58,437 bases of DNA from a virus (taxonomy: Duplodnaviria > Caudoviricetes): positions 1 to 58,437 of IMG/VR virus record IMGVR_UViG_3300037336_000026. One strand, written 5' to 3'. The notes below the pieces were generated by a model. It saw only the letters and a list, made by a program, of their open reading frames with translations. It searched no databases and was not told where the DNA came from. This document shows, piece by piece, positions 1-58,437 of this stretch (its first letter is position 1; each line of letters starts with the position of its first letter). Made by a program: the position numbers and the translations under genes.

Positions 1-173
1 CCGTTGAGATAGTTAACAAAGCTGATGCGCTTACGGCGGAGAATAGTGGTTAGTAGAAACCCCCATACGTCCGCGTCGTCTTTGTACGGGAACACAAGGT
101 ACCAAGTACCGTATACACGTTTTAGTTCTGTTTTCATCATAGTCTCCTTAGTAGATGATTACTTCATATTGCT
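1..173. repeat. terminal direct repeat / circular assembly overlap (copy 1)
   Basis: 1-173 matches 58265-58437 except at positions 47 (t/c) and 166 (a/g). Confidence 0.95.
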
Positions 174-264
174 TAGGAGAAAACTCATTAAGCAACTTAC
201 TGTTGGTGGTCTTCGCTACTAAGACACGGGTCAAGCGGTGGTAAATGAAATACATGATAGATCC

Positions 265-630
265 TTAGACAGAGATTATGCCGATGAAGTAGACGTTAGG
301 GGAGTAGCTCCTCCCATTTACACTACACGAAAAGAAGATAGCTGTATTACCCACATGCTTCTCCATTCTTGCCATGATATCCGAAGTGGATAACGTGGCA
401 CCGAAAACGTTGTTCACTGTCCTAGTGACAATAGCTCTTATTTTCTTATCTGAACAAGTAACCATGACACGATCGCCCATCTCGAATAGCCCCACTACAG
501 TAGTGGGTTCTGAGGCTTGCGAGCCGGGCAGTGCTTTAAGACGATGTATAGCCAGCACTTGCTTAGGGCTGAATATCTCAGGGGTATCCTCATTAGAATT
601 GAGGGATAGGTTGCTGGTAACTGTGGTCAT
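265..630 (-). CDS. early hypothetical protein
   Basis: ORF; start moved to the ATG at 630, which follows a strong RBS (TAAGGAGAC). Confidence 0.75.
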   Translation of the reverse strand: MTTVTSNLSLNSNEDTPEIFSPKQVLAIHRLKALPGSQASEPTTVVGLFEMGDRVMVTCSDKKIRAIVTRTVNNVFGATLSTSDIMARMEKHVGNTAIFFSCSVNGRSYSPNVYFIGIISV

Positions 631-708
631 TATAGTCTCCTTAGTAATGACAATATCGAGCAATAGCGCTCTTGGAAGCCCTCCGTAGAAGGCAACCAGC
701 AAAGCTAT

Positions 709-1059
709 TTAGAACACATAGCCAACCTCTATAGTCAGGCAAGCAATATCATGCTCCCTAAGTGCCTTGGTTAGGATCTCACCACCAGTAAACAGCACAA
801 CACCACGAGCAGCTGCCTCTTGACAGGCATACACAGCCGCTGCTTCGTATGTGCGGAACGAACGAAGGGAACGACTATCGTTATCCATAAGGTCGTGGAT
901 ACAGACAGACCACACAGTCAAAGCACCAAGCTCACAAGCTATCTCGTTACGAGCAAAGTGGAAGTCAGCAAGTGACATCTCAGTACCTACATCGACAGCT
1001 AAAGAGTGCAAAGACTCTTCGTATTGACCAGCAGGTGTGTTTTTATAATTAGCATTCAT
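709..1059 (-). CDS. early hypothetical protein
   Basis: 116-aa ORF with GGAG RBS, packed against neighbours. Confidence 0.75.
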   Translation of the reverse strand: MNANYKNTPAGQYEESLHSLAVDVGTEMSLADFHFARNEIACELGALTVWSVCIHDLMDNDSRSLRSFRTYEAAAVYACQEAAARGVVLFTGGEILTKALREHDIACLTIEVGYVF

Positions 1060-1060
1060 T

Positions 1061-1228
1061 TTAATTCTCCAAGGCGGTTAAGCCCATTATAGACGAAGCA
1101 GACAAGAGTCCACCACAAGAAACAAGTATAAGACAGTCAAACACAGGTAAGTCAACCACGGCACCTAAGGCACCAAGACCGAGAAGGGTACAGCCAATAA
1201 GGCCGAAAGCATTAAAGAGAAAAGACAT
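1061..1228 (-). CDS. small hydrophobic (membrane) early protein
   Basis: ATG at 1228 follows GGAG; two hydrophobic stretches. Confidence 0.6.
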   Translation of the reverse strand: MSFLFNAFGLIGCTLLGLGALGAVVDLPVFDCLILVSCGGLLSASSIMGLTALEN

Positions 1229-1549
1229 AACGAACTCCAAAGAAAAACAGGACAAAAGCGTCCAACCAACCGACCACCGACCCAGAGAGACAACGAACCA
1301 CAAGGAAGGGGGGTACACCGAAACAGAGAAGGGGTATACTAAACCACATCTTTGATTCTTTCACACACAGAGACAGATACCCATCAACACTCTCTATTAA
1401 AACTCTATATATTAAAACTCTATACCTCCAGAAATCAAAGTAAGGGTACCCCAAAACCTCTCTTGAAAACATCCAAACTTAAAAATAATAGGTTTACTCA
1501 AATAAACTTAATACAAAATATTACCTTTATATATGTAATAATAAGGATT

Positions 1550-1565
1550 AGCCGGTTCCTAATAG
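1550..1565 (+). promoter_or_regulatory. phage RNAP promoter-like motif upstream of terminase
   Basis: AGCCGGTTCCTAATAG, 1 mismatch to consensus AGNCGGTACCTAATAG. Confidence 0.7.
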
Positions 1566-1600
1566 AAAATATATATTTTATATTTAAGGACACAAAACTT

Positions 1601-3232
1601 ATGAACAACAAAGACAAGCTAGAAGCGCTGAGAGAACTCAAGAGGAGAGAGAAGCTAGCTGGGTACAAGAATAACTTTGAGTTATTCGCAGAAGAGCAGA
1701 TAAGAATACTTCCAAAAGATTCTTCGCAGGGCTTTCAGCCATTCTTGTTTAACAGTGCTCAGAATATTGTTAATGAAGCGATAGAGAAACAGTTACAAGA
1801 AACAGGTAGAGTTAGAGCGATTATATTGAAAGCTAGACAGATGGGTTTAAGTACCTATGCTACTGGAAGGGTTTTTTGGAAGAGTTATTTTAATGCATAT
1901 AACAAGTCAGTAGTTATGGCTCATGATACAGCCACCTCAGATGCTTTGTTTAGTATGTCCAGGAATACTATTGATAATATGCCTGAGCAGTTTAGACCTA
2001 AATTTAAAAGGTCTAATGCTAAGGAGATCATGTTTGAACATAATGATTCCGGTTACAGATTGTATACTGCTGGTTCACCAGAGGCAGGAAGGGGAACTAC
2101 ACCAACTATTGCACACTTATCTGAGGTTGCCTTTTGGACTCATGATGAGAAGATTCTTGCTGGTATGTTCCAAGGTATTTCACAAGCTGAAGGTACAGAA
2201 GTAATCTTAGAGAGTACTGCTAATGGAGTAGGTAATGCCTTTCACAGGTTATGGTTAGGTGCCGTTAAAGGAGAGAATGAGTATATTGCTATTTTTGTTC
2301 CTTGGTTTCTTATGGAAGAGTACCGTAGAAAAGCCCCAGAAGAATTCAAGAAAAGTGATAAAGAAGAAATATTAGTCACTAGGTTTAACTTAGATGATGA
2401 TCAACTATTCTGGAGAAGATTAAAGATAGCGGAGGGTGGCGAAGATAAATTCCGTCAAGAGTACCCCGCCACAGCTGATGAAGCATTTATTGTTTCAGGG
2501 GCTAGTGTATTTAATATTGAGAAGCTTTCTAAGCTAGTACCTCAACCTATATTAGGTGCTAAGGAGTTTAACTTCGACTCTAATATGATGGAAGATAACG
2601 AAAGAGGATCTATAGAGATATTTAAGTATCCTACCTTTGGTGATTCTTTTGCTATTGGGGCTGATGTAGCTTTGGGAGTAGGTAAGGATTCTTCTGCTGC
2701 TGTAGTTATTAATGCTAACAGAGAAGTATGTGCTGTATACAAAAACAACATGATAGATCCCTCTAAGTTTGGTGATCTTTTGTTTTACCTAGGTAGATAC
2801 TATAACAATGCTTTGTTAGCCGTAGAGTCAAACTCTATGGGTATTGCTACCCTAAACAGACTAACACAGATGCAGTACGTTAATATGTACTATCAGACTA
2901 AGATAGCTAATGTATCTAAGGAAGAAGGTAACAGGATTGGATGGAGAACTACTTCATCTTCTAAACCTGCTATTATCGGATTCTTGAAGAACGCTATTGA
3001 TAGCGAAGATATCTGGATCCCTTCAAGGATAATTATTGGGGAGCTGATGAATTATGTGGCAGATGACTCTGGCAGAACTAACGCTATTGTTGGTCATAAT
3101 GACGATACCGTTATTGCGCTAGCTATTGCTCTTGAAGTTATCAGAACACATGGCGATAAGCTAAAGAACAACAATGTACCCTTCTCTCAGAGGATGGGTA
3201 GCTTTGAACAAATAGAAACTAACTGGTTATAA
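1601..3232 (+). CDS. terL: terminase large subunit
   Basis: Walker A-like LKARQMGLST, Walker B AHLSE, ESTANG coupling motif, RNase H-type nuclease GADVALG...DD; ATG at 1601 with AAGGA RBS. Confidence 0.95.
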   Translation: MNNKDKLEALRELKRREKLAGYKNNFELFAEEQIRILPKDSSQGFQPFLFNSAQNIVNEAIEKQLQETGRVRAIILKARQMGLSTYATGRVFWKSYFNAYNKSVVMAHDTATSDALFSMSRNTIDNMPEQFRPKFKRSNAKEIMFEHNDSGYRLYTAGSPEAGRGTTPTIAHLSEVAFWTHDEKILAGMFQGISQAEGTEVILESTANGVGNAFHRLWLGAVKGENEYIAIFVPWFLMEEYRRKAPEEFKKSDKEEILVTRFNLDDDQLFWRRLKIAEGGEDKFRQEYPATADEAFIVSGASVFNIEKLSKLVPQPILGAKEFNFDSNMMEDNERGSIEIFKYPTFGDSFAIGADVALGVGKDSSAAVVINANREVCAVYKNNMIDPSKFGDLLFYLGRYYNNALLAVESNSMGIATLNRLTQMQYVNMYYQTKIANVSKEEGNRIGWRTTSSSKPAIIGFLKNAIDSEDIWIPSRIIIGELMNYVADDSGRTNAIVGHNDDTVIALAIALEVIRTHGDKLKNNNVPFSQRMGSFEQIETNWL

Positions 3233-3244
3233 GGTATAATTATT

Positions 3245-3400
3245 ATGGCAACTAAACAAGGATTGTACGACAATATTAATTCTAAACGTAAACGTATAGC
3301 TGAAGGCTCTGGAGAGAAGATGCGTAAGCCTGGAACCAAGGGTGCCCCAACCGCTAAAAGCTTTAAGGAGTCTGCAAAGACTGCTAAGAAGGGCAAATAA
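3245..3400 (+). CDS. small basic protein (51 aa)
   Basis: manually translated MATKQGLYDNINSKRKRIAEGSGEKMRKPG...; resembles a small basic ORF type common in aquatic phages. Confidence 0.75.
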   Translation: MATKQGLYDNINSKRKRIAEGSGEKMRKPGTKGAPTAKSFKESAKTAKKGK

Positions 3401-3401
3401 T

Positions 3402-3686
3402 ATGGCTGAAAAAGATTCTAGACTAGCAAAAGCAGGAGTATCAGGATATAATAAGCCTAAGAAAACTCCCAACCATCCTACTAAGAGTCATGTAGTTGTT
3501 GCTAAAAGTAATGATACAATTAAGACTATTAGGTTTGGTGAGCAGGGAACCTCTGGGTCTCCTAAGTCTGAAGGTGAGTCTGATGCAGATAAAAGCAGAA
3601 GAGAATCCTTCAAGGCACGACACGCTGCTAATATTGCCAAGGGGCCGCTATCTGCGGCTTACTGGGCTGATAAGGTTAAATGGTAA
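3402..3686 (+). CDS. small basic conserved phage protein (94 aa)
   Basis: MAEKDSRL...IRFGEQG...SFKARH...SAAYWADKVKW. Confidence 0.8.
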   Translation: MAEKDSRLAKAGVSGYNKPKKTPNHPTKSHVVVAKSNDTIKTIRFGEQGTSGSPKSEGESDADKSRRESFKARHAANIAKGPLSAAYWADKVKW

Positions 3687-3692
3687 ATATAT

Positions 3693-3839
3693 ATGGCTAA
3701 AGACAAAACACATTACTTACCAAATGGTAAAGTACATACTGGTAAGACACACAAAGAAGGTAATATCTTGATGACGGGCGAAAAGCATACGGCAGCAAGT
3801 AAGATCCTGACACATACCCCACCTAAAACTAAAAAGTGA
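3693..3839 (+). CDS. small His/Lys-rich protein (48 aa)
   Basis: manually translated MAKDKTHYLPNGKVHTGKTHK...; tight operon spacing. Confidence 0.65.
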   Translation: MAKDKTHYLPNGKVHTGKTHKEGNILMTGEKHTAASKILTHTPPKTKK

Positions 3840-3853
3840 AGAGGACAATTCTA

Positions 3854-3922
3854 ATGAGAGAATTACCCGTACGTAATATGCGTAAGACACAGAACAAGAA
3901 ACCACCTAAACCTAAGAAGTAA
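3854..3922 (+). CDS. very small basic peptide (22 aa)
   Basis: GAGGA RBS; MRELPVRNMRKTQNKKPPKPKK. Confidence 0.4.
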   Translation: MRELPVRNMRKTQNKKPPKPKK

Positions 3923-3923
3923 T

Positions 3924-4067
3924 ATGGCACAAATGAATGTACCTTTAACAGGTAAAGAAAAAGATCAATTTAAAAGCGCCCTGAAACCACAGGGTACCCC
4001 TAAGATTCTTAATCCTAAAGAAAAGATTGGTGAAAAGATTCCTAAGGATTTTAACGCCAGAAAATAA
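3924..4067 (+). CDS. small basic protein (47 aa)
   Basis: MAQMNVPLTGKEKDQFK...; starts 1 nt after the previous stop. Confidence 0.55.
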   Translation: MAQMNVPLTGKEKDQFKSALKPQGTPKILNPKEKIGEKIPKDFNARK

Positions 4068-4309
4068 ATAAGATAAAAGAAGAACCATGTCTAGAGTCAG
4101 TAAGATATGGCTGATACATAAATTATATGCACACCAGCGCCTGAGGTTATTCTTGATACGCTCGATGGTGAAGTAGTAATGATGATGTAACACACTTAAA
4201 AGATTTCCCTTTGTGTCAATAGCTGGTAACTCGTTATGGAAGAAAGTAGTTACACCTAATAAACAGCCATTGTTGGCTTGATTGAATGAATGACCAAGAA
4301 AGGTTTACA

Positions 4310-6520
4310 ATGGCTATACGTACGCAGGGTTATAAAGAACCCGTAGACGACAGCGAACTTAAAGCGATGATCGACCAAGGAGTTATGAACTCTGTTGGTG
4401 ACTTCCTCAATAGTTCTGACCTCGCAAAAGAAAGACAGAAGGCTACATACGAATACGGTATGATGCCGATAGCGCACCTTGCACCTCAGGGTGTATCTCA
4501 AATTGTTTCTTCAGATACTGTAGAAGCTATTGAGGGATATAGTGCTATCTTAGCTGAACTTATGTTCAACAACAATAAACTAGCTAGGTTTATTCCATCA
4601 GGCACTAAGCCTACTGATTACAGTAATGCTAAGATGGCCTCAGAGTTAGTTAACTATACTATCTTTAAGCAGAATCCTGGATGGGAAATCTTAAACACAT
4701 GGGTTAAATCCTCTTTGTTATGGAAGAATAGTATTGTTCGTTGGGACTTTATTGAAGATTACGAATATACTTTTGAAGAGTATGATTCAATTAGTCAAGA
4801 GAATTTAGATATTCTTTTGTCTGATGCTGATACCGAGATCATTGGTACTCTTAATTACGATCAAGAGCTGGCCACTGATGAGGAAGGTAATTCTGTATAC
4901 AACACAGTATACAAAGATGTTCGCCTTAAGAAGCAACATGACAAGACAAGAATTAAGATTGAGAACGTTCATCCTGAAGCATTCCGTATCTCTAGAGGCG
5001 CTAAGTCTTTAGATGATGCTGATTTTGTAGGTATTCAGATTGAGATGACTCGTTCTGAGATTAGAAAGTTTTACCCCGATATTGCAGAGAACATCGAGTG
5101 GGACGATATTGGAGATGGCAGCACTTATATGGCTGCTAGCTACAATGAAGAGCAAGCAGCTCGTAAACGTCTATCTGGTGAAGAGTACTGGCAGGGGGGT
5201 AATTCAAGTGGAATCTTTGAAACAGAAGCTAACAGACAAGTAAATGTTATTGAATGTTGGTTGAGAGTTGATCGTGATGGCGATGGTATTGCTGAACTAA
5301 AACACTTTATTGTTGCTGGTGGAACCGTCCTTCTTGAAGAAGATTGTGACTACGTACCATTAGCTACACTATGCCCGTTCGAGATTCCACACGAATTCTA
5401 CGGTCTATCTGTAGCAGATATGATTCGACCATCTACATTAGCAACTACTGCTATTATGCGTGGCTTTGTAGAGAACGTATACCTTACCAACTATGCACCT
5501 AAGTTAGCTGACCCTAACGTAGTAGACTTCTCTGCTTTGCAGAACATGAAGCCTAAACAAATTATTGCTACCAACGGTAACCCTAACGGTGCTGTTGCAG
5601 CTATGACACCTGATACTATTAGTACAGGTACTGTACCTCTTTTAGAGATGCTCCAGTTACATAAAGAACAGGCTACAGGCCTCTCAAAAGCGGCTCAAGG
5701 CCTCAATGATACTCTTTATGTTTCTGGCAACTCTGAAGAAAAGATGCAGAAGGCAATGTCTGCCGCTCAAGTACGTATCCAATTTATGGCACGTAGATTT
5801 GCTGAGACAGGTTTTAAACGGTTAGTTGAAGGTGTGTATAAAACACTCCGTACTAAGCTTCGTGGTAAAGAAATAAAGTTCTTTGATCAGAATGATATGT
5901 ATAAGTCAATCGATCCGGGTATGTTACCTGATAACATGCTAATGTATGTCGATATCGATGTTGGTGAAAATAGCAATAGTAATATTATTAAGAAGATGAC
6001 ACTGATTGGTCAACAGCTAATTCCTGCTTTACAATCAAGTGGTGCTGGTGCAGTAGTTGCCCCTGACGCAGCAGCTAAACTAGCCGTTAAGACTTTAGAA
6101 GCAATGGATGTAGATCCGTTAGACTTCCTGATTGATTACACATCTCCTGAGTTCTTGGAACAAGCTGTTAAAGCTCGTGAAGCAGAACAACAATCAGGTG
6201 ACGTAGCTAAACAACTTGAAGAGAAGATAAAGCAATTAGATGCAGCCCAGCGGGAAGCTACTATTGCACTTACTAATGTACAGTCTAGAAATGCTATGCA
6301 AGACAACACTAAGCAACTTATGGTTGCCTTGGATAAAAGCTATCAAGAATGGGCTAAGCTCACTATTGAAGCTGCTGAAAAAGGTATTGATCTTGGCCCT
6401 CGGCCTAGCGCTGAGGAGTTGCTAACTACTGCTAAATCAATGATTGAAGCTGATGAAAGCCAGTCAAAACCACAACCGGAAGCTATGGGACAGCAGCAAC
6501 CACAACAACCAATGATGTAA
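4310..6520 (+). CDS. portal protein (P22-like/podoviral)
   Basis: large ORF between terminase and scaffold; ECWLRVDRDGDGIAE, PHEFYGLSVAD; coiled-coil, Q-rich C-terminus. Confidence 0.9.
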   Translation: MAIRTQGYKEPVDDSELKAMIDQGVMNSVGDFLNSSDLAKERQKATYEYGMMPIAHLAPQGVSQIVSSDTVEAIEGYSAILAELMFNNNKLARFIPSGTKPTDYSNAKMASELVNYTIFKQNPGWEILNTWVKSSLLWKNSIVRWDFIEDYEYTFEEYDSISQENLDILLSDADTEIIGTLNYDQELATDEEGNSVYNTVYKDVRLKKQHDKTRIKIENVHPEAFRISRGAKSLDDADFVGIQIEMTRSEIRKFYPDIAENIEWDDIGDGSTYMAASYNEEQAARKRLSGEEYWQGGNSSGIFETEANRQVNVIECWLRVDRDGDGIAELKHFIVAGGTVLLEEDCDYVPLATLCPFEIPHEFYGLSVADMIRPSTLATTAIMRGFVENVYLTNYAPKLADPNVVDFSALQNMKPKQIIATNGNPNGAVAAMTPDTISTGTVPLLEMLQLHKEQATGLSKAAQGLNDTLYVSGNSEEKMQKAMSAAQVRIQFMARRFAETGFKRLVEGVYKTLRTKLRGKEIKFFDQNDMYKSIDPGMLPDNMLMYVDIDVGENSNSNIIKKMTLIGQQLIPALQSSGAGAVVAPDAAAKLAVKTLEAMDVDPLDFLIDYTSPEFLEQAVKAREAEQQSGDVAKQLEEKIKQLDAAQREATIALTNVQSRNAMQDNTKQLMVALDKSYQEWAKLTIEAAEKGIDLGPRPSAEELLTTAKSMIEADESQSKPQPEAMGQQQPQQPMM

Positions 6521-6575
6521 AACAAAATCCACCCCTCTACCAATAGGTATGGGTGGGTCATATTAAAGTAAATAA

Positions 6576-6926
6576 ATGAATCAATATAAGGACGGCTTCC
6601 AGCAGAGAACGAAGCCTAAAATGAATCATGAGACTGGTGAATACAAAGTAGAACCCTTCCGTGATGCTCAATTAGCGTTAGGTAAATCCCAGTTTGCAAA
6701 TAAGGAACGTGAGCAATTCTTTGGAGAAGCATACTCAGAGATCTTAGCAGATCTTTTTGTTACTTGGCTAAAGACAGAACCTCATTGCAGTAAAGAACGT
6801 GAATACCTATACCATACTGCTATGGCGTTAGGTAGTGTTAAAGAAAAGTTAGTCGGCATTGAAATGTACGGTAACAATATGCAGTATATTAATAAACAAT
6901 CCCAAGAAGGGGAAAATCAAGAATGA
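6576..6926 (+). CDS. hypothetical protein (head module)
   Basis: 116-aa ORF in operon. Confidence 0.75.
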   Translation: MNQYKDGFQQRTKPKMNHETGEYKVEPFRDAQLALGKSQFANKEREQFFGEAYSEILADLFVTWLKTEPHCSKEREYLYHTAMALGSVKEKLVGIEMYGNNMQYINKQSQEGENQE

Positions 6927-7186
6927 GTAATTACGATTTAGCAACAACTGTGTTAAAGAGAGCACAGCAAGAGATTATCCGTGAGTTGGCGATATGTGGC
7001 CAAAACGGTGGAACTGGACGAGCACAGAGCTATGCCCCAATCCTTGTTACATTAACAAAGGCAATTGAGGTAATTGAATCTCTTGACAAACCTACGGTTA
7101 AAGTCGAAGAGGTTACTACAGCTACTGTAGATCGTATGGCTAAGGTACGTGCAGCTAAAGCTGCCAAAGCCCTTGAAGCCGAATAA
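6923..7186 (+). CDS. hypothetical protein
   Basis: 87-aa ORF overlapping the upstream stop. Confidence 0.7.
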   Translation: MSNYDLATTVLKRAQQEIIRELAICGQNGGTGRAQSYAPILVTLTKAIEVIESLDKPTVKVEEVTTATVDRMAKVRAAKAAKALEAE

Positions 7187-7209
7187 ATAGACACAAAGGT
7201 AAAAGAATT

Positions 7210-8355
7210 ATGAACCTAGAACAACTCTCTACCAACACTCCTGCCTCGGAAATTTCGAGCGAGAGTTTTGATGACGGAAGTAATAGTGTAGGCTTGGAAG
7301 CAAAGAGTCTTGATGACATTCTACGGAATTCTCCAGCAGCAAAACTGTTGGGGTTGAAAGAAGAGTCTCTACCACAAGAAGACAATAGCGTCCCGAGTCC
7401 AGATGAATCATCGGAAGAAGAAGAAGAAGCACCCCAAGAGACCGATGAGGAAGCTGAAGATGACCTAGATGAAGAGGAAGAGTCGAAAGATTCAGAGGAA
7501 GAAGAAGAAGTTGAGGATGATACGTCTACCCAAGATACTGATTTGCCGACCGAAGAAGATATTGACTGGGAATATAAAGTACCTGTAACCATTGATGGTA
7601 AAACAGAATACCTTACCCTAGAAGAAGTCCGTAAGGGTTATTCTACTGACAAGCATCTATCTCAAAAAGGGCGTGAACTAGGCGAACTGAGAAAACAGAT
7701 CGAACAAGAGAAGACAGAAAAACTTAAAGAAGTTATTGAATTAGGGCAGATAATCCAACAGGAATTAACTGCTACTGAAACCAATCTTGCCGAAGAGTAT
7801 CACAAGTTAAGTAAGGATATCGATAAAGCAAAGGATGAGGGTGACTCATACTCTGCCAGAGAACTTAAAGAACAACGTGAAACGGTGCAAGAGAAGTACT
7901 GGAAATCCCGGAATAAGCGGGAAGGACAAGCAAAGGCTATTGCCGAACAATTCCAGGCTCAAGTAGAGACGCAACGACAAGAGTTACTAAAGTCATATAA
8001 CGAACGTATCAATACGTTAGTTCCAGACTATTCAGATAAAGTCGCTAAATCTATACGTGAGTTTGCAGTTAAAGAAGGTATCTCGGAAGAACTATTAGGT
8101 TCTATCTATGATCCCCAAATTGTTAAGTTCATCAATGATTATCGTAAGTTAAAAACAGCTAAAGATACTGGTGCAGTTAAGCGTAAAGCAGCTCCTACTG
8201 TGAAGTCGGTACCCTCTAAAAAGGGAACACCTAAATCACAAAAGGAACAGCAAGTCGCTATAACCGCTAGATCTAAAGTTCTGTCAGGTGAAGGTTCGAA
8301 TCAAGACGAATTAGATTTTCTAAAACGTATTTCCTCAGTGAGCAAAAAACTTTGA
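7210..8355 (+). CDS. capsid scaffolding protein
   Basis: very acidic N-terminus, VTIDGKTEYLTLEEVRKGY motif, coiled coil, directly upstream of the capsid gene. Confidence 0.85.
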   Translation: MNLEQLSTNTPASEISSESFDDGSNSVGLEAKSLDDILRNSPAAKLLGLKEESLPQEDNSVPSPDESSEEEEEAPQETDEEAEDDLDEEEESKDSEEEEEVEDDTSTQDTDLPTEEDIDWEYKVPVTIDGKTEYLTLEEVRKGYSTDKHLSQKGRELGELRKQIEQEKTEKLKEVIELGQIIQQELTATETNLAEEYHKLSKDIDKAKDEGDSYSARELKEQRETVQEKYWKSRNKREGQAKAIAEQFQAQVETQRQELLKSYNERINTLVPDYSDKVAKSIREFAVKEGISEELLGSIYDPQIVKFINDYRKLKTAKDTGAVKRKAAPTVKSVPSKKGTPKSQKEQQVAITARSKVLSGEGSNQDELDFLKRISSVSKKL

Positions 8356-8386
8356 TTAAAAATCTCATTATAAGGAAACCATTAAA

Positions 8387-9484
8387 ATGGCCGCAACTAA
8401 TTTTGCAACAGGTGGCTCAAAAGCCGCCGCACGTAGCGCATCCGCTACCGGTAAGTCTGTAAACGCTGGCGAGCGTGAAGACCTCGCTAACTTTATTTCT
8501 ATGATCAGCCGTGACGAGACACCTTTCATGTCTTCAATCGGTAAGACAAAAGCTACCGCAGTTTTCCATGAATGGCAAACTGACGAGCTGGCTGCTCCAG
8601 CCTCTTCTGCAGTCGCTGAAGGCGTATCTTACGCTACTCAGAATGGCGCACAAGACGCAGAGCCTTTCCGCACCCGTCTGGGCAACTACACACAGATTAA
8701 CAGCAAGACTGTTACTGTTACCGGTACTAAGCGTGCTGTTGACCAAGCTGGTGTTGCTGACGAATACGCATACCAGCTCAAGAAGCGTGGTACCGAGCTG
8801 CGCCGTGACGTTGAATTCGACATGGTTAACAGCTGGAACAGCTCAAATGGCTCAGGCGTCCGTAAAATGGGTGGCTACCAAGCTTGGGTTAATGATGCAT
8901 CTACTGCATTGAACGTGTTGGCTACTGGTAGTGAGTACACTGCTCCTACTAACACTGGCGCTGGTATTGCTGGTACCTTTACGACCGTTACTTCTACTGA
9001 TAAAGTCAGCTTGCAACTGTCACACATCGATACCGTGATGCAAGCTATCTACGAAAACGGTGGTAAGGCTTCTAAGCTGATGGTATCTCCTGCTAACCGT
9101 CGCGTGTTTTCTGCTAAGGCACAGGCCGCTGGTTCTGCTACCTCTAGTGCTGGTGACGGTAACGTTCGCCGTAACATTGATGCAGACGGTAAGTTGCGTC
9201 AGTCAGTTGAAATCTACATGTCTGACTTCGGTGACATCATGGTTGTTCCTAACTACGTTATGGGTATTGCCAACACTGGTATCTCTGGCTTGGACAACGC
9301 TGCTAACTTCTCAGCATTCTTGTACGACCCAATGTGGTTCAGCTACGCTGCTTTGCGTCCAATGCAAGAAGTTGACTTGGGTCAGCTGGGTGATTCTATC
9401 ATCGGTCAAATTGTTGAAGAAGGTACAATCGAGTGTCGTAATCCTAAGGGTTGCGGTTTGATCTTCGGTTTGTCTGGTCAGTAA
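8387..9484 (+). CDS. major capsid protein
   Basis: REDL..ISRDETPF..HEWQTDEL, RLGNYTQI motifs (SU10/DUF5309-like); strong codon bias; followed by a terminator. Confidence 0.92.
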   Translation: MAATNFATGGSKAAARSASATGKSVNAGEREDLANFISMISRDETPFMSSIGKTKATAVFHEWQTDELAAPASSAVAEGVSYATQNGAQDAEPFRTRLGNYTQINSKTVTVTGTKRAVDQAGVADEYAYQLKKRGTELRRDVEFDMVNSWNSSNGSGVRKMGGYQAWVNDASTALNVLATGSEYTAPTNTGAGIAGTFTTVTSTDKVSLQLSHIDTVMQAIYENGGKASKLMVSPANRRVFSAKAQAAGSATSSAGDGNVRRNIDADGKLRQSVEIYMSDFGDIMVVPNYVMGIANTGISGLDNAANFSAFLYDPMWFSYAALRPMQEVDLGQLGDSIIGQIVEEGTIECRNPKGCGLIFGLSGQ

Positions 9485-9493
9485 TTAACCTAT

Positions 9494-9524
9494 AAAGGGG
9501 TGAGGGAAACCTTGCCCTTTTTTT
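9494..9524 (+). terminator. intrinsic terminator after capsid gene
   Basis: AAGGGGTGAGG-GAAA-CCTTGCCCTT followed by a T-run. Confidence 0.85.
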
Positions 9525-9539
9525 ATTAGAAAGAAAATA

Positions 9540-9806
9540 ATGCAATATCTTAAGATTACACAAACAAACGGTACTGCCACGTACTACCCCGGCACTACTT
9601 CTTTTGTTACTATCGCTGCACCTATTTTAGTAGGTAATGTAGTAGTTAATAAAGGTAAGGTCACTTCAGCATCATACAGTAAGATTGTTGGTACTTCAAT
9701 GACATACGTAACAGATACAGTAGCTGCCTTTAATGGTGCTAATGCTAAATACGAGCTTGGTAAATTAGCTCAAGACGGTGCTTTTACAGTAGCACACTCT
9801 AATTAA
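9540..9806 (+). CDS. putative virion/decoration protein
   Basis: 88-aa beta-rich ORF after the capsid gene. Confidence 0.6.
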   Translation: MQYLKITQTNGTATYYPGTTSFVTIAAPILVGNVVVNKGKVTSASYSKIVGTSMTYVTDTVAAFNGANAKYELGKLAQDGAFTVAHSN

Positions 9807-9820
9807 GTAAAAGAGGACAC

Positions 9821-10144
9821 ATGGGATTTCTATCACAAGACAATAACAAAGATAGCTTTAAAGTAAAAACAGATGATATTAACTTTAAGCTAGAACAAGA
9901 CGTTGGGGCTTACAAAAATTATGCTACACAACAACGGGAATTAGATGCTGCCTCAAGTGGCGCTAGGACATATAGATCCTTTGCAATCATTCCTGATATC
10001 GTAGCTATTGATATTTTAACTAAATACGGCATTGATGTACACTCTCCCGACTTTATGGGTGATCCTGCGAAAATGCGTAAGTTAAAACAAATCATTGATA
10101 GCGATTATCCTGCATTGAAGACAAGCAATATTAAGACATTATAA
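9821..10144 (+). CDS. hypothetical structural-module protein
   Basis: 107-aa ORF, GAGGA RBS. Confidence 0.7.
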   Translation: MGFLSQDNNKDSFKVKTDDINFKLEQDVGAYKNYATQQRELDAASSGARTYRSFAIIPDIVAIDILTKYGIDVHSPDFMGDPAKMRKLKQIIDSDYPALKTSNIKTL

Positions 10145-10154
10145 GGAATTTATT

Positions 10155-11042
10155 ATGGCAACACCCCTATATGACGCTCTCGTAGCAAAGGTACGGGACT
10201 GGAGTAACAAAAAAGAAGTAGCTACAATCCCTGATAGCGTCATTGAAGATTGCCTAAAGTATTCTGCTGATGAATGTTACAGGGAACTACGTATCCCGCC
10301 TTTAGAGAGTACCGTTACGTACACAGTTACGGCAGGTAACAACTCAACGGATAGTCGTATCACTGAAATTGAAATACCCTTCAACTTGACAGAATTTATT
10401 CATGTCAGAAAATTACCCTCAAATAACCAATCAAGCTACGAATCTGAAGTATTTAGTCAGGTCAGTAATAGCATATCATTTCTAGATAGCTATACAGAAA
10501 ATTATGCTGGTTATAGCTACATGTGGTTAGATGGTAAAATAAAAATACAACCTCAACTCTCAGTTGATGATGTAGTAGAAATATCTTACTACCGTAGACT
10601 TCCAGATTTGAATGCAACATACAGAGTTATTGCTGCTAACTATTATATTAGCTCTACTGATGAAGCGCAACTATACCTAGAATTAGTTGCTAGCGGAGGT
10701 AGTAACCTTTATTTTGCAGGTACAGGAAGTACCTTAGTAGTCCTTGACAGCTATGATGCCGCATCTCTTTACGATATAAGTTTAGGTAATGATGGGTCTA
10801 ACGTAACAACTAAACAATACATAGGTAAAGAATCCTCTAACTGGTTAAGAGACAGTAATGAAAGACTCTTAATCTGGGGTTCATTGTATAATGTAGGGGC
10901 ATATCTCTTTGATGAAGGTATGGAATCTCGTTACGCAAGAAAATTCAAAGAAAACATCGACAGCCTAAATAGAGCAGAGCAAATGCGCAGAGCCAAAGGT
11001 GGTGTTCTTAGGACAGTTGTAAGTACTAATGGTCTCATCTAA
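10155..11042 (+). CDS. putative head-tail adaptor / tail tubular protein
   Basis: position; RELRIPPLE and SNWLRD...LIWGSL motifs typical of podoviral adaptors. Confidence 0.65.
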   Translation: MATPLYDALVAKVRDWSNKKEVATIPDSVIEDCLKYSADECYRELRIPPLESTVTYTVTAGNNSTDSRITEIEIPFNLTEFIHVRKLPSNNQSSYESEVFSQVSNSISFLDSYTENYAGYSYMWLDGKIKIQPQLSVDDVVEISYYRRLPDLNATYRVIAANYYISSTDEAQLYLELVASGGSNLYFAGTGSTLVVLDSYDAASLYDISLGNDGSNVTTKQYIGKESSNWLRDSNERLLIWGSLYNVGAYLFDEGMESRYARKFKENIDSLNRAEQMRRAKGGVLRTVVSTNGLI

Positions 11043-11052
11043 GGAGAAATAA

Positions 11053-14000
11053 ATGGCATATAATCAAACAACAGGCATCACAAGTGATAGCCCTGATGGT
11101 GGAGCATTTGATGAGAGATCATCAAGTTCAATTACCTCCACAAACCAAGCTAGAGATATCTTGGATGCTGCAGCATTACAAGCAGCTTTATCTGCTGAAT
11201 CTGCTACCGATAGCGCTGCTAGTGCTACTGCTGCGGGTATAAGTGAAAGCAATGCTAGTATTAGCGAGGTTAATTCAGCTAGTGATGTAATTTCGGCTGC
11301 AAATTCAGCTACAGAATCAGATGAATCAGCTGCTGCTGCTTTATTATCTGAGAATGCTGCCTCTAATAGCGAAACTAATTCTACTAATAGTGCTACTGCT
11401 GCCTCTATTTCTGAAGGTAACTCTGCTAACAGTGCAATTTCTGCAGCCACCTCTGCAACTGCATCAGCTAATTCAGCTACTAACAGTTCTAACAGCGCCA
11501 CTGCATCAGCTACTAATGCGACTAACAGCGCCAACAGCGCCACTACATCAGCCTCTAGCGCTACTAATGCAGCATCTAGTGCTTCTAGCGCACAAACGGC
11601 TCAAACAGCCGCTGAAACCGCTGAAACTAATGCAGCTATTTTAGCCTCAAACGCAGCCTCTAGTGCTTCTAATGCCGCTTCTAGCGTGTCTACGGCTACT
11701 ACTCAGGCTACTAATGCAGCCTCTAGCGCTTCTTCTGCTGCTACTAGTGCAACAGACTCTGCTTCTTCCGCCTCTACTTCTGCTTCTAACGCTTCTGGTG
11801 CATCTACCTCAGCAACCAATGCTGGAACAAGTGAGACCAATGCGGCTACCAGCGCTTCTGCATCTGCTAATAGTGCTTCTAACGCTGCATCTAGCGCTGC
11901 ATCTGCTGCCAGCGCCTTAGATTCTTTTGATGATCGTTACTTAGGTGCTAAGTCTTCTGCACCTACATTGGATAATGATGGTGATGCTCTTGTTACTGGT
12001 GCTTTGTATTATGACACTACTGAAACAGGAATGTTTGTATATGATGGCTCTCAATGGTTAGTGGCTTCATCAGCTACTCAAGCTATTTTAACCGTTTATA
12101 ATTACACAGCAACTTCAGGTCAAACAACCTTTTCAGGTGTTGATGATAATACAGCTACTTTAACTTATGTGTCTGGTTCTATCATTGTTACTTTAAATGG
12201 TATTTTCCTTGAGGATAATGCTGATTATACTGCAACGAGTGGTACCTCTGTTACGCTTACAACTGGTGCTAACTCAAATGATGAGTTAAACGTTTATGCT
12301 TATAACACGTTTGATTCTGTAAACGTGTATGCTTTAGGCGACACGAGATACTTTCAGCTATCAAGTACAAATGAAGATATCTCAGTAAATTCTATTACAG
12401 CTACTGGCGGTGTCATCAACGGCACAACCATAGGCGCTTCCACGCCATCCACAGGTGCATTCACCTCGCTCAGTACGTCAGGTGTGAACAACTTGGCGGG
12501 GCTAACCGCCTCCACAGCCTTAGCCCTTGATGTCAGCAAGAACGTTGTCAGTGTCGCCAACACTGGCACAGGCAGCAACGTCTTAAACACAAGCCCAACC
12601 CTAGTCACTCCTGCATTAGGTACCCCTAGCAGCGGTGTAGTCACAAACTTGACAGGTACAGCCTCGATAAATATCAACGGCACAGTAGGCGCAAGTACAC
12701 CTGCGGCTGGTGCGTTCACTACGCTGTCGGCATCAGGAACCTCTACGCTGGCTGCTGTGAATGCGAGTGGTGCGATAACCGGAAACAAAACTCTCTCCGC
12801 ATTGGGTGATGCCGCGTTCCTTGCAAGTTCAACTGCCCCATCATACCGGTGGCACATCAGTAGCGGTGGGGTAACTGCCGACCGAAACATCTATGAGATG
12901 CGGGCTTACAACGCAGGGGGCACCGATCACGCTCTCCAGATTAGAACAGTAAACGATGCTAATACTACCGTAAAAACCATTGCATTATTCTCTGACACCT
13001 ACGGCCTAGCAGTAACCGGAGCTATCTCGGCTAGTGACACGATGACATCCACTAAAAGCGGTTTGTTGTTTAATAAAAATGCGGCTAGTACAGGCCCAGA
13101 ATACTTCAATATTCAAAACAATGGTGGGAGAACTATATTTGGTGTAGAAGGTAACGTATCTGGCGGCTTAATTACAGGGAGCACTCCCTATGCCTCGGTG
13201 TTTCACACTGTTACTGCCACGCCAATTCACTTCGGCGTACAAGGTGCGATAAAAGCGACCTTATCCTCCACCGGCCTAGCAGTAACCGGAGCTATCTCAG
13301 CAAACTCAGCAGCCGCCACAGCACCGTTTATTGCCAGTATTAATGGTGGTGAGAAGATGCGGGTGGATAGTGTTGGGAATGTAGGGATTGGGACGAGTAG
13401 TCCTACTAGTAAGTTAGATGTTTCATTTGGCGCGTCCGGTATAAACAACGGGGTATCTGCCCTAACCAATGTAAGCCAGTTGAGTGGTGCCAGAACCACC
13501 ATCCATAATCAAGATAGCGGTGGTACAGGTAACAAGGTGGGGTTGTTCTTTAATCACGCCGGCGACGGCGGTCTTAACGCGGGCATCGTAAGCACAAAAT
13601 CAAGTGGCACATGGGATACTTCTTTAGGCTTCTATGTAAATAATATAACAGGTGTAAATGTAGGTGATGTTCAACTTGCAGCTACTATCGCAAGTAACGG
13701 TAACGTAGGGATTGGAAATCCAACTCCAATTGTTAAACTAGACGTAGATGACACAAGCACAAATAAATTAACTATTATTTCACGATCTGCTAGCGCAAAC
13801 GTTGCTGGAGCTTGGGGTGGTATTGGATTTTCAGGTGAAGTTTCTAATACAAAAGCTGCAATACTATTTAGGAGTCTAGGAACCTCATACGCTAGGGGAG
13901 ACATTCTTTTTGCAATAAATAGCGTAGCTGACCAAACGAGCGCTACCCCAAGCAACACTATAGCCACCATCTCCTCCACAGGCATAGCAGTAACCGGAGC

Positions 14001-14646
14001 TATAAGTGCTACGAAAGCCACAGGAAGCTCATTAGACCTGCGCTCTGGTGCTGCTGGTAACTACACGCAGATGTCAATCGGTCGCACTGCATCAGAGTGG
14101 GAGCTTGGTATAGCGGGTGGAACCAATCAGATCGTCGGTGGCACTGTTGCTGGCGACCTTGTATTAGGAACAGCGCTTGGAACCGCTAGACTGTTGTTCG
14201 CTCCTTCTGGTGGGGGAGCATCGGGGGCTATCCTATCTTCAACAGGAATATACGTTGCTAGTGGAGTAGCCTTCCCCGCCACTCAGGTAGCCAGTGCTAA
14301 TGCCAACACGCTGGATGACTATGAGGAGGGGACTTGGACACCAAATCAGGGTTCGGGGTTAACATTGGTTGGCACGTTTACGTCGAGTGGAATATACACC
14401 AAAATAGGGCGTATTGTTACGGTTCAAGGGTATGTTGGTGGCACTACAACAGCATCGGTACCGGGTGCTGGAATTTTGTGTACCAACCTTCCATTCACAA
14501 GCACAGTATGGCAACCGGGAAGTGTAATCAATTGGACGGCTACTGAAGGGGGCAATTGCTCATCACCGAGTGGGACTACGACTTTGTACTCAACAGAAAT
14601 AGCAGCGACCCTCAGAATTAGTTTCACTGTTAGCTACACCGTTTAA
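11053..14646 (+). CDS. tail fiber protein 1
   Basis: Ala/Ser/Thr-rich coiled region, FDDRYLG motif, GNVGIGTSSP repeats, C-terminal LDDYEEGTWTP domain. Confidence 0.9.
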   Translation: MAYNQTTGITSDSPDGGAFDERSSSSITSTNQARDILDAAALQAALSAESATDSAASATAAGISESNASISEVNSASDVISAANSATESDESAAAALLSENAASNSETNSTNSATAASISEGNSANSAISAATSATASANSATNSSNSATASATNATNSANSATTSASSATNAASSASSAQTAQTAAETAETNAAILASNAASSASNAASSVSTATTQATNAASSASSAATSATDSASSASTSASNASGASTSATNAGTSETNAATSASASANSASNAASSAASAASALDSFDDRYLGAKSSAPTLDNDGDALVTGALYYDTTETGMFVYDGSQWLVASSATQAILTVYNYTATSGQTTFSGVDDNTATLTYVSGSIIVTLNGIFLEDNADYTATSGTSVTLTTGANSNDELNVYAYNTFDSVNVYALGDTRYFQLSSTNEDISVNSITATGGVINGTTIGASTPSTGAFTSLSTSGVNNLAGLTASTALALDVSKNVVSVANTGTGSNVLNTSPTLVTPALGTPSSGVVTNLTGTASININGTVGASTPAAGAFTTLSASGTSTLAAVNASGAITGNKTLSALGDAAFLASSTAPSYRWHISSGGVTADRNIYEMRAYNAGGTDHALQIRTVNDANTTVKTIALFSDTYGLAVTGAISASDTMTSTKSGLLFNKNAASTGPEYFNIQNNGGRTIFGVEGNVSGGLITGSTPYASVFHTVTATPIHFGVQGAIKATLSSTGLAVTGAISANSAAATAPFIASINGGEKMRVDSVGNVGIGTSSPTSKLDVSFGASGINNGVSALTNVSQLSGARTTIHNQDSGGTGNKVGLFFNHAGDGGLNAGIVSTKSSGTWDTSLGFYVNNITGVNVGDVQLAATIASNGNVGIGNPTPIVKLDVDDTSTNKLTIISRSASANVAGAWGGIGFSGEVSNTKAAILFRSLGTSYARGDILFAINSVADQTSATPSNTIATISSTGIAVTGAISATKATGSSLDLRSGAAGNYTQMSIGRTASEWELGIAGGTNQIVGGTVAGDLVLGTALGTARLLFAPSGGGASGAILSSTGIYVASGVAFPATQVASANANTLDDYEEGTWTPNQGSGLTLVGTFTSSGIYTKIGRIVTVQGYVGGTTTASVPGAGILCTNLPFTSTVWQPGSVINWTATEGGNCSSPSGTTTLYSTEIAATLRISFTVSYTV

Positions 14647-14702
14647 TTAACTACTTCGGATAACTAAAGTAGTCAGACCACATTAACTAAAAGGAAAATA
14701 TC

Positions 14703-14972
14703 ATGACAATCACAAAACAAATAGTCGTTGACCAAACCACAGTAACTGAGAATGGCACAGTTCTCTATCGCGAAGCAACTCGCATCATTGAGGACGGTGT
14801 TCAACTGACGCAGACTTACCACCGTTCAAGCCTGACACCGAGTCAAGACCTCACAGGCGTTCCGGCCAATGTTGTGGCTATCTGTAATGCGGCATGGACT
14901 GCTGAAGTCATCGCAGCATACGAGGAGGCACAAGCTGCTGCAGCCGCTGAACGTCAAAACCAAGGAGCTTAA
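14703..14972 (+). CDS. tail fiber-associated small protein
   Basis: 89 aa, follows the fiber gene, good RBS. Confidence 0.7.
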   Translation: MTITKQIVVDQTTVTENGTVLYREATRIIEDGVQLTQTYHRSSLTPSQDLTGVPANVVAICNAAWTAEVIAAYEEAQAAAAAERQNQGA

Positions 14973-14973
14973 A

Positions 14974-15264
14974 ATGACAACATGGAATATTGCACAACTC
15001 GAGCGCCGCACATCTGACGGCTTTGTAACTACCGCGCACTGGACTTGCTCTGATGTTGATGGTGAGTTTAGTAACAACACATACGGCTCTATCGGACTAG
15101 AGGGTGTTGTAACAACAGCTTACGAAGACATCACTGAAGATCAAGCAATTGGCTGGGTTAAATCAGCGATGGGTAAAGAAACTGTTGCAGCTACTGAAGC
15201 ATCGGTGGCAACTCAGATTGAAGCTCAAAAGAACCCTGTGGCGGCCTCCGGTACGCCTTGGTAA
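14974..15264 (+). CDS. tail fiber-associated small protein
   Basis: MTTWNIAQLERRTSDGFV...GTPW; AAGGAG RBS. Confidence 0.7.
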   Translation: MTTWNIAQLERRTSDGFVTTAHWTCSDVDGEFSNNTYGSIGLEGVVTTAYEDITEDQAIGWVKSAMGKETVAATEASVATQIEAQKNPVAASGTPW

Positions 15265-15281
15265 ATTAAAGGAATATAAAT

Positions 15282-18044
15282 ATGACTAAAGCAAGAGACT
15301 TAGCAAACATCATCTCCGCAGGAGGAGTTCTTGCTGATGGTGTCGTAAACATATCAGAGGTGGTGGTTGCTGACAATGCCATCAGCGGCGACAAGGTTGA
15401 GGGCGGCACTATTAACGCCATCACGATTAACACGTTGACTAGTGGCATTGTTGATATTAACGGGGGTGCTGTAGACGGCACAAGCGTAGGTGCTTCTACA
15501 CCATCCACAGGTGCATTTACCACGCTGTCGGCATCAGGAACCTCTACGCTGGCTGCTGTGAACTCTGGGGCGTTGGCAGTAACCGGAGCTATCTCAGCCA
15601 CGACAACAATCAACGGCGCACTCAACGGCACACTGGGCGCAACCACACCTGCTGCTGTGACGGCTACTACGGTTACGGCTAGTGGGAATGTAGTATTAGG
15701 CAATGCTTCTACAGATACGCTTAATGTTGGTGCTGGAGGTTTAGTTAAGGACGCCTCCGGGTTTGTGGGTGTCGGCACTGCCAGCCCTACCAGTGTGCTT
15801 CAACTAGGCGATGCAACTGTAAATAGTTCGAACATAATGTTGTTTGGTAAATCAGAAGATTCGACAGAAAACAATTTACCTTCTATACGAAATGCAAGCC
15901 AATTGTCTGTGGGGGCAGGGAATGACCTAGTTTTAGCGGCAACATCGGGTACTGGGGGTATAGTTTTATATACGGGTGCTACTAGTGGCGGTTCTTTAGG
16001 TGTGCTAGGAACTAGCAGCAGCAGGGCTAGGTTGACTATTGACGCAGCAGGGCTGACATCCATAAAAGCCGGCCTAGCAGTAACCGGAGCTATCTCCTCC
16101 ACAACCGACGCAACCCTGTCAGGCTTAACAGTAGGCCGTGGCGCAGGTGCTGTGGTTACCAATACTGCGGTGGGTTCGGGTGCTCTGAACGCCAACACCA
16201 CAGGCTACAGCAATACAGCCAACGGGTTTGAAGCACTCCTCAGCAACACCACGGGTAACAGCAACACAGCCAGCGGGTTGTACGCACTCCTCAGCAACAC
16301 CACAGGCTACAGCAACACAGCCAGCGGCCGGAGCGCACTTCAGAACAACACCACAGGCACTCAAAATACAGCCAGCGGGAAGGACGCACTTCAGAACAAC
16401 ACCACAGGCACTCAAAATACAGCCAGCGGGTTTCAAGCACTCCGCTTCAACACCACCGCCTCTAGCAACACAGCAGTGGGGTATCAAGCACTCTACGCCA
16501 ACACCATAGGCGGCAGTAATACAGCTAGTGGTGTGAGCGCACTTCAGTCCAACACCACGGGCTACAGCAATACAGCCAGCGGGTTTCAAGCACTCCTCAG
16601 CAACACCACAGGCTACAGCAACACAGCCACCGGCCGGGACGCACTCAACGCCAACACCACGGGCGTCAACAACACAGCCACCGGCCGGGACGCACTCTAC
16701 AGCAACACCACAGGCGTCAACAACACAGCTAATGGGGTGAGCGCACTCTACAGCAACACCACAGGAGCTAACAACACGGCTAGCGGGCAGAGCGCACTCT
16801 ACAGCAACACTACAGGCAACAACAACACAGCCAGCGGGTATCAAGCGCTCCTCAGCAACACCACGGGCTACAACAACACAGCCAGCGGCCGGGGCGCACT
16901 CACCTCCAACACCACGGGCAACAGCAACGCAGCCCACGGGCTGGCCGCACTCCGCGACAACACCACAGGCAACTACAACACAGCCAGCGGAGTGAGCGCA
17001 CTCCAAGCCAACACCACGGGCGTTCAGAATACCGCTAGCGGGTATCAAGCACTTTTCAACAACACCACAGGCAACAACAATTCAGCTAGTGGGTTTCAAG
17101 CACTCGTCAGCAACACCACGGGCAGCAGCAACACGGCCAGCGGGTATGAAGCGCTCCGCAGCAACACCACCGCCTCCAACAACACAGCAGTGGGTTATCA
17201 GGCTAGTTACTCAAGCACAACAGGCACACAGAACACAACCTTGGGGTATAGGGCTGGGTACTCAAACAACGCAAACAATAACACCTTTATTGGTGAGCGT
17301 TCTGGCTACAACAATACGACTGGGGCCCAAAACACGTTCCTTGGGCAGTATTCTGGCTACGGCGCAACCAGTGGAATTTTCAACACGTTTATTGGTGACG
17401 CTTCTGGTAGCGCAATTACCACAGGCTCCAAGAACACCATCCTCGGGGTCTACAACGGCAACCAAGGTGGCCTAGACATTCGCACTTCCAGCAACTACAT
17501 CGTGCTGTCGGATGGGGACGGTAACCCACGGGGCATTTTTAACGCGGGTGATTTTTTGGTGGCGTGCACATCCAACCCATCGGCTTCCGTTGCAGGAACT
17601 TTAATAGGCAATAGCGGCCCCGGTGGTCGTATTATTTTGGCAAACACAATAACAGCAACCTACCAAGGTGTTATTTCTTTTATCAATGGAAACGGAACTG
17701 TTGGCGAGATTAACACCAGTGGGTCATCTACTGCGTATGTCACATCATCTGACTATCGCCTGAAGAACACCATCGCCCCCATGACTGGCGCTTTAGCAAA
17801 AGTGGGATTACTCAAGCCTTGCACCTACAAATGGAACGCAGACGGCTCAGATGGTGAAGGCTTCATCGCCCACGAACTCGCTGAATTTGTGCCGCAGTGC
17901 GTGAGTGGCGAAAAAGACGCTGTGGACGCTAACGGCAAGCCTAAGTATCAAGGCATCGACACCAGCTTCTTGGTCGCCACCCTTACAGCAGCTATCCAAG
18001 AACTCAAAGCCGAGTTTGACGAATACAAATCAACCCACCCTTAA
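15282..18044 (+). CDS. tail fiber protein 2 with C-terminal intramolecular chaperone (peptidase S74-like)
   Basis: MTKARDLA N-terminus, 14-aa tandem repeats, SDYRLKN...GFIAHE...AIQELK. Confidence 0.9.
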   Translation: MTKARDLANIISAGGVLADGVVNISEVVVADNAISGDKVEGGTINAITINTLTSGIVDINGGAVDGTSVGASTPSTGAFTTLSASGTSTLAAVNSGALAVTGAISATTTINGALNGTLGATTPAAVTATTVTASGNVVLGNASTDTLNVGAGGLVKDASGFVGVGTASPTSVLQLGDATVNSSNIMLFGKSEDSTENNLPSIRNASQLSVGAGNDLVLAATSGTGGIVLYTGATSGGSLGVLGTSSSRARLTIDAAGLTSIKAGLAVTGAISSTTDATLSGLTVGRGAGAVVTNTAVGSGALNANTTGYSNTANGFEALLSNTTGNSNTASGLYALLSNTTGYSNTASGRSALQNNTTGTQNTASGKDALQNNTTGTQNTASGFQALRFNTTASSNTAVGYQALYANTIGGSNTASGVSALQSNTTGYSNTASGFQALLSNTTGYSNTATGRDALNANTTGVNNTATGRDALYSNTTGVNNTANGVSALYSNTTGANNTASGQSALYSNTTGNNNTASGYQALLSNTTGYNNTASGRGALTSNTTGNSNAAHGLAALRDNTTGNYNTASGVSALQANTTGVQNTASGYQALFNNTTGNNNSASGFQALVSNTTGSSNTASGYEALRSNTTASNNTAVGYQASYSSTTGTQNTTLGYRAGYSNNANNNTFIGERSGYNNTTGAQNTFLGQYSGYGATSGIFNTFIGDASGSAITTGSKNTILGVYNGNQGGLDIRTSSNYIVLSDGDGNPRGIFNAGDFLVACTSNPSASVAGTLIGNSGPGGRIILANTITATYQGVISFINGNGTVGEINTSGSSTAYVTSSDYRLKNTIAPMTGALAKVGLLKPCTYKWNADGSDGEGFIAHELAEFVPQCVSGEKDAVDANGKPKYQGIDTSFLVATLTAAIQELKAEFDEYKSTHP
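16160..17430 (+). repeat. 42-bp/14-aa coding tandem repeat (NTTGxxNTASGxxAL), more than 20 units, degenerate at the 3' end
   Basis: visible periodicity in DNA and protein. Confidence 0.9.
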
Positions 18045-18056
18045 AAGGAAACTAAA

Positions 18057-18272
18057 ATGAACGACACTATCGAAACCACAGCAGAAAAAATCGCCCGCCA
18101 CTACTCGGCAACAATGGACTCCGTAAACCTCATCAACGCTGGTCAGCCTGAGGGCATGACTGACGAAGACTGGGCTGACACAGTATCACGCAACGTAGAG
18201 CATTTGCAGATTATGCTCGCCAAAGACTTCTGGACAACGGAAGATTTAACTCCGCTACAAGCTGTAGCTTAA
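18057..18272 (+). CDS. fiber-associated small protein
   Basis: 71 aa, RNVEHL..MLAKDFWT. Confidence 0.7.
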   Translation: MNDTIETTAEKIARHYSATMDSVNLINAGQPEGMTDEDWADTVSRNVEHLQIMLAKDFWTTEDLTPLQAVA

Positions 18273-18283
18273 CATAAAGGAAA

Positions 18284-18520
18284 ATGATAATGGCAAACAA
18301 ACAACCCCAAGTCATCACAATCGACGAAGTAGAACACAACGTAGACGATCTATCTGAAAAACAAGTGATGTTAGTAAACCATGTTACCGATCTCGACCGC
18401 AAGATTGGCTCAACTATGTTTCAACTAGATCAATTGCGAGTAGGTAGGGATGCTTTTATGCAGCTTCTAAAGCAGGAGTTGGAAACACCTACAGCAAATA
18501 TAGTTGAAAATGAACAATGA
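18284..18520 (+). CDS. hypothetical coiled-coil protein
   Basis: 78-aa ORF with RBS. Confidence 0.7.
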   Translation: MIMANKQPQVITIDEVEHNVDDLSEKQVMLVNHVTDLDRKIGSTMFQLDQLRVGRDAFMQLLKQELETPTANIVENEQ

Positions 18521-18740
18521 AGATGTAACACATAAAGAAATATACGAGCGCCTAATAGAGGTGGAAGCTAAAGTAGATAAACTGTCCCAAGATAGTGAAC
18601 AAGTAGTTGCGGCTTTTAATGCAGCCCAAGGAGCCTTCACTGTTTTAGGGTGGTTAGCTTCAGTAGCCAAACCTTTGTTATGGATTGCAGGTGTTGTCAC
18701 CGCTTTCTCTTTTATGATCAGTGAATATAGGATAAAGTAA
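18504..18740 (+). CDS. membrane protein (holin-like candidate)
   Basis: coiled coil plus C-terminal TM segment, in the lysis cluster. Confidence 0.55.
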   Translation: MKMNNEDVTHKEIYERLIEVEAKVDKLSQDSEQVVAAFNAAQGAFTVLGWLASVAKPLLWIAGVVTAFSFMISEYRIK

Positions 18741-19183
18741 TGATTGCTGAACTTGCTATTGCTAACGCAGCCTTTGGGGTAATCAAAGAAACAATTGCTA
18801 ATGGTGGTGACATCATAGCTGCAGGACAACACCTGTTCAAATTCTTTGATTCAAAAGCAGAGATATCAAAGAAAGCTAATAAGTCAGGTTCTGATTCAGA
18901 AGCTTTCTTTGCTCTTGAAACAATTAAACAAAACGAAGCTCAATTAAAAGAACTATTTATTTACCAAGGTCGTCCTGGATTATGGGATGACTGGTTGCAA
19001 TTTCAATCAGATGCTAAACGTAAACGTGAAGCAGATGCTAGAGCAATTGTTTTAGTTGCTCTCAAACGTAAAGAAAAAATCTGGGCATGGATCAACGGTA
19101 TTCTTATTACTATCAGTGTATTAACTGGTGTAGCTGTTATCATTGGTCTTATCTGGGTTATTGTTAATAAAGGAAATATATAA
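18740..19183 (+). CDS. membrane-anchored hypothetical protein
   Basis: 147 aa with C-terminal TM segment. Confidence 0.7.
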   Translation: MIAELAIANAAFGVIKETIANGGDIIAAGQHLFKFFDSKAEISKKANKSGSDSEAFFALETIKQNEAQLKELFIYQGRPGLWDDWLQFQSDAKRKREADARAIVLVALKRKEKIWAWINGILITISVLTGVAVIIGLIWVIVNKGNI

Positions 19184-19617
19184 TGATTCCAATTTTAGGA
19201 AGTCTAATTGAAATTGGGGGAACTTGGCTTAAAGGTAAACAAGAAGAAACCAAAGCAAAGGGTGAGGCTAAGTTAGTTGAAATCACAGCTGAGTCTGATA
19301 TTAAAAAAGCTAAAGCAATTGCAGCTATTCATGCAGCAAACTCAGGACAACAACAAGATTTTGATTTAGATAGAATTGCCATGGAACAAATGGGTAAGAG
19401 CTGGAAAGATGAACTAGTATTAATAATATTTCTAGCCCCAATGGTTATGGCTTTTATTCCGGGAATGGATAAGTATTCCCTAGCTGGCTTTGAAGTAATT
19501 CAAAAGATGCCTGAATGGTATCAGTATATTATTATCGGTATGGTAGTAGTCATTTATGGTATGCGTGGTATGGTCAAGCAAATAGTCAGCAATAAACTGA
19601 GCGTTAAAAAGGATTAA
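19183..19617 (+). CDS. holin-like membrane protein
   Basis: SWKDE motif, two TM segments, MPEWYQY, upstream of the endolysin. Confidence 0.65.
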   Translation: MIPILGSLIEIGGTWLKGKQEETKAKGEAKLVEITAESDIKKAKAIAAIHAANSGQQQDFDLDRIAMEQMGKSWKDELVLIIFLAPMVMAFIPGMDKYSLAGFEVIQKMPEWYQYIIIGMVVVIYGMRGMVKQIVSNKLSVKKD

Positions 19618-19621
19618 CACA

Positions 19622-19819
19622 ATGTTTTTACCCATAGTATTTTATTGTTTAACTAATGGTGTTTGTATGTTTAGTCAAGGTGTTGTTTCAACTGAGCTAC
19701 AAGCATGTATATTACAAAATGAACAGTTAACTATAAGATTTAAAGAAGAAGTAATGGTCAGCGCTTTTCAAACTGACTGTATTGATTTAACTAAACCTAG
19801 AAAGGTTGATAACATCTAA
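19622..19819 (+). CDS. hypothetical protein
   Basis: 65-aa Cys-containing ORF coupled to the endolysin start. Confidence 0.55.
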   Translation: MFLPIVFYCLTNGVCMFSQGVVSTELQACILQNEQLTIRFKEEVMVSAFQTDCIDLTKPRKVDNI

Positions 19820-20280
19820 TGAAACTAAGTAAGAATTTTAGTTTAGAAGAATTAACAAAATCAGATCTAGCAATTAGATTATGTGTTGATAACACACCTA
19901 ATGCAACAGTAACAGCTAATCTTCAAGAGTTAGTTGATAATATATTACAACCATTGAGAGACAAGTTTGGCCCAGTAATTATCTCAAGCGGGTATCGTAG
20001 TCCAGAAGTTAACTCAAAAGTAGGTGGCAGCAAAACAAGCCATCATTGCTTTGGTTATGCAGCTGACATCGAAATCCCCGGAATGGATAACCAAGAGCTA
20101 GCACTATACATAAGAGATAACTTTAAGTTTACCCAGTTGATACTAGAGTTCTATAGGTCTGGAGTACCCGACAGCGGTTGGGTGCATATAGCTTTTAACA
20201 TACATGATCTAAAAGGTCAAGAGTTAACAGCAGTAAAAGAGTCCGGTAGAACACAATACAAGTCTGGCATCGTAGCCTGA
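19819..20280 (+). CDS. endolysin, peptidase M15A family
   Basis: LSKNFSLEEL, SSGYRS, SHHCFGYAADI, WVHI zinc motifs. Confidence 0.9.
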   Translation: MKLSKNFSLEELTKSDLAIRLCVDNTPNATVTANLQELVDNILQPLRDKFGPVIISSGYRSPEVNSKVGGSKTSHHCFGYAADIEIPGMDNQELALYIRDNFKFTQLILEFYRSGVPDSGWVHIAFNIHDLKGQELTAVKESGRTQYKSGIVA

Positions 20281-20295
20281 GGCGGTACCTAATAG
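20280..20295 (+). promoter_or_regulatory. phage RNAP promoter-like motif upstream of phoH/tail operon
   Basis: AGGCGGTACCTAATAG, exact consensus, intergenic. Confidence 0.8.
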
Positions 20296-20303
20296 GGAAT
20301 ATC

Positions 20304-20987
20304 TTGAAAAGAAACGACAAACAACGCAATGAACGCATGGTAAGAGAAGACAAGTCTTTTCATTTCCAACCTAAAACTCTTAACCAACAAATGCTATTAG
20401 ATGCTATTAGTGAATTTGAAATCACAGTAGCGTTAGGGCCAGCTGGAACTGGTAAAACATTTTGCTCTGCTAGTAAAGTAGCTCAAATGTTTTTAAAAGG
20501 TGGTTATGATTATATTATATTAAGTAGGGCTAATGTACCTACTGGAAGATCATTAGGTGCATTTCCAGGGACTGTTGAAGAAAAACTAGCTCCTTGGTTA
20601 TTACCTATTACTTTTGTATTAGAAAAGAGATTTGGTAAAACTAAATATGATTATTTAGTAAGTAAGAAGGCAATTCAAATGCAACCATTAGAGACTATTA
20701 GAGGTAGATCCTTTGAAAACTCTTTAGTAATCATAGATGAGGCTCAGAACTTAACATTTGATGAAATCAAAGCTATTACTACTCGATTAGGTGAGAATTC
20801 TAAAATGATTTTATCTGGTGATGCGTCTCAATCAGATGTAAGTAATGGTAATGGTATTACTAAGTTTACTAAATTGTGTGAAAAGAATAATATTGAGATT
20901 CCAGTAATTCAATTTACAGTTAATGATGTTGTCCGTTCAGATATCGTTGGTGCCTTAGTTAAAATGTTTGTAAAAGAGAACGTATAA
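20304..20987 (+). CDS. phoH: PhoH-like ATPase
   Basis: GPAGTGKT, RGRSF, IIDEAQN, TRLGENSK, GDASQSD; TTG start. Confidence 0.93.
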   Translation: MKRNDKQRNERMVREDKSFHFQPKTLNQQMLLDAISEFEITVALGPAGTGKTFCSASKVAQMFLKGGYDYIILSRANVPTGRSLGAFPGTVEEKLAPWLLPITFVLEKRFGKTKYDYLVSKKAIQMQPLETIRGRSFENSLVIIDEAQNLTFDEIKAITTRLGENSKMILSGDASQSDVSNGNGITKFTKLCEKNNIEIPVIQFTVNDVVRSDIVGALVKMFVKENV

Positions 20988-21004
20988 ATAAATAAGGAGT
21001 AGTT

Positions 21005-22552
21005 ATGCCAACTAAACAAATCATGGAGTTAGGGAGGGGAGGTATTATTAAAGACTTACCTGCAGTATTACTTCCTGATAACGCATTTAGCGATGGGCTT
21101 AATATTAGATTCGATAATGAATCAGTAGAAACAATTACTGGTGAAATTGTAAGTAATACTTTAAATAGCTTCCAAGCTGACTATGGTTTCCATTGGAATA
21201 GACCAGACCAAGGGTACAATATATACTTAAAAGATGGTAATGCAATTAGAGTTGACTCTGCTAAGAACCAATCAAGTGTTATTGTATTAGGTTCTGGAGT
21301 AGATTATAATGATAGCGTTTGGCAATCAACTTATTTTAACGGCGGATATGCAGTTGTAATTAACAATGGAAGAACAACACCTAAGTATATGCTTTATGGT
21401 GACCTTAACTATAGTAATACCTTTGCGGAAATTCCAGGGTGGAACTATTTTGGAGGATTAGAAGTAACAGCTAGGGTAATTAAACCTTTAGGCTATTCTT
21501 TAGTTGCTGCCAATTTAACTATAAATGATAATGGTACTATTGTTAACGCCCCTTCAACTATTAGGATATCTGTTCAGGCAGTCACTGGTCAATTCCCTAG
21601 CACATGGGAACCCGGAACTACAACAGATACAGCAGATGAATTAGAGATTAACTGCTCTAGCCCTATCTTAGATATGGGAGAATTACGTGGTAATATGTAT
21701 ATATATTCTTCGGATAACATACACGTTCTCTCAATTAATACAGGTATAAGTAGGGTTCAACCTTATGCTATCGGATACGGAATCTTAAATACTAATTGTT
21801 TTGCCGAATTTGATGGTAAGCATTTTGTGGTAGATAAGAATGATATCTACACTCATTCAGGAAGTGGCGGGATACAATCAGTTGCCGATATGAGGATGAG
21901 AGATTACTTCTTCAGCAACCTTAATAGAGATCACTCAGATAAAGTGTTTGTAAAAAGAAATGCTAGGAATGACGAAATATGGGTATGTTATCCTAAGGGT
22001 TCCTCTTCTCTCTGCAATGAAGCTCTAATCTACCAATATAGAAATAACACATGGTCAATTAGAGAATTACCTAATGTAGTATCTATGTTTGAGGCTCCTG
22101 TTAATGAGTCTAATTTGTTTTCTTACTCTGACAATAGACTGCATATGTTGCTTGGCAACTATAAAGTGCTACAAGCAGATACCGGTTATGAAATGTGGAG
22201 TGGTTCTGATTTAGTCCCTTATGATTCTTATATAGCAAGGGAAAAGTTAAATTCAGGAGATACCTTAGGTAGTGTATATATTAGCGGTATAGCCCCTGTG
22301 TTTGACAACGTACCTGTGGATGCCTCAATAAATATTACAGTTACTGGTCAAAACAACTATGTGTCTAATGCTGACTGGTCAAATGTTTCGGGTAGGGATA
22401 CTTTAGAGTTTTTACCCAATGATGATTCTAGTCAAGGATATAAAGTTAATCCGAGAACTACTGGTAGATTATTAAATTACAAAATTAGTAGCGCTAGCTA
22501 TTGGAGATTAGCCTTGATAGGTATTGACGTAGCACCCGCTGATAGGAGATAA
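21005..22552 (+). CDS. tail nozzle / DNA stabilization protein (P22 gp10-like)
   Basis: 515 aa, beta-propeller-like, EIWVCYP...ALIYQYRNNTWS. Confidence 0.7.
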   Translation: MPTKQIMELGRGGIIKDLPAVLLPDNAFSDGLNIRFDNESVETITGEIVSNTLNSFQADYGFHWNRPDQGYNIYLKDGNAIRVDSAKNQSSVIVLGSGVDYNDSVWQSTYFNGGYAVVINNGRTTPKYMLYGDLNYSNTFAEIPGWNYFGGLEVTARVIKPLGYSLVAANLTINDNGTIVNAPSTIRISVQAVTGQFPSTWEPGTTTDTADELEINCSSPILDMGELRGNMYIYSSDNIHVLSINTGISRVQPYAIGYGILNTNCFAEFDGKHFVVDKNDIYTHSGSGGIQSVADMRMRDYFFSNLNRDHSDKVFVKRNARNDEIWVCYPKGSSSLCNEALIYQYRNNTWSIRELPNVVSMFEAPVNESNLFSYSDNRLHMLLGNYKVLQADTGYEMWSGSDLVPYDSYIAREKLNSGDTLGSVYISGIAPVFDNVPVDASINITVTGQNNYVSNADWSNVSGRDTLEFLPNDDSSQGYKVNPRTTGRLLNYKISSASYWRLALIGIDVAPADRR

Positions 22553-22553
22553 T

Positions 22554-24608
22554 ATGAGTTTAACACCACCATTAACAGGTAATGAAGATTTAGATTCATT
22601 CCTTTATAATATGACTATAAATGGGATAGGAGGGGGTAATTTAGAAGACAACATTGTTTATAATGATGATGGATCCTTTTCATTTTTATATAGATATTTA
22701 CATCTTAAGTTTGCAGATAATAATGTTGGTTTAAACTTATCTAATAGTCAAGTTAATAAATCATATTATGGTTTATATAATTTTTCTTCGCTAACCGAAT
22801 CTGACAAATCAGCTAACTATACTTGGTTTAAAACAGATGGTTTTGGTAATGATTATAAGCTGTGGTATAAATTATTAGGTGGTCGTAAAATTGAAATTAT
22901 TGTTTCAATATTAAGGCCAAACAATGATCCTAAGTATATTTTTGATGATAACAATTCTGCTATAGATTTAGATAATATTAAGGTTGAGGGTGAAGATATT
23001 GTTAATACTCCTGGCACTGTAGGGAAAATATTAGATATACTTGAAAACAATATTACTGAAAGCCAGCTGTTCGAAAGCCTTGGGAGCCGTATTGACTTAA
23101 TTGACGCGGATGCTACTGTTGTTGCATCAGTTAGCTACAGGCTACTCGAGGAAGCTAATGCTAGGTTAGCAGATATATCAGCAGAAGCTAATGCTAGAGC
23201 AGCAGCAATAGAAGAAGAACAAACAATAAGACAAACAGAAGACGAATCTTTAGCTGAATCTATAACATTATTAACAACTGCAGTAGATGATAATGTAGCA
23301 GCTATAGTAGTAGAACAAACAACTAGATCAAATGCTGATACAGCTTTAGCTACTAGTATTTCTACTCTAGTTACTGCAGTAGATGATAATGTAGCAGCTA
23401 TAGTAGTAGAACAAACAACTAGATCAAATGCTGATACAGCTTTAGCTACTAGTATTTCTACTCTAGTTACTGCAGTAGATGATAATGTAGCAGCTATAGT
23501 AGTAGAACAAACAACTAGATCAAATGCTGATACAGCTTTAGCTAGTAGTATTACAACTCTAGTTACTGCAGTAGATGATAATTCTTCTGCTATACAAACA
23601 GAACAAACAACTAGATCAAATTCTGATACAGCTTTAGCTAGTAGCATTACAACTCTACAATCAATAAGTAATAGTAATACAGTAGCTATTCAAACAGAGT
23701 CTAGCACTAGGTCTACTGAAACTGGAGAGTTGTTTGGAAAATACACTGTTAAGATTGATAACAACGGTTATGTATCTGGTTTTGGTTTAGCAAGTACGGC
23801 TAACAACTCGACACCTGTAAGTGACTTTCAAGTAAGAGCAGATAGATTTGCCATTACTTCTCCTGCTGGCCCAAGTATTAACCCATCAGTACCTTTTATT
23901 GTTTATACGACTAGCCAAAATATTACAACAGCATCGGGTGAAACTATTACAGTTGATCCAGGTGTATACATACGTAATGCTAGCATTGAGTATATTACGG
24001 CAGATCAAATTGATACCCGTGGGATAGCAGTTAGGGATGCTAATGGTACTACTATTTTCTCTGCTGGAACTCCCTTAGGATCTACTTATATTGCAGATGC
24101 AGCTATTACTAATTCTAAGATACGAGATGCAGCAATCACTAATTCTAAGATACAAGATGCAGCAATCACTAATGCTAAGATAGCCAATCTTTCTGTTGAT
24201 AATTCTAAAATAGTTGATGCCGCAATTACAACTGCCAAGATAGGGGTTGCTCAAATTGATACTTTACGTATTGGAGAAGACCAAGTTACGATACCAAGAG
24301 GTAGTTCTGCTTCTGGTTTTGGTGCAACGGTAACAATAACATTAGCTTACACGGCACCTGTGGCTTTAATAGCTACTTTTTATGGTCAACAAATTTCCGG
24401 CTTTGGACCAGTTATTAGGAGAGATGGAGTAGTTGTTGTACAGGGTTACTCAGCATCAAGTGGTGGTGTTAACCCTGTAATACCCATTACTATTACTGGA
24501 GTTGATAATCCTGGAGTAGGTACCTTTGTTTATACGGTAGATCGAGTTAGCTACGGCGGGGGAACAACCAGCTCCACCTCTCTTTTTGCGTTAGGAGCTA
24601 AACGATGA
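22554..24608 (+). CDS. tail fiber/tip protein with coiled-coil repeats
   Basis: YTVKIDNNGYVSGFGLAS..DFQVRADRFAI (tail-tip J-like C-terminal motif), DAAITNAKI repeats. Confidence 0.75.
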   Translation: MSLTPPLTGNEDLDSFLYNMTINGIGGGNLEDNIVYNDDGSFSFLYRYLHLKFADNNVGLNLSNSQVNKSYYGLYNFSSLTESDKSANYTWFKTDGFGNDYKLWYKLLGGRKIEIIVSILRPNNDPKYIFDDNNSAIDLDNIKVEGEDIVNTPGTVGKILDILENNITESQLFESLGSRIDLIDADATVVASVSYRLLEEANARLADISAEANARAAAIEEEQTIRQTEDESLAESITLLTTAVDDNVAAIVVEQTTRSNADTALATSISTLVTAVDDNVAAIVVEQTTRSNADTALATSISTLVTAVDDNVAAIVVEQTTRSNADTALASSITTLVTAVDDNSSAIQTEQTTRSNSDTALASSITTLQSISNSNTVAIQTESSTRSTETGELFGKYTVKIDNNGYVSGFGLASTANNSTPVSDFQVRADRFAITSPAGPSINPSVPFIVYTTSQNITTASGETITVDPGVYIRNASIEYITADQIDTRGIAVRDANGTTIFSAGTPLGSTYIADAAITNSKIRDAAITNSKIQDAAITNAKIANLSVDNSKIVDAAITTAKIGVAQIDTLRIGEDQVTIPRGSSASGFGATVTITLAYTAPVALIATFYGQQISGFGPVIRRDGVVVVQGYSASSGGVNPVIPITITGVDNPGVGTFVYTVDRVSYGGGTTSSTSLFALGAKR
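23277..23660 (+). repeat. 96-bp/32-aa tandem repeat x4
   Basis: units start at 23277, 23373, 23469 and 23565; first copies nucleotide-identical. Confidence 0.92.
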
Positions 24609-25039
24609 TTGAGTATAGTATATATAATGAAGTTACTGGGGAAATTATAGCAAATAATTTTTGTTCAGAAACTGATTTTTATAATCAGGGCATAAGAGAA
24701 GGTTTTAAAATTATATTAGGTAACCTACCTTACGACAAGTATTATATTGATACCTCAGATAACACACCTGTTGAAATACCTAGTAGGTCTAATAAGTACT
24801 TTTATTTTGATTATAGTACTAAATCTATAAAAATAGATGTTGACCTCTTAGCTCTAGATAGTAAAGAAAAAAGAGATTTATTACTATCAAGATCTGATTG
24901 GACGGACACACTCTCTGCTAAAGAACGATTAAGTAGCTACTCCTATCAAGAGTGGAAAGATTATAGGCAGGCGCTTAGGGATGTTCCTCAGCAAAAAAAC
25001 TTCCCAGAAAATATTATATGGCCAATTAAACCAGAATGA
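24605..25039 (+). CDS. tail fiber assembly chaperone-like protein
   Basis: RDLLLSRSDWT..W..YRQALRDVPQQ..FPENIIWPIKP. Confidence 0.8.
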   Translation: MIEYSIYNEVTGEIIANNFCSETDFYNQGIREGFKIILGNLPYDKYYIDTSDNTPVEIPSRSNKYFYFDYSTKSIKIDVDLLALDSKEKRDLLLSRSDWTDTLSAKERLSSYSYQEWKDYRQALRDVPQQKNFPENIIWPIKPE

Positions 25040-25473
25040 AAACAACACTAGTAAAGCCTGAACAGGCATTAGAGTACTGGCCTACTTTAGGCCCAATGCT
25101 GAAAGAATCATTGGATCATGGAGTGGGTGAATCTACTCTTACTGACTATATGCGTAAGATATTGTGTTATGATGCACAACTATGGGCATTTATGGATGAT
25201 GATAATAAATTAAAAGGGACTGGGTTAACTCAGTTCATTCAGTATTCTAATCACAAAACACTACATATCATTGCCTGCTCAGGTGTTGACTGGAATGAGT
25301 GGGCAGAACAATATTATGTTGTAGAACAATTTGCCAAAGACAATGGTTGTAAAGCTGTTGAGCAATGGGGTAGAAAAGGCTGGTCAAGAATACTACCAAA
25401 GGTAATCCCTGGGTTTCAGGTAGTGTATCATGTTATGAGAAAAGAAATTCAAGGAGATTTAAATGTCATTTAA
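25036..25473 (+). CDS. GNAT-fold-like virion assembly protein
   Basis: FAKDNGC..VEQWGRKGW motif; position before the ejection genes. Confidence 0.6.
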   Translation: MKTTLVKPEQALEYWPTLGPMLKESLDHGVGESTLTDYMRKILCYDAQLWAFMDDDNKLKGTGLTQFIQYSNHKTLHIIACSGVDWNEWAEQYYVVEQFAKDNGCKAVEQWGRKGWSRILPKVIPGFQVVYHVMRKEIQGDLNVI

Positions 25474-26161
25474 AAAATTAGAGGTTAGTAAGCGTTATGG
25501 TGGTGGTGGTGGCCCTACAGCGCCAACTGAAAATATACCTGAATGGATGAGGCCTTCCATTCAAAAAGTAGGAGCAGAGGCTGAAAAGCTATACGGTTCA
25601 GGTGCTCTTGATAATGTATCTGGGGTATCTGACTTACAAAATAAAGCATTTACTACCGGCGCTGAAGGTATTGAGCAGGCTACTACTGGTGGCTTATCTG
25701 CTCTACAAGAACAACAACAAAGACTAACAGGCTTAGCTACCACTCCTAGCGCAGAAGTATTAGCAGCTCAAAAGGCTGGTATTGTATCTGATGCTCAAAA
25801 AGAAGTGTCTGGGCTTAATACTAACTTTGGTCAAGCAGGTACTTTAGGTTCTGCTCGTCAAGCCGTTATGCAAGGTGCTCAGAACGCAGAAACTGTAGGG
25901 GCATTAGCCCAAGTAGATGCTGACTATGAGAACAAAATGTTTCAAAATAGGTTAGCCGCCGAACAAGCTCTTGGTGGCTCTGTTGGTGCTGCTGGTGATC
26001 TAGCTTCTAGTGGTGCTTCTGGTTTATCTAACTTAGGTGGTCAACAAAGATCTATTGATCAGCAAATTATTGATGCACCTTACCAAGGTCTTCAAAGATA
26101 CGCTTCAACTATTTATGGTAACCCCGCTAGACAACAAGCTGGTGCCAGCGGAGGTAAATAA
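25463..26161 (+). CDS. putative DNA ejection/pilot protein
   Basis: G/A/Q-rich, GGGGG N-terminus, ends in GGK. Confidence 0.65.
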   Translation: MSFKKLEVSKRYGGGGGPTAPTENIPEWMRPSIQKVGAEAEKLYGSGALDNVSGVSDLQNKAFTTGAEGIEQATTGGLSALQEQQQRLTGLATTPSAEVLAAQKAGIVSDAQKEVSGLNTNFGQAGTLGSARQAVMQGAQNAETVGALAQVDADYENKMFQNRLAAEQALGGSVGAAGDLASSGASGLSNLGGQQRSIDQQIIDAPYQGLQRYASTIYGNPARQQAGASGGK

Positions 26162-26163
26162 TT

Positions 26164-26682
26164 ATGGTCAGAGATCCTTGGGCATGGACCAAAGAAGATA
26201 AAAATAATTTCGGTAGTGTTGGTGGCCCTATGTCTGCTTCAATCCAACCATCTAACGAACAAGCACCTCCACCAGCAATGTCTACACCTGATCCTGTTGA
26301 TCAACAATTGACAAGTATGGCTCTTGGTAAGGGTATTGAGGTAACTGCTTCTGGTGTTAGTGGTGCATTAGGTTCAGGTACAGCTGCTGCAGAAGGTATG
26401 GCAACTGCTGTTGGTACTGGTGCTGCTTCAGGTGCTGGATCACAGGCTGCCATATTAGCCGCACAGAATGCAGGTATGGGAGCATTAGCTCCACAGGCTG
26501 CTGGTCTGACTGCTCAAGCATTAGGTGCAGGTACAGCCGCTACTACTGCAGCTACTACGGGTGCCGTTGCAACAGGTGCTGGTGCCCTAGGTGCTGGGGG
26601 GACCGCTGCTATGGCAGCACTAGGCCCTGTCGGTTGGACTATTGGTGGTCTTTTGCTTGCTAAAAAGTTTGGACTATTCTAA
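26164..26682 (+). CDS. putative ejection protein, Gly/Ala-rich with hydrophobic C-terminus
   Basis: composition and position. Confidence 0.6.
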   Translation: MVRDPWAWTKEDKNNFGSVGGPMSASIQPSNEQAPPPAMSTPDPVDQQLTSMALGKGIEVTASGVSGALGSGTAAAEGMATAVGTGAASGAGSQAAILAAQNAGMGALAPQAAGLTAQALGAGTAATTAATTGAVATGAGALGAGGTAAMAALGPVGWTIGGLLLAKKFGLF

Positions 26683-26692
26683 GGAGAATCAT

Positions 26693-29098
26693 ATGGATAA
26701 TATTGGACCGTTGTCTACACGACAACAGTTAGACGCTCTTAAGATAGAACAAGAAAGAGCAAAATTACTTAGGCAACAAGCCGAAGCACAAAGATCGGTT
26801 AATAAAATAACTGCAGAAGTACCTAAAGCAATTGAACCTGTTCCACAAGTACCTCAGACTTCTACTCAACCTTTTGATGATTCATTACTTGGTCATATGA
26901 TTAATCAAGAAAGTGGAGGATACCACAGAAACCCTAAGACAGGAGAACTAACAACGCCACCTGTTAAAAAAGGAGAAGTCCCACCTAAATACCCAGCTAA
27001 AGGTATTTTACAATGGAAAGGGGATTCAGCAGCACAACCGGGATATGGTACTACCCCCTTTGATGTTAACACAGCAGATGAGAATACCCAAATCAATGCC
27101 TCTAGACAATACATGACTGGACTTACAAAGGCCTTTGATGGTGATTTAGAAAAAGGATTAGCTGCTTATAATTTTGGCCCAGGAAATCTCAAAAAACATA
27201 TTGCAGCTAACGAAGCAAAGGGTTTAGATTGGAAGGTAGGATTACCAAAAGAAACAGCTAATTATGTCAGTAATATTATGGGTGAGTATTCTTCTGGAAA
27301 TCCTAATGTAGGATCTCAGGTACCTCCTGTTTATCGAGCTTCCATTAATCCAAGAGATACTATGAAAGTGCCGCCAGTAGGCCCGATAGATGAGACTAGT
27401 CTTGTTAGTGTACCTCCACAATCAATGCCTACTGAATTGGAAGTCCGAGCAGCACATCTAGATATCAGAGATAGTAGCAATCTTGTAAAGAGAGCTAAAG
27501 CTCAGATGGTTATAGATAGAGCTAATGGTGTTGAATCATCTCCCGGAATGATTAGGGCTGCTACTTCCAACTTCTCTCCTCAACTACCTAGTACAATTAA
27601 ACCTATGACCGAAGGGGATAACTCTAGTGGTGGTATTGATGCAGCTGATGATCCAGAAGCTCAGGCATTTGCCCCTATCAGTACTAACAATCTCTTAGTA
27701 GTACCTCCATTACAAGATAATGCAGATCAAGTAACACCAGTTACAGTAGAGAGTGGGGTTGTACCACCTCTTGATGAAACAGATTTACCCCCACTGACAT
27801 CAACACAACAAAAGACTATAGATAGCCTAGGTGCTGCTGGTGGCACAGTAAACCCTGCGTCTATAGCTGACACCTTAGTAGGCGTAAGTGGTGACTCTAT
27901 TATAGGTGGCCCTAATTCAGGTAGCGAAGAAGACAAAGCTAAATTACCTGATACATTCTGGAAAGAGCTATCTAAATCATTTAAAGACTTATTTACAGAT
28001 AAAGAGTTTATTAGGTTTGGTATCTTGTTAGCCGGTGGTATGCTTACTGGTGGCTCATTCGGTGGTTCACTTAAGTACGCTGGTTTGTATGCTCTTCAAT
28101 CTGCTGATAAAAGAGAAGCCGTTACAGCTGCTGCTACAGTAACAGCTAAGGCTGCTGCTGCTAAAGACCTAAGTGATAGAGGGAATGCTATTGATAAGAG
28201 TCTCGCATCTGCCTTAGCTAATACAAGTATCCCTGATAATCAGAGGAACTTTGCACTTCAGCAAATGAGAAAGAATGATACTTTACCTTTGGAGCAACGT
28301 GTAGCTGCTAACTTAGCTCTCTTAGAAGGACTCAATTCACTAGCTACTAAAAAAGAGGGTTATAAACCAATACAAAGAGTGGTTGACGGGACAATTACAA
28401 ATCTATATAAAGACCTAGATAACGGTACATTCTCTACAAAAACAGAAGACGCTAAAGGTAATGTAAGCTTTACTGTTGTTCCTAATACACTAAGTGTTGA
28501 TGATTTTACAACCTTAAATAGTGACGTTAAAGGTGCAGTATCATCAATGGTTGGTGCTTTATTAGACCCTGAGCTAAAGAACGCAAACGATATTAAAGAT
28601 AATATTGCTCAACAAACTTTAGATACTACTACTCACATGACAACATATGGTAGTACTATTCAGGCTAGAGATGTAGCTCAGATGGCTAAGGTTGCTATGA
28701 ATACTGTTGGTACTTACAGAGCTGGAATGGACTACGCAGAATGGTCGTCTAAATATGTTGGTGCCTTGTACACTCAAGCTGCTGTTCGTATAGCCCCAAC
28801 TAGAAAAGAATTGTTTATGAATCCTGAAGGGCTCCCCTTATCAGCACCTGCTTATGCCAGAATTAGAACTGAGTTAGCTGGTGATAAGTTAGAACCGGGC
28901 CTTGCTAGACTAATAGGTGAGTACGAAAAATACCGTGACAATGCATCTACTACTAAGGTAGATATTACATTACCAAACAATGGTTCCTTAAAGGTGCCTA
29001 AGGATGTTGCAACATACTTAAATCAAAACAAAGCAGAAAGTCCGTTAACGGCGTATCTTCATTTGCGTAGTCTAGGTAAAGTAGGCAAAGTAAATTAA
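26693..29098 (+). CDS. internal virion protein with lytic transglycosylase (SLT) domain
   Basis: NQESGG, GILQW, LAAYNFGPGN, ETANYV motifs; ATG at 26693 after AAGGAG. Confidence 0.85.
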   Translation: MDNIGPLSTRQQLDALKIEQERAKLLRQQAEAQRSVNKITAEVPKAIEPVPQVPQTSTQPFDDSLLGHMINQESGGYHRNPKTGELTTPPVKKGEVPPKYPAKGILQWKGDSAAQPGYGTTPFDVNTADENTQINASRQYMTGLTKAFDGDLEKGLAAYNFGPGNLKKHIAANEAKGLDWKVGLPKETANYVSNIMGEYSSGNPNVGSQVPPVYRASINPRDTMKVPPVGPIDETSLVSVPPQSMPTELEVRAAHLDIRDSSNLVKRAKAQMVIDRANGVESSPGMIRAATSNFSPQLPSTIKPMTEGDNSSGGIDAADDPEAQAFAPISTNNLLVVPPLQDNADQVTPVTVESGVVPPLDETDLPPLTSTQQKTIDSLGAAGGTVNPASIADTLVGVSGDSIIGGPNSGSEEDKAKLPDTFWKELSKSFKDLFTDKEFIRFGILLAGGMLTGGSFGGSLKYAGLYALQSADKREAVTAAATVTAKAAAAKDLSDRGNAIDKSLASALANTSIPDNQRNFALQQMRKNDTLPLEQRVAANLALLEGLNSLATKKEGYKPIQRVVDGTITNLYKDLDNGTFSTKTEDAKGNVSFTVVPNTLSVDDFTTLNSDVKGAVSSMVGALLDPELKNANDIKDNIAQQTLDTTTHMTTYGSTIQARDVAQMAKVAMNTVGTYRAGMDYAEWSSKYVGALYTQAAVRIAPTRKELFMNPEGLPLSAPAYARIRTELAGDKLEPGLARLIGEYEKYRDNASTTKVDITLPNNGSLKVPKDVATYLNQNKAESPLTAYLHLRSLGKVGKVN

Positions 29099-29112
29099 AA
29101 AGAGAGGAACTT

Positions 29113-32100
29113 ATGATAGAAGAAGATAAAAAAGATCCTGGCCCACAGGTAAAATTTATTGATGGGAAGCCCGTAGGTTCCTCTTACAGTATAGATGCTG
29201 ACACAACAGTTGTTGATGATCAATCATACCGTATACAAGGCTTTAACGCTTTTGAGACTGCTAAAGATAAAGCAGGAATAATTGTTCCTAACCAATATCA
29301 AGGTGATAGGACACAAGAGTTTGTAAATAGGTTCGCAGAAACGGGTGAGTTTGATCGTCTTAATACGAAAGGTCAAGACCCTGCATTTAAGAATCGTGTA
29401 CTAGCAAGGCAAGTCAATCTTGAAGGAGAAGACTTAGCCTCTGTTATGACCTCTCTTGGCGTAATTGACCCTACTGCTTTCTCAAACCCTGAAGATATTA
29501 ATAACTCAATTGCTAGTGGTAGTATTAGTAGGTTGTTTCCAACAGCAGACAGTACAGATCCATTAAGAGCACTCGCTAAGGAAAAGAAAGACTATGATAA
29601 GGCACAAGGCGTTAGATGGGAAAAGACCTCTAACGTAGCCTCACCAGCAGAGTACAAAGCATTTCAAGATGCTGTTGGCGCTACAGCTGCTGCCACTGCT
29701 GCTACTGAAGTTGAAAGACTCAATGAGGTACTGGCAACAGAAGAAATGAGCGACTCCACAAGAAGTCTCCTCACTACCCAATTAGAAGAGGCAAGAGGAA
29801 GGGTCTTATTTGCTGCATTAACTCCTAGAATTATCGGTGGAGTTAACTATCAACCTAACGATAGAAACATTATGAATAAAGCTACTGGCTTTATTAATCA
29901 ATCTTACGCTGCACTTAACGTTGCAACGACAATGTTCGTTAAGGGTATTGGTGGTGTATTAGAGATGGCTGGTGAAAAAGGTCAGTGGGATTATATAAGC
30001 CAGAAGGGTAAAGAATACCAATTAAAAGCTGAACTGTATGATGCAGACACCCCATCTTACGTTGCTACAGTTTCTGATATAGATACAAGTAATCCATTTT
30101 CTGCAGTAGCAGATACTGGTTTGTTCTTATCTAACAACCTTATCACAATGATTCCGTTGTGGACTTCTGCATTAGCAGCTGGTGGCGTTGCTGCTACCTT
30201 AGGGGCTCCTGCAGTTGTAGCAGCCGGTATATCTGTGTTACCCGGATGGTTAACATATACTGGTGGTATGTATTCAGACCAACCTGAAGGTGAAAAGAAC
30301 CCAGCTCAAGCCTCCTCTTTTGGTTTGTTTGCTTCTGTTCTTGATAGGTTAGGTATTGAAGCTATCTTTGCTAAGGGCGCAAGTAGCCTCCTTACTAAGA
30401 AAGGCTTAGATGAGATGGTAGCGATTGTAGTTGCTAAGAAGGGAGTTACTCCAGAAGTAGCTAAAGAACAAATTGCAACTATAACTAAGAAAGAACTTAT
30501 CGAGACTGCCAAGTTTAGTAGTGCATTTGCAAAGTCGCAAGTAGCTACAATGGCATATGCAACTAAAGCTCTTGCACGTATATCAGCTGCTGGTATTACT
30601 GAGGGTGTTACTGAGACTGCTCAGAGTGCCTTAGAACTTATTGCAGCTACTGGACAATGGAACTTAGATGCTAGGTACCAAAAGGATTTCAACAAGCAAT
30701 TGGTTGATTCCTTTATTGCTGGTGGAGCTATCGGTGGTGTTATTACAGGAGCTGGTGAGGCAAAGACCTTAGCACAACTACATTCAGCTTATGATTATCA
30801 CAGGACTAATACAAGAGATCTAGATGATAACCAAAAAGCACAATTATCTCTTGAAGAAGAATATAACTCTGGATCATTGCCCGGCATTGGTACTGAGTTT
30901 AATACCTTTAACGTAGCTAAGGGTATTCAGTTACAGTCTCATGATTTTATATCAGGTAATCCTAGGAACGCTACTGATGCAGTTAAGATGACTAACAAAG
31001 AAGGCTTTATTAACATACTTACAGATGGTTTTAGACTATTAAGAGGTCATGCTAATCAGATGACTAAAAAGCTTTATAATGCTGACGGTAAATTTCTGAG
31101 AAATAGAGCTGTTATTAAATCGCTTATGTCAGGTATGGGTATAGTTCCGGGTCAACCTTACAGTGGTTTTAAAAGATCACTACTAGGTGAGTGGGCTGCA
31201 AAGCATACCAGCTCTGCAAATATTTCTGCGGAAATGAATATGAGTGAAGTAGAATCTGGTAACGTTATCCTAGATGCTTATAGAAGATTTTGGTCTAAGG
31301 GGTTAGATACACCCGTAGAACATCCTAACTTTGAAGCATTGAACAGGTATCATAGTGAGTTGGGTAACATGCAAAGAACAGCTAGGGGTATGGCTAATGA
31401 GTCTGGCGTTTCTAGTTCTTTGATTGATAATCTTGATTCCCTCTTTGTTCCTGAGATAGATAAACATACCTTCAATAAAAATAAAGATACCATTATTGAT
31501 AAGTTAATGGCACAAGGTATGCCAAGGAGTGAAGCTAATAAAACAGTAGAGAATATTTTCTCTAGTGATAAAGGAAAAATGAGAGATGCCTCTGAAGCAA
31601 TTGCTAATGCAGGTTTATTTAGAGATCCTGAATTAGATCATATCTTTGAGAAGAACTTCTTTAGATCATTAGAAGGTATTAAGGAAAGATTAGCGGCTAA
31701 CATAGCTATCAATAGCTACTACGGTAAAGATGCAGAGATTCTTTATAAGTTAGCGGACATGGCAGATCAGAATGGTGAGTTCTCTAGTCCAGAAGAAAAG
31801 CAAACATACCTCAGTGAAATTAAAGATTACTTTGATATGATTGAAGGTAAGTATAACACATTAGATAATTACCCAGTAATTAAAAATGTATATGCATGGA
31901 CAGGAACCTTGACAATGTTAGCTATGCTAGGTAAGGCAGGATTATCCTCGTTACCTGAGGTTGCATTGTCATTGCTAGGCACAAGAGGAGAGAAGGTAGG
32001 AGACCAATTAGGCTTATGGGCTAAGAATATGCTTAGCGAAATTGGCGATGATGCATTTACTCGTAGTAACTCATTTGTTACTAGTGCTCTACGCATATCT

Positions 32101-33339
32101 AAATTAGGTAACGTAGCTCTTAAGACTCAAGATATTAAGCTTGCAGAACAGATTGCTGAGATAGAGGCCGCGCTAAAAGTAGCTCAGGCTGTAAAAGGTA
32201 ATGACAAAGAGCTTGATGCTATTGGTGTTAAACTGGATAGTTTGTATGAAGAATCTATTGGAAGAACTTTATTTGAAGATCTTGGATTTGCAGAAACTGG
32301 GTTTAACACTCAGTCTAGATTCGAGTATGCAGACAACAGTATGCGTAATGTTATGGGCTTATTCGCAAAGATAACCTTACTTAAGCAAACTACTGAGTCT
32401 ACTCGTATGGCTGCTATATCTATGGCATCTGATACGGTGGCATCTTATGTGGAAGCACTTAGAGGTGTACCAGTCGAAATGTTTAGGACTGGTAAGGGGC
32501 TAACTAAGTTCCAATACCAGGCATTAAAAGAGTTACAAGCATACGGTATGAATGTACCTGATGTAATGTTTTATATCGAAAATACAGAAAGCGGTGAGCT
32601 TAATTCATTGTCTTCAAGATATGAAATGTTTGTACTTAAGGGTAAAGAGGATGTAACTGATGTACCTTTTAATAGTTTCATGAGAAATATTAATACGGCT
32701 GTATCAAACATGGTTGATTCAAACGTTCCTAACCCACAACCACATAACATTCCTAAGTATTATCATGACCCTAGGTTTAGGATTATAACCGTTATGACAA
32801 GGTACCTTGCAGCACTGCAAACCTCAGTCATACCTAAGTTATATAATGATTATATTAAAGATGGTAATGTAGGTATGCGTTATCAAGCGTTCTCAGTTAT
32901 GGTTGGTGCAATGGCTCTTGCTGGATTGGCTAATGGTTTAAAAGATCAATTATCTTACGGAGAAGACAGCCCATATATCAATGGTATAATGAAGAATGCT
33001 CAAAGAACCCTATATGGTGCAGGTTTATTAGGTCGTGGTGAGGTTATTGTAGATGCAATGGCTCCACTATACAATCGTAAAGGCGTTAGCCTAAGTGATG
33101 CAATGAGTCCCGGTAATGATAGAAGTACTATCGGTGGCTGGGTTTATGACACAGCTAAAAGCAATATGGCACCAGTCGCATGGGCTGATAGGTTTGTTAG
33201 AGCAGGTAGTGCTATATCTGATGGTGACTACCCTACAGCTGGAAGACAACTTGCAAGGGCAATGCCTTTAATCGGGTCTGTACCTAGAACATACGATGAA
33301 CTAGAAGAATTATTTGTAAATTCACTTAAGGAAAAATAA
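29113..33339 (+). CDS. large internal virion (ejection) protein with N-terminal SNase-like domain
   Basis: 1408 aa, hydrophobic segments, EGVTETAQ motif; N-terminal IDADT..YRIQGFNAFE. Confidence 0.75.
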   Translation: MIEEDKKDPGPQVKFIDGKPVGSSYSIDADTTVVDDQSYRIQGFNAFETAKDKAGIIVPNQYQGDRTQEFVNRFAETGEFDRLNTKGQDPAFKNRVLARQVNLEGEDLASVMTSLGVIDPTAFSNPEDINNSIASGSISRLFPTADSTDPLRALAKEKKDYDKAQGVRWEKTSNVASPAEYKAFQDAVGATAAATAATEVERLNEVLATEEMSDSTRSLLTTQLEEARGRVLFAALTPRIIGGVNYQPNDRNIMNKATGFINQSYAALNVATTMFVKGIGGVLEMAGEKGQWDYISQKGKEYQLKAELYDADTPSYVATVSDIDTSNPFSAVADTGLFLSNNLITMIPLWTSALAAGGVAATLGAPAVVAAGISVLPGWLTYTGGMYSDQPEGEKNPAQASSFGLFASVLDRLGIEAIFAKGASSLLTKKGLDEMVAIVVAKKGVTPEVAKEQIATITKKELIETAKFSSAFAKSQVATMAYATKALARISAAGITEGVTETAQSALELIAATGQWNLDARYQKDFNKQLVDSFIAGGAIGGVITGAGEAKTLAQLHSAYDYHRTNTRDLDDNQKAQLSLEEEYNSGSLPGIGTEFNTFNVAKGIQLQSHDFISGNPRNATDAVKMTNKEGFINILTDGFRLLRGHANQMTKKLYNADGKFLRNRAVIKSLMSGMGIVPGQPYSGFKRSLLGEWAAKHTSSANISAEMNMSEVESGNVILDAYRRFWSKGLDTPVEHPNFEALNRYHSELGNMQRTARGMANESGVSSSLIDNLDSLFVPEIDKHTFNKNKDTIIDKLMAQGMPRSEANKTVENIFSSDKGKMRDASEAIANAGLFRDPELDHIFEKNFFRSLEGIKERLAANIAINSYYGKDAEILYKLADMADQNGEFSSPEEKQTYLSEIKDYFDMIEGKYNTLDNYPVIKNVYAWTGTLTMLAMLGKAGLSSLPEVALSLLGTRGEKVGDQLGLWAKNMLSEIGDDAFTRSNSFVTSALRISKLGNVALKTQDIKLAEQIAEIEAALKVAQAVKGNDKELDAIGVKLDSLYEESIGRTLFEDLGFAETGFNTQSRFEYADNSMRNVMGLFAKITLLKQTTESTRMAAISMASDTVASYVEALRGVPVEMFRTGKGLTKFQYQALKELQAYGMNVPDVMFYIENTESGELNSLSSRYEMFVLKGKEDVTDVPFNSFMRNINTAVSNMVDSNVPNPQPHNIPKYYHDPRFRIITVMTRYLAALQTSVIPKLYNDYIKDGNVGMRYQAFSVMVGAMALAGLANGLKDQLSYGEDSPYINGIMKNAQRTLYGAGLLGRGEVIVDAMAPLYNRKGVSLSDAMSPGNDRSTIGGWVYDTAKSNMAPVAWADRFVRAGSAISDGDYPTAGRQLARAMPLIGSVPRTYDELEELFVNSLKEK

Positions 33340-33340
33340 A

Positions 33341-36300
33341 ATGGCTTTATTTGGTAATATACGAAACAGGACGGCACCTGACGCTCGTAACTTAAATATC
33401 CCTCAACCAAGAACATCTCAAGGAGAGATGGACGCACGTTACGGGGATGTTCCTCTCCCAGCAGTTTCTTCAGTAGACGAAGCTGCAAGAAGCATAATGG
33501 AATATGGAGGTGTTCCTCCACAAGCGTTTGGCTTACCACCTGTACCCGCACAAGCTGTTGGTACTCCCCTAGATCCAGATCCGCTGGCTAGGCGTGACCG
33601 TGAAATACCTAATCCAGCAACTAATGACTTATCATTGCTTGATCAAGAGCAAATGCAGAATCAAAGTGTACCTGTAAATCCTGAAGATTATTCAAGGCAG
33701 TTCTTAGATGAACAAGCTAAAGAAAAGGATTTCCAGCAAGGCTTTGAGGCTATGCAATCAGTTGTTGATCCTGCTACTGGCCAAAGAATGCCCGGTGACT
33801 TTACAAAAGCAGCTGAGTTAATCTTAGGTGAAGGTAATGAGAAAGCAAAGTATCTATCTCCCGGAGAAGCTGAAAAGTATGCTGCCACGGAAACACAGAT
33901 TAAGAACGCTGCTGACCGTGTATCTTCACCACTAGCTTTAATCTCTGAAAGAGCTAGACAAAATCTCTTATCATCTAGTAGTATGGTATATGATTCGTCT
34001 AACCCTGATTCACGACAAGCTAAGGGTTACACCTTAATGCTAGCAGAGGGCTTCGAAGATTCTGAGATGGAGACAGTAGCTGATATGGCAGGTATTGCGT
34101 CTTACTCTGCTTTGTCTCAGATCCCTAGGGCAAAGGCAGATGCAGAAGAAGATGTAGCTGTAAACCCAAATACAGGAGTTATTAATTACGATAACGTAAT
34201 TGCTAGCGGTACTCACTTCATGAAAAATATGGCCAAGACTGTTGGCTTACCTGAACCAAGTCCCGGTTTCTTTGAGAGCATAATGGCTACTCATTTTCAA
34301 GCTGAAGTACAAAAAGGTAGCTATGCTCTTAACCGATCTGCGGATGGTAAGATAGAGTATCTCCCTACTGATGCTCAGAAAATTATAGCTAGGAAAGTTG
34401 GTACTGTTGCTAGGATAGCTACAGCTAGGCTTGGTAGGAATGTTTCATCTAGAACACCCCAAATTGTTGGATCAGCCCTTGGTGAGAAACAAACATTCAC
34501 TAAGAGGTCTCTTACAAGCAACTCTGTATTAGGTAGAGACCTAGATACCTCTGCTGCGGAGACTGTAAAGGACATGATGGGTAGTGTAAGCTATCGCTTC
34601 TTACCTTCTCATGTAGCTCTGCAAGAAAAGTTTATGACAGCTATGTTGTCACCTGAGTTCCTAATTAACTCTCCGGATGAAGGTGTATACTCTACTCACT
34701 ACATGGCAGAGCATTATGGTCTTTCCCAGAAAGACTTTAATAAGATTAAGAACAATCAATTACCTCCTAGAGATGAAGCTAAAAGAGTAGGTTGGTCTCC
34801 AATACCGGCTGCTGTTAAGATAATGAACAACATTATCAAGCAGAAGGGTATGGTCTTAGAAGCAATTAAGGGTGCTGAAGGTTTAAGGTTCGCTGAGATC
34901 ATGCACTCAATCATGAACCATCGTTACTTTATTAATAGTTACGATCTTGATTACATGGGTTCCAAGGATATGATTCGTGATATCCTTAACTTCGGTGAAA
35001 GAGATATCGTGTATGGTAAATCGCTTTTCCCTAATGATTTGAATTCTTCTTTAGAGAATGACAGACTTAAATCAGAGGGTCTAAAGATCTTCAAGATAGA
35101 AGATGGTGTAGCAAGAGGGAAAGCCCTTGAGAGTCTAACTCCAGATAAGCTTGGTGCCTTAGGTACAATGATTGATGCTGTACTGAACTATCATACTGTT
35201 GTTAAGCCTTTACCTGATGTACTGAAGATGCCTGATAGAGATCTTATTGGCCTTTACACACCAGAGCTAGCTAACGCGTTAGCAGACTTAGGTGGTCAGT
35301 ATAACGCCTATATAAACGATCCAGAAGGTGATGCTAATAATAAACACAATAACATCTTAACTTACTTAGCAGCAATACCTAAAGGAGAATTCCTTGCTAA
35401 TGCTGCTTTGTGGGATGATATGTTCCAATTGAAGAATGATGCAGCTAACCCTAAGAGCAATAAGCTTGGTAGGTCTATTACTCATACAACAATTAGTGAT
35501 GGTACTCAGAGTGGTTTGTTTATTCAGGCCTTCCAACACGGTAACAGTGAACATGCAGATCGTCTTGGTAGAGCTAAGTATGCCGATGAAGAGCGTGCTC
35601 CAAGAGACCTTCGTGATGCTACTATGGCATCTATGATTGAAGAAGTAGATAGGATTAACCGTAAGAGTGGTACTATTGAGGACTCTAATACTGCAGATGC
35701 ATTTAGTGCTTTCTTTGCAGAGCTACCTGATGTATATCGAGGTGATTACCATGCGATGGCGAATGAGTTCTTTAAAGCGCCATTGATGCAAGTGTCTTAC
35801 TCCAAAGATGCAGGTATGTTTCAAGGTTTCTTGGAAGACACATTATCAAGGACTAACATAGAACCCTTAGTATCTAAGTACTTGTTACCTCACTTTGGTT
35901 CATTATCTGATGCTGCTGCTAGCCTTAATATTTCTTTAGAGAATGTATTAAGAGAAGCTATATCTACTTCAGTTAGGAAGCTACAGGATATTGGTTATGG
36001 TATGGCAATACTTGATAAACCACTGGTTTATAAGAGTATAACAGGTGATGATGTCCTTATCAGCCCTGCTGGTTTAACCACAATACCAAAGACTGTAGAC
36101 TATAACTCATTTACTACTGGTAAGCATGGCTTTAAATTCTTAGCTAGTGGTGTTGAGACAATTGATTTTATGGTTGACGATGGTAGTGGTATGCTGACTA
36201 GTAAGTCTATACCCCGTAAGATGATGGGGCTATTGCCTGGACATGCCAAGCCTGTTCAATACTACTGGGATAACCAAGCAAAAGTATATAGACCTTATAA

Positions 36301-37459
36301 AAGCTTTGCAGGTAGTTCTTTGTCCAGAGAAGCAGCGGTAATGCCTACACAGGCTATCGATGCAGCTTGGATTACATTAACTATGTTAGAAGTAAATAAG
36401 GGAAGATCTAAACCAAGACCAGTTTCTTGGGTACACGATTCAATTATATCTACTGGTGGTCAGGGCCTTATCTATCGTAACGCTTATAACAATATAACAA
36501 TACCTAGGTCAATTAAGACTGTTGCTAAAACTAATGGTGATATTTATAATGCCTACAAAGAAGCTAAAGCACAGGAGCTAAGGCTTATTAAAATTAAAGG
36601 TGTGGTTGGTATAGGTTCTGATGGTCAGTACGAATCTATGGGTGGTTTCTTTGATAGCATGTTCTATCAGTTCGAACCTATGAGTGAGTACAAAGCAATC
36701 TTCCTAAAGAGAAGAAATAGCAGTGGTGCTATGCGTACTGAGCTAGATTGGAATAAGAAAGTACTACAGGTTAACAAAATCCTTGATGAAGCAATCAATA
36801 ATGGATATGTACCTCCTAACCTTGTCCCTGAGTCTGAGCGTAAGAGCATGGCAGTTAATGCAACTGAGTATGAAGCCTTACTAGGATTGTTTGAGACAGT
36901 TAGAGGCATTAGCCCTAGAGTACTACAAGCATGGGCTGATAATTCAGAAGCTAAGGGTATTGAGGCCGGAAAGTTCCTTATTAAGAGAGCTAAATACGGT
37001 GGTATTATACAGATGGCACCTAGTGGTGGTGCAAGGCCAATGTTATCTTCTATGATTACTGAATCACTTGCTTCAGCTAAGAAGCCAGTAACACCCTTTA
37101 AGTTTGCAGCACCAGTAGCAGCTGAAGTGGTTGAAGAAGCACCTGTAAAAGCTAATAGTAGAGCCGGTTTACTTGAGCAAGCTCAACGTGATACTAAGTT
37201 TACTGATGAAGCTACAGAGGTTGATGAAGTACCTGCTGTAACTAGTGGTGATGATATCCCTACAAATGATTCTATATTAACAGACAAGACAAAACCTATA
37301 AGCTTAGTTGACCTTGTTAATCATATAAAATCTAAGAGCCTAATCCCTACTGCTGCAAATACTAACTCATATTTACTTGATCTTAGATTAAAAGGATATG
37401 ATGTTAGCAGTATTACTTATGATGATGTAGACAACTTCTTCAGTAATATACCTATCTAA
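33341..37459 (+). CDS. divergent single-subunit (T7/N4-family) RNA polymerase, putative virion RNAP
   Basis: motifs in correct order: HRYF..DYMGSKDMIR, ISDGTQSG (A), FKAPLMQVSYS (B), PTQAIDAA, WVHDS (C). Confidence 0.8.
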   Translation: MALFGNIRNRTAPDARNLNIPQPRTSQGEMDARYGDVPLPAVSSVDEAARSIMEYGGVPPQAFGLPPVPAQAVGTPLDPDPLARRDREIPNPATNDLSLLDQEQMQNQSVPVNPEDYSRQFLDEQAKEKDFQQGFEAMQSVVDPATGQRMPGDFTKAAELILGEGNEKAKYLSPGEAEKYAATETQIKNAADRVSSPLALISERARQNLLSSSSMVYDSSNPDSRQAKGYTLMLAEGFEDSEMETVADMAGIASYSALSQIPRAKADAEEDVAVNPNTGVINYDNVIASGTHFMKNMAKTVGLPEPSPGFFESIMATHFQAEVQKGSYALNRSADGKIEYLPTDAQKIIARKVGTVARIATARLGRNVSSRTPQIVGSALGEKQTFTKRSLTSNSVLGRDLDTSAAETVKDMMGSVSYRFLPSHVALQEKFMTAMLSPEFLINSPDEGVYSTHYMAEHYGLSQKDFNKIKNNQLPPRDEAKRVGWSPIPAAVKIMNNIIKQKGMVLEAIKGAEGLRFAEIMHSIMNHRYFINSYDLDYMGSKDMIRDILNFGERDIVYGKSLFPNDLNSSLENDRLKSEGLKIFKIEDGVARGKALESLTPDKLGALGTMIDAVLNYHTVVKPLPDVLKMPDRDLIGLYTPELANALADLGGQYNAYINDPEGDANNKHNNILTYLAAIPKGEFLANAALWDDMFQLKNDAANPKSNKLGRSITHTTISDGTQSGLFIQAFQHGNSEHADRLGRAKYADEERAPRDLRDATMASMIEEVDRINRKSGTIEDSNTADAFSAFFAELPDVYRGDYHAMANEFFKAPLMQVSYSKDAGMFQGFLEDTLSRTNIEPLVSKYLLPHFGSLSDAAASLNISLENVLREAISTSVRKLQDIGYGMAILDKPLVYKSITGDDVLISPAGLTTIPKTVDYNSFTTGKHGFKFLASGVETIDFMVDDGSGMLTSKSIPRKMMGLLPGHAKPVQYYWDNQAKVYRPYKSFAGSSLSREAAVMPTQAIDAAWITLTMLEVNKGRSKPRPVSWVHDSIISTGGQGLIYRNAYNNITIPRSIKTVAKTNGDIYNAYKEAKAQELRLIKIKGVVGIGSDGQYESMGGFFDSMFYQFEPMSEYKAIFLKRRNSSGAMRTELDWNKKVLQVNKILDEAINNGYVPPNLVPESERKSMAVNATEYEALLGLFETVRGISPRVLQAWADNSEAKGIEAGKFLIKRAKYGGIIQMAPSGGARPMLSSMITESLASAKKPVTPFKFAAPVAAEVVEEAPVKANSRAGLLEQAQRDTKFTDEATEVDEVPAVTSGDDIPTNDSILTDKTKPISLVDLVNHIKSKSLIPTAANTNSYLLDLRLKGYDVSSITYDDVDNFFSNIPI

Positions 37460-37469
37460 AGCAATTTTT

Positions 37470-37508
37470 AAGCCCCTACTCGTAATTGAGTGGGGGCTTT
37501 ATTTTTTT
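37470..37508 (+). terminator. intrinsic terminator at the convergence of the two blocks
   Basis: AAGCCCCTACTC-GTAATT-GAGTGGGGGCTT followed by a T-run. Confidence 0.85.
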
Positions 37509-37773
37509 AATCTTCTCTGTTCATAGCTGATTTAACAGCTTGTCTAGCATCTTGTGCTTTACCATGAGCCATTGCTAGTGCATCTGACTCAGTCATACCT
37601 TGTGCAAGGTATCCTTGGTAATTGTCTCGATACATTTTATCAATAGCTGCATCATTAATTTTAGGGGTATTGGCTAGCCTAGGGTCTAAACCTAGGGTTT
37701 CGCATACATCTTGATCTGTAGTTTGTGCATCACCTTGTAATGCAAATAGATTATAATGTTTTAATTCAGTCAT
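37507..37773 (-). CDS. hypothetical protein
   Basis: 88 aa with AAGGA RBS. Confidence 0.7.
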   Translation of the reverse strand: MTELKHYNLFALQGDAQTTDQDVCETLGLDPRLANTPKINDAAIDKMYRDNYQGYLAQGMTESDALAMAHGKAQDARQAVKSAMNRED

Positions 37774-37930
37774 TATTTATTTCCTTAATATTATATTCAA
37801 AGGTAAAGTTATCTGAGTAGATAGCCATATCAATATAGCTAAACATATTTGATGACTTAACAGTGTTATGTTCAGTCTCATGATCAGCTATCTCATTACA
37901 CATATCTTCTATGTCATAGTTATTAATCAT
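37766..37930 (-). CDS. small acidic hypothetical protein (54 aa)
   Basis: manually found MINNYDIEDMCNEIADHE...; AGGA RBS. Confidence 0.5.
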   Translation of the reverse strand: MINNYDIEDMCNEIADHETEHNTVKSSNMFSYIDMAIYSDNFTFEYNIKEINND

Positions 37931-37955
37931 ATTTATTGTTCCTACCTTAGGTTAA

Positions 37956-38032
37956 TGGTGCGCCCAGAGAGATTCGAACTCCCGACCCACGCCTTAGAAG
38001 AGCGTTGCTCTATCCATCTGAGCTATAGGCGC
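37956..38032 (-). tRNA. tRNA-Arg (anticodon UCU)
   Basis: GCGCCTATAGCTCAGATGGATAGAGCAACGCTCTTCTAAGGCGTGGGTCGGGAGTTCGAATCTCTCTGGGCGCACCA; cloverleaf, TTCGAA loop, encoded CCA. Confidence 0.96.
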
Positions 38033-38034
38033 AT

Positions 38035-38106
38035 AGGTGCTCATCCTTTACAGCGATGAGCCTTCTGATAGCTTTACGTACTACAACGCCCTAAGGTAGA
38101 GGGATC
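38035..38106 (-). ncRNA. candidate small structured RNA co-transcribed with the tRNA
   Basis: three hairpins, complementary loops CUAC/GUAG, GUAA tetraloop. Confidence 0.45.
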
Positions 38107-38111
38107 TTTTA

Positions 38112-38127
38112 CTATTAGGTACCGACT
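38112..38127 (-). promoter_or_regulatory. phage RNAP promoter-like motif upstream of ncRNA/tRNA
   Basis: AGTCGGTACCTAATAG overlapping the nrdB stop. Confidence 0.8.
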
Positions 38128-39095
38128 ATTTCTAGTTCAGGAGCTTTACTCCATCCCCAGTCACCACCCATACCGTTAACAGAGTATTCTGTAACACGCT
38201 TCTCGAAGAAGTTATCATGAGATACACCGTTGAGTACCCAGTCCAACCAAGGTAATGGGTTATCTTTTACTTTGAAGTTAGGTTTAAGACCTAGCTGAAT
38301 GAGTCGGCGATCAGTAATGTAACGAATGTAATCCTTAACCTCTTCTTTAGTAATACCTTCAATAGCATGGTTAGAGAAGGCAAGGTCAACAAACTTATCT
38401 TCAAGGGAAACAATATCCCTAGCAATCTGGTAGATCTTAGCCTTGAATTCATCATTGACAACACGAGGATGCTCATTACAGAACTCACGGAACAATCTTG
38501 CGTTACCTTCTACGTGGATTGTCTCATCACGGATAGACCATTCAACAACTGTACCCATACCCTTCATCTTACCGAAGCGTTGTAGGTTAAGCAGCATAAC
38601 GAATGAAGCAAACAAGGATACACCTTCATTGAACACAGACTTGGCTAATGCTAGGGCTAGACCTGAATGAGTGCTGCTGTCTGATTGTGACATAAACTCA
38701 ATCTTATCAGCCATCTCTGAGTACTCAAGGAACTCGTGGTACTGCTCATCAGGTAGTCCCAATGTATCATTCAACAGGGCATAAGCTCGTTGATGTGTAC
38801 CCTCACGACCTGCAAATGAACCAAGCATTACTCGTACTTCATTGTTCTTAAACTTAGGGATAAGGAAGTCATAATAGTTTTGACCTACCTGTACATCGCC
38901 TTGTGTAAACAAACGGAGAATGTGAGTAATAAACTCTTTCTCATCTTTGTTAAGCTTAAGCTTCCAATCATTAATATCTTCTGATAGGTCAGCTTCGTCC
39001 TCGACCCAGTGGATTTCCTCATGGGTCTTTGTTATAGCTACAGCCCATTCATGGTTAAATGGTTTGTAGGTCTTTGCGAAATTCATTAACGACAT
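38115..39095 (-). CDS. nrdB: ribonucleotide reductase class Ia beta subunit
   Basis: REGTHQRAY, EGVSLFASF, IRDETIH di-iron motifs, NFFEKRVTEY. Confidence 0.95.
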   Translation of the reverse strand: MSLMNFAKTYKPFNHEWAVAITKTHEEIHWVEDEADLSEDINDWKLKLNKDEKEFITHILRLFTQGDVQVGQNYYDFLIPKFKNNEVRVMLGSFAGREGTHQRAYALLNDTLGLPDEQYHEFLEYSEMADKIEFMSQSDSSTHSGLALALAKSVFNEGVSLFASFVMLLNLQRFGKMKGMGTVVEWSIRDETIHVEGNARLFREFCNEHPRVVNDEFKAKIYQIARDIVSLEDKFVDLAFSNHAIEGITKEEVKDYIRYITDRRLIQLGLKPNFKVKDNPLPWLDWVLNGVSHDNFFEKRVTEYSVNGMGGDWGWSKAPELEIVGT

Positions 39096-39101
39096 TTACT
39101 T

Positions 39102-41090
39102 TTATCCTTCACATGCGAGACATTCATCTGACTCGGTGTTTGTTATTTGGTTTTGTAAGTGGTTACTTAGTTCAGTAAACCCACCAATGTATTCTCCCTT
39201 CAGGTATATCTGAGGTACTGTTCGAACGTCAGGGCGTCCTGTAATTTCAGCTGCAGTCTTACCTTCAACTTCAATATCGATATATTCATACTCAATATTA
39301 TTAAAGGCAAGTAAACCTTTAGCGTTAGCACAGTGAGGACAATTATCCTTACCGTATACAATAGTTCTTTTCTCTTCAATTAACTTATTAGACTCTACCT
39401 TCTTAGATACATTCTCTGCACGAGCAGTTGCCTCAGTACGTAGATAGTATAACCCTTTAAGGCCTTTTTCCCAAGCAGAGAGGTGTACCTTATTAACATA
39501 GGCACGATCAGCACCAGAGGGAAAGAACAAGTTAACAGATTGCCCTTGGCAGATATAACGTTGACGTTGACCTGCTAATTTAACAATATCCATCTGATCA
39601 ATCTCAAAGCTTGTGGCAAATACTTTCTTTGTTTGGTCATCTAAGAAGTCTAAGTGTTGTACTGATCCACTATTAGTGATGATGTTACTCCACACTTCCT
39701 GTGTATTCTTACCAAGAGCTTCTAGTACATCCTTAAGATATAGGTTCTGTACTAAGAAAGAACCAGCACGAGTACGATGAGTATAGGCATTAGCTTTATT
39801 AGGCTCAATACAAGGGGAAGAACTGATTATAATGCTACTAGAGGCATTAGGAGCGATAGCTAGTAGGTGCGCATTACGCATACCGGTACCCACCATATCA
39901 GGAGCTTCTCCACGCTCACCTGCAAGCAACCTGCTAGCCTGTACAGCTGCTTTCTTGATGTAAGAAAACATCTCTTCATTCATAACTACTGAATCTTCAC
40001 TACCAAAGGCAACATTATTACGTTGTAAAGCGTTATGAAAACCCATAGCACCTAGTCCAAGAGACCTTTCTCTTGATGCAGAGTACTTTGCTCGATACAA
40101 AGCAGGAGGGCAATTCTCAATAAAGTATTCGAGTACGTTATCAAGCATAGTAATAAGGTCTGCAATCATTGTGCTACCAACCCAGTCACTATAGTGCTCT
40201 AGATTAACTGAGCTTAAACAACATACAGCAGTACGGTCTTCGTTTGTTACTAGGTGAATCTCATTACAAAGGTTGCTACCATTAATAGATAGACCTAGAT
40301 CCTTCTGTGCTTGTGGTAAAGCCTCATTAGCAGTATCAATAAAGTTAAGATAGGGTTCTCCGGTACGGAAACGGGTTTCTAGAAGCTTCTGCCATACAAC
40401 TCGTGCATCTAACCATTCACCGGTGTTACCCTTCTTAGGGTCGATAAGTTCATATTTAGTTCCTGCTTTTACAGCACTCATGAACCCATCAGTAATATTA
40501 ACAGCATTATGAAGGTTGAAGCACTTACGATTGACATCCCCCGTTGGGATCCTGAGACCGATAAACTCCATAACATCAGGATGATCAACGTTAATATAAG
40601 CAGCATAAGAACCTTTACGTGTTTTACCTTGGCGATATGCCGTCATATCCGCATCTACCGTATGTAGAAACGGGATAGGGCCGGGAGCAATATCCGATAC
40701 ACCTCGTACATCACTCCAATGGCCACCCACACCACCTCCCATAACAGAGAGTAAGCGTAGTTCAGAGCTGTGATCAATAAGACCCTCAATTGTGTCAGGA
40801 ACATACGTTAAGAAGCATGATATTGGTAGACCTTTGGCCTTGTTCGATGAGTCAGGGGCATTAGAAAGAACAGGACTGGCGAACATAAACCAGCCCTTCG
40901 ATACATAGTCATACAAGCGTTGAGCTAACGCTTCATCTCTTATACCTTTAAAATTACTCCATGCCCAAGAAGCACGAGCAAAAATATCTTGTGGGGACTC
41001 CTCACCTTCTTTAGCGTAGAAGTCCATTAACATATCCTGTGAGTAGTCAGCTAGTTGTTTATCACGTTCATAGCTAATTTTAATGTTCAT
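39102..41090 (-). CDS. nrdA: ribonucleotide reductase class I alpha subunit fused to glutaredoxin
   Basis: ISCF, GSNLCNEI, AIAPNASSS, LKGLYY, Grx CPHC..TVPQI..IGGF, terminal CLACEG. Confidence 0.95.
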   Translation of the reverse strand: MNIKISYERDKQLADYSQDMLMDFYAKEGEESPQDIFARASWAWSNFKGIRDEALAQRLYDYVSKGWFMFASPVLSNAPDSSNKAKGLPISCFLTYVPDTIEGLIDHSSELRLLSVMGGGVGGHWSDVRGVSDIAPGPIPFLHTVDADMTAYRQGKTRKGSYAAYINVDHPDVMEFIGLRIPTGDVNRKCFNLHNAVNITDGFMSAVKAGTKYELIDPKKGNTGEWLDARVVWQKLLETRFRTGEPYLNFIDTANEALPQAQKDLGLSINGSNLCNEIHLVTNEDRTAVCCLSSVNLEHYSDWVGSTMIADLITMLDNVLEYFIENCPPALYRAKYSASRERSLGLGAMGFHNALQRNNVAFGSEDSVVMNEEMFSYIKKAAVQASRLLAGERGEAPDMVGTGMRNAHLLAIAPNASSSIIISSSPCIEPNKANAYTHRTRAGSFLVQNLYLKDVLEALGKNTQEVWSNIITNSGSVQHLDFLDDQTKKVFATSFEIDQMDIVKLAGQRQRYICQGQSVNLFFPSGADRAYVNKVHLSAWEKGLKGLYYLRTEATARAENVSKKVESNKLIEEKRTIVYGKDNCPHCANAKGLLAFNNIEYEYIDIEVEGKTAAEITGRPDVRTVPQIYLKGEYIGGFTELSNHLQNQITNTESDECLACEG

Positions 41091-41120
41091 TTTTATCCTT
41101 GTTGTTTGTTATTTTGTTTG

Positions 41121-41136
41121 GTATTAGGTACCGACT
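41121..41136 (-). promoter_or_regulatory. phage RNAP promoter-like motif upstream of nrdA
   Basis: AGTCGGTACCTAATAC, intergenic. Confidence 0.75.
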
Positions 41137-41138
41137 GA

Positions 41139-43337
41139 TTAGCAAAAGAAATACTTTGATTCCATTACATCGATTAAATCTAAACTTCCTAGCTCAGGTT
41201 GTGGTAGAGTGAATGACACTTTGTTATTCATTAGTGTACCTTGTATAACATCAAAGAAGTTTGATACATCATACTGAGCAATGAAAGTCATCTTAGTTAC
41301 TTCCTGTAGAAAGTCCACTCCGGAGGCATGTGTACTGAAGCTATCATGTACAGCTGCAAAGCTTGCATCAAATACATTAATAGTGTTAGCCATATGAGCA
41401 GCATCATAAGAGTGGACAACATTGGGGCTAATACCTGAAGCAAATGATCTACGGCAAGGTACTTTTTCACCTGTATCTTTGTTAAGTACATCCACTCGGA
41501 TAACGTGCATGACACGCCCGTCTTTATTACCGACAATACCTTTGATAGTGCCTCTTTGTTTACGTTCATGTTGTAAGAATGCCTTATATATTACAGGAAA
41601 GCCACTAGGGGTATGCCAATCTAATACGTTACGACCTGAGTTAATCTCATGCTCAACTATCTTTTGCAGATACTTAGTGGTCTTTAACGGGCCATTACAT
41701 ACTGAGTTAATAGCCTTGATAAGATTACCTGACAGCATATTACAATCATCTTCTGTGATGTTGTATTTAACTGTGAAGCCTTCTACGTGGCAGTCATCAT
41801 ACATATTCTTAGAGATACGTTTCTTACCAGCCGAGTATGCACGAGTCATTGAACCTCGTTTAGCGATACCCTTACGAATGTCTTTCATAGGCATACCCTT
41901 ACTGGTAAACCAATCAGGCATTGTAATGATTAGTTCCTTAGCTACAGCTACATAGAAATCTTTTTGGATTTTAGTAGGTACTAAAGAAACTAATTCACCT
42001 GCTTGCTTGTCTTTAGACATAGCTGCTAGGTGCTGCCAACCATTATTACTACCATCAATAGGTATAGGTAATCTAGAGTAATAGTCACCCTTAGAGCTCA
42101 AACATTTAGTTATATCGATACATGCTGCCAAGAAAGCATAAGGCTTTTCTGAGTCATTTATAACCTTTAGATCATTAGCACAACTAATTATGAACTTTAA
42201 ATTCTCCTTAGCCCATGCCTCTCGATCTTCTAAGGTCATCTTATCTACACTAATAGTTTCTAATCCCTCTTCCTTGAGGTAATCTACATAATCAGTTGAT
42301 AACCAATCGATATCTTCTAGCTGATCGATATTGTATGATGCATTGTAGCTATTAGCAGCATGAATAAGCATCCATTTAAAACCTTCTGGAGTAACTTTCT
42401 CCTCGTTATTAAACAAGAACAAACTACGAGACAAGTCACTACCTTGGAACTCCAAGAATGACTCAGCATAATAGATACGACCTCGGTAGTCACATGAAAC
42501 TTCTTGGTAGAAGGTTCTGTCACCAACCATCTCAGCCTTCTTAACTACCTGCATATACTCAAAGTACTTAGAGATCATACGCTGTAGCTTAGGATCTTTC
42601 TTTCCCATGAAAGTAGTACCATCAAGGTGATTAAGCTGCTTAGGTAAATGTAGGTTCTCATGATGTACGTTGTACTCATATAGTACTCCGTCTTCATCTG
42701 TTAACTCTATAATTTCCTTAGGTTTATTATTTTGCATAGCCTTAAGCACATCTAAGTTTAACTTCCAACCTTGCTGTCTTAAAGTTTCAAGAGCCTTAAC
42801 AAAAGGTTTGTCTAAGTACTCATGGAATAGCTTACTGTTAGACCATCCTTTAATGAATGGATCTTTAGTAATACCACTGTACAAACCAGCAATAGGTAAC
42901 GGAGCTTCAAACACAGTACCAATAAGTACTGGCTTAATGTCGTCAGCCTGATTAACAATACGCACCATGTACGGTGCCTTCTGTCCTTCATACTCGCGGA
43001 AGATATCTATCAACCCATCTTGAAGGAATGTTTCTAAGAACAAGTCACCAAGACTTAAAGTTGTTTTGATATTAGTATCATCAACGCCGATAGAACGGGC
43101 GATCCGCTTTCCAATGAGATCACTTGAAAAAGTGAGCTTAACTGAGGCGGTAAACTTGGAGGTTTTATTACGGATACAGTAACGTAGGAGTGTGTCCCAT
43201 GATTCATCTATAAGTCTTTCTAATTCATATTCCCATGTGGGATGGTGTGCTAATAGTCGAGCACCCTCATTATAAATCTTATCTGAGTTTACTACGACTT
43301 TAGATACGCGTTCGGATAAGTATTTTAGTGGATTCAT
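41139..43337 (-). CDS. T7-like single-subunit RNA polymerase
   Basis: DYRGRIY, PIPIDGSNNGWQH, RKGIAKRGSMTRAY, PNVVHSYDAAH, VHDSF, C-terminal YFFC. Confidence 0.95.
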   Translation of the reverse strand: MNPLKYLSERVSKVVVNSDKIYNEGARLLAHHPTWEYELERLIDESWDTLLRYCIRNKTSKFTASVKLTFSSDLIGKRIARSIGVDDTNIKTTLSLGDLFLETFLQDGLIDIFREYEGQKAPYMVRIVNQADDIKPVLIGTVFEAPLPIAGLYSGITKDPFIKGWSNSKLFHEYLDKPFVKALETLRQQGWKLNLDVLKAMQNNKPKEIIELTDEDGVLYEYNVHHENLHLPKQLNHLDGTTFMGKKDPKLQRMISKYFEYMQVVKKAEMVGDRTFYQEVSCDYRGRIYYAESFLEFQGSDLSRSLFLFNNEEKVTPEGFKWMLIHAANSYNASYNIDQLEDIDWLSTDYVDYLKEEGLETISVDKMTLEDREAWAKENLKFIISCANDLKVINDSEKPYAFLAACIDITKCLSSKGDYYSRLPIPIDGSNNGWQHLAAMSKDKQAGELVSLVPTKIQKDFYVAVAKELIITMPDWFTSKGMPMKDIRKGIAKRGSMTRAYSAGKKRISKNMYDDCHVEGFTVKYNITEDDCNMLSGNLIKAINSVCNGPLKTTKYLQKIVEHEINSGRNVLDWHTPSGFPVIYKAFLQHERKQRGTIKGIVGNKDGRVMHVIRVDVLNKDTGEKVPCRRSFASGISPNVVHSYDAAHMANTINVFDASFAAVHDSFSTHASGVDFLQEVTKMTFIAQYDVSNFFDVIQGTLMNNKVSFTLPQPELGSLDLIDVMESKYFFC

Positions 43338-44948
43338 CTATTCAAAGTCAATTACAGTGTTTTGAGTTAAACGACCTGTTGCAGTGTCGTATCGAGTTGA
43401 TCCACAATCACCAGTCAAGCCGGTGAATCGTGATTTAAGTACCCTTAATTTAATTGTGTTACGCTCTGATTCTGTTTCAGCAATCATGTTACGAGAAAAT
43501 GCTACGATATCAAACGAGATCTGTTTAATAGAACCAGAACCCTTGATGTCATCTAATGAAGGTAACTTACCCTCTTCAAATGGCTTCATACCAAGACCTG
43601 ATTTACGCAGGTGAGAGATGATACCTAACCATATGTTATGTTTCTTAGTAATCTTAAGCATGTCAGACATGAATGAATCAATTGCTTCATTACCTGTTTT
43701 ACCTTGAACACCCTCAGATACTGCAATAGTAATGTGATCAAGAAAGATATACTTACAACCCATTAAGGCTAAGTGTTCCATCTTATCTGCTAAGGATTCA
43801 TCACTAACAGAGCCTTGGTGATCAAGCATAACTAAACGCTCATCTCCAAACACCTTAGCAAAGGCTTCGTACTTCTCTTCCTCACTAACCTTTTCTCGGT
43901 TAAGATTCTTCTTGAGTTGCATACCAATAAACTTCTCTGCGGTATCACCAACAGATTCTTCTAATGAGACTATACCTACCATATCGGTTGTCTTATCTAA
44001 GATCTCTAGTATAATCTCCTTACTAATAGTAGACTTACCTGCACCTGTGCCTGAGGTAAACAAAACAATATCACCCATACGCATACCATATAGCTTTTCA
44101 TTAAGAGGGTTTAAGCAAATAGGATAGGCAAGTGATACTGTGTTCTGTTTACGCTGGTATTGTTCCCAGATGTCATTACCCTTAACCACACCAGCAGGGC
44201 TGAATGGTCGAGCATCAAACATACAACTCATTAGCGTAACACTACCATGCTTAATTAATACTTCACATGGATCTTTCTCTGGTAGATTAGCTATCTTAAC
44301 TCTTTCGTATCCAATAATCTTAGCAGCAGTCTCGGTTGCCTTACGACCTGCCTCATCATTATCAAACATCAATACAACTTCATCGAAGTTCCTGATCCAG
44401 TCACGTTGAGCAAGGATAATAGAGGTAGCAGACGCTGAAGGGATAGCTACTACAGGATAGAATCTAGAGTACTTATCGTACTGTGCTTGTGCTATTGCTA
44501 ATGCGTCAAGCTCACCTTCAGTAATGATTAATCGTTTACCTGAACCAGCTACGTTCTGACCGAACAATTCAACGTTCTTAAAGTCACCATGAATCAAGAA
44601 GTCCTTTGGTAACTTACGTTCCTTGTAAGCACATACAACGTTATCTTTTGTGTAAGGATAGAAATGAGATTCGATTGTACCATCTTCTGCATAGGCTACC
44701 TTAACTCCGTAGTGTTCAGCTACAGGTTTAGTAATACCTCGTTCTTTAAAGCCACGGGTATCATACGACTTAACTTCATCTAGGTTTAATACATTAGCGT
44801 AGATCATCTTAGCCATAGGTTTTTCTTTCTGGTTTATTAAATTACTTTTCTGACAACTAAAACAAAATCCAAACTCATCATCATCCTTGTAAGAGAATGC
44901 ATCTGATGAGCTGCATTTTGGACATGCTGTGTGATACCATCTGCTCAT
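43338..44948 (-). CDS. primase-helicase (T7 gp4-like)
   Basis: Zn finger CPKC/CFSC, TOPRIM TEGELDA/FDND, GTGAGKS, LDHI, KGSGSIKQ, KSRFTG. Confidence 0.95.
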   Translation of the reverse strand: MSRWYHTACPKCSSSDAFSYKDDDEFGFCFSCQKSNLINQKEKPMAKMIYANVLNLDEVKSYDTRGFKERGITKPVAEHYGVKVAYAEDGTIESHFYPYTKDNVVCAYKERKLPKDFLIHGDFKNVELFGQNVAGSGKRLIITEGELDALAIAQAQYDKYSRFYPVVAIPSASATSIILAQRDWIRNFDEVVLMFDNDEAGRKATETAAKIIGYERVKIANLPEKDPCEVLIKHGSVTLMSCMFDARPFSPAGVVKGNDIWEQYQRKQNTVSLAYPICLNPLNEKLYGMRMGDIVLFTSGTGAGKSTISKEIILEILDKTTDMVGIVSLEESVGDTAEKFIGMQLKKNLNREKVSEEEKYEAFAKVFGDERLVMLDHQGSVSDESLADKMEHLALMGCKYIFLDHITIAVSEGVQGKTGNEAIDSFMSDMLKITKKHNIWLGIISHLRKSGLGMKPFEEGKLPSLDDIKGSGSIKQISFDIVAFSRNMIAETESERNTIKLRVLKSRFTGLTGDCGSTRYDTATGRLTQNTVIDFE

Positions 44949-45110
44949 TTAATTCCAATCTTGATCTTCTCTGATCTCTCTGATTAACTGCCTACGTTCT
45001 TTAGCTGTTTGTTGTGTATCCCTTTTACGTGTAAATTGATCGCGGTATTCTGACTTAGGGTTTAAGTCTTCAACCTCTTTGTGTTTAGACTTGTCGTCTT
45101 TATTTTTCAT
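44949..45110 (-). CDS. small charged hypothetical protein (53 aa)
   Basis: manually found MKNKDDKSKHKE...; fills the gap exactly. Confidence 0.6.
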   Translation of the reverse strand: MKNKDDKSKHKEVEDLNPKSEYRDQFTRKRDTQQTAKERRQLIREIREDQDWN

Positions 45111-45526
45111 AACTTAGGTTTAATAAATTTTACTGCACCAATATTACCATTGTACCAGAGTCTCTCTCCTGATTCAATCTCTTCCCTAGATAATACTTCT
45201 GATAGCCATTGCTCCTGTACTTCACGGTAGGTTAACATTCCTTTCCCTATTACCCAGTCATAAATGACAAAGGTAAATGCTCCTTTACCGTACTTCTTAA
45301 TGTCATCGTTCAATTCCTTACATGATGAGGTGTAAACCCTCCAAGCAGATTCCTTAACGGTCTTAACTCGGCGAGACTTACCTTCAACTCTTTTCATAGA
45401 TACACTTACGAGTTGTTTTCTTCCGATATATTTTCTTCCTGTGATAAGGTTTTCGATATAGTAGATGAATCCAAAGGCATCGTCTGGTCTATCACTAAGG
45501 GGGTTCCAGTGTCCGTAATCGTCCAT
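45107..45526 (-). CDS. GIY-YIG family endonuclease
   Basis: GFIYYIENLITGRKYIGRK, YTSS, YNGNI. Confidence 0.8.
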   Translation of the reverse strand: MDDYGHWNPLSDRPDDAFGFIYYIENLITGRKYIGRKQLVSVSMKRVEGKSRRVKTVKESAWRVYTSSCKELNDDIKKYGKGAFTFVIYDWVIGKGMLTYREVQEQWLSEVLSREEIESGERLWYNGNIGAVKFIKPKL

Positions 45527-46257
45527 GATAATTTTTCTTCTAGTTGTTCGTAGGTTAACGGGATACAGTCATCCAAGTACTCTCGGATATAGATTAGGTT
45601 AGCACACTTAGTGAACTCTTCCTTCCAATTATAACCTACTTTAGACTTCCAAGTCTCAATAACCCTACTCCATATATAGTCAGTAGGTAGATCTTTAAGA
45701 ATCTTTTCTGCTGTTTTAGGGCCAACACCTTTTAGACCTCTAATGTTATCGGTTGAGTCACCGGTAAGCATCTGTGTCATAAGGAATAGGTAACTCTCTT
45801 GGGGTTCCATGTAGTATAACTTAGTAGTTCTAAAGTTATAATGGTATCCAGGAAGTGTATCTAAGTCTTTATCTATGTGACATATAACATAACGTTTATT
45901 ATCCTTTAATGCTATCTCTCCATAGATACCACAGTAGTCATCAGCCTCTGCTCCATCAGAACAAAAACAGAACGCACCAGCATACTCATATAGCATGTTG
46001 ATACGATCTTTAATCTCTGGGTCTATGTTATTTTTACGATTAGCCTTGTAGTCATCTGTAACTGAGTACCTGAAGTTATCAGTACCTTTAATAAACACAG
46101 CGCCCTCTATTGAGCCTGTGTTAGACATAATCTCTTTTAACTTATCGTCAAAAGCTTTCTTAGCTAATACTGGTGATGGCTGGTAGTGAGCTATCTGGTA
46201 GATAATACTATCAGCATCAATGATTGCTAAGTCAAACTGATCGTCTGATTCAATCAT
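45406..46257 (-). CDS. 5'-3' exonuclease (T7 gp6-like)
   Basis: IIDADS, YKANR, EADD, DKDL, GDSTDNIRGLKGVGPKTA. Confidence 0.92.
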   Translation of the reverse strand: MIESDDQFDLAIIDADSIIYQIAHYQPSPVLAKKAFDDKLKEIMSNTGSIEGAVFIKGTDNFRYSVTDDYKANRKNNIDPEIKDRINMLYEYAGAFCFCSDGAEADDYCGIYGEIALKDNKRYVICHIDKDLDTLPGYHYNFRTTKLYYMEPQESYLFLMTQMLTGDSTDNIRGLKGVGPKTAEKILKDLPTDYIWSRVIETWKSKVGYNWKEEFTKCANLIYIREYLDDCIPLTYEQLEEKLSWTITDTGTPLVIDQTMPLDSSTISKTLSQEENISEENNS

Positions 46258-46269
46258 AATCTTCCTTTG

Positions 46270-48117
46270 TTAATGAACGTCTGCATAGGTCTTACCTACC
46301 TTAGCTTCACCACCCATACAGGTGATACCAAACCACTTAGGTGCTTCAGTAAAAGCTTCTTCAGATAGCTCACGTAGTTCTTCTACGTGTTCATCCTTAC
46401 AGACAACTGCCAATTCATCGTGATAATGAAGGACAAAGTAGTGTGGGATCTTTCGTTCCCTTAGTTTTCTTTTGAGATATACTGCTGCGGCTTTACATGT
46501 AACCCCTTCAGCTGTTTGTAGTATGTAGTTAAGTACCTGATGAGGTGATGATACGAATACTAATCGACCATCAATACCACGTACAAAAGCTTTCTCCTTA
46601 CCAAACGCTCCAGCAGTATTATTATACTGAGTCATTATCTTATCTTTAAGTTCTGGTAAGCCCGGTGTGGACTTCTCAAACTTAACCATAGCTTCTTGAC
46701 CTAATTTAGCATCTCGTTTACCGCTAAGTATAAGACCTAACTTACCTGCACCACCACCGAATAGGAAAGCATACAAGAAAGGTTTAGCTAAGTCACGACT
46801 TACATTCAGGGTATCAGCATTACGTTGATGTACGTCACCGTTAATTACCTCATTAGTGAACTCATCGTTACCAATGTAGTGGCAGAGACCACGCATCTGA
46901 TTACCTGATGAGTCGGCACCTACAATAGTAGTTCCCTCTTCACATATCAGTAATGATCGCATCTCTTTACCGTATACAGAGCTTACCTTAGGTAGGTTAG
47001 CTACTACCTCATGACGACATCTGAAAGTAGGTGTACCGATAGTCCACATACGACCATGAAGGCGATTGTCTAATGATTCTTTTACTTCCTTTATCCATCC
47101 TTCTAGAATACTTTTACGGCTACGTATAGTATAGAAGTCACTTAGCAGCATAGCGTCCGCACCTAACAGCGACAATGATGAGTCAGAAAGCTTAGGAGAC
47201 TTGTTGACAAACTTACCGTTGATACGTTCAACATTCCATTCATCGGGTACCCATCCTAGTGAGTACAACCAATCCTTAGCTACCTCAATTGATCCTGCTT
47301 TACCTTGTTCAAATGATACTCTGCAGTATGCACCAAGGATAGGCCTATCTCTTTTACCACTCTCTTGAGTGTAACCGAAGTGCTTAACAGTAGATAATGT
47401 GTAGCAACCATCCTTACGCCATGCAGGTTCTTTGTACTCAGTAGGCTTATCAATCTTGATACATCGCATACCAATCTTAGGCTCCAGCACCTGCTCGATA
47501 GCATCTACCTTATTGTTTATCTTTGTAAGTAGTGTCTGAGCACCAGCCATATCAAACATCCATCCCTTATTACGGATCTCAGCTTCAATCGCAGAGAATT
47601 CCATCTCTACTTCGATACCCTTCTTAAAGTTAGGGTGCTTGCTTATGATCTTACTAGACTCTATGGCAAGCTCTTTGTAGACCTTAACGTTTAACTCTAC
47701 ATCTCGGATACAGTATTTAAGCATCTCTTTAGAGTAAGAATCAAAGTCATTGAACTCTATCTTAGGAAATTCTAACTTACTGCCCCATCCTGCTAGACCA
47801 TGTTTGTGGTCACGCCTGTACTGGTTTATCTGCGACAGTACCCATGTATCGATTACTTGTTGATTATCAGTAGGTGTCCAACCAGTTAGGTGCTCTAACA
47901 CTACTAAGTCATATCCAATAAAGTTATGACCGAATAGAATGTCAGCTGTCCCAATGAACTCTAGACCTTCTTTGAGCGAAGGTAGTTCTTTATCATGGTC
48001 AGAGAACGAGTACACCGTACCCGTATCTGAATCAATAGCAACCATACACCAGATCTTAGAGACATGTGGCATAAAGCCGTTGGTCTCTAAGTCTACGCAT
48101 AGTCTTAATTTACTCAT
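46270..48117 (-). CDS. DNA polymerase family A (T7 gp5-like)
   Basis: exonuclease DLET/GHNFIGYD/YCIRDV; polymerase motifs GADSSGNQMR, AKPFLYAFLFG, YHDE. Confidence 0.95.
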   Translation of the reverse strand: MSKLRLCVDLETNGFMPHVSKIWCMVAIDSDTGTVYSFSDHDKELPSLKEGLEFIGTADILFGHNFIGYDLVVLEHLTGWTPTDNQQVIDTWVLSQINQYRRDHKHGLAGWGSKLEFPKIEFNDFDSYSKEMLKYCIRDVELNVKVYKELAIESSKIISKHPNFKKGIEVEMEFSAIEAEIRNKGWMFDMAGAQTLLTKINNKVDAIEQVLEPKIGMRCIKIDKPTEYKEPAWRKDGCYTLSTVKHFGYTQESGKRDRPILGAYCRVSFEQGKAGSIEVAKDWLYSLGWVPDEWNVERINGKFVNKSPKLSDSSLSLLGADAMLLSDFYTIRSRKSILEGWIKEVKESLDNRLHGRMWTIGTPTFRCRHEVVANLPKVSSVYGKEMRSLLICEEGTTIVGADSSGNQMRGLCHYIGNDEFTNEVINGDVHQRNADTLNVSRDLAKPFLYAFLFGGGAGKLGLILSGKRDAKLGQEAMVKFEKSTPGLPELKDKIMTQYNNTAGAFGKEKAFVRGIDGRLVFVSSPHQVLNYILQTAEGVTCKAAAVYLKRKLRERKIPHYFVLHYHDELAVVCKDEHVEELRELSEEAFTEAPKWFGITCMGGEAKVGKTYADVH

Positions 48118-48590
48118 AGTATTTTATCTCCATATTTTTCTGCATAGAAGTACTCTAACATACGAGCTTCCATCTCCATAGGTTCAAAGCAGTATGCTTC
48201 AAACTCATCTAACTTATCGTACTTCAAACCTTTTACAGTAAACCCCTTACGATTACAGAGGAACTGTGCAGCGTGTACGAACTCATGGCATAGTACAGCC
48301 AAGAAGTGATCTACCATGTAGGGATTACCTTCCCAATCATTCATGAAAGGATCTCTTACTTGTATAAGCATACGTCCACAGTCCTCAGACATTGCAGTCA
48401 GTCCCTGTGATTTAGAATCAATATCATATTCAACAAGACATACATGTATCTGCATTGGCTTATCAGTTATTGTTAGCCCATAACGTTTACTGTAGTCTGT
48501 TACTACATTAATTAGTAGTTGTTTAATATCCTTTTCAGACGGAGGTAAACAAGAGACATTAACCTTGATATTCTTGGGTAGCTTATTCAT
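48114..48590 (-). CDS. putative zinc metallopeptidase-like protein
   Basis: HEFVH (HExxH) plus downstream PMEMEAR. Confidence 0.65.
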   Translation of the reverse strand: MNKLPKNIKVNVSCLPPSEKDIKQLLINVVTDYSKRYGLTITDKPMQIHVCLVEYDIDSKSQGLTAMSEDCGRMLIQVRDPFMNDWEGNPYMVDHFLAVLCHEFVHAAQFLCNRKGFTVKGLKYDKLDEFEAYCFEPMEMEARMLEYFYAEKYGDKIL

Positions 48591-48777
48591 CTTCTCCTGC
48601 CTCAACGATATCAACGTTTTTAGAGCCATAGCTTTTTAATTCCCTAGCCATTGATACTACTACTTCATAGTATGAGTCTACTTGTTCTTCTAAATCCTTA
48701 ATCTTGTTTAGTAAGTAAGTTAGATAAGCACCTAAAGCAAAAATAGATACCGTCATTACAATAAAATAATCGTTCAT
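48583..48777 (-). CDS. small membrane protein
   Basis: N-terminal TM segment plus coiled coil. Confidence 0.65.
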   Translation of the reverse strand: MNDYFIVMTVSIFALGAYLTYLLNKIKDLEEQVDSYYEVVVSMARELKSYGSKNVDIVEAGEDE

Positions 48778-49223
48778 AGTAACCCTGTCTTTCTCAGTTC
48801 GTCATCGGTAAATAACTTGTTATGGTTTTCTTGTTCATTAACTAACACACCTACTTTACGTAGATATTCTATGCCTTCCATGCTTTTGTAATCATCACGG
48901 TAAACCACTCTAGTAATTCCGCTGCTATAAATAAGCTTCCCGCACTCAATGCAAGGAGAGAGAGTACAGTAAAGCGTAGAACCTTTAGTGGAATTGTTAC
49001 TAGCGGCCACCTTAGCAATCGCAGTAGCTTCAGCGTGTAAGACAGTATGCTTTTGTGTGTCATTGCTTGTACCTCTTGCTGTACCATTATAAGAGAATGA
49101 AATAATGTTATCATCTTTTACAATGATAGCACCTACTTTTTTATCTGTAGCGTAACTCATTTTAGAGATTACATTACAGATATCCATGTACATTACATCC
49201 CAGTCACTCTGTTGCTTGATCAT
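48774..49223 (-). CDS. dCMP deaminase
   Basis: VGAIIV, HAE, SPCIEC motifs. Confidence 0.9.
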   Translation of the reverse strand: MIKQQSDWDVMYMDICNVISKMSYATDKKVGAIIVKDDNIISFSYNGTARGTSNDTQKHTVLHAEATAIAKVAASNNSTKGSTLYCTLSPCIECGKLIYSSGITRVVYRDDYKSMEGIEYLRKVGVLVNEQENHNKLFTDDELRKTGLL

Positions 49224-49413
49224 ATATTATTTCCATTTCAGACAATGCGTCTAAGAAGTCTAAGAATAAAGTTGTGCTAACACCGTCATGCGGCTTGCGT
49301 AGTATGATTGTTATCTCAGTATAACAGTCATCTGTTGTAGTATCAATTTGCATATGCACCATCTTTGGGGAAGTATTTATACCAGTCTTGGTAAGTTTCT
49401 CTTTTATTAACAT
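49204..49413 (-). CDS. hypothetical protein
   Basis: 69-aa ORF in operon. Confidence 0.55.
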   Translation of the reverse strand: MLIKEKLTKTGINTSPKMVHMQIDTTTDDCYTEITIILRKPHDGVSTTLFLDFLDALSEMEIIYDQATE

Positions 49414-49633
49414 ATGCTTCTCCTATAGCATCAAGGTCTAAATCCCATTGCTCAACTAGCATTGTTAACATAAAGTATAGCTGACCGATCTCTGTTTCTA
49501 ACATCTCCTTGTTACTAACACCTGTATCAGGGTGTACTTGGTTGATTCCAAAGCGAAATACCTTAGAGATAGCCTGAATTACTTCAGCACATTCTTCTTG
49601 AGTATTTAATGGTAGGATATCTTCGATTTTCAT
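49343..49633 (-). CDS. MazG-like nucleotide pyrophosphohydrolase
   Basis: QEECAEVIQAISK..LETEIG motif. Confidence 0.75.
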   Translation of the reverse strand: MKIEDILPLNTQEECAEVIQAISKVFRFGINQVHPDTGVSNKEMLETEIGQLYFMLTMLVEQWDLDLDAIGEAYVNKRETYQDWYKYFPKDGAYAN

Positions 49634-49648
49634 ATGTTCCTTTTGGAT

Positions 49649-49664
49649 CTATTAGGTACCGGCT
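49649..49664 (-). promoter_or_regulatory. phage RNAP promoter-like motif upstream of the replication operon
   Basis: AGCCGGTACCTAATAG, intergenic. Confidence 0.8.
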
Positions 49665-49674
49665 GTATGTGTTA

Positions 49675-49980
49675 TTATATGTTTTCCTTTGGCTTAGCAC
49701 CTGACAACTCAGACATTTTAGCTAGTAACTCATCCAGACCTTCAGTCATAAGTGCTCGGCAGCAGCTAATGATTATTGGGTTGAATAGTCTACCACCTGA
49801 ACTCTCTTCGACACGGTTTAAGTATTTATCGAAGAAAACTTTAACACATTCTCTTAATTCAGCGTCACGTTCCTCCTGTTGCATTTCATCAGCTATTGCC
49901 TCAAACTCTTTATTAGTTAGTTGTTCTGGCTTTGCATCGTTCAGCTCATCAATTGATTGTTTTAGTTCTTCATCAGTCAT
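49675..49980 (-). CDS. hypothetical protein
   Basis: 101 aa, AGGAG RBS. Confidence 0.7.
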   Translation of the reverse strand: MTDEELKQSIDELNDAKPEQLTNKEFEAIADEMQQEERDAELRECVKVFFDKYLNRVEESSGGRLFNPIIISCCRALMTEGLDELLAKMSELSGAKPKENI

Positions 49981-50084
49981 TGCTTCTCCTTACTTAATTG
50001 CATTATGAAAATAACTCTACGACTTTAGCTAACACATGACCAATAGATAGCCCAGTAATAAACATCATTACGTTTATTAACAAT

Positions 50085-50327
50085 TTAGAATATGTCATAT
50101 TCAGACTCCTTAATGTGACCTAGTTTAATGAGTATTGCTTTTACTTCGGCGGGTAACACTGCTACACCATCATACTCTAGTAGCTGCACCTCGTTGTTAA
50201 ACCACAATCCACCTGCGGAGTCTTCACCTAGTTCTTTATGCTCGAAGTATCCGTAGTTTTCAGTTGATGAGATATCTATTGTGTAAGAGTTTGTATTTAG
50301 GACTACATCAAAATTGTATTCAGACAT
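50085..50327 (-). CDS. hypothetical protein
   Basis: 80 aa, GGLWF..EYDGV.LP motif. Confidence 0.7.
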   Translation of the reverse strand: MSEYNFDVVLNTNSYTIDISSTENYGYFEHKELGEDSAGGLWFNNEVQLLEYDGVAVLPAEVKAILIKLGHIKESEYDIF

Positions 50328-50328
50328 A

Positions 50329-50934
50329 TTAATCTTTCCTTAGGTTGTTAGACAGGTTGTAGTACATACCTGATTTAGTAGCTTTTAGTTGCATTATTAG
50401 CATAGTTTCTAGCTCAAGCATTTCTTCATCAGTACCATAGGCTAGTATAGTACGGGTGAAGTCAGTAGGGCTATCCTCAAGCTCTTTAAGAAGTGTTTCA
50501 GATGAACATAGGTATCCATCGTCAGGACTACCTTTATGTTTACCGATATACTTCTTATCATTGAGATCAATCCACATATATACGAATGCTTCACCTTCCT
50601 CTCTACTGGGTATGTTTTCTTCTTTGATTGGTTCATTCTTGTCGTTACCTTCAAGATGATTAACCCAGATATCCTTAACATACGCCAGCATGTGATCACC
50701 CTTAGGTGCTCGCCATAGTACTACAAAGGAATCTGTACCTTCATTAGAACATAAGAAGTCATAGACCCATTTGTTATGTAAACCGTAGTATTCAGTACCA
50801 TCGATTGTAACCTTGATCATAAGCTTATCTGAAGCAGAGGTATAAGTCTCAACTTCATTTACCTTACACTCAAATATATCGAAGTATTTATTATTACCAG
50901 CTACATATCTTGTGATAGTGTTTACAAGTTTCAT
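50329..50934 (-). CDS. protein with C-terminal GIY-YIG-like domain
   Basis: FVYMW...KKYIGKHKG..DGYLCSS..YYN. Confidence 0.65.
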   Translation of the reverse strand: MKLVNTITRYVAGNNKYFDIFECKVNEVETYTSASDKLMIKVTIDGTEYYGLHNKWVYDFLCSNEGTDSFVVLWRAPKGDHMLAYVKDIWVNHLEGNDKNEPIKEENIPSREEGEAFVYMWIDLNDKKYIGKHKGSPDDGYLCSSETLLKELEDSPTDFTRTILAYGTDEEMLELETMLIMQLKATKSGMYYNLSNNLRKD

Positions 50935-50973
50935 TTTAACCTTTCTAACTTTTACTGCGGATATTTTGTCCTA

Positions 50974-51321
50974 TTACTTATGTTCGTACATCGCTTTAAC
51001 TAAGTGGTAGAACTTAATCAACTCTTTGTCATACTTACAAGCCCAGTCTACCACCTCACCCTCCGGCTTGTAACTCTCATCCTGCCACATACAGAATCCA
51101 GCCTCTTCAGCCAAGTCTTTAATCTCCTCTGTGAACTCTAGGTCAGCTTCATAATCAGGTGCTAGTTTCTTAGCCTCACCAATCCCCGCCTGAATAGCAG
51201 TGAGGATTCCTAACCGCGTCAAGGCTGCTAGTGCTTCTGGTGGGAAGTCAAACTGGTATACAGCACTGCCATCTTCGTTATCACGTAACAAGGTTACGTT
51301 GCCCGTTCCTTCATCATTCAT
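50974..51321 (-). CDS. hypothetical protein
   Basis: ATG at 51321 after GGAGG. Confidence 0.65.
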   Translation of the reverse strand: MNDEGTGNVTLLRDNEDGSAVYQFDFPPEALAALTRLGILTAIQAGIGEAKKLAPDYEADLEFTEEIKDLAEEAGFCMWQDESYKPEGEVVDWACKYDKELIKFYHLVKAMYEHK

Positions 51322-51538
51322 TTGTGTATCCTCCAAAATAATCAATAATAACACTAATAGCGTTTATTCGTTTGTTAATTTCTACAATGTCTTTTTTCTT
51401 GTCTAGCTCAAAGACGGCGCACCCTTCGTTTTGTTTTCTACGGGATAAATCATGCTGTAAGTTTTCTAGTGTCTCCTTTAAGTTGGAAACAGTAATTTTA
51501 TCTGCATCATCATAACATATTGTTAATCTAAAGTCCAT
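51314..51538 (-). CDS. hypothetical protein
   Basis: 74-aa ORF in a tight array. Confidence 0.65.
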   Translation of the reverse strand: MDFRLTICYDDADKITVSNLKETLENLQHDLSRRKQNEGCAVFELDKKKDIVEINKRINAISVIIDYFGGYTNE

Positions 51539-51541
51539 AAG

Positions 51542-51742
51542 TCACCACTCACTTTCATCAGCAACATTAACAGTCATCGTAGTACAGAGACCATTGTATA
51601 CTGTCACCCAACTCATTGTTATGATAGACCCGATACCTGAGCTGCTATCACATTCAATGTTTATGTCAGATACAATGTTGTTTAGTTCTACAACCTCGTT
51701 AATCTTTTCTATATCTCTAGGTAGTAATGTTATTTTACTCAT
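51542..51742 (-). CDS. hypothetical protein
   Basis: 66 aa, DSSSGIGS motif. Confidence 0.65.
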   Translation of the reverse strand: MSKITLLPRDIEKINEVVELNNIVSDINIECDSSSGIGSIITMSWVTVYNGLCTTMTVNVADESEW

Positions 51743-51744
51743 AG

Positions 51745-51957
51745 TTATTCTACTTCAAAATGTTGTTTAATCTTGCTCACGGTCAGAATATCGTATCCTT
51801 CTGAGCAAGGTTGTTCATCGCTCCACACATTCACAACACCCACACATTCCTGCACAATCGATTCAGCAAACGATTGTAGGCATAATTGAAAATGAGGGTT
51901 AGGCTCTATGTCTAAACTCCAAACCTTATCAGCAAGTTTTTTAATTCGTTCGTTCAT
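51745..51957 (-). CDS. hypothetical protein
   Basis: MNERIKKLA...IKQHFEVE. Confidence 0.65.
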   Translation of the reverse strand: MNERIKKLADKVWSLDIEPNPHFQLCLQSFAESIVQECVGVVNVWSDEQPCSEGYDILTVSKIKQHFEVE

Positions 51958-52235
51958 GTTGTTTCCCTTAATTCTTTTCGTAAGCGTGTATGAAAATCTT
52001 TTTCGCTATCATCCCCAGACACTAGCCAATCTACCCGTCTAACATATATATAAGATTGCCTCAACATCTCGACTGCGGTTTGAAATGCCGAAATAGTTTC
52101 TGCTGTATAGTTATGACCTGTAACATCTCCCCACTCATTCCACTCTCCATTATCATTATCTACAATTAGTTGCTCAATGTCGTCAGCAATTTGAGTTAAT
52201 TGATACTGTGTGTAATTAAAATGTCCGCCGCTCAT
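51954..52235 (-). CDS. hypothetical protein
   Basis: MSGGHFNY...DWLVSGDD; GGAGGA RBS. Confidence 0.75.
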   Translation of the reverse strand: MSGGHFNYTQYQLTQIADDIEQLIVDNDNGEWNEWGDVTGHNYTAETISAFQTAVEMLRQSYIYVRRVDWLVSGDDSEKDFHTRLRKELRETT

Positions 52236-52261
52236 AATCCTCCTCCTTTACCAGTAGTAAC

Positions 52262-52567
52262 CTAAACACTGCGTCTTGCGCGTACGCTGTCGGCGCACCA
52301 GTTGGCGGCAACCATTTCAGGAGCATCGTCTGCGTGTTTGTAACGGGCCACGATTTCGTCACACATCTTTGCACATGTCTCACGCTCTTCCCTGATCACA
52401 TCTTCAATGCACACTTGCCACAACTGTGAATGCTTGTTGTTGTAGTCGTCCACGACAAGGGCGGCAAAATGCTCCAAGTCCTCAATAGCCAAGCTGTGTT
52501 CTTCTATATTCATGTGGCAGTGAAGTTCCGCCTCTTTTGCCATGCGAATAATGTCATCGCGGGTCAT
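52262..52567 (-). CDS. hypothetical protein
   Basis: MTRDDIIRMA...ERETCAK. Confidence 0.7.
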   Translation of the reverse strand: MTRDDIIRMAKEAELHCHMNIEEHSLAIEDLEHFAALVVDDYNNKHSQLWQVCIEDVIREERETCAKMCDEIVARYKHADDAPEMVAANWCADSVRARRSV

Positions 52568-52743
52568 GTGTTCTTCTCCCGCAACCTAGCTTCAACTCCC
52601 TCAGCAACACCCTTACCGCTACACCATAGTTGGTAGCCTTCTCTATAATTTGTATTGTTATCAACAATCTGCTCCATCTCCCCCTCGGTTAATCCAACCC
52701 AAGGCTTATGTCTGTATTGATCCATGTTGTGGTCTCCGCTCAT
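52564..52743 (-). CDS. hypothetical protein (59 aa)
   Basis: manually found ...PWVGLTEGE...EARLREKNT; AAGGAG RBS. Confidence 0.6.
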   Translation of the reverse strand: MSGDHNMDQYRHKPWVGLTEGEMEQIVDNNTNYREGYQLWCSGKGVAEGVEARLREKNT

Positions 52744-52758
52744 TTTTCACTCCTTGTT

Positions 52759-52950
52759 TTAATCAAATTGGTTATGTTCTATATATTTCATTTCAAGATA
52801 ATTTATTAGTCTACAGTCAATAATAGATACGATGTTTAAATTACTATCATCGAGATAAACTTCTTCTAAACTACATGTACCTAGGTCGTGGTCATATTCA
52901 AAGTTACATTTGGCGCTTATTCCAGCTTCAAGTTCCATTTTCATTTTCAT
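52759..52950 (-). CDS. hypothetical protein
   Basis: 63-aa ORF in array. Confidence 0.55.
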   Translation of the reverse strand: MKMKMELEAGISAKCNFEYDHDLGTCSLEEVYLDDSNLNIVSIIDCRLINYLEMKYIEHNQFD

Positions 52951-53317
52951 ACTCCATGTTAACTATACGAGGTATTTTATCGAAGACCTCTAACGCAGTT
53001 AGTTTACCTTTATAAACTGGATTGTTAGTAAACTTCTTTACGAAGGTGCTGTTTTCATAAGGGTTGTAGGTTATTATATCACCTTTAAACATTTTACCTA
53101 TTGTACCAACATCGATTAGTGTTCCAGTTACACCAGCATGTACGTTCTTTTTTCTTTCACGGATTACCCTTTGACGACCAGCCTCAGATATTTTGAACTG
53201 AGTATGATCTAATACGATTGAATGGCTATAACCTATAACCTTACCTTTACTAGCGCCCTCTAGTGACTTAACACTAAAGAGGCGCTTGTGTAGGTTGAAG
53301 TACACAAACACCTTCAT
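52928..53317 (-). CDS. conserved phage hypothetical protein
   Basis: MKVFVYFNLHK..GRQRV..KNVHAGV..YNPY; AGGAG RBS. Confidence 0.8.
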   Translation of the reverse strand: MKVFVYFNLHKRLFSVKSLEGASKGKVIGYSHSIVLDHTQFKISEAGRQRVIRERKKNVHAGVTGTLIDVGTIGKMFKGDIITYNPYENSTFVKKFTNNPVYKGKLTALEVFDKIPRIVNMEYENENGT

Positions 53318-53331
53318 GACTCACTCCTTAG

Positions 53332-53811
53332 TTATTTCCAACCAGCTTCTACTTTACCAGTACGATAGTAGTTAGCTAGGCATTGTGCATACCAAGAGAT
53401 TTTAGTAGCGTCTTGCTGTTTAGAATCTTTCTTCCCTAAGCGCATAGAGTACTTATAGATTTGACCTAATAGATGAGCTTCAACACCTGAATACCCTTCA
53501 AGTAGATCCTGCATTAACTCGATATACTGTTTACCAGCAGCTACACTTTTATAATGATCAGGGTTGATAGCATCTCTCTGTCGGTCTTGTATTGCATTGA
53601 TCGTATTAATAGCTATCATAGCTTCTTCTGCTTCAGGGTCAAGATCAGGGTAGTTTAAATTAGCTCTCATTACTTCTTCCTTTTCATCATCAATAATAGG
53701 TTGATTGTACCATAAGTTAGCAGATTTTAACCACTTACTAGATGTCATTTCGTCATAGAAATCATTTTGAGCTGTATACATCGCCATTTTCCTTAATCTT
53801 TTCATCTTCAT
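53332..53811 (-). CDS. DUF3310-like protein
   Basis: INPDHY...KY..RLGKK...D..KISWY. Confidence 0.7.
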   Translation of the reverse strand: MKMKRLRKMAMYTAQNDFYDEMTSSKWLKSANLWYNQPIIDDEKEEVMRANLNYPDLDPEAEEAMIAINTINAIQDRQRDAINPDHYKSVAAGKQYIELMQDLLEGYSGVEAHLLGQIYKYSMRLGKKDSKQQDATKISWYAQCLANYYRTGKVEAGWK

Positions 53812-54022
53812 ACGGGGAAACTAACCTACGGTACATCTCAAGCTTACAGCTCTCTAAGGCACCGACTACATCATTCATTGTAGCATATCGCTCTCCTTTA
53901 TTTGAAAGATAGTCTAGACAGACTATTGTTAAGGTATAATTAAGCTCACCTGCATCATTAGGCATACGATCTCGGTAGTCAATTCTTACTTCTGCTCGTT
54001 GGTCTTTTGTTATGTATGGCAT
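53762..54022 (-). CDS. conserved phage hypothetical protein
   Basis: MPYI..GELNY..KLEMYRR..PYEDEKIKENGDV. Confidence 0.8.
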   Translation of the reverse strand: MPYITKDQRAEVRIDYRDRMPNDAGELNYTLTIVCLDYLSNKGERYATMNDVVGALESCKLEMYRRLVSPYEDEKIKENGDVYSSK

Positions 54023-54113
54023 TTTAGTTCCTAAAGTTGTAGTTTCTTTTTACTGAAGATTATAGTGAATAGCATATAGAATGATATCAGAGTCAACAAT
54101 ACAAAGAAAAATT

Positions 54114-54524
54114 TCACAGATATTCCTCAATCAAGGTTTCACAGGCTTTATCTACAGTAGATCGCCACTCGGTAACTAACGACTCAAAGAAAGGGTGTAT
54201 ATGATCACTCTCTGCTTTGAATGCTACAACGGGCTTACCTAAGGTATGTGCTGCGTAGAACACTTCCATAGCTGTACCGTGTTTAGCTAGTTTTGGGTCA
54301 TTGAGGTTTACTAATAGTATATCCGCTTCACGAATATCTCTTAAGTCTAACTCGAAGATACGTTTCATGTAACGTGTTTCGAAGTTATGTAACCTACGGC
54401 ATGGGTCAAGGATATCGTAATGATCTTGTAGCATAGACTTAGCTATGTTACGCCAACCACTTGCTTCTTCTATAGAAACATGTTCCATGCTTCCTGCCAG
54501 ATAGATAGTTCTCCTTTTATTCAT
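54114..54524 (-). CDS. nucleoside 2-deoxyribosyltransferase-like protein
   Basis: IYLAGSM..WR..DLRDIREADILLV..GTAMEV..GKPVV. Confidence 0.85.
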   Translation of the reverse strand: MNKRRTIYLAGSMEHVSIEEASGWRNIAKSMLQDHYDILDPCRRLHNFETRYMKRIFELDLRDIREADILLVNLNDPKLAKHGTAMEVFYAAHTLGKPVVAFKAESDHIHPFFESLVTEWRSTVDKACETLIEEYL

Positions 54525-55040
54525 TGTTATCATCTGACATATCAACGAACATTGTCATAGATAAGGCTTCTAAGACCCAATCAACGGTAACACCAAGGTG
54601 TTCTGCAATAGCCTCTGTTGCTGCTCCTCTTATGTGCATTTGATGGATTGCTAGGTGTAGGTCGCTCATAATACTCATGATTTTTCCTTAGCTAAAGTAA
54701 GTTAGCAAGTTCATAACGTTAGGTGCTTGATCGTAAAAGAAATTACTTTCTAGGCACTCGATTTTAACCCATATTAGGGTCTCTTCTGATACAAAATAAC
54801 AACCTGTTACGGTTTCTCCTATAGTCTCAGTGATTGTAACATTTGTCATATAGTTACCTTTAAAGCTTCTGGTGAGTTATATACAGCGAACAGATAGATG
54901 GTTGTTTGTTCTTCGTTTTCATGTGTTATTACAAGTTCTCTGCTCTGTGAGTTTACATTATTTTCACTAACTGATCCGAAGTCTACGTTAGTTACGTTGT
55001 GGAAGCTGATATCTATTGACATGATTAACCTTTAGCTGAG

Positions 55041-55088
55041 AAAAAAATACCTCAAGAGAGACCCTGTATTTAAGGTCTCTCAAGAGAT
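55041..55088 (-). terminator. intrinsic terminator after SSB gene
   Basis: long hairpin (GAGAGACC..GGTCTCTC) followed by a T7 run on the minus strand. Confidence 0.8.
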
Positions 55089-55091
55089 AGT

Positions 55092-55613
55092 TTAGAACAT
55101 TACGTCTTCGTCTGTTTCTGTTGATGCTGCAACACCTTCAGGCATTTCTTCATCAAAGTCCACAAAGTTAGTGTTCTTTGGTTCGTACTTAATCAACTCA
55201 ACTACTTGTACAGCAGTCAGCATTGTAGAGGTACCTTCTTTAGTTACTTTACCGTTAGGAGATTTGATTTGGTATTCTTGCTGGAATACAATCACATTAC
55301 CTACAGAGCCATTACCGATGGTCTTAGAGTCTATATTTTTCTTTGCGCAATCTACAACTCGTACCTTAGCAGCATCAGAGCCATCACGCTTTAAAGCTTT
55401 CTTCTTCAGTTGGATTGCTACGGTACCGGGTTCGAAACCAGCTTTAATCTTACCGAACATAGCCAATTCTTTCTCACGCTTTTTAGGAGCTTGGATAGAT
55501 AATTCCCATTGGTCGGTACCGAAGGGTGATACTGGCTTGTCTAACTTAGCCCAAAAGAGTTTTACTTCTTTGATCATTACGTTAGAACCGGTGTTGTTTG
55601 TTGAATCAGTCAT
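55092..55613 (-). CDS. single-stranded DNA-binding protein (T7 gp2.5-like)
   Basis: IGNGSVGNV, LTAVQVVELIKY, acidic tail ending in Phe. Confidence 0.85.
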   Translation of the reverse strand: MTDSTNNTGSNVMIKEVKLFWAKLDKPVSPFGTDQWELSIQAPKKREKELAMFGKIKAGFEPGTVAIQLKKKALKRDGSDAAKVRVVDCAKKNIDSKTIGNGSVGNVIVFQQEYQIKSPNGKVTKEGTSTMLTAVQVVELIKYEPKNTNFVDFDEEMPEGVAASTETDEDVMF

Positions 55614-55656
55614 TTTGTGTCTTTCAGTGGAAGGTTTAATTTGCGAATAGTTCGCT

Positions 55657-55672
55657 AGATGGTACCTAATAG
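55657..55672 (+). promoter_or_regulatory. phage RNAP promoter-like motif for the lone + strand gene
   Basis: AGATGGTACCTAATAG, 1 mismatch. Confidence 0.75.
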
Positions 55673-55700
55673 AGAATAAACCCTATTAAAAAGGAACCAT

Positions 55701-56102
55701 ATGTCAGGTGGAAAATCAAGAAACGTTAATTCATTAGCTAACCTGAAGCTCATAACTTCAGAGACAGCTAGGATTAACCAAAAGAAAAGCACTCAGTCAC
55801 GACTAGCAAATATTCAAGCAAGAGAAGCTTTCAAATTCTCTGCTAAGAACTTTGCACAGGTCATGAAGGATTTACCAGAAATGTCCTCGTTGGATGTTAT
55901 CAAAATGGCTATGCTGCAAGCCCTTCAAGAGGATAACATTGAAGATGCAGCTCGTTATGCTAGTATGCTAGCAGAATACCAAGCACCTAAGCTACAGCGC
56001 ATAGAACAGAACACTACTACTAGGATATCTGATATGTCTGATGAAGACTTACAGAAGATTATTGATCAAGAAGGTCTTAAGAAAAACCTACCCGAAGAAT
56101 AA
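55701..56102 (+). CDS. putative terminase small subunit
   Basis: NSLANLK N-terminus, LAEYQAPKLQRIE, SDMSDEDL C-terminus; AAGGA RBS; own promoter and terminator. Confidence 0.55.
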   Translation: MSGGKSRNVNSLANLKLITSETARINQKKSTQSRLANIQAREAFKFSAKNFAQVMKDLPEMSSLDVIKMAMLQALQEDNIEDAARYASMLAEYQAPKLQRIEQNTTTRISDMSDEDLQKIIDQEGLKKNLPEE

Positions 56103-56111
56103 AATAACAAC

Positions 56112-56144
56112 AAGAGAATATATTATAAGTATATTCTCTTTTTT
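56112..56144 (+). terminator. intrinsic terminator
   Basis: AAGAGAATATA..TATATTCTCTT followed by a T-run. Confidence 0.75.
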
Positions 56145-56166
56145 ATCGTTACTTACTGGAAACTTC

Positions 56167-56182
56167 CTATTAGGTACCGTCT
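56167..56182 (-). promoter_or_regulatory. phage RNAP promoter-like motif
   Basis: AGACGGTACCTAATAG followed by GAAGTTTCCAGTAAG. Confidence 0.8.
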
Positions 56183-56335
56183 ATGTTCAAGTGTCAGCAG
56201 CACCTCCTTCATAAGCTTCAATAGCTTCCATTATCATAGGAGCATCGATACCTACATTTGGCATATAACTCCTTTGTAGTTCTTCATTGATGTAGTCAGA
56301 GATATACTCTGCTAGTTTTGGGTAATTCATTTCCA

Positions 56336-56662
56336 TTATGTATTCTCCAGTATGCTAAGTTGCTGTTCATCACACATGTCTCTGAATCTCTCGAAGTGGT
56401 TTTCTCCACAACATTGAAAGGTACTCTTTACTTCATTACAATAACAACAATACTCGGTATCATCGTCTAGTAACTCTTTTCTTGTATCCATATATACTTC
56501 CTTACTAACTTGTGATCTATAGATATATAACTCAGCTAATAACTCAGAGTTAAGTCTACGTAACCTACTTATATCATCAACTCTATCTTCTAGAGTAGAT
56601 TCTAGTAGAGTTATTCTATTAAGAAGGGATTGGTAGTTACTTCCCTTATTTAGTTCTATCAT
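56336..56662 (-). CDS. coiled-coil protein with Cys-rich C-terminus
   Basis: 108 aa, CCYC...CCGENH. Confidence 0.7.
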   Translation of the reverse strand: MIELNKGSNYQSLLNRITLLESTLEDRVDDISRLRRLNSELLAELYIYRSQVSKEVYMDTRKELLDDDTEYCCYCNEVKSTFQCCGENHFERFRDMCDEQQLSILENT

Positions 56663-56713
56663 AATATCTTCCCCTTATCTTGATATGTTAGGAGAGAGAG
56701 GTAACTACTACCC

Positions 56714-56853
56714 CTCTCTAGATAATACTCTCTAGATAATACTCTCAGGTTATATTCTCAGGTTATATTCTCAGGTTATATTCTCAGGTTATAGTTCCCT
56801 GTTAATAGTTCCTTGTTAATAACTATCTATTAATATTATCTATTAATAACTTC
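56714..56853. repeat. AT-rich 13-14 bp drifting tandem repeat (about 10 units)
   Basis: CTAGATAATACTCT x2, CAGGTTATATTCT x3, then CAGGTTATAGTTCC, CTGTTAATAGTTCC, TTGTTAATAACTAT, CTATTAATA... Confidence 0.85.
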
Positions 56854-56867
56854 TTACCGGAAACTTC

Positions 56868-56883
56868 CTATTAGGTACCGGCT
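56868..56883 (-). promoter_or_regulatory. phage RNAP promoter-like motif
   Basis: AGCCGGTACCTAATAG followed by GAAGTTTCCGGTAAG. Confidence 0.8.
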
Positions 56884-57077
56884 AATATTGACTCTACGTC
56901 AGTGGTAACGTCATCTAGTACTTTCTGTCGTGAACCTTTATAGCCTAGGTCTTTTAGTATCGCATAACTTGTACGTCCACTAGTCATACGTAGTCCTCGG
57001 ATCTCTAGCCTTAGAGCAGTTCTCAGAGTAGCTAGTCGGTAGTTCTCTATCTGTTGTATTTGAGTTAGTATAGTCAT
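56871..57077 (-). CDS. hypothetical protein
   Basis: 68 aa, LRLEIRGLRMTSGR. Confidence 0.7.
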   Translation of the reverse strand: MTILTQIQQIENYRLATLRTALRLEIRGLRMTSGRTSYAILKDLGYKGSRQKVLDDVTTDVESILAGT

Positions 57078-57098
57078 ATCTTACTTTCAAAATCTTAA

Positions 57099-57151
57099 AT
57101 TATCGGACAAACAAGCCGAGATTATCGGACAAACAAGTCGAGATTATCGGA
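57099..57151. repeat. 22-bp intergenic tandem repeat x2.4
   Basis: ATTATCGGACAAACAAG(C/T)CGAG. Confidence 0.9.
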
Positions 57152-57161
57152 GAATAATTCT

Positions 57162-57587
57162 TCATATCTTTCCTTTGTAGGTATTATTCAGTCCCCTGAA
57201 TAGTGTGTTTAGGAACCTTTGTAGCGCTTCCATAGACTGTGCATCTTGGACCTTCAGAAGCTTTATATAAGAGTTATGTAGGTTAACGTCTGTTGCGTAC
57301 AACTCTGAGGTAAACCGTTTAGAGGCACTTTCCAATGATATACATTCACTATCAAAGTAACTATCTAAGTATCTATCTAAGTACCTATCTATACTCTCGA
57401 TACAGGACTGACATGCCTCCTTGTAGGTTTCGTGGGTATCAACCTTTTGGTTGTATCCCCAAGCTAATTCTGTCGCTCGACAATGCGCTGTGAACTTACC
57501 AGCTTTGGGTGCCGAGTGGTGTTCTGGGTGGTACCACTCTACTGTGTAGTAGATGTCGCGGTGTGTTAGTTGTATTCCAGTTTGCAT
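57162..57587 (-). CDS. early hypothetical protein
   Basis: MQTGIQL start after AAGGA RBS. Confidence 0.65.
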   Translation of the reverse strand: MQTGIQLTHRDIYYTVEWYHPEHHSAPKAGKFTAHCRATELAWGYNQKVDTHETYKEACQSCIESIDRYLDRYLDSYFDSECISLESASKRFTSELYATDVNLHNSYIKLLKVQDAQSMEALQRFLNTLFRGLNNTYKGKI

Positions 57588-57767
57588 TATTTGTTTCCTT
57601 CTTTGTTTAACTTTTGATACCCGTACAAGATTTACCCATAAAACCTCCATCTAGCCACATTCCCAGCCGTAATTACCGTGTAGAACGTACACAGAGAACA
57701 GCAGAACGGTACCCAGACGAACTTTTTAAGGGTAATCTATACCTGAGGTATTCTTTGGGTAATTATC

Positions 57768-57989
57768 TCAAGAGAACCTCACTTTATTGTACACTTTACC
57801 GTCGAGAACTTCCCTGAAGAAGTTAGTATTACAGTCATTTTCTTCGAGTACTGACTTAAAGGCGATACTTACCTCGTTTATTGATCGTAAATGACCTGCC
57901 CAGTCGTGAGGTCTCCCGTAAGTTTCCTCGAAAGCTCCGATTAGGTCTAGATATGCGTTGATTAGCGCTTCTTGTTGTTCTTTATTCAT
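57768..57989 (-). CDS. early hypothetical protein
   Basis: MNKEQQ start after AGGAG. Confidence 0.6.
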   Translation of the reverse strand: MNKEQQEALINAYLDLIGAFEETYGRPHDWAGHLRSINEVSIAFKSVLEENDCNTNFFREVLDGKVYNKVRFS

Positions 57990-58237
57990 TAGTTTACTCC
58001 TATTTCTGGTGTCATATCGTACACATGGACGTATTCTATTACACATCCGTCTATATCTGCTGTGTTACAGAGGTTTTCCAGTGATAATAGTCGGTCTGAT
58101 ACAGCAAATACGTGAGTTACTCCTGCATAGTCTTTCGATAGTACAGCTTTACAGGCAAATTCTGCTAAAGCCTCTATAATTTCCTCCTGTGTTACGCCAA
58201 TGTTGTCTTCGCTGAGTGGTGTGAGTAGCATATACAT
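57989..58237 (-). CDS. early hypothetical protein
   Basis: 82 aa, AAGGA RBS. Confidence 0.65.
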   Translation of the reverse strand: MYMLLTPLSEDNIGVTQEEIIEALAEFACKAVLSKDYAGVTHVFAVSDRLLSLENLCNTADIDGCVIEYVHVYDMTPEIGVN

Positions 58238-58248
58238 GATAATGTTCC

Positions 58249-58404
58249 TTATATGAGCTTAAAGCCGTTGAGATAGTTAACAAAGCTGATGCGCTTACGG
58301 CGGAGAATAGCGGTTAGTAGAAACCCCCATACGTCCGCGTCGTCTTTGTACGGGAACACAAGGTACCAAGTACCGTATACACGTTTTAGTTCTGTTTTCA
58401 TCAT
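58249..58404 (-). CDS. early small protein (51 aa), duplicated in part at 1-140
   Basis: MMKTELKRVYGTWYLVFP...; TAAGGAGAC RBS. Confidence 0.6.
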   Translation of the reverse strand: MMKTELKRVYGTWYLVFPYKDDADVWGFLLTAILRRKRISFVNYLNGFKLI

Positions 58405-58437
58405 AGTCTCCTTAGTAGATGATTACTTCGTATTGCT
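58265..58437. repeat. terminal direct repeat / circular assembly overlap (copy 2)
   Basis: matches 1-173 with 2 mismatches. Confidence 0.95.

Follow-up and report, generated by a model that had tools for sequence, protein, structure and literature searches.

The window analysed here, a 58,437-nucleotide stretch of DNA from a tailed phage (Caudoviricetes; IMG/VR record IMGVR_UViG_3300037336_000026), raises the question of whether the 1372-aa product of the final gene of its + strand virion block is an RNA polymerase (RNAP) and whether it travels in the phage particle. An earlier note on this DNA had read the gene as a highly divergent T7-family RNAP lying among ejection genes. The explanation that we consider probable as a whole is that a divergent RNAP is packed and injected, starts the early genes, and represents a split virion RNAP (vRNAP) of the N4 type. 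The gene and its parts are the following:

33341..37459, + strand: gene for the 1372-aa divergent single-subunit RNAP, candidate compact virion RNAP (ORF and translation)
33341..33631, + strand: proline-rich low-complexity N-terminus, residues 1-97, 15.5% Pro (composition)
33632..37096, + strand: confidently folded RNAP core, residues about 98-1252 (AF2 per-block pLDDT; Foldseek alignments)
34922..34924, + strand: R528 of a T/DxxGR-like motif, family consensus NxRFF (invariant in 54 sequences; paired by hhalign with T7 R425)
35498..35500, + strand: D720, catalytic Asp of motif A, family consensus DGNQNG (invariant; paired by hhalign with T7 D537 in DGSCSG)
35774..35800, + strand: motif B, K812 to Y820, family consensus KxPLMQxxYG (paired by hhalign with T7 K631...Y639)
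36350..36361, + strand: Q1004...D1007, family consensus IQxxDG, counterpart of T7 H784-D787 (conservation; hhalign register)
36434..36439, + strand: H1032-D1033, motif C, VHDS (paired by hhalign with T7 H811-D812; kept in gp33 of Roseobacter phage CRP-7)
37097..37456, + strand: C-terminal tail, residues 1253-1372 (poorly conserved; low confidence in the modelled portion, to residue 1280)

A search of 1.8 billion proteins returned a family of 83 metagenomic cluster representatives, across which the most conserved residues are the polymerase motifs. When 54 full-length relatives (14-57% identity) were aligned, the only invariant columns were M1, R528, R546, D720, Q723, R758, V1000, D1007, D1033, and G1155, with Y820, K822, Q1004, and H1032 kept in at least 90% of the sequences; within motif B, K812 was invariant in the 21 closer members only and Y820 in 36 members. 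The motifs quoted in the earlier note were all present in the translation where it had placed them: HRYFINSYDLDYMGSKDMIRDIL corresponds to residues 527-549, TISDGTQSG contains D720 (nt 35498-35500), FKAPLMQVSYS spans residues 811-821, PTQAIDAA residues 1002-1009, and WVHDS contains H1032/D1033 (nt 36434-36439). Comparison of the family with a 13-sequence alignment of T7-like RNAPs using hhalign gave a score of 34.1 (E 0.011 over 402 columns, with a probability of only 3.9%), and matched residues 495-1042 to T7 residues 391-821 in the register R528~R425, D720~D537, K812~K631, Y820~Y639, D1007~D787, and H1032/D1033~H811/D812. As controls, 25 column shuffles reached a maximum score of 20.3 and the reversed profile scored 15.5. 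Because these columns are invariant and the in-register T7 alignment scores above all 25 shuffles and the reversed profile, the motif resemblance exceeds chance.

We then considered the fold. An AF2 model of residues 90-1280 (64 input sequences) had a mean pLDDT of 90.1 and a pTM of 0.90, and the modelled active-site core exceeded a pLDDT of 90. Values below 50 were found for residues 90-97 (model residues 1-8) at the N-terminal end and from model residue 1164 in the C-terminal tail, where the family consensus fades past a GIxQM motif. Foldseek recovered an RNAP fold, in line with the earlier note (E 3e-13 to 1e-9 against mitochondrial RNAPs, T7 RNAP, and N4 vRNAP), with alignments spanning 1000-1300 columns against T7, mitochondrial, and N4 RNAPs. 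There were 73 PDB matches at E <= 0.001, and among the matches listed all were single-subunit RNAPs, including yeast mitochondrial RNAP (8c5u, E 2.6e-13), T7 RNAP (8dh4, 1.6e-11), POLRMT, and the RNAP domain of N4 gp50 (9pnq, 5.4e-10; 2po4, 6.6e-10); the TM-scores of the PDB matches were moderate (0.33-0.52). Against BFVD, phage RNAPs came on top (E 4.7e-14) and N4-like vRNAP segments lower down. In the ESM Atlas, a 1216-aa cluster was found in which 88% of members carry PF00940 (score 0.94).

Sequence links to known polymerases run through relatives of the protein. Among 36 family members, 2 matched PF00940 (best E 0.0011), 2 matched PHROG 414 (RNAP), and 1 matched PHROG 2206 (N4-type virion RNAP). 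The member P0075, linked to the 1372-aa protein at E 2.1e-6 in the search of 1.8 billion proteins, matched PHROG 2206 at E 2e-16 over profile positions 1314-1500 of 3406. The 1372-aa protein itself had no Pfam, PHROG, or PDB sequence match, its family HMM found no RNAP among PDB sequences, and the family profile did not match single T7 or N4 sequences or 11 close N4 relatives; at E <= 0.1, the 36 members gave no match to the Pfam families covering N4 gp50. These missing direct matches and the low hhalign probability are what would be expected if the likeness were spurious or if the protein belonged to another polymerase class (family A DNA polymerase, primase-polymerase), an explanation that we regard as scarcely credible: the Foldseek matches listed for both PDB and BFVD are all T7-, mitochondrial-, or N4-type RNAPs with no DNA polymerases, the conserved motifs include RNAP-specific ones (the T/DxxGR Arg, Y820 where T7 has Y639, and IQxxDG in place of HSQDG), RNAP PHROGs are matched by two family members, and the phage already has its own family A DNA polymerase and primase-helicase. 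Altogether, the fold, the motif register, and the transitive sequence links show computationally that the 1372-aa protein is an extremely divergent single-subunit (T7/mitochondrial/N4-type) DNA-dependent RNAP, predicted to be catalytically competent, and the family assignment made in the earlier note holds.

Alternatively, the protein could be an ejection protein that retains an RNAP-derived fold but has stopped making functional transcripts, serving the ejectosome structurally or working purely as a DNA-pulling motor or anchor. Its gene sits among those of ejection proteins, its sequence diverges very fast, and no promoters could be identified for it, but both catalytic Asp residues (D720 and D1033, which the earlier note had described as intact) and the T/DxxGR Arg never change in 54 proteins whose identity falls as low as 14%, at least 90% of these proteins have the motif B Tyr and the motif C His (K812 being invariant only in the 21 closest), and the active-site core is modelled with high confidence. 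The unchanged catalytic residues point to selection on catalysis, and we thus consider a non-transcribing role improbable.

Whether this divergent RNAP enters the particle is a separate matter, on which its gene neighbourhood bears:

26642..29098, + strand: gene for an internal virion protein of 818 aa that carries a lytic transglycosylase domain (Pfam SLT, E 6.3e-6; PHROGs internal virion / lytic tail protein)
29113..33339, + strand: gene for an all-helical protein of 1408 aa that lacks cysteine and may be the equivalent of N4 vRNAP's membrane-binding N-terminal domain (PHROG 2206; hydrophobic segment)
37470..37499, + strand: terminator-like hairpin, 13-bp stem then T run, 11 nt past the stop codon of the 1372-aa gene, closing the + strand virion operon

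The ORF order, with the SLT internal virion protein before and the hairpin after, agrees with the earlier placement of the gene at the end of the virion/ejection block. Its ATG lies 2 nt past the stop of the 1408-aa gene (ORF list), which is directly 5' of the RNAP gene in all 39 loci having upstream sequence. The 1408-aa protein matched PHROG 2206 weakly (E 3.4e-4), its residues 381-553 aligning with N-terminal profile positions 270-418, and 4 of 20 members of its family matched this N4-vRNAP PHROG (best E 1.1e-7); the one membrane-type hydrophobic segment, residues 353-377, also lies in this protein. The proposal that the 2 large neighbours supply ejection roles fused in N4 vRNAP thus gains some support for the 1408-aa protein, from these PHROG matches and the hydrophobic segment.

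The cysteine content of the polymerase is also like that of a virion protein. The 1372-aa protein has no cysteine, as do 45 of the 54 family members (53 have at most 2), 19 of 20 members of the 1408-aa family, and the 4 N4 gp50-like proteins examined, in contrast to the 10 residues in the 732-aa canonical RNAP of the phage, 12 in its DNA polymerase, 10 in its primase, and 7-14 in 13 T7-like RNAPs. The other virion proteins of the phage are cysteine-poor as well (0-0.9%). Low cysteine marks virion or ejected proteins generally, and in the ejection operon of Schitoviridae the suppression of cysteine has been described as conserved (PMC11445570, section 17). Across loci the 1372-aa protein is 27-34% identical, the pace of internal virion proteins, whereas the canonical RNAP is 55-76% identical.

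These observations bear on the possibility that the protein is a genuine RNAP that is not packaged, a second cytoplasmic enzyme made late, for example for some late genes or for priming, with host RNAP reading the early genes. In phiKMV-like phages the early genes are indeed read by host RNAP, and the RNAP gene lies at the end of the replication module. Such an enzyme would have the same fold and motifs, 2 ordinary T7-like RNAPs do occur in one phage (gp05 and gp33 of Alteromonas phage R8W, both annotated), and vRNAP-type promoters were not found. However, we consider it unlikely in view of the absence of cysteine from a protein whose cytoplasmic counterparts in the phage have 10-12, the position of the gene abutting cysteine-free ejection-type genes at the end of the virion operon in 39/39 loci, the links of family members and of the upstream neighbour to the N4 virion RNAP profile, and a divergence like that of internal virion proteins. 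Position, cysteine avoidance, and kinship make it probable that virions carry the 1372-aa RNAP and inject it to begin the infection.

The genome does encode the canonical RNAP that the earlier note described as a separate one-chain enzyme, and relatives keep both polymerases:

41139..43337, - strand: gene for the canonical 732-aa T7-like RNAP, the second polymerase (PF00940, E 3.4e-54; PHROG 414, E 2.5e-95)

When 48 viral-contig loci were compared (3 of them from the phage under study itself), 37 had a homolog of the canonical RNAP 3-8 kb downstream of the 1372-aa-type gene and encoded on the other strand; Roseobacter phage CRP-7 has the pair too. In each of the remaining 11 loci the sequence stops less than 3.0 kb past the 1372-aa-type gene.

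Transcription signals were then surveyed. A T7-like promoter motif, with consensus tAGnCGGTACCTAATAG(g)aA in gene direction, had 10 matches versus 1.6 +/- 1.3 expected, 8 of which sit sense-oriented before genes. The 11-mer core of the motif was also present at 14 distant loci, each time in the sense direction of the replication module. The candidate promoters are:

56868..56883, - strand: T7-like promoter candidate, first such site of the minus-strand module
56167..56182, - strand: T7-like promoter candidate (motif match)
55657..55672, + strand: T7-like promoter candidate, 29 nt upstream of an ORF on the same strand (55701..56102)
49649..49664, - strand: T7-like promoter candidate (motif match)
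41121..41136, - strand: T7-like promoter candidate in the intergenic gap that separates the RNAP stop from the start of nrdA, a position kept in distant relatives
38112..38127, - strand: T7-like promoter candidate, 80 nt before tRNA-Arg
20280..20295, + strand: T7-like promoter candidate inside the virion module, before phoH
1550..1565, + strand: T7-like promoter candidate, 36 nt upstream of what is probably the actual start codon of the terminase gene (ATG at 1602)

The last of these heads the virion module that ends with the 1372-aa RNAP gene. No N4-style hairpin promoter family was found (0 of 29 perfect hairpins recur) and no second repeated promoter-like motif; a sigma-70-type scan of the early region gave 3 sites versus 2.2 +/- 2.0 in shuffles, which is not an enrichment. 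No T7-like promoter precedes the minus-strand genes that extend from about nt 1229 through the circular join to about 56.9 kb.

A scheme consistent with this layout would have the 1372-aa RNAP made late, as the final product of the virion operon, joining the capsid with the cysteine-free ejection proteins (a 172-aa protein, the 818-aa lytic transglycosylase, and the 1408-aa helical membrane-type protein) and being injected with the DNA or ahead of it. It might then transcribe those minus-strand genes as the first ones, leading to expression of the 732-aa RNAP, which would in turn read the eight tAGnCGGTACCTAATAG sites of replication and virion modules alike. Evolutionarily, the 1408-aa protein may be the equivalent of the N-terminal domain of the roughly 3500-aa N4 vRNAP, and the 1372-aa RNAP that of its RNAP domain, here divided between 2 adjacent genes and lacking the large C-terminal domain, which would make the RNAP a natural 'mini-vRNAP'.

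Among 50,697 phage records the sole match was the unclassified CRP-7 (MK613349), the only related cultured phage found. CRP-7 shares the plan of a portal followed by 3 large proteins and a convergent replication module ending in an RNAP, as well as a tRNA-Arg(TCT). Its gp33 (1235 aa) is a homolog of the 1372-aa protein (E 5e-9 in the region of motif C; it retains the residues of motifs A, B, and C), gp34 of the 1408-aa protein (E 3e-20), and its gp30 RNAP is 32% identical to the 732-aa RNAP; gp33, gp34, and gp35 have no cysteine and gp30 has 14. It differs in that the best-aligned segments reach only 26% identity. In the record, gp33, gp34, and gp35 are annotated as hypothetical proteins, and ORF30 is the only one named as RNAP in the available part of the CRP-7 paper (PMC6918029).

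Other phages with virion RNAPs or 2 RNAPs resemble this one in part. The virion RNAPs of crAss-like phi14:2 (gp66), phiKZ, and AR9 are carried in the particle and start transcription without the host, the same job as proposed here, with a two-barrel multisubunit-type fold rather than the T7-type right hand, and are far larger or have several subunits. Alteromonas phage R8W, also short-tailed, has 2 single-subunit RNAP genes, so the statement in the earlier note that T7-like phages have one RNAP is not strictly true, but both its enzymes are ordinary, annotated, and encoded outside the virion block. The available part of the R22Y report (PMC11705849) likewise describes a podophage with 2 single-subunit RNAP genes, one for a vRNAP and another RNAP, and shows that vRNAP size varies, although R22Y is a schitovirus relative whose vRNAP still has 2083 aa and is recognisable by similarity.

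T7 and mitochondrial RNAPs (PF00940) share the fold (E 2.6e-13 to 1e-10), and T7 RNAP the motif order and register (T/DxxGR Arg, A Asp, B Lys/Tyr, H/Q-xx-D, C His-Asp). In contrast, the 1372-aa protein has no PF00940 match, is about 11% identical in structural alignments, and exceeds T7 RNAP by about 490 residues, including the proline-rich N terminus, a beta-rich module that separates motif B from motif C (model residues about 806-897), and the C-terminal tail; it is cysteine-free and encoded in the virion block, not among early/replication genes.

N4 gp50 and its mini-vRNAP (2PO4, 9PNQ) share the single-subunit RNAP fold (Foldseek E 5e-10 to 1e-9), a core of similar size (about 1155 aa here, about 1095 aa in the N4 RNAP domain), a gene that ends an ejection-type operon beside virion genes, zero cysteine, and the N4-vRNAP PHROG matched by one family member (E 2e-16). 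The proline-rich residues 1-97 occupy the place of the linker between the gp50 NTD and RNAP domain, 907-1006 in N4 (PMC13434306, section 6). However, the protein is about a third as long (1372 versus about 3500 aa), the C-terminal autoinhibitory domain is absent, the membrane-binding N-terminal part appears as the separate 1408-aa protein, and neither gp50 Pfam families nor hairpin promoters were found here. The genome is also smaller (58 kb versus about 70-75 kb; the N4 record has 70,153 bp). N4 encodes a T7-like second RNAP too, as a gp15/gp16 heterodimer instead of one chain, and the single chain here seems to serve virion genes as well, whereas N4 late transcription uses host RNAP (PMC13434306, introduction). 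The 2-polymerase combination that the earlier note did not recognise follows the general logic of N4-like phages, which pair a virion RNAP with a second, T7-like RNAP; it varies that scheme in a new way and is not unrelated to it. Our reading is that the 1372-aa RNAP and the 1408-aa protein form a compact, split version of the N4-type virion RNAP that is new and lies outside Schitoviridae.

Nucleotides 1-173 of the window are identical to nucleotides 58265-58437, and one ORF runs over the join of the window ends. The window is best read as a complete circularised phage genome of 58,264 bp; the reading of the 173-nt identical ends as true terminal repeats was dropped because this ORF continues through the join. 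The (+) strand carries first the terminase gene (whose true start is likely the ATG at 1602) and then the remaining virion block in the order portal, scaffold, capsid, tail and fibre proteins, followed by proteins of 232, 172, 818, 1408, and 1372 aa. The (-) strand carries a T7-like replication module, convergent on the virion block, with genes for ribonucleotide reductase, a 732-aa RNA polymerase (RNAP), primase-helicase, exonuclease, and DNA polymerase, and many small genes. The genes around the point of convergence are:

26642-29098, + strand, 818-aa protein
29113-33339, + strand, 1408-aa protein
33341-37459, + strand, 1372-aa polymerase
37956-38032, - strand, tRNA-Arg (anticodon TCT), in the convergence zone
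39102-41090, - strand, ribonucleotide reductase large subunit
41139-43337, - strand, 732-aa RNAP

The large subunit of the ribonucleotide reductase has a C-terminal thioredoxin-type domain (PHROG 22, residues 559-648, E 3.3e-15). Long tandem in-frame repeats were seen within the tail/fibre genes at 16104-17321, 23181-23753, and 11182-11900; a 920-aa protein contains 19 copies of a 51-nt period, a 684-aa protein 5 copies of a 96-nt period, and a 1197-aa protein Ala/Ser-rich 21-nt periods. The G+C content is 55% at 16-18 kb and approximately 40% elsewhere in the window.

The earlier note had described single-subunit RNAP motifs in the last gene of the virion block and a separate canonical RNAP. 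This observation was confirmed as a whole: all the motif strings are present where they had been placed in the translation of ORF 33341-37459 (1372 aa), and the 732-aa protein belongs to the ordinary T7-like RNAPs (PF00940, E 3.4e-54). The 1372-aa polymerase itself had no match in Pfam even at E ≤ 1, in PHROG, in the PDB sequences (phmmer), or in 50,697 phage records (tblastn, E ≤ 1e-3), and BLASTP did not match it to the phage's own 732-aa RNAP. A word-indexed search returned the protein itself and one relative at 64% identity, and nothing else. When residues 430-1260 were run by phmmer exhaustively over 1.8 billion cluster representatives, 83 proteins were detected at E ≤ 0.001, 49 of these at E ≤ 1e-30, nearly all of them 1150-1470 aa long or fragments thereof and none of them an ordinary RNAP. 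The podophage group, which we call environmentally widespread, is represented by these 83 cluster representatives and by 48 viral contigs. In an alignment of 54 full-length members (14-57% identity to the 1372-aa polymerase), invariance is confined to columns M1, R528, R546, D720, Q723, R758, V1000, D1007, D1033, and G1155, while Y820, K822, Q1004, and H1032 are conserved in at least 90%. Y820 is invariant among 36 members, K812 is invariant among the 21 closest, and the family consensus motifs are DGNQNG, KxPLMQxxYG, IQxxDG, and VHDS.

To compare profiles, the family was aligned by hhalign with 13 T7-like RNAPs (those of T7, CRP-7, DSS3_VP1, LUZ100, and HTVC048P, and the 732-aa RNAP with seven relatives). 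This produced a single collinear alignment of 402 columns, in which residues 495-1042 correspond to T7 391-821 and which pairs R528 with R425, D720 with D537, K812 with K631, Y820 with Y639, D1007 with D787, and H1032/D1033 with H811/D812. By this alignment D720 and D1033 are the catalytic aspartates of motifs A and C, and Tyr820 lies eight residues past Lys812 in motif B, as in T7 K631/Y639. R528, invariant in the 54 members and the counterpart of T7 R425, corresponds to the Arg of the T/DxxGR motif. With score 34.1, E 0.011, and probability 3.9% the alignment is modest in its statistics, but column-shuffled versions of the RNAP alignment (25 in all) scored 20.3 or less and the reversed alignment 15.5. 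By hhalign, the family detected nothing with T7 RNAP alone, with the N4 mini-vRNAP (the catalytic part of the N4 virion RNAP) alone, or with an alignment of 11 close N4 relatives (E 0.36-0.47), the N4 gp50 relatives found being close only (at least 71% identity) and yielding no diverse profile. The family HMM retrieved from the PDB sequences a single irrelevant 97-aa match (E 0.31), and none of the family proteins was matched at E ≤ 10 by phmmer with N4 gp50, T7 RNAP, CRP-7 gp30, or the 732-aa RNAP.

Residues 90-1280 were modeled with AlphaFold2 from 64 sequences (mean pLDDT 90.1, pTM 0.90). A fold comparison by AlphaFold and Foldseek had been proposed beforehand, and the model obtained shows the predicted right-hand palm/fingers/thumb fold of an RNAP, with a beta-rich module between motifs B and C at about residues 895-986. 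At E ≤ 0.001, Foldseek retrieved 73 PDB matches; those listed are all single-subunit RNAPs (E 2.6e-13 to 1.4e-9, probability 1.00, TM-scores 0.33-0.52), including the yeast mitochondrial enzyme (E 2.6e-13), T7 RNAP (E 1.6e-11), human POLRMT, and the RNAP domain of N4 gp50 (9PNQ, E 5.4e-10; 2PO4, E 6.6e-10). In the BFVD fold search phage RNAPs ranked at the top, followed by segments of N4-like vRNAPs. Sequence bridges come from family members: among 36 of them, two match PHROG 414 (RNAP), one matches PHROG 2206 (N4-type virion RNAP), and two match PF00940 weakly at E ≤ 0.1 (best 0.0011). The PHROG 2206 match of member P0075 (1166 aa) lies inside the RNAP part of that profile (E 2e-16), and member P0081 matches PHROG 414 at E 6.9e-6. 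Language-model features (ESM Atlas) pointed to a cluster of 1216 aa in which 88% of the members carry PF00940. On fold and motifs the 1372-aa polymerase is a member of the single-subunit RNAP superfamily, despite its failing the Pfam PF00940 threshold. Because profile comparison, fold prediction, fold search, sequence bridges, and language-model features agree as independent lines, the protein is almost certainly a single-subunit RNAP of the T7, mitochondrial, or N4 type.

The search for syntenic genomes that had also been suggested was productive. A scan of viral contigs identified 48 loci with a homolog of the 1372-aa polymerase, 3 of which belong to the window's own phage; of the 45 non-identical loci, 6 begin within the polymerase gene. 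A canonical RNAP homolog is encoded on the opposite strand, starting approximately 3-8 kb downstream, in 37 of the 48 loci, and in each of the other 11 the sequence stops less than 3.0 kb past the polymerase gene. A homolog of the 1408-aa protein lies directly upstream in all 39 loci having upstream sequence. The polymerase pair is a conserved feature. Among cultured phages, Roseobacter phage CRP-7 was the sole relative found, and it has the same plan as the window (gp35, gp34, gp33, and then a convergent module ending in the RNAP gp30); its gp33 resembles the 1372-aa polymerase around motif C (E 5e-9) and its gp34 the 1408-aa protein (E 3e-20). The available text of the CRP-7 paper reports the same tRNA and an abundance of this phage type in marine viromes (PMC6918029), and it names ORF30 alone as RNAP, supplements aside, which may list virion or annotation data. 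In 21 DNA runs labeled as salt lake metagenome, 78-100% of the sampled words of the 1372-aa gene are present, and because of this the lineage is not solely marine; one of these runs may be the source sample.

Two T7-like RNAP genes are annotated in the Autographiviridae phage vB_AmeP_R8W of Alteromonas:

1608-3734 of R8W, gp05, RNAP, among the early genes
20915-23305 of R8W, gp33, RNAP, at the end of the replication module

Both are ordinary RNAP genes, and R8W is a partial precedent for a phage with two RNAPs.

We then consider which genes each polymerase may serve. A promoter-like motif of 16-21 nt, tAGnCGGTACCTAATAG(g)aA (short form CGGTACCTAATAG) as read along the genes that follow it, has 10 matches in the window when at most 3 mismatches are allowed (1.6 ± 1.3 expected), and 8 of the 10 are sense-oriented before genes:

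1550-1565, + strand, before terminase
20280-20295, + strand, before phoH
55657-55672, + strand, 29 nt before the 133-aa ORF 55701-56102
56868, 56167, 49649, and 41121, - strand, before genes
38112-38127, - strand, 80 nt before tRNA-Arg

At its end, the motif is similar to the TATAG-type start of T7-class promoters. Its 11-nt core also occurs in 14 distant loci; there it invariably has the orientation of the replication module, and in several loci it lies shortly downstream of the RNAP gene. We infer that the motif belongs to the 732-aa RNAP. The (-) genes from approximately 1229 through the join to 56.9 kb have no site of this kind and are candidate targets of either the proposed injected enzyme or the host RNAP. 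Searches for other promoter classes gave 29 perfect hairpins (stem of at least 7) with no recurring family of the N4 kind, no second repeated motif by k-mers, and sigma-70-type matches in nucleotides 1-1500 that were not above those in shuffles. The earliest promoters may well lie at 1230-1601, a divergent non-coding region of 370 bp between the first (-) genes and terminase. There the strand of the (-) genes is strongly G/T-rich; also present are two copies of TTAAAACTCTATA, several words of the GTACCCC type, and, at 1263-1250, a small hairpin resembling a terminator. At the head of the (-) early genes, a short ORF (1229-1059, - strand) encodes a very hydrophobic peptide of approximately 57 aa. 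The 133-aa ORF at 55701-56102 lies on the (+) strand within the (-) early region, where a T7-like promoter candidate of its own (55657-55672) precedes it in sense orientation. The 200-nt intergenic gap that separates the T7-like candidate at 56868, the first of its kind, from the following (-) gene holds about five tandem 13-bp units of a AGGTTATATTCTC-like repeat (56734-56804), which could be iterons or operators.

Several features bear on where the 1372-aa polymerase acts. Its gene is the last of the virion operon, starts 2 nt past the 1408-aa gene, and has a terminator-like hairpin with a 13-bp stem downstream, and the order 172 aa, 818 aa, 1408 aa, 1372 aa, and hairpin is kept in relatives. 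The 818-aa protein has a lytic transglycosylase (SLT) domain and matches internal-virion-protein PHROGs, and two small proteins are also encoded upstream. The size order of 172, 818, and 1408 plus 1372 aa is like that of the schitovirus ejection operon (approximately 154, 567, and 3476 aa) in the available text of a study that also describes cysteine suppression as a conserved mark of this operon in Schitoviridae, tied to passage through the periplasm (PMC11445570). Cys is absent from all 1372 residues of the polymerase. The same is true of 45 of 54 relatives, and no more than 2 Cys occur in 53 of the 54. Likewise Cys-free are 19 of 20 members of the 1408-aa family, 4 of 4 N4 gp50-like proteins checked, and CRP-7 gp33, gp34, and gp35, against 14 Cys in the CRP-7 RNAP, 10-12 in the phage's cytoplasmic enzymes, and 7-14 in 13 T7-like RNAPs. 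The N-terminal 97 aa of the polymerase are proline-rich and of low complexity and take the place of the 100-aa linker that, in the available text on N4, joins the N-terminal domain to the RNAP domain (PMC13434306). In related loci, identity is 26-40% for the 1372-aa and 1408-aa proteins and 55-76% for the canonical RNAP. On gene position, composition, kinship, linker, and rate, we consider it likely that the 1372-aa polymerase is packaged in the virion and injected. Three metatranscriptome libraries (two from one study, one from another) contain contigs that cover the 1408-aa and polymerase genes with a similarity of mostly 85-95%, including one of 3775 nt that spans their junction; such contigs show neither transcription, starts, nor strand.

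The 1408-aa neighbor matches the N-terminal part of the N4-vRNAP profile PHROG 2206 at residues 381-553 (E 3.4e-4), as do 4 of 20 members of its family (best E 1.1e-7), and it carries the only hydrophobic membrane-type segment (residues 353-377), which lies just N-terminal to this match. By hhalign, the 1408-aa family and 11 close N4 relatives gave E 0.2. The AlphaFold2 model of residues 209-1408 is all-helical and of low confidence (pLDDT 59.1), and the predicted complex of residues 540-1408 with polymerase residues 1-130 scored 0.00, which is neutral on binding. From its sequence, the 1408-aa protein is a candidate for a separate counterpart of the membrane-binding N-terminal domain of N4 vRNAP. 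Its first approximately 100 residues (29113-29500) carry a staphylococcal-nuclease-like signature, with D28, D30, T31, R40, N45, and E48 invariant in 20 relatives (consensus DPDT...YRLxGFNAPE); 1 of 20 family members reaches Pfam SNase (E 0.0019).

A full-text literature search found no description of such an enzyme, including shorter or split vRNAPs. A tentative and rather doubtful extension is that this phage group transcribes wholly without host RNAP by two single-subunit enzymes, with N4 vRNAP as a fused or split relative. The injected polymerase of approximately 1300 aa would transcribe the first genes, and the T7-like polymerase, whose putative promoters head the replication and virion modules, the remaining ones. 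The giant vRNAP of N4 would be a fusion of genes that are separate here, or would have been split here, into a membrane-binding ejection protein and a stand-alone polymerase. If true, this would be the smallest natural virion RNAP and would show a polymerase's route to becoming an ejection protein. Even without this extension, a Cys-free polymerase of 1200-1400 aa at the same operon position, found in podophages that form an unrelated group widespread in the environment, would alter the prevailing view and would mean that injecting an own T7-type polymerase is no peculiarity of schitoviruses. Such a natural minimal vRNAP, with neither the 1400-aa autoinhibitory domain nor a fused membrane anchor, would be useful for studying how a folded polymerase crosses a 35-angstrom tail channel. 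It would also offer a very divergent new single-subunit RNAP, and functions would follow for CRP-7 gp33 and gp34, now annotated as hypothetical. The subject bears on phage transcription and ejection biology, and CRP-7 allows a direct test.

In comparison with known systems, the available text on N4 terms vRNAP unique to Schitoviridae and describes an N-terminal domain with predicted membrane helices at 224-278 that binds nanodiscs (PMC13434306). No such membrane-binding domain is present in the 1372-aa chain, whose 19-residue hydropathy maximum is 1.16. PHROG 2206 and the N4 gp50 Pfam families do not match the 1372-aa polymerase, none of 36 relatives matches PF21769, PF21894, PF21624, or PF21867 at E ≤ 0.1, and a related-locus search with P0075 found no locus. 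The N4 gp50 relatives listed are 3438-3746 aa long, except for one entry of 2480 aa, and a vRNAP of 2083 aa in Alteromonas phage R22Y, reported in the available text of PMC11705849, is a partial precedent for a shorter chain. Whereas N4-type vRNAP has about 3500 aa in N-terminal, RNAP, and C-terminal domains, the polymerase described here has 1372 aa, comprising an RNAP core with short tails only. It is not a member of the N4 virion RNAP family as defined (about 3500 aa, three domains, schitovirus genomes), but it probably works like the N4 virion RNAP and is probably related to it.
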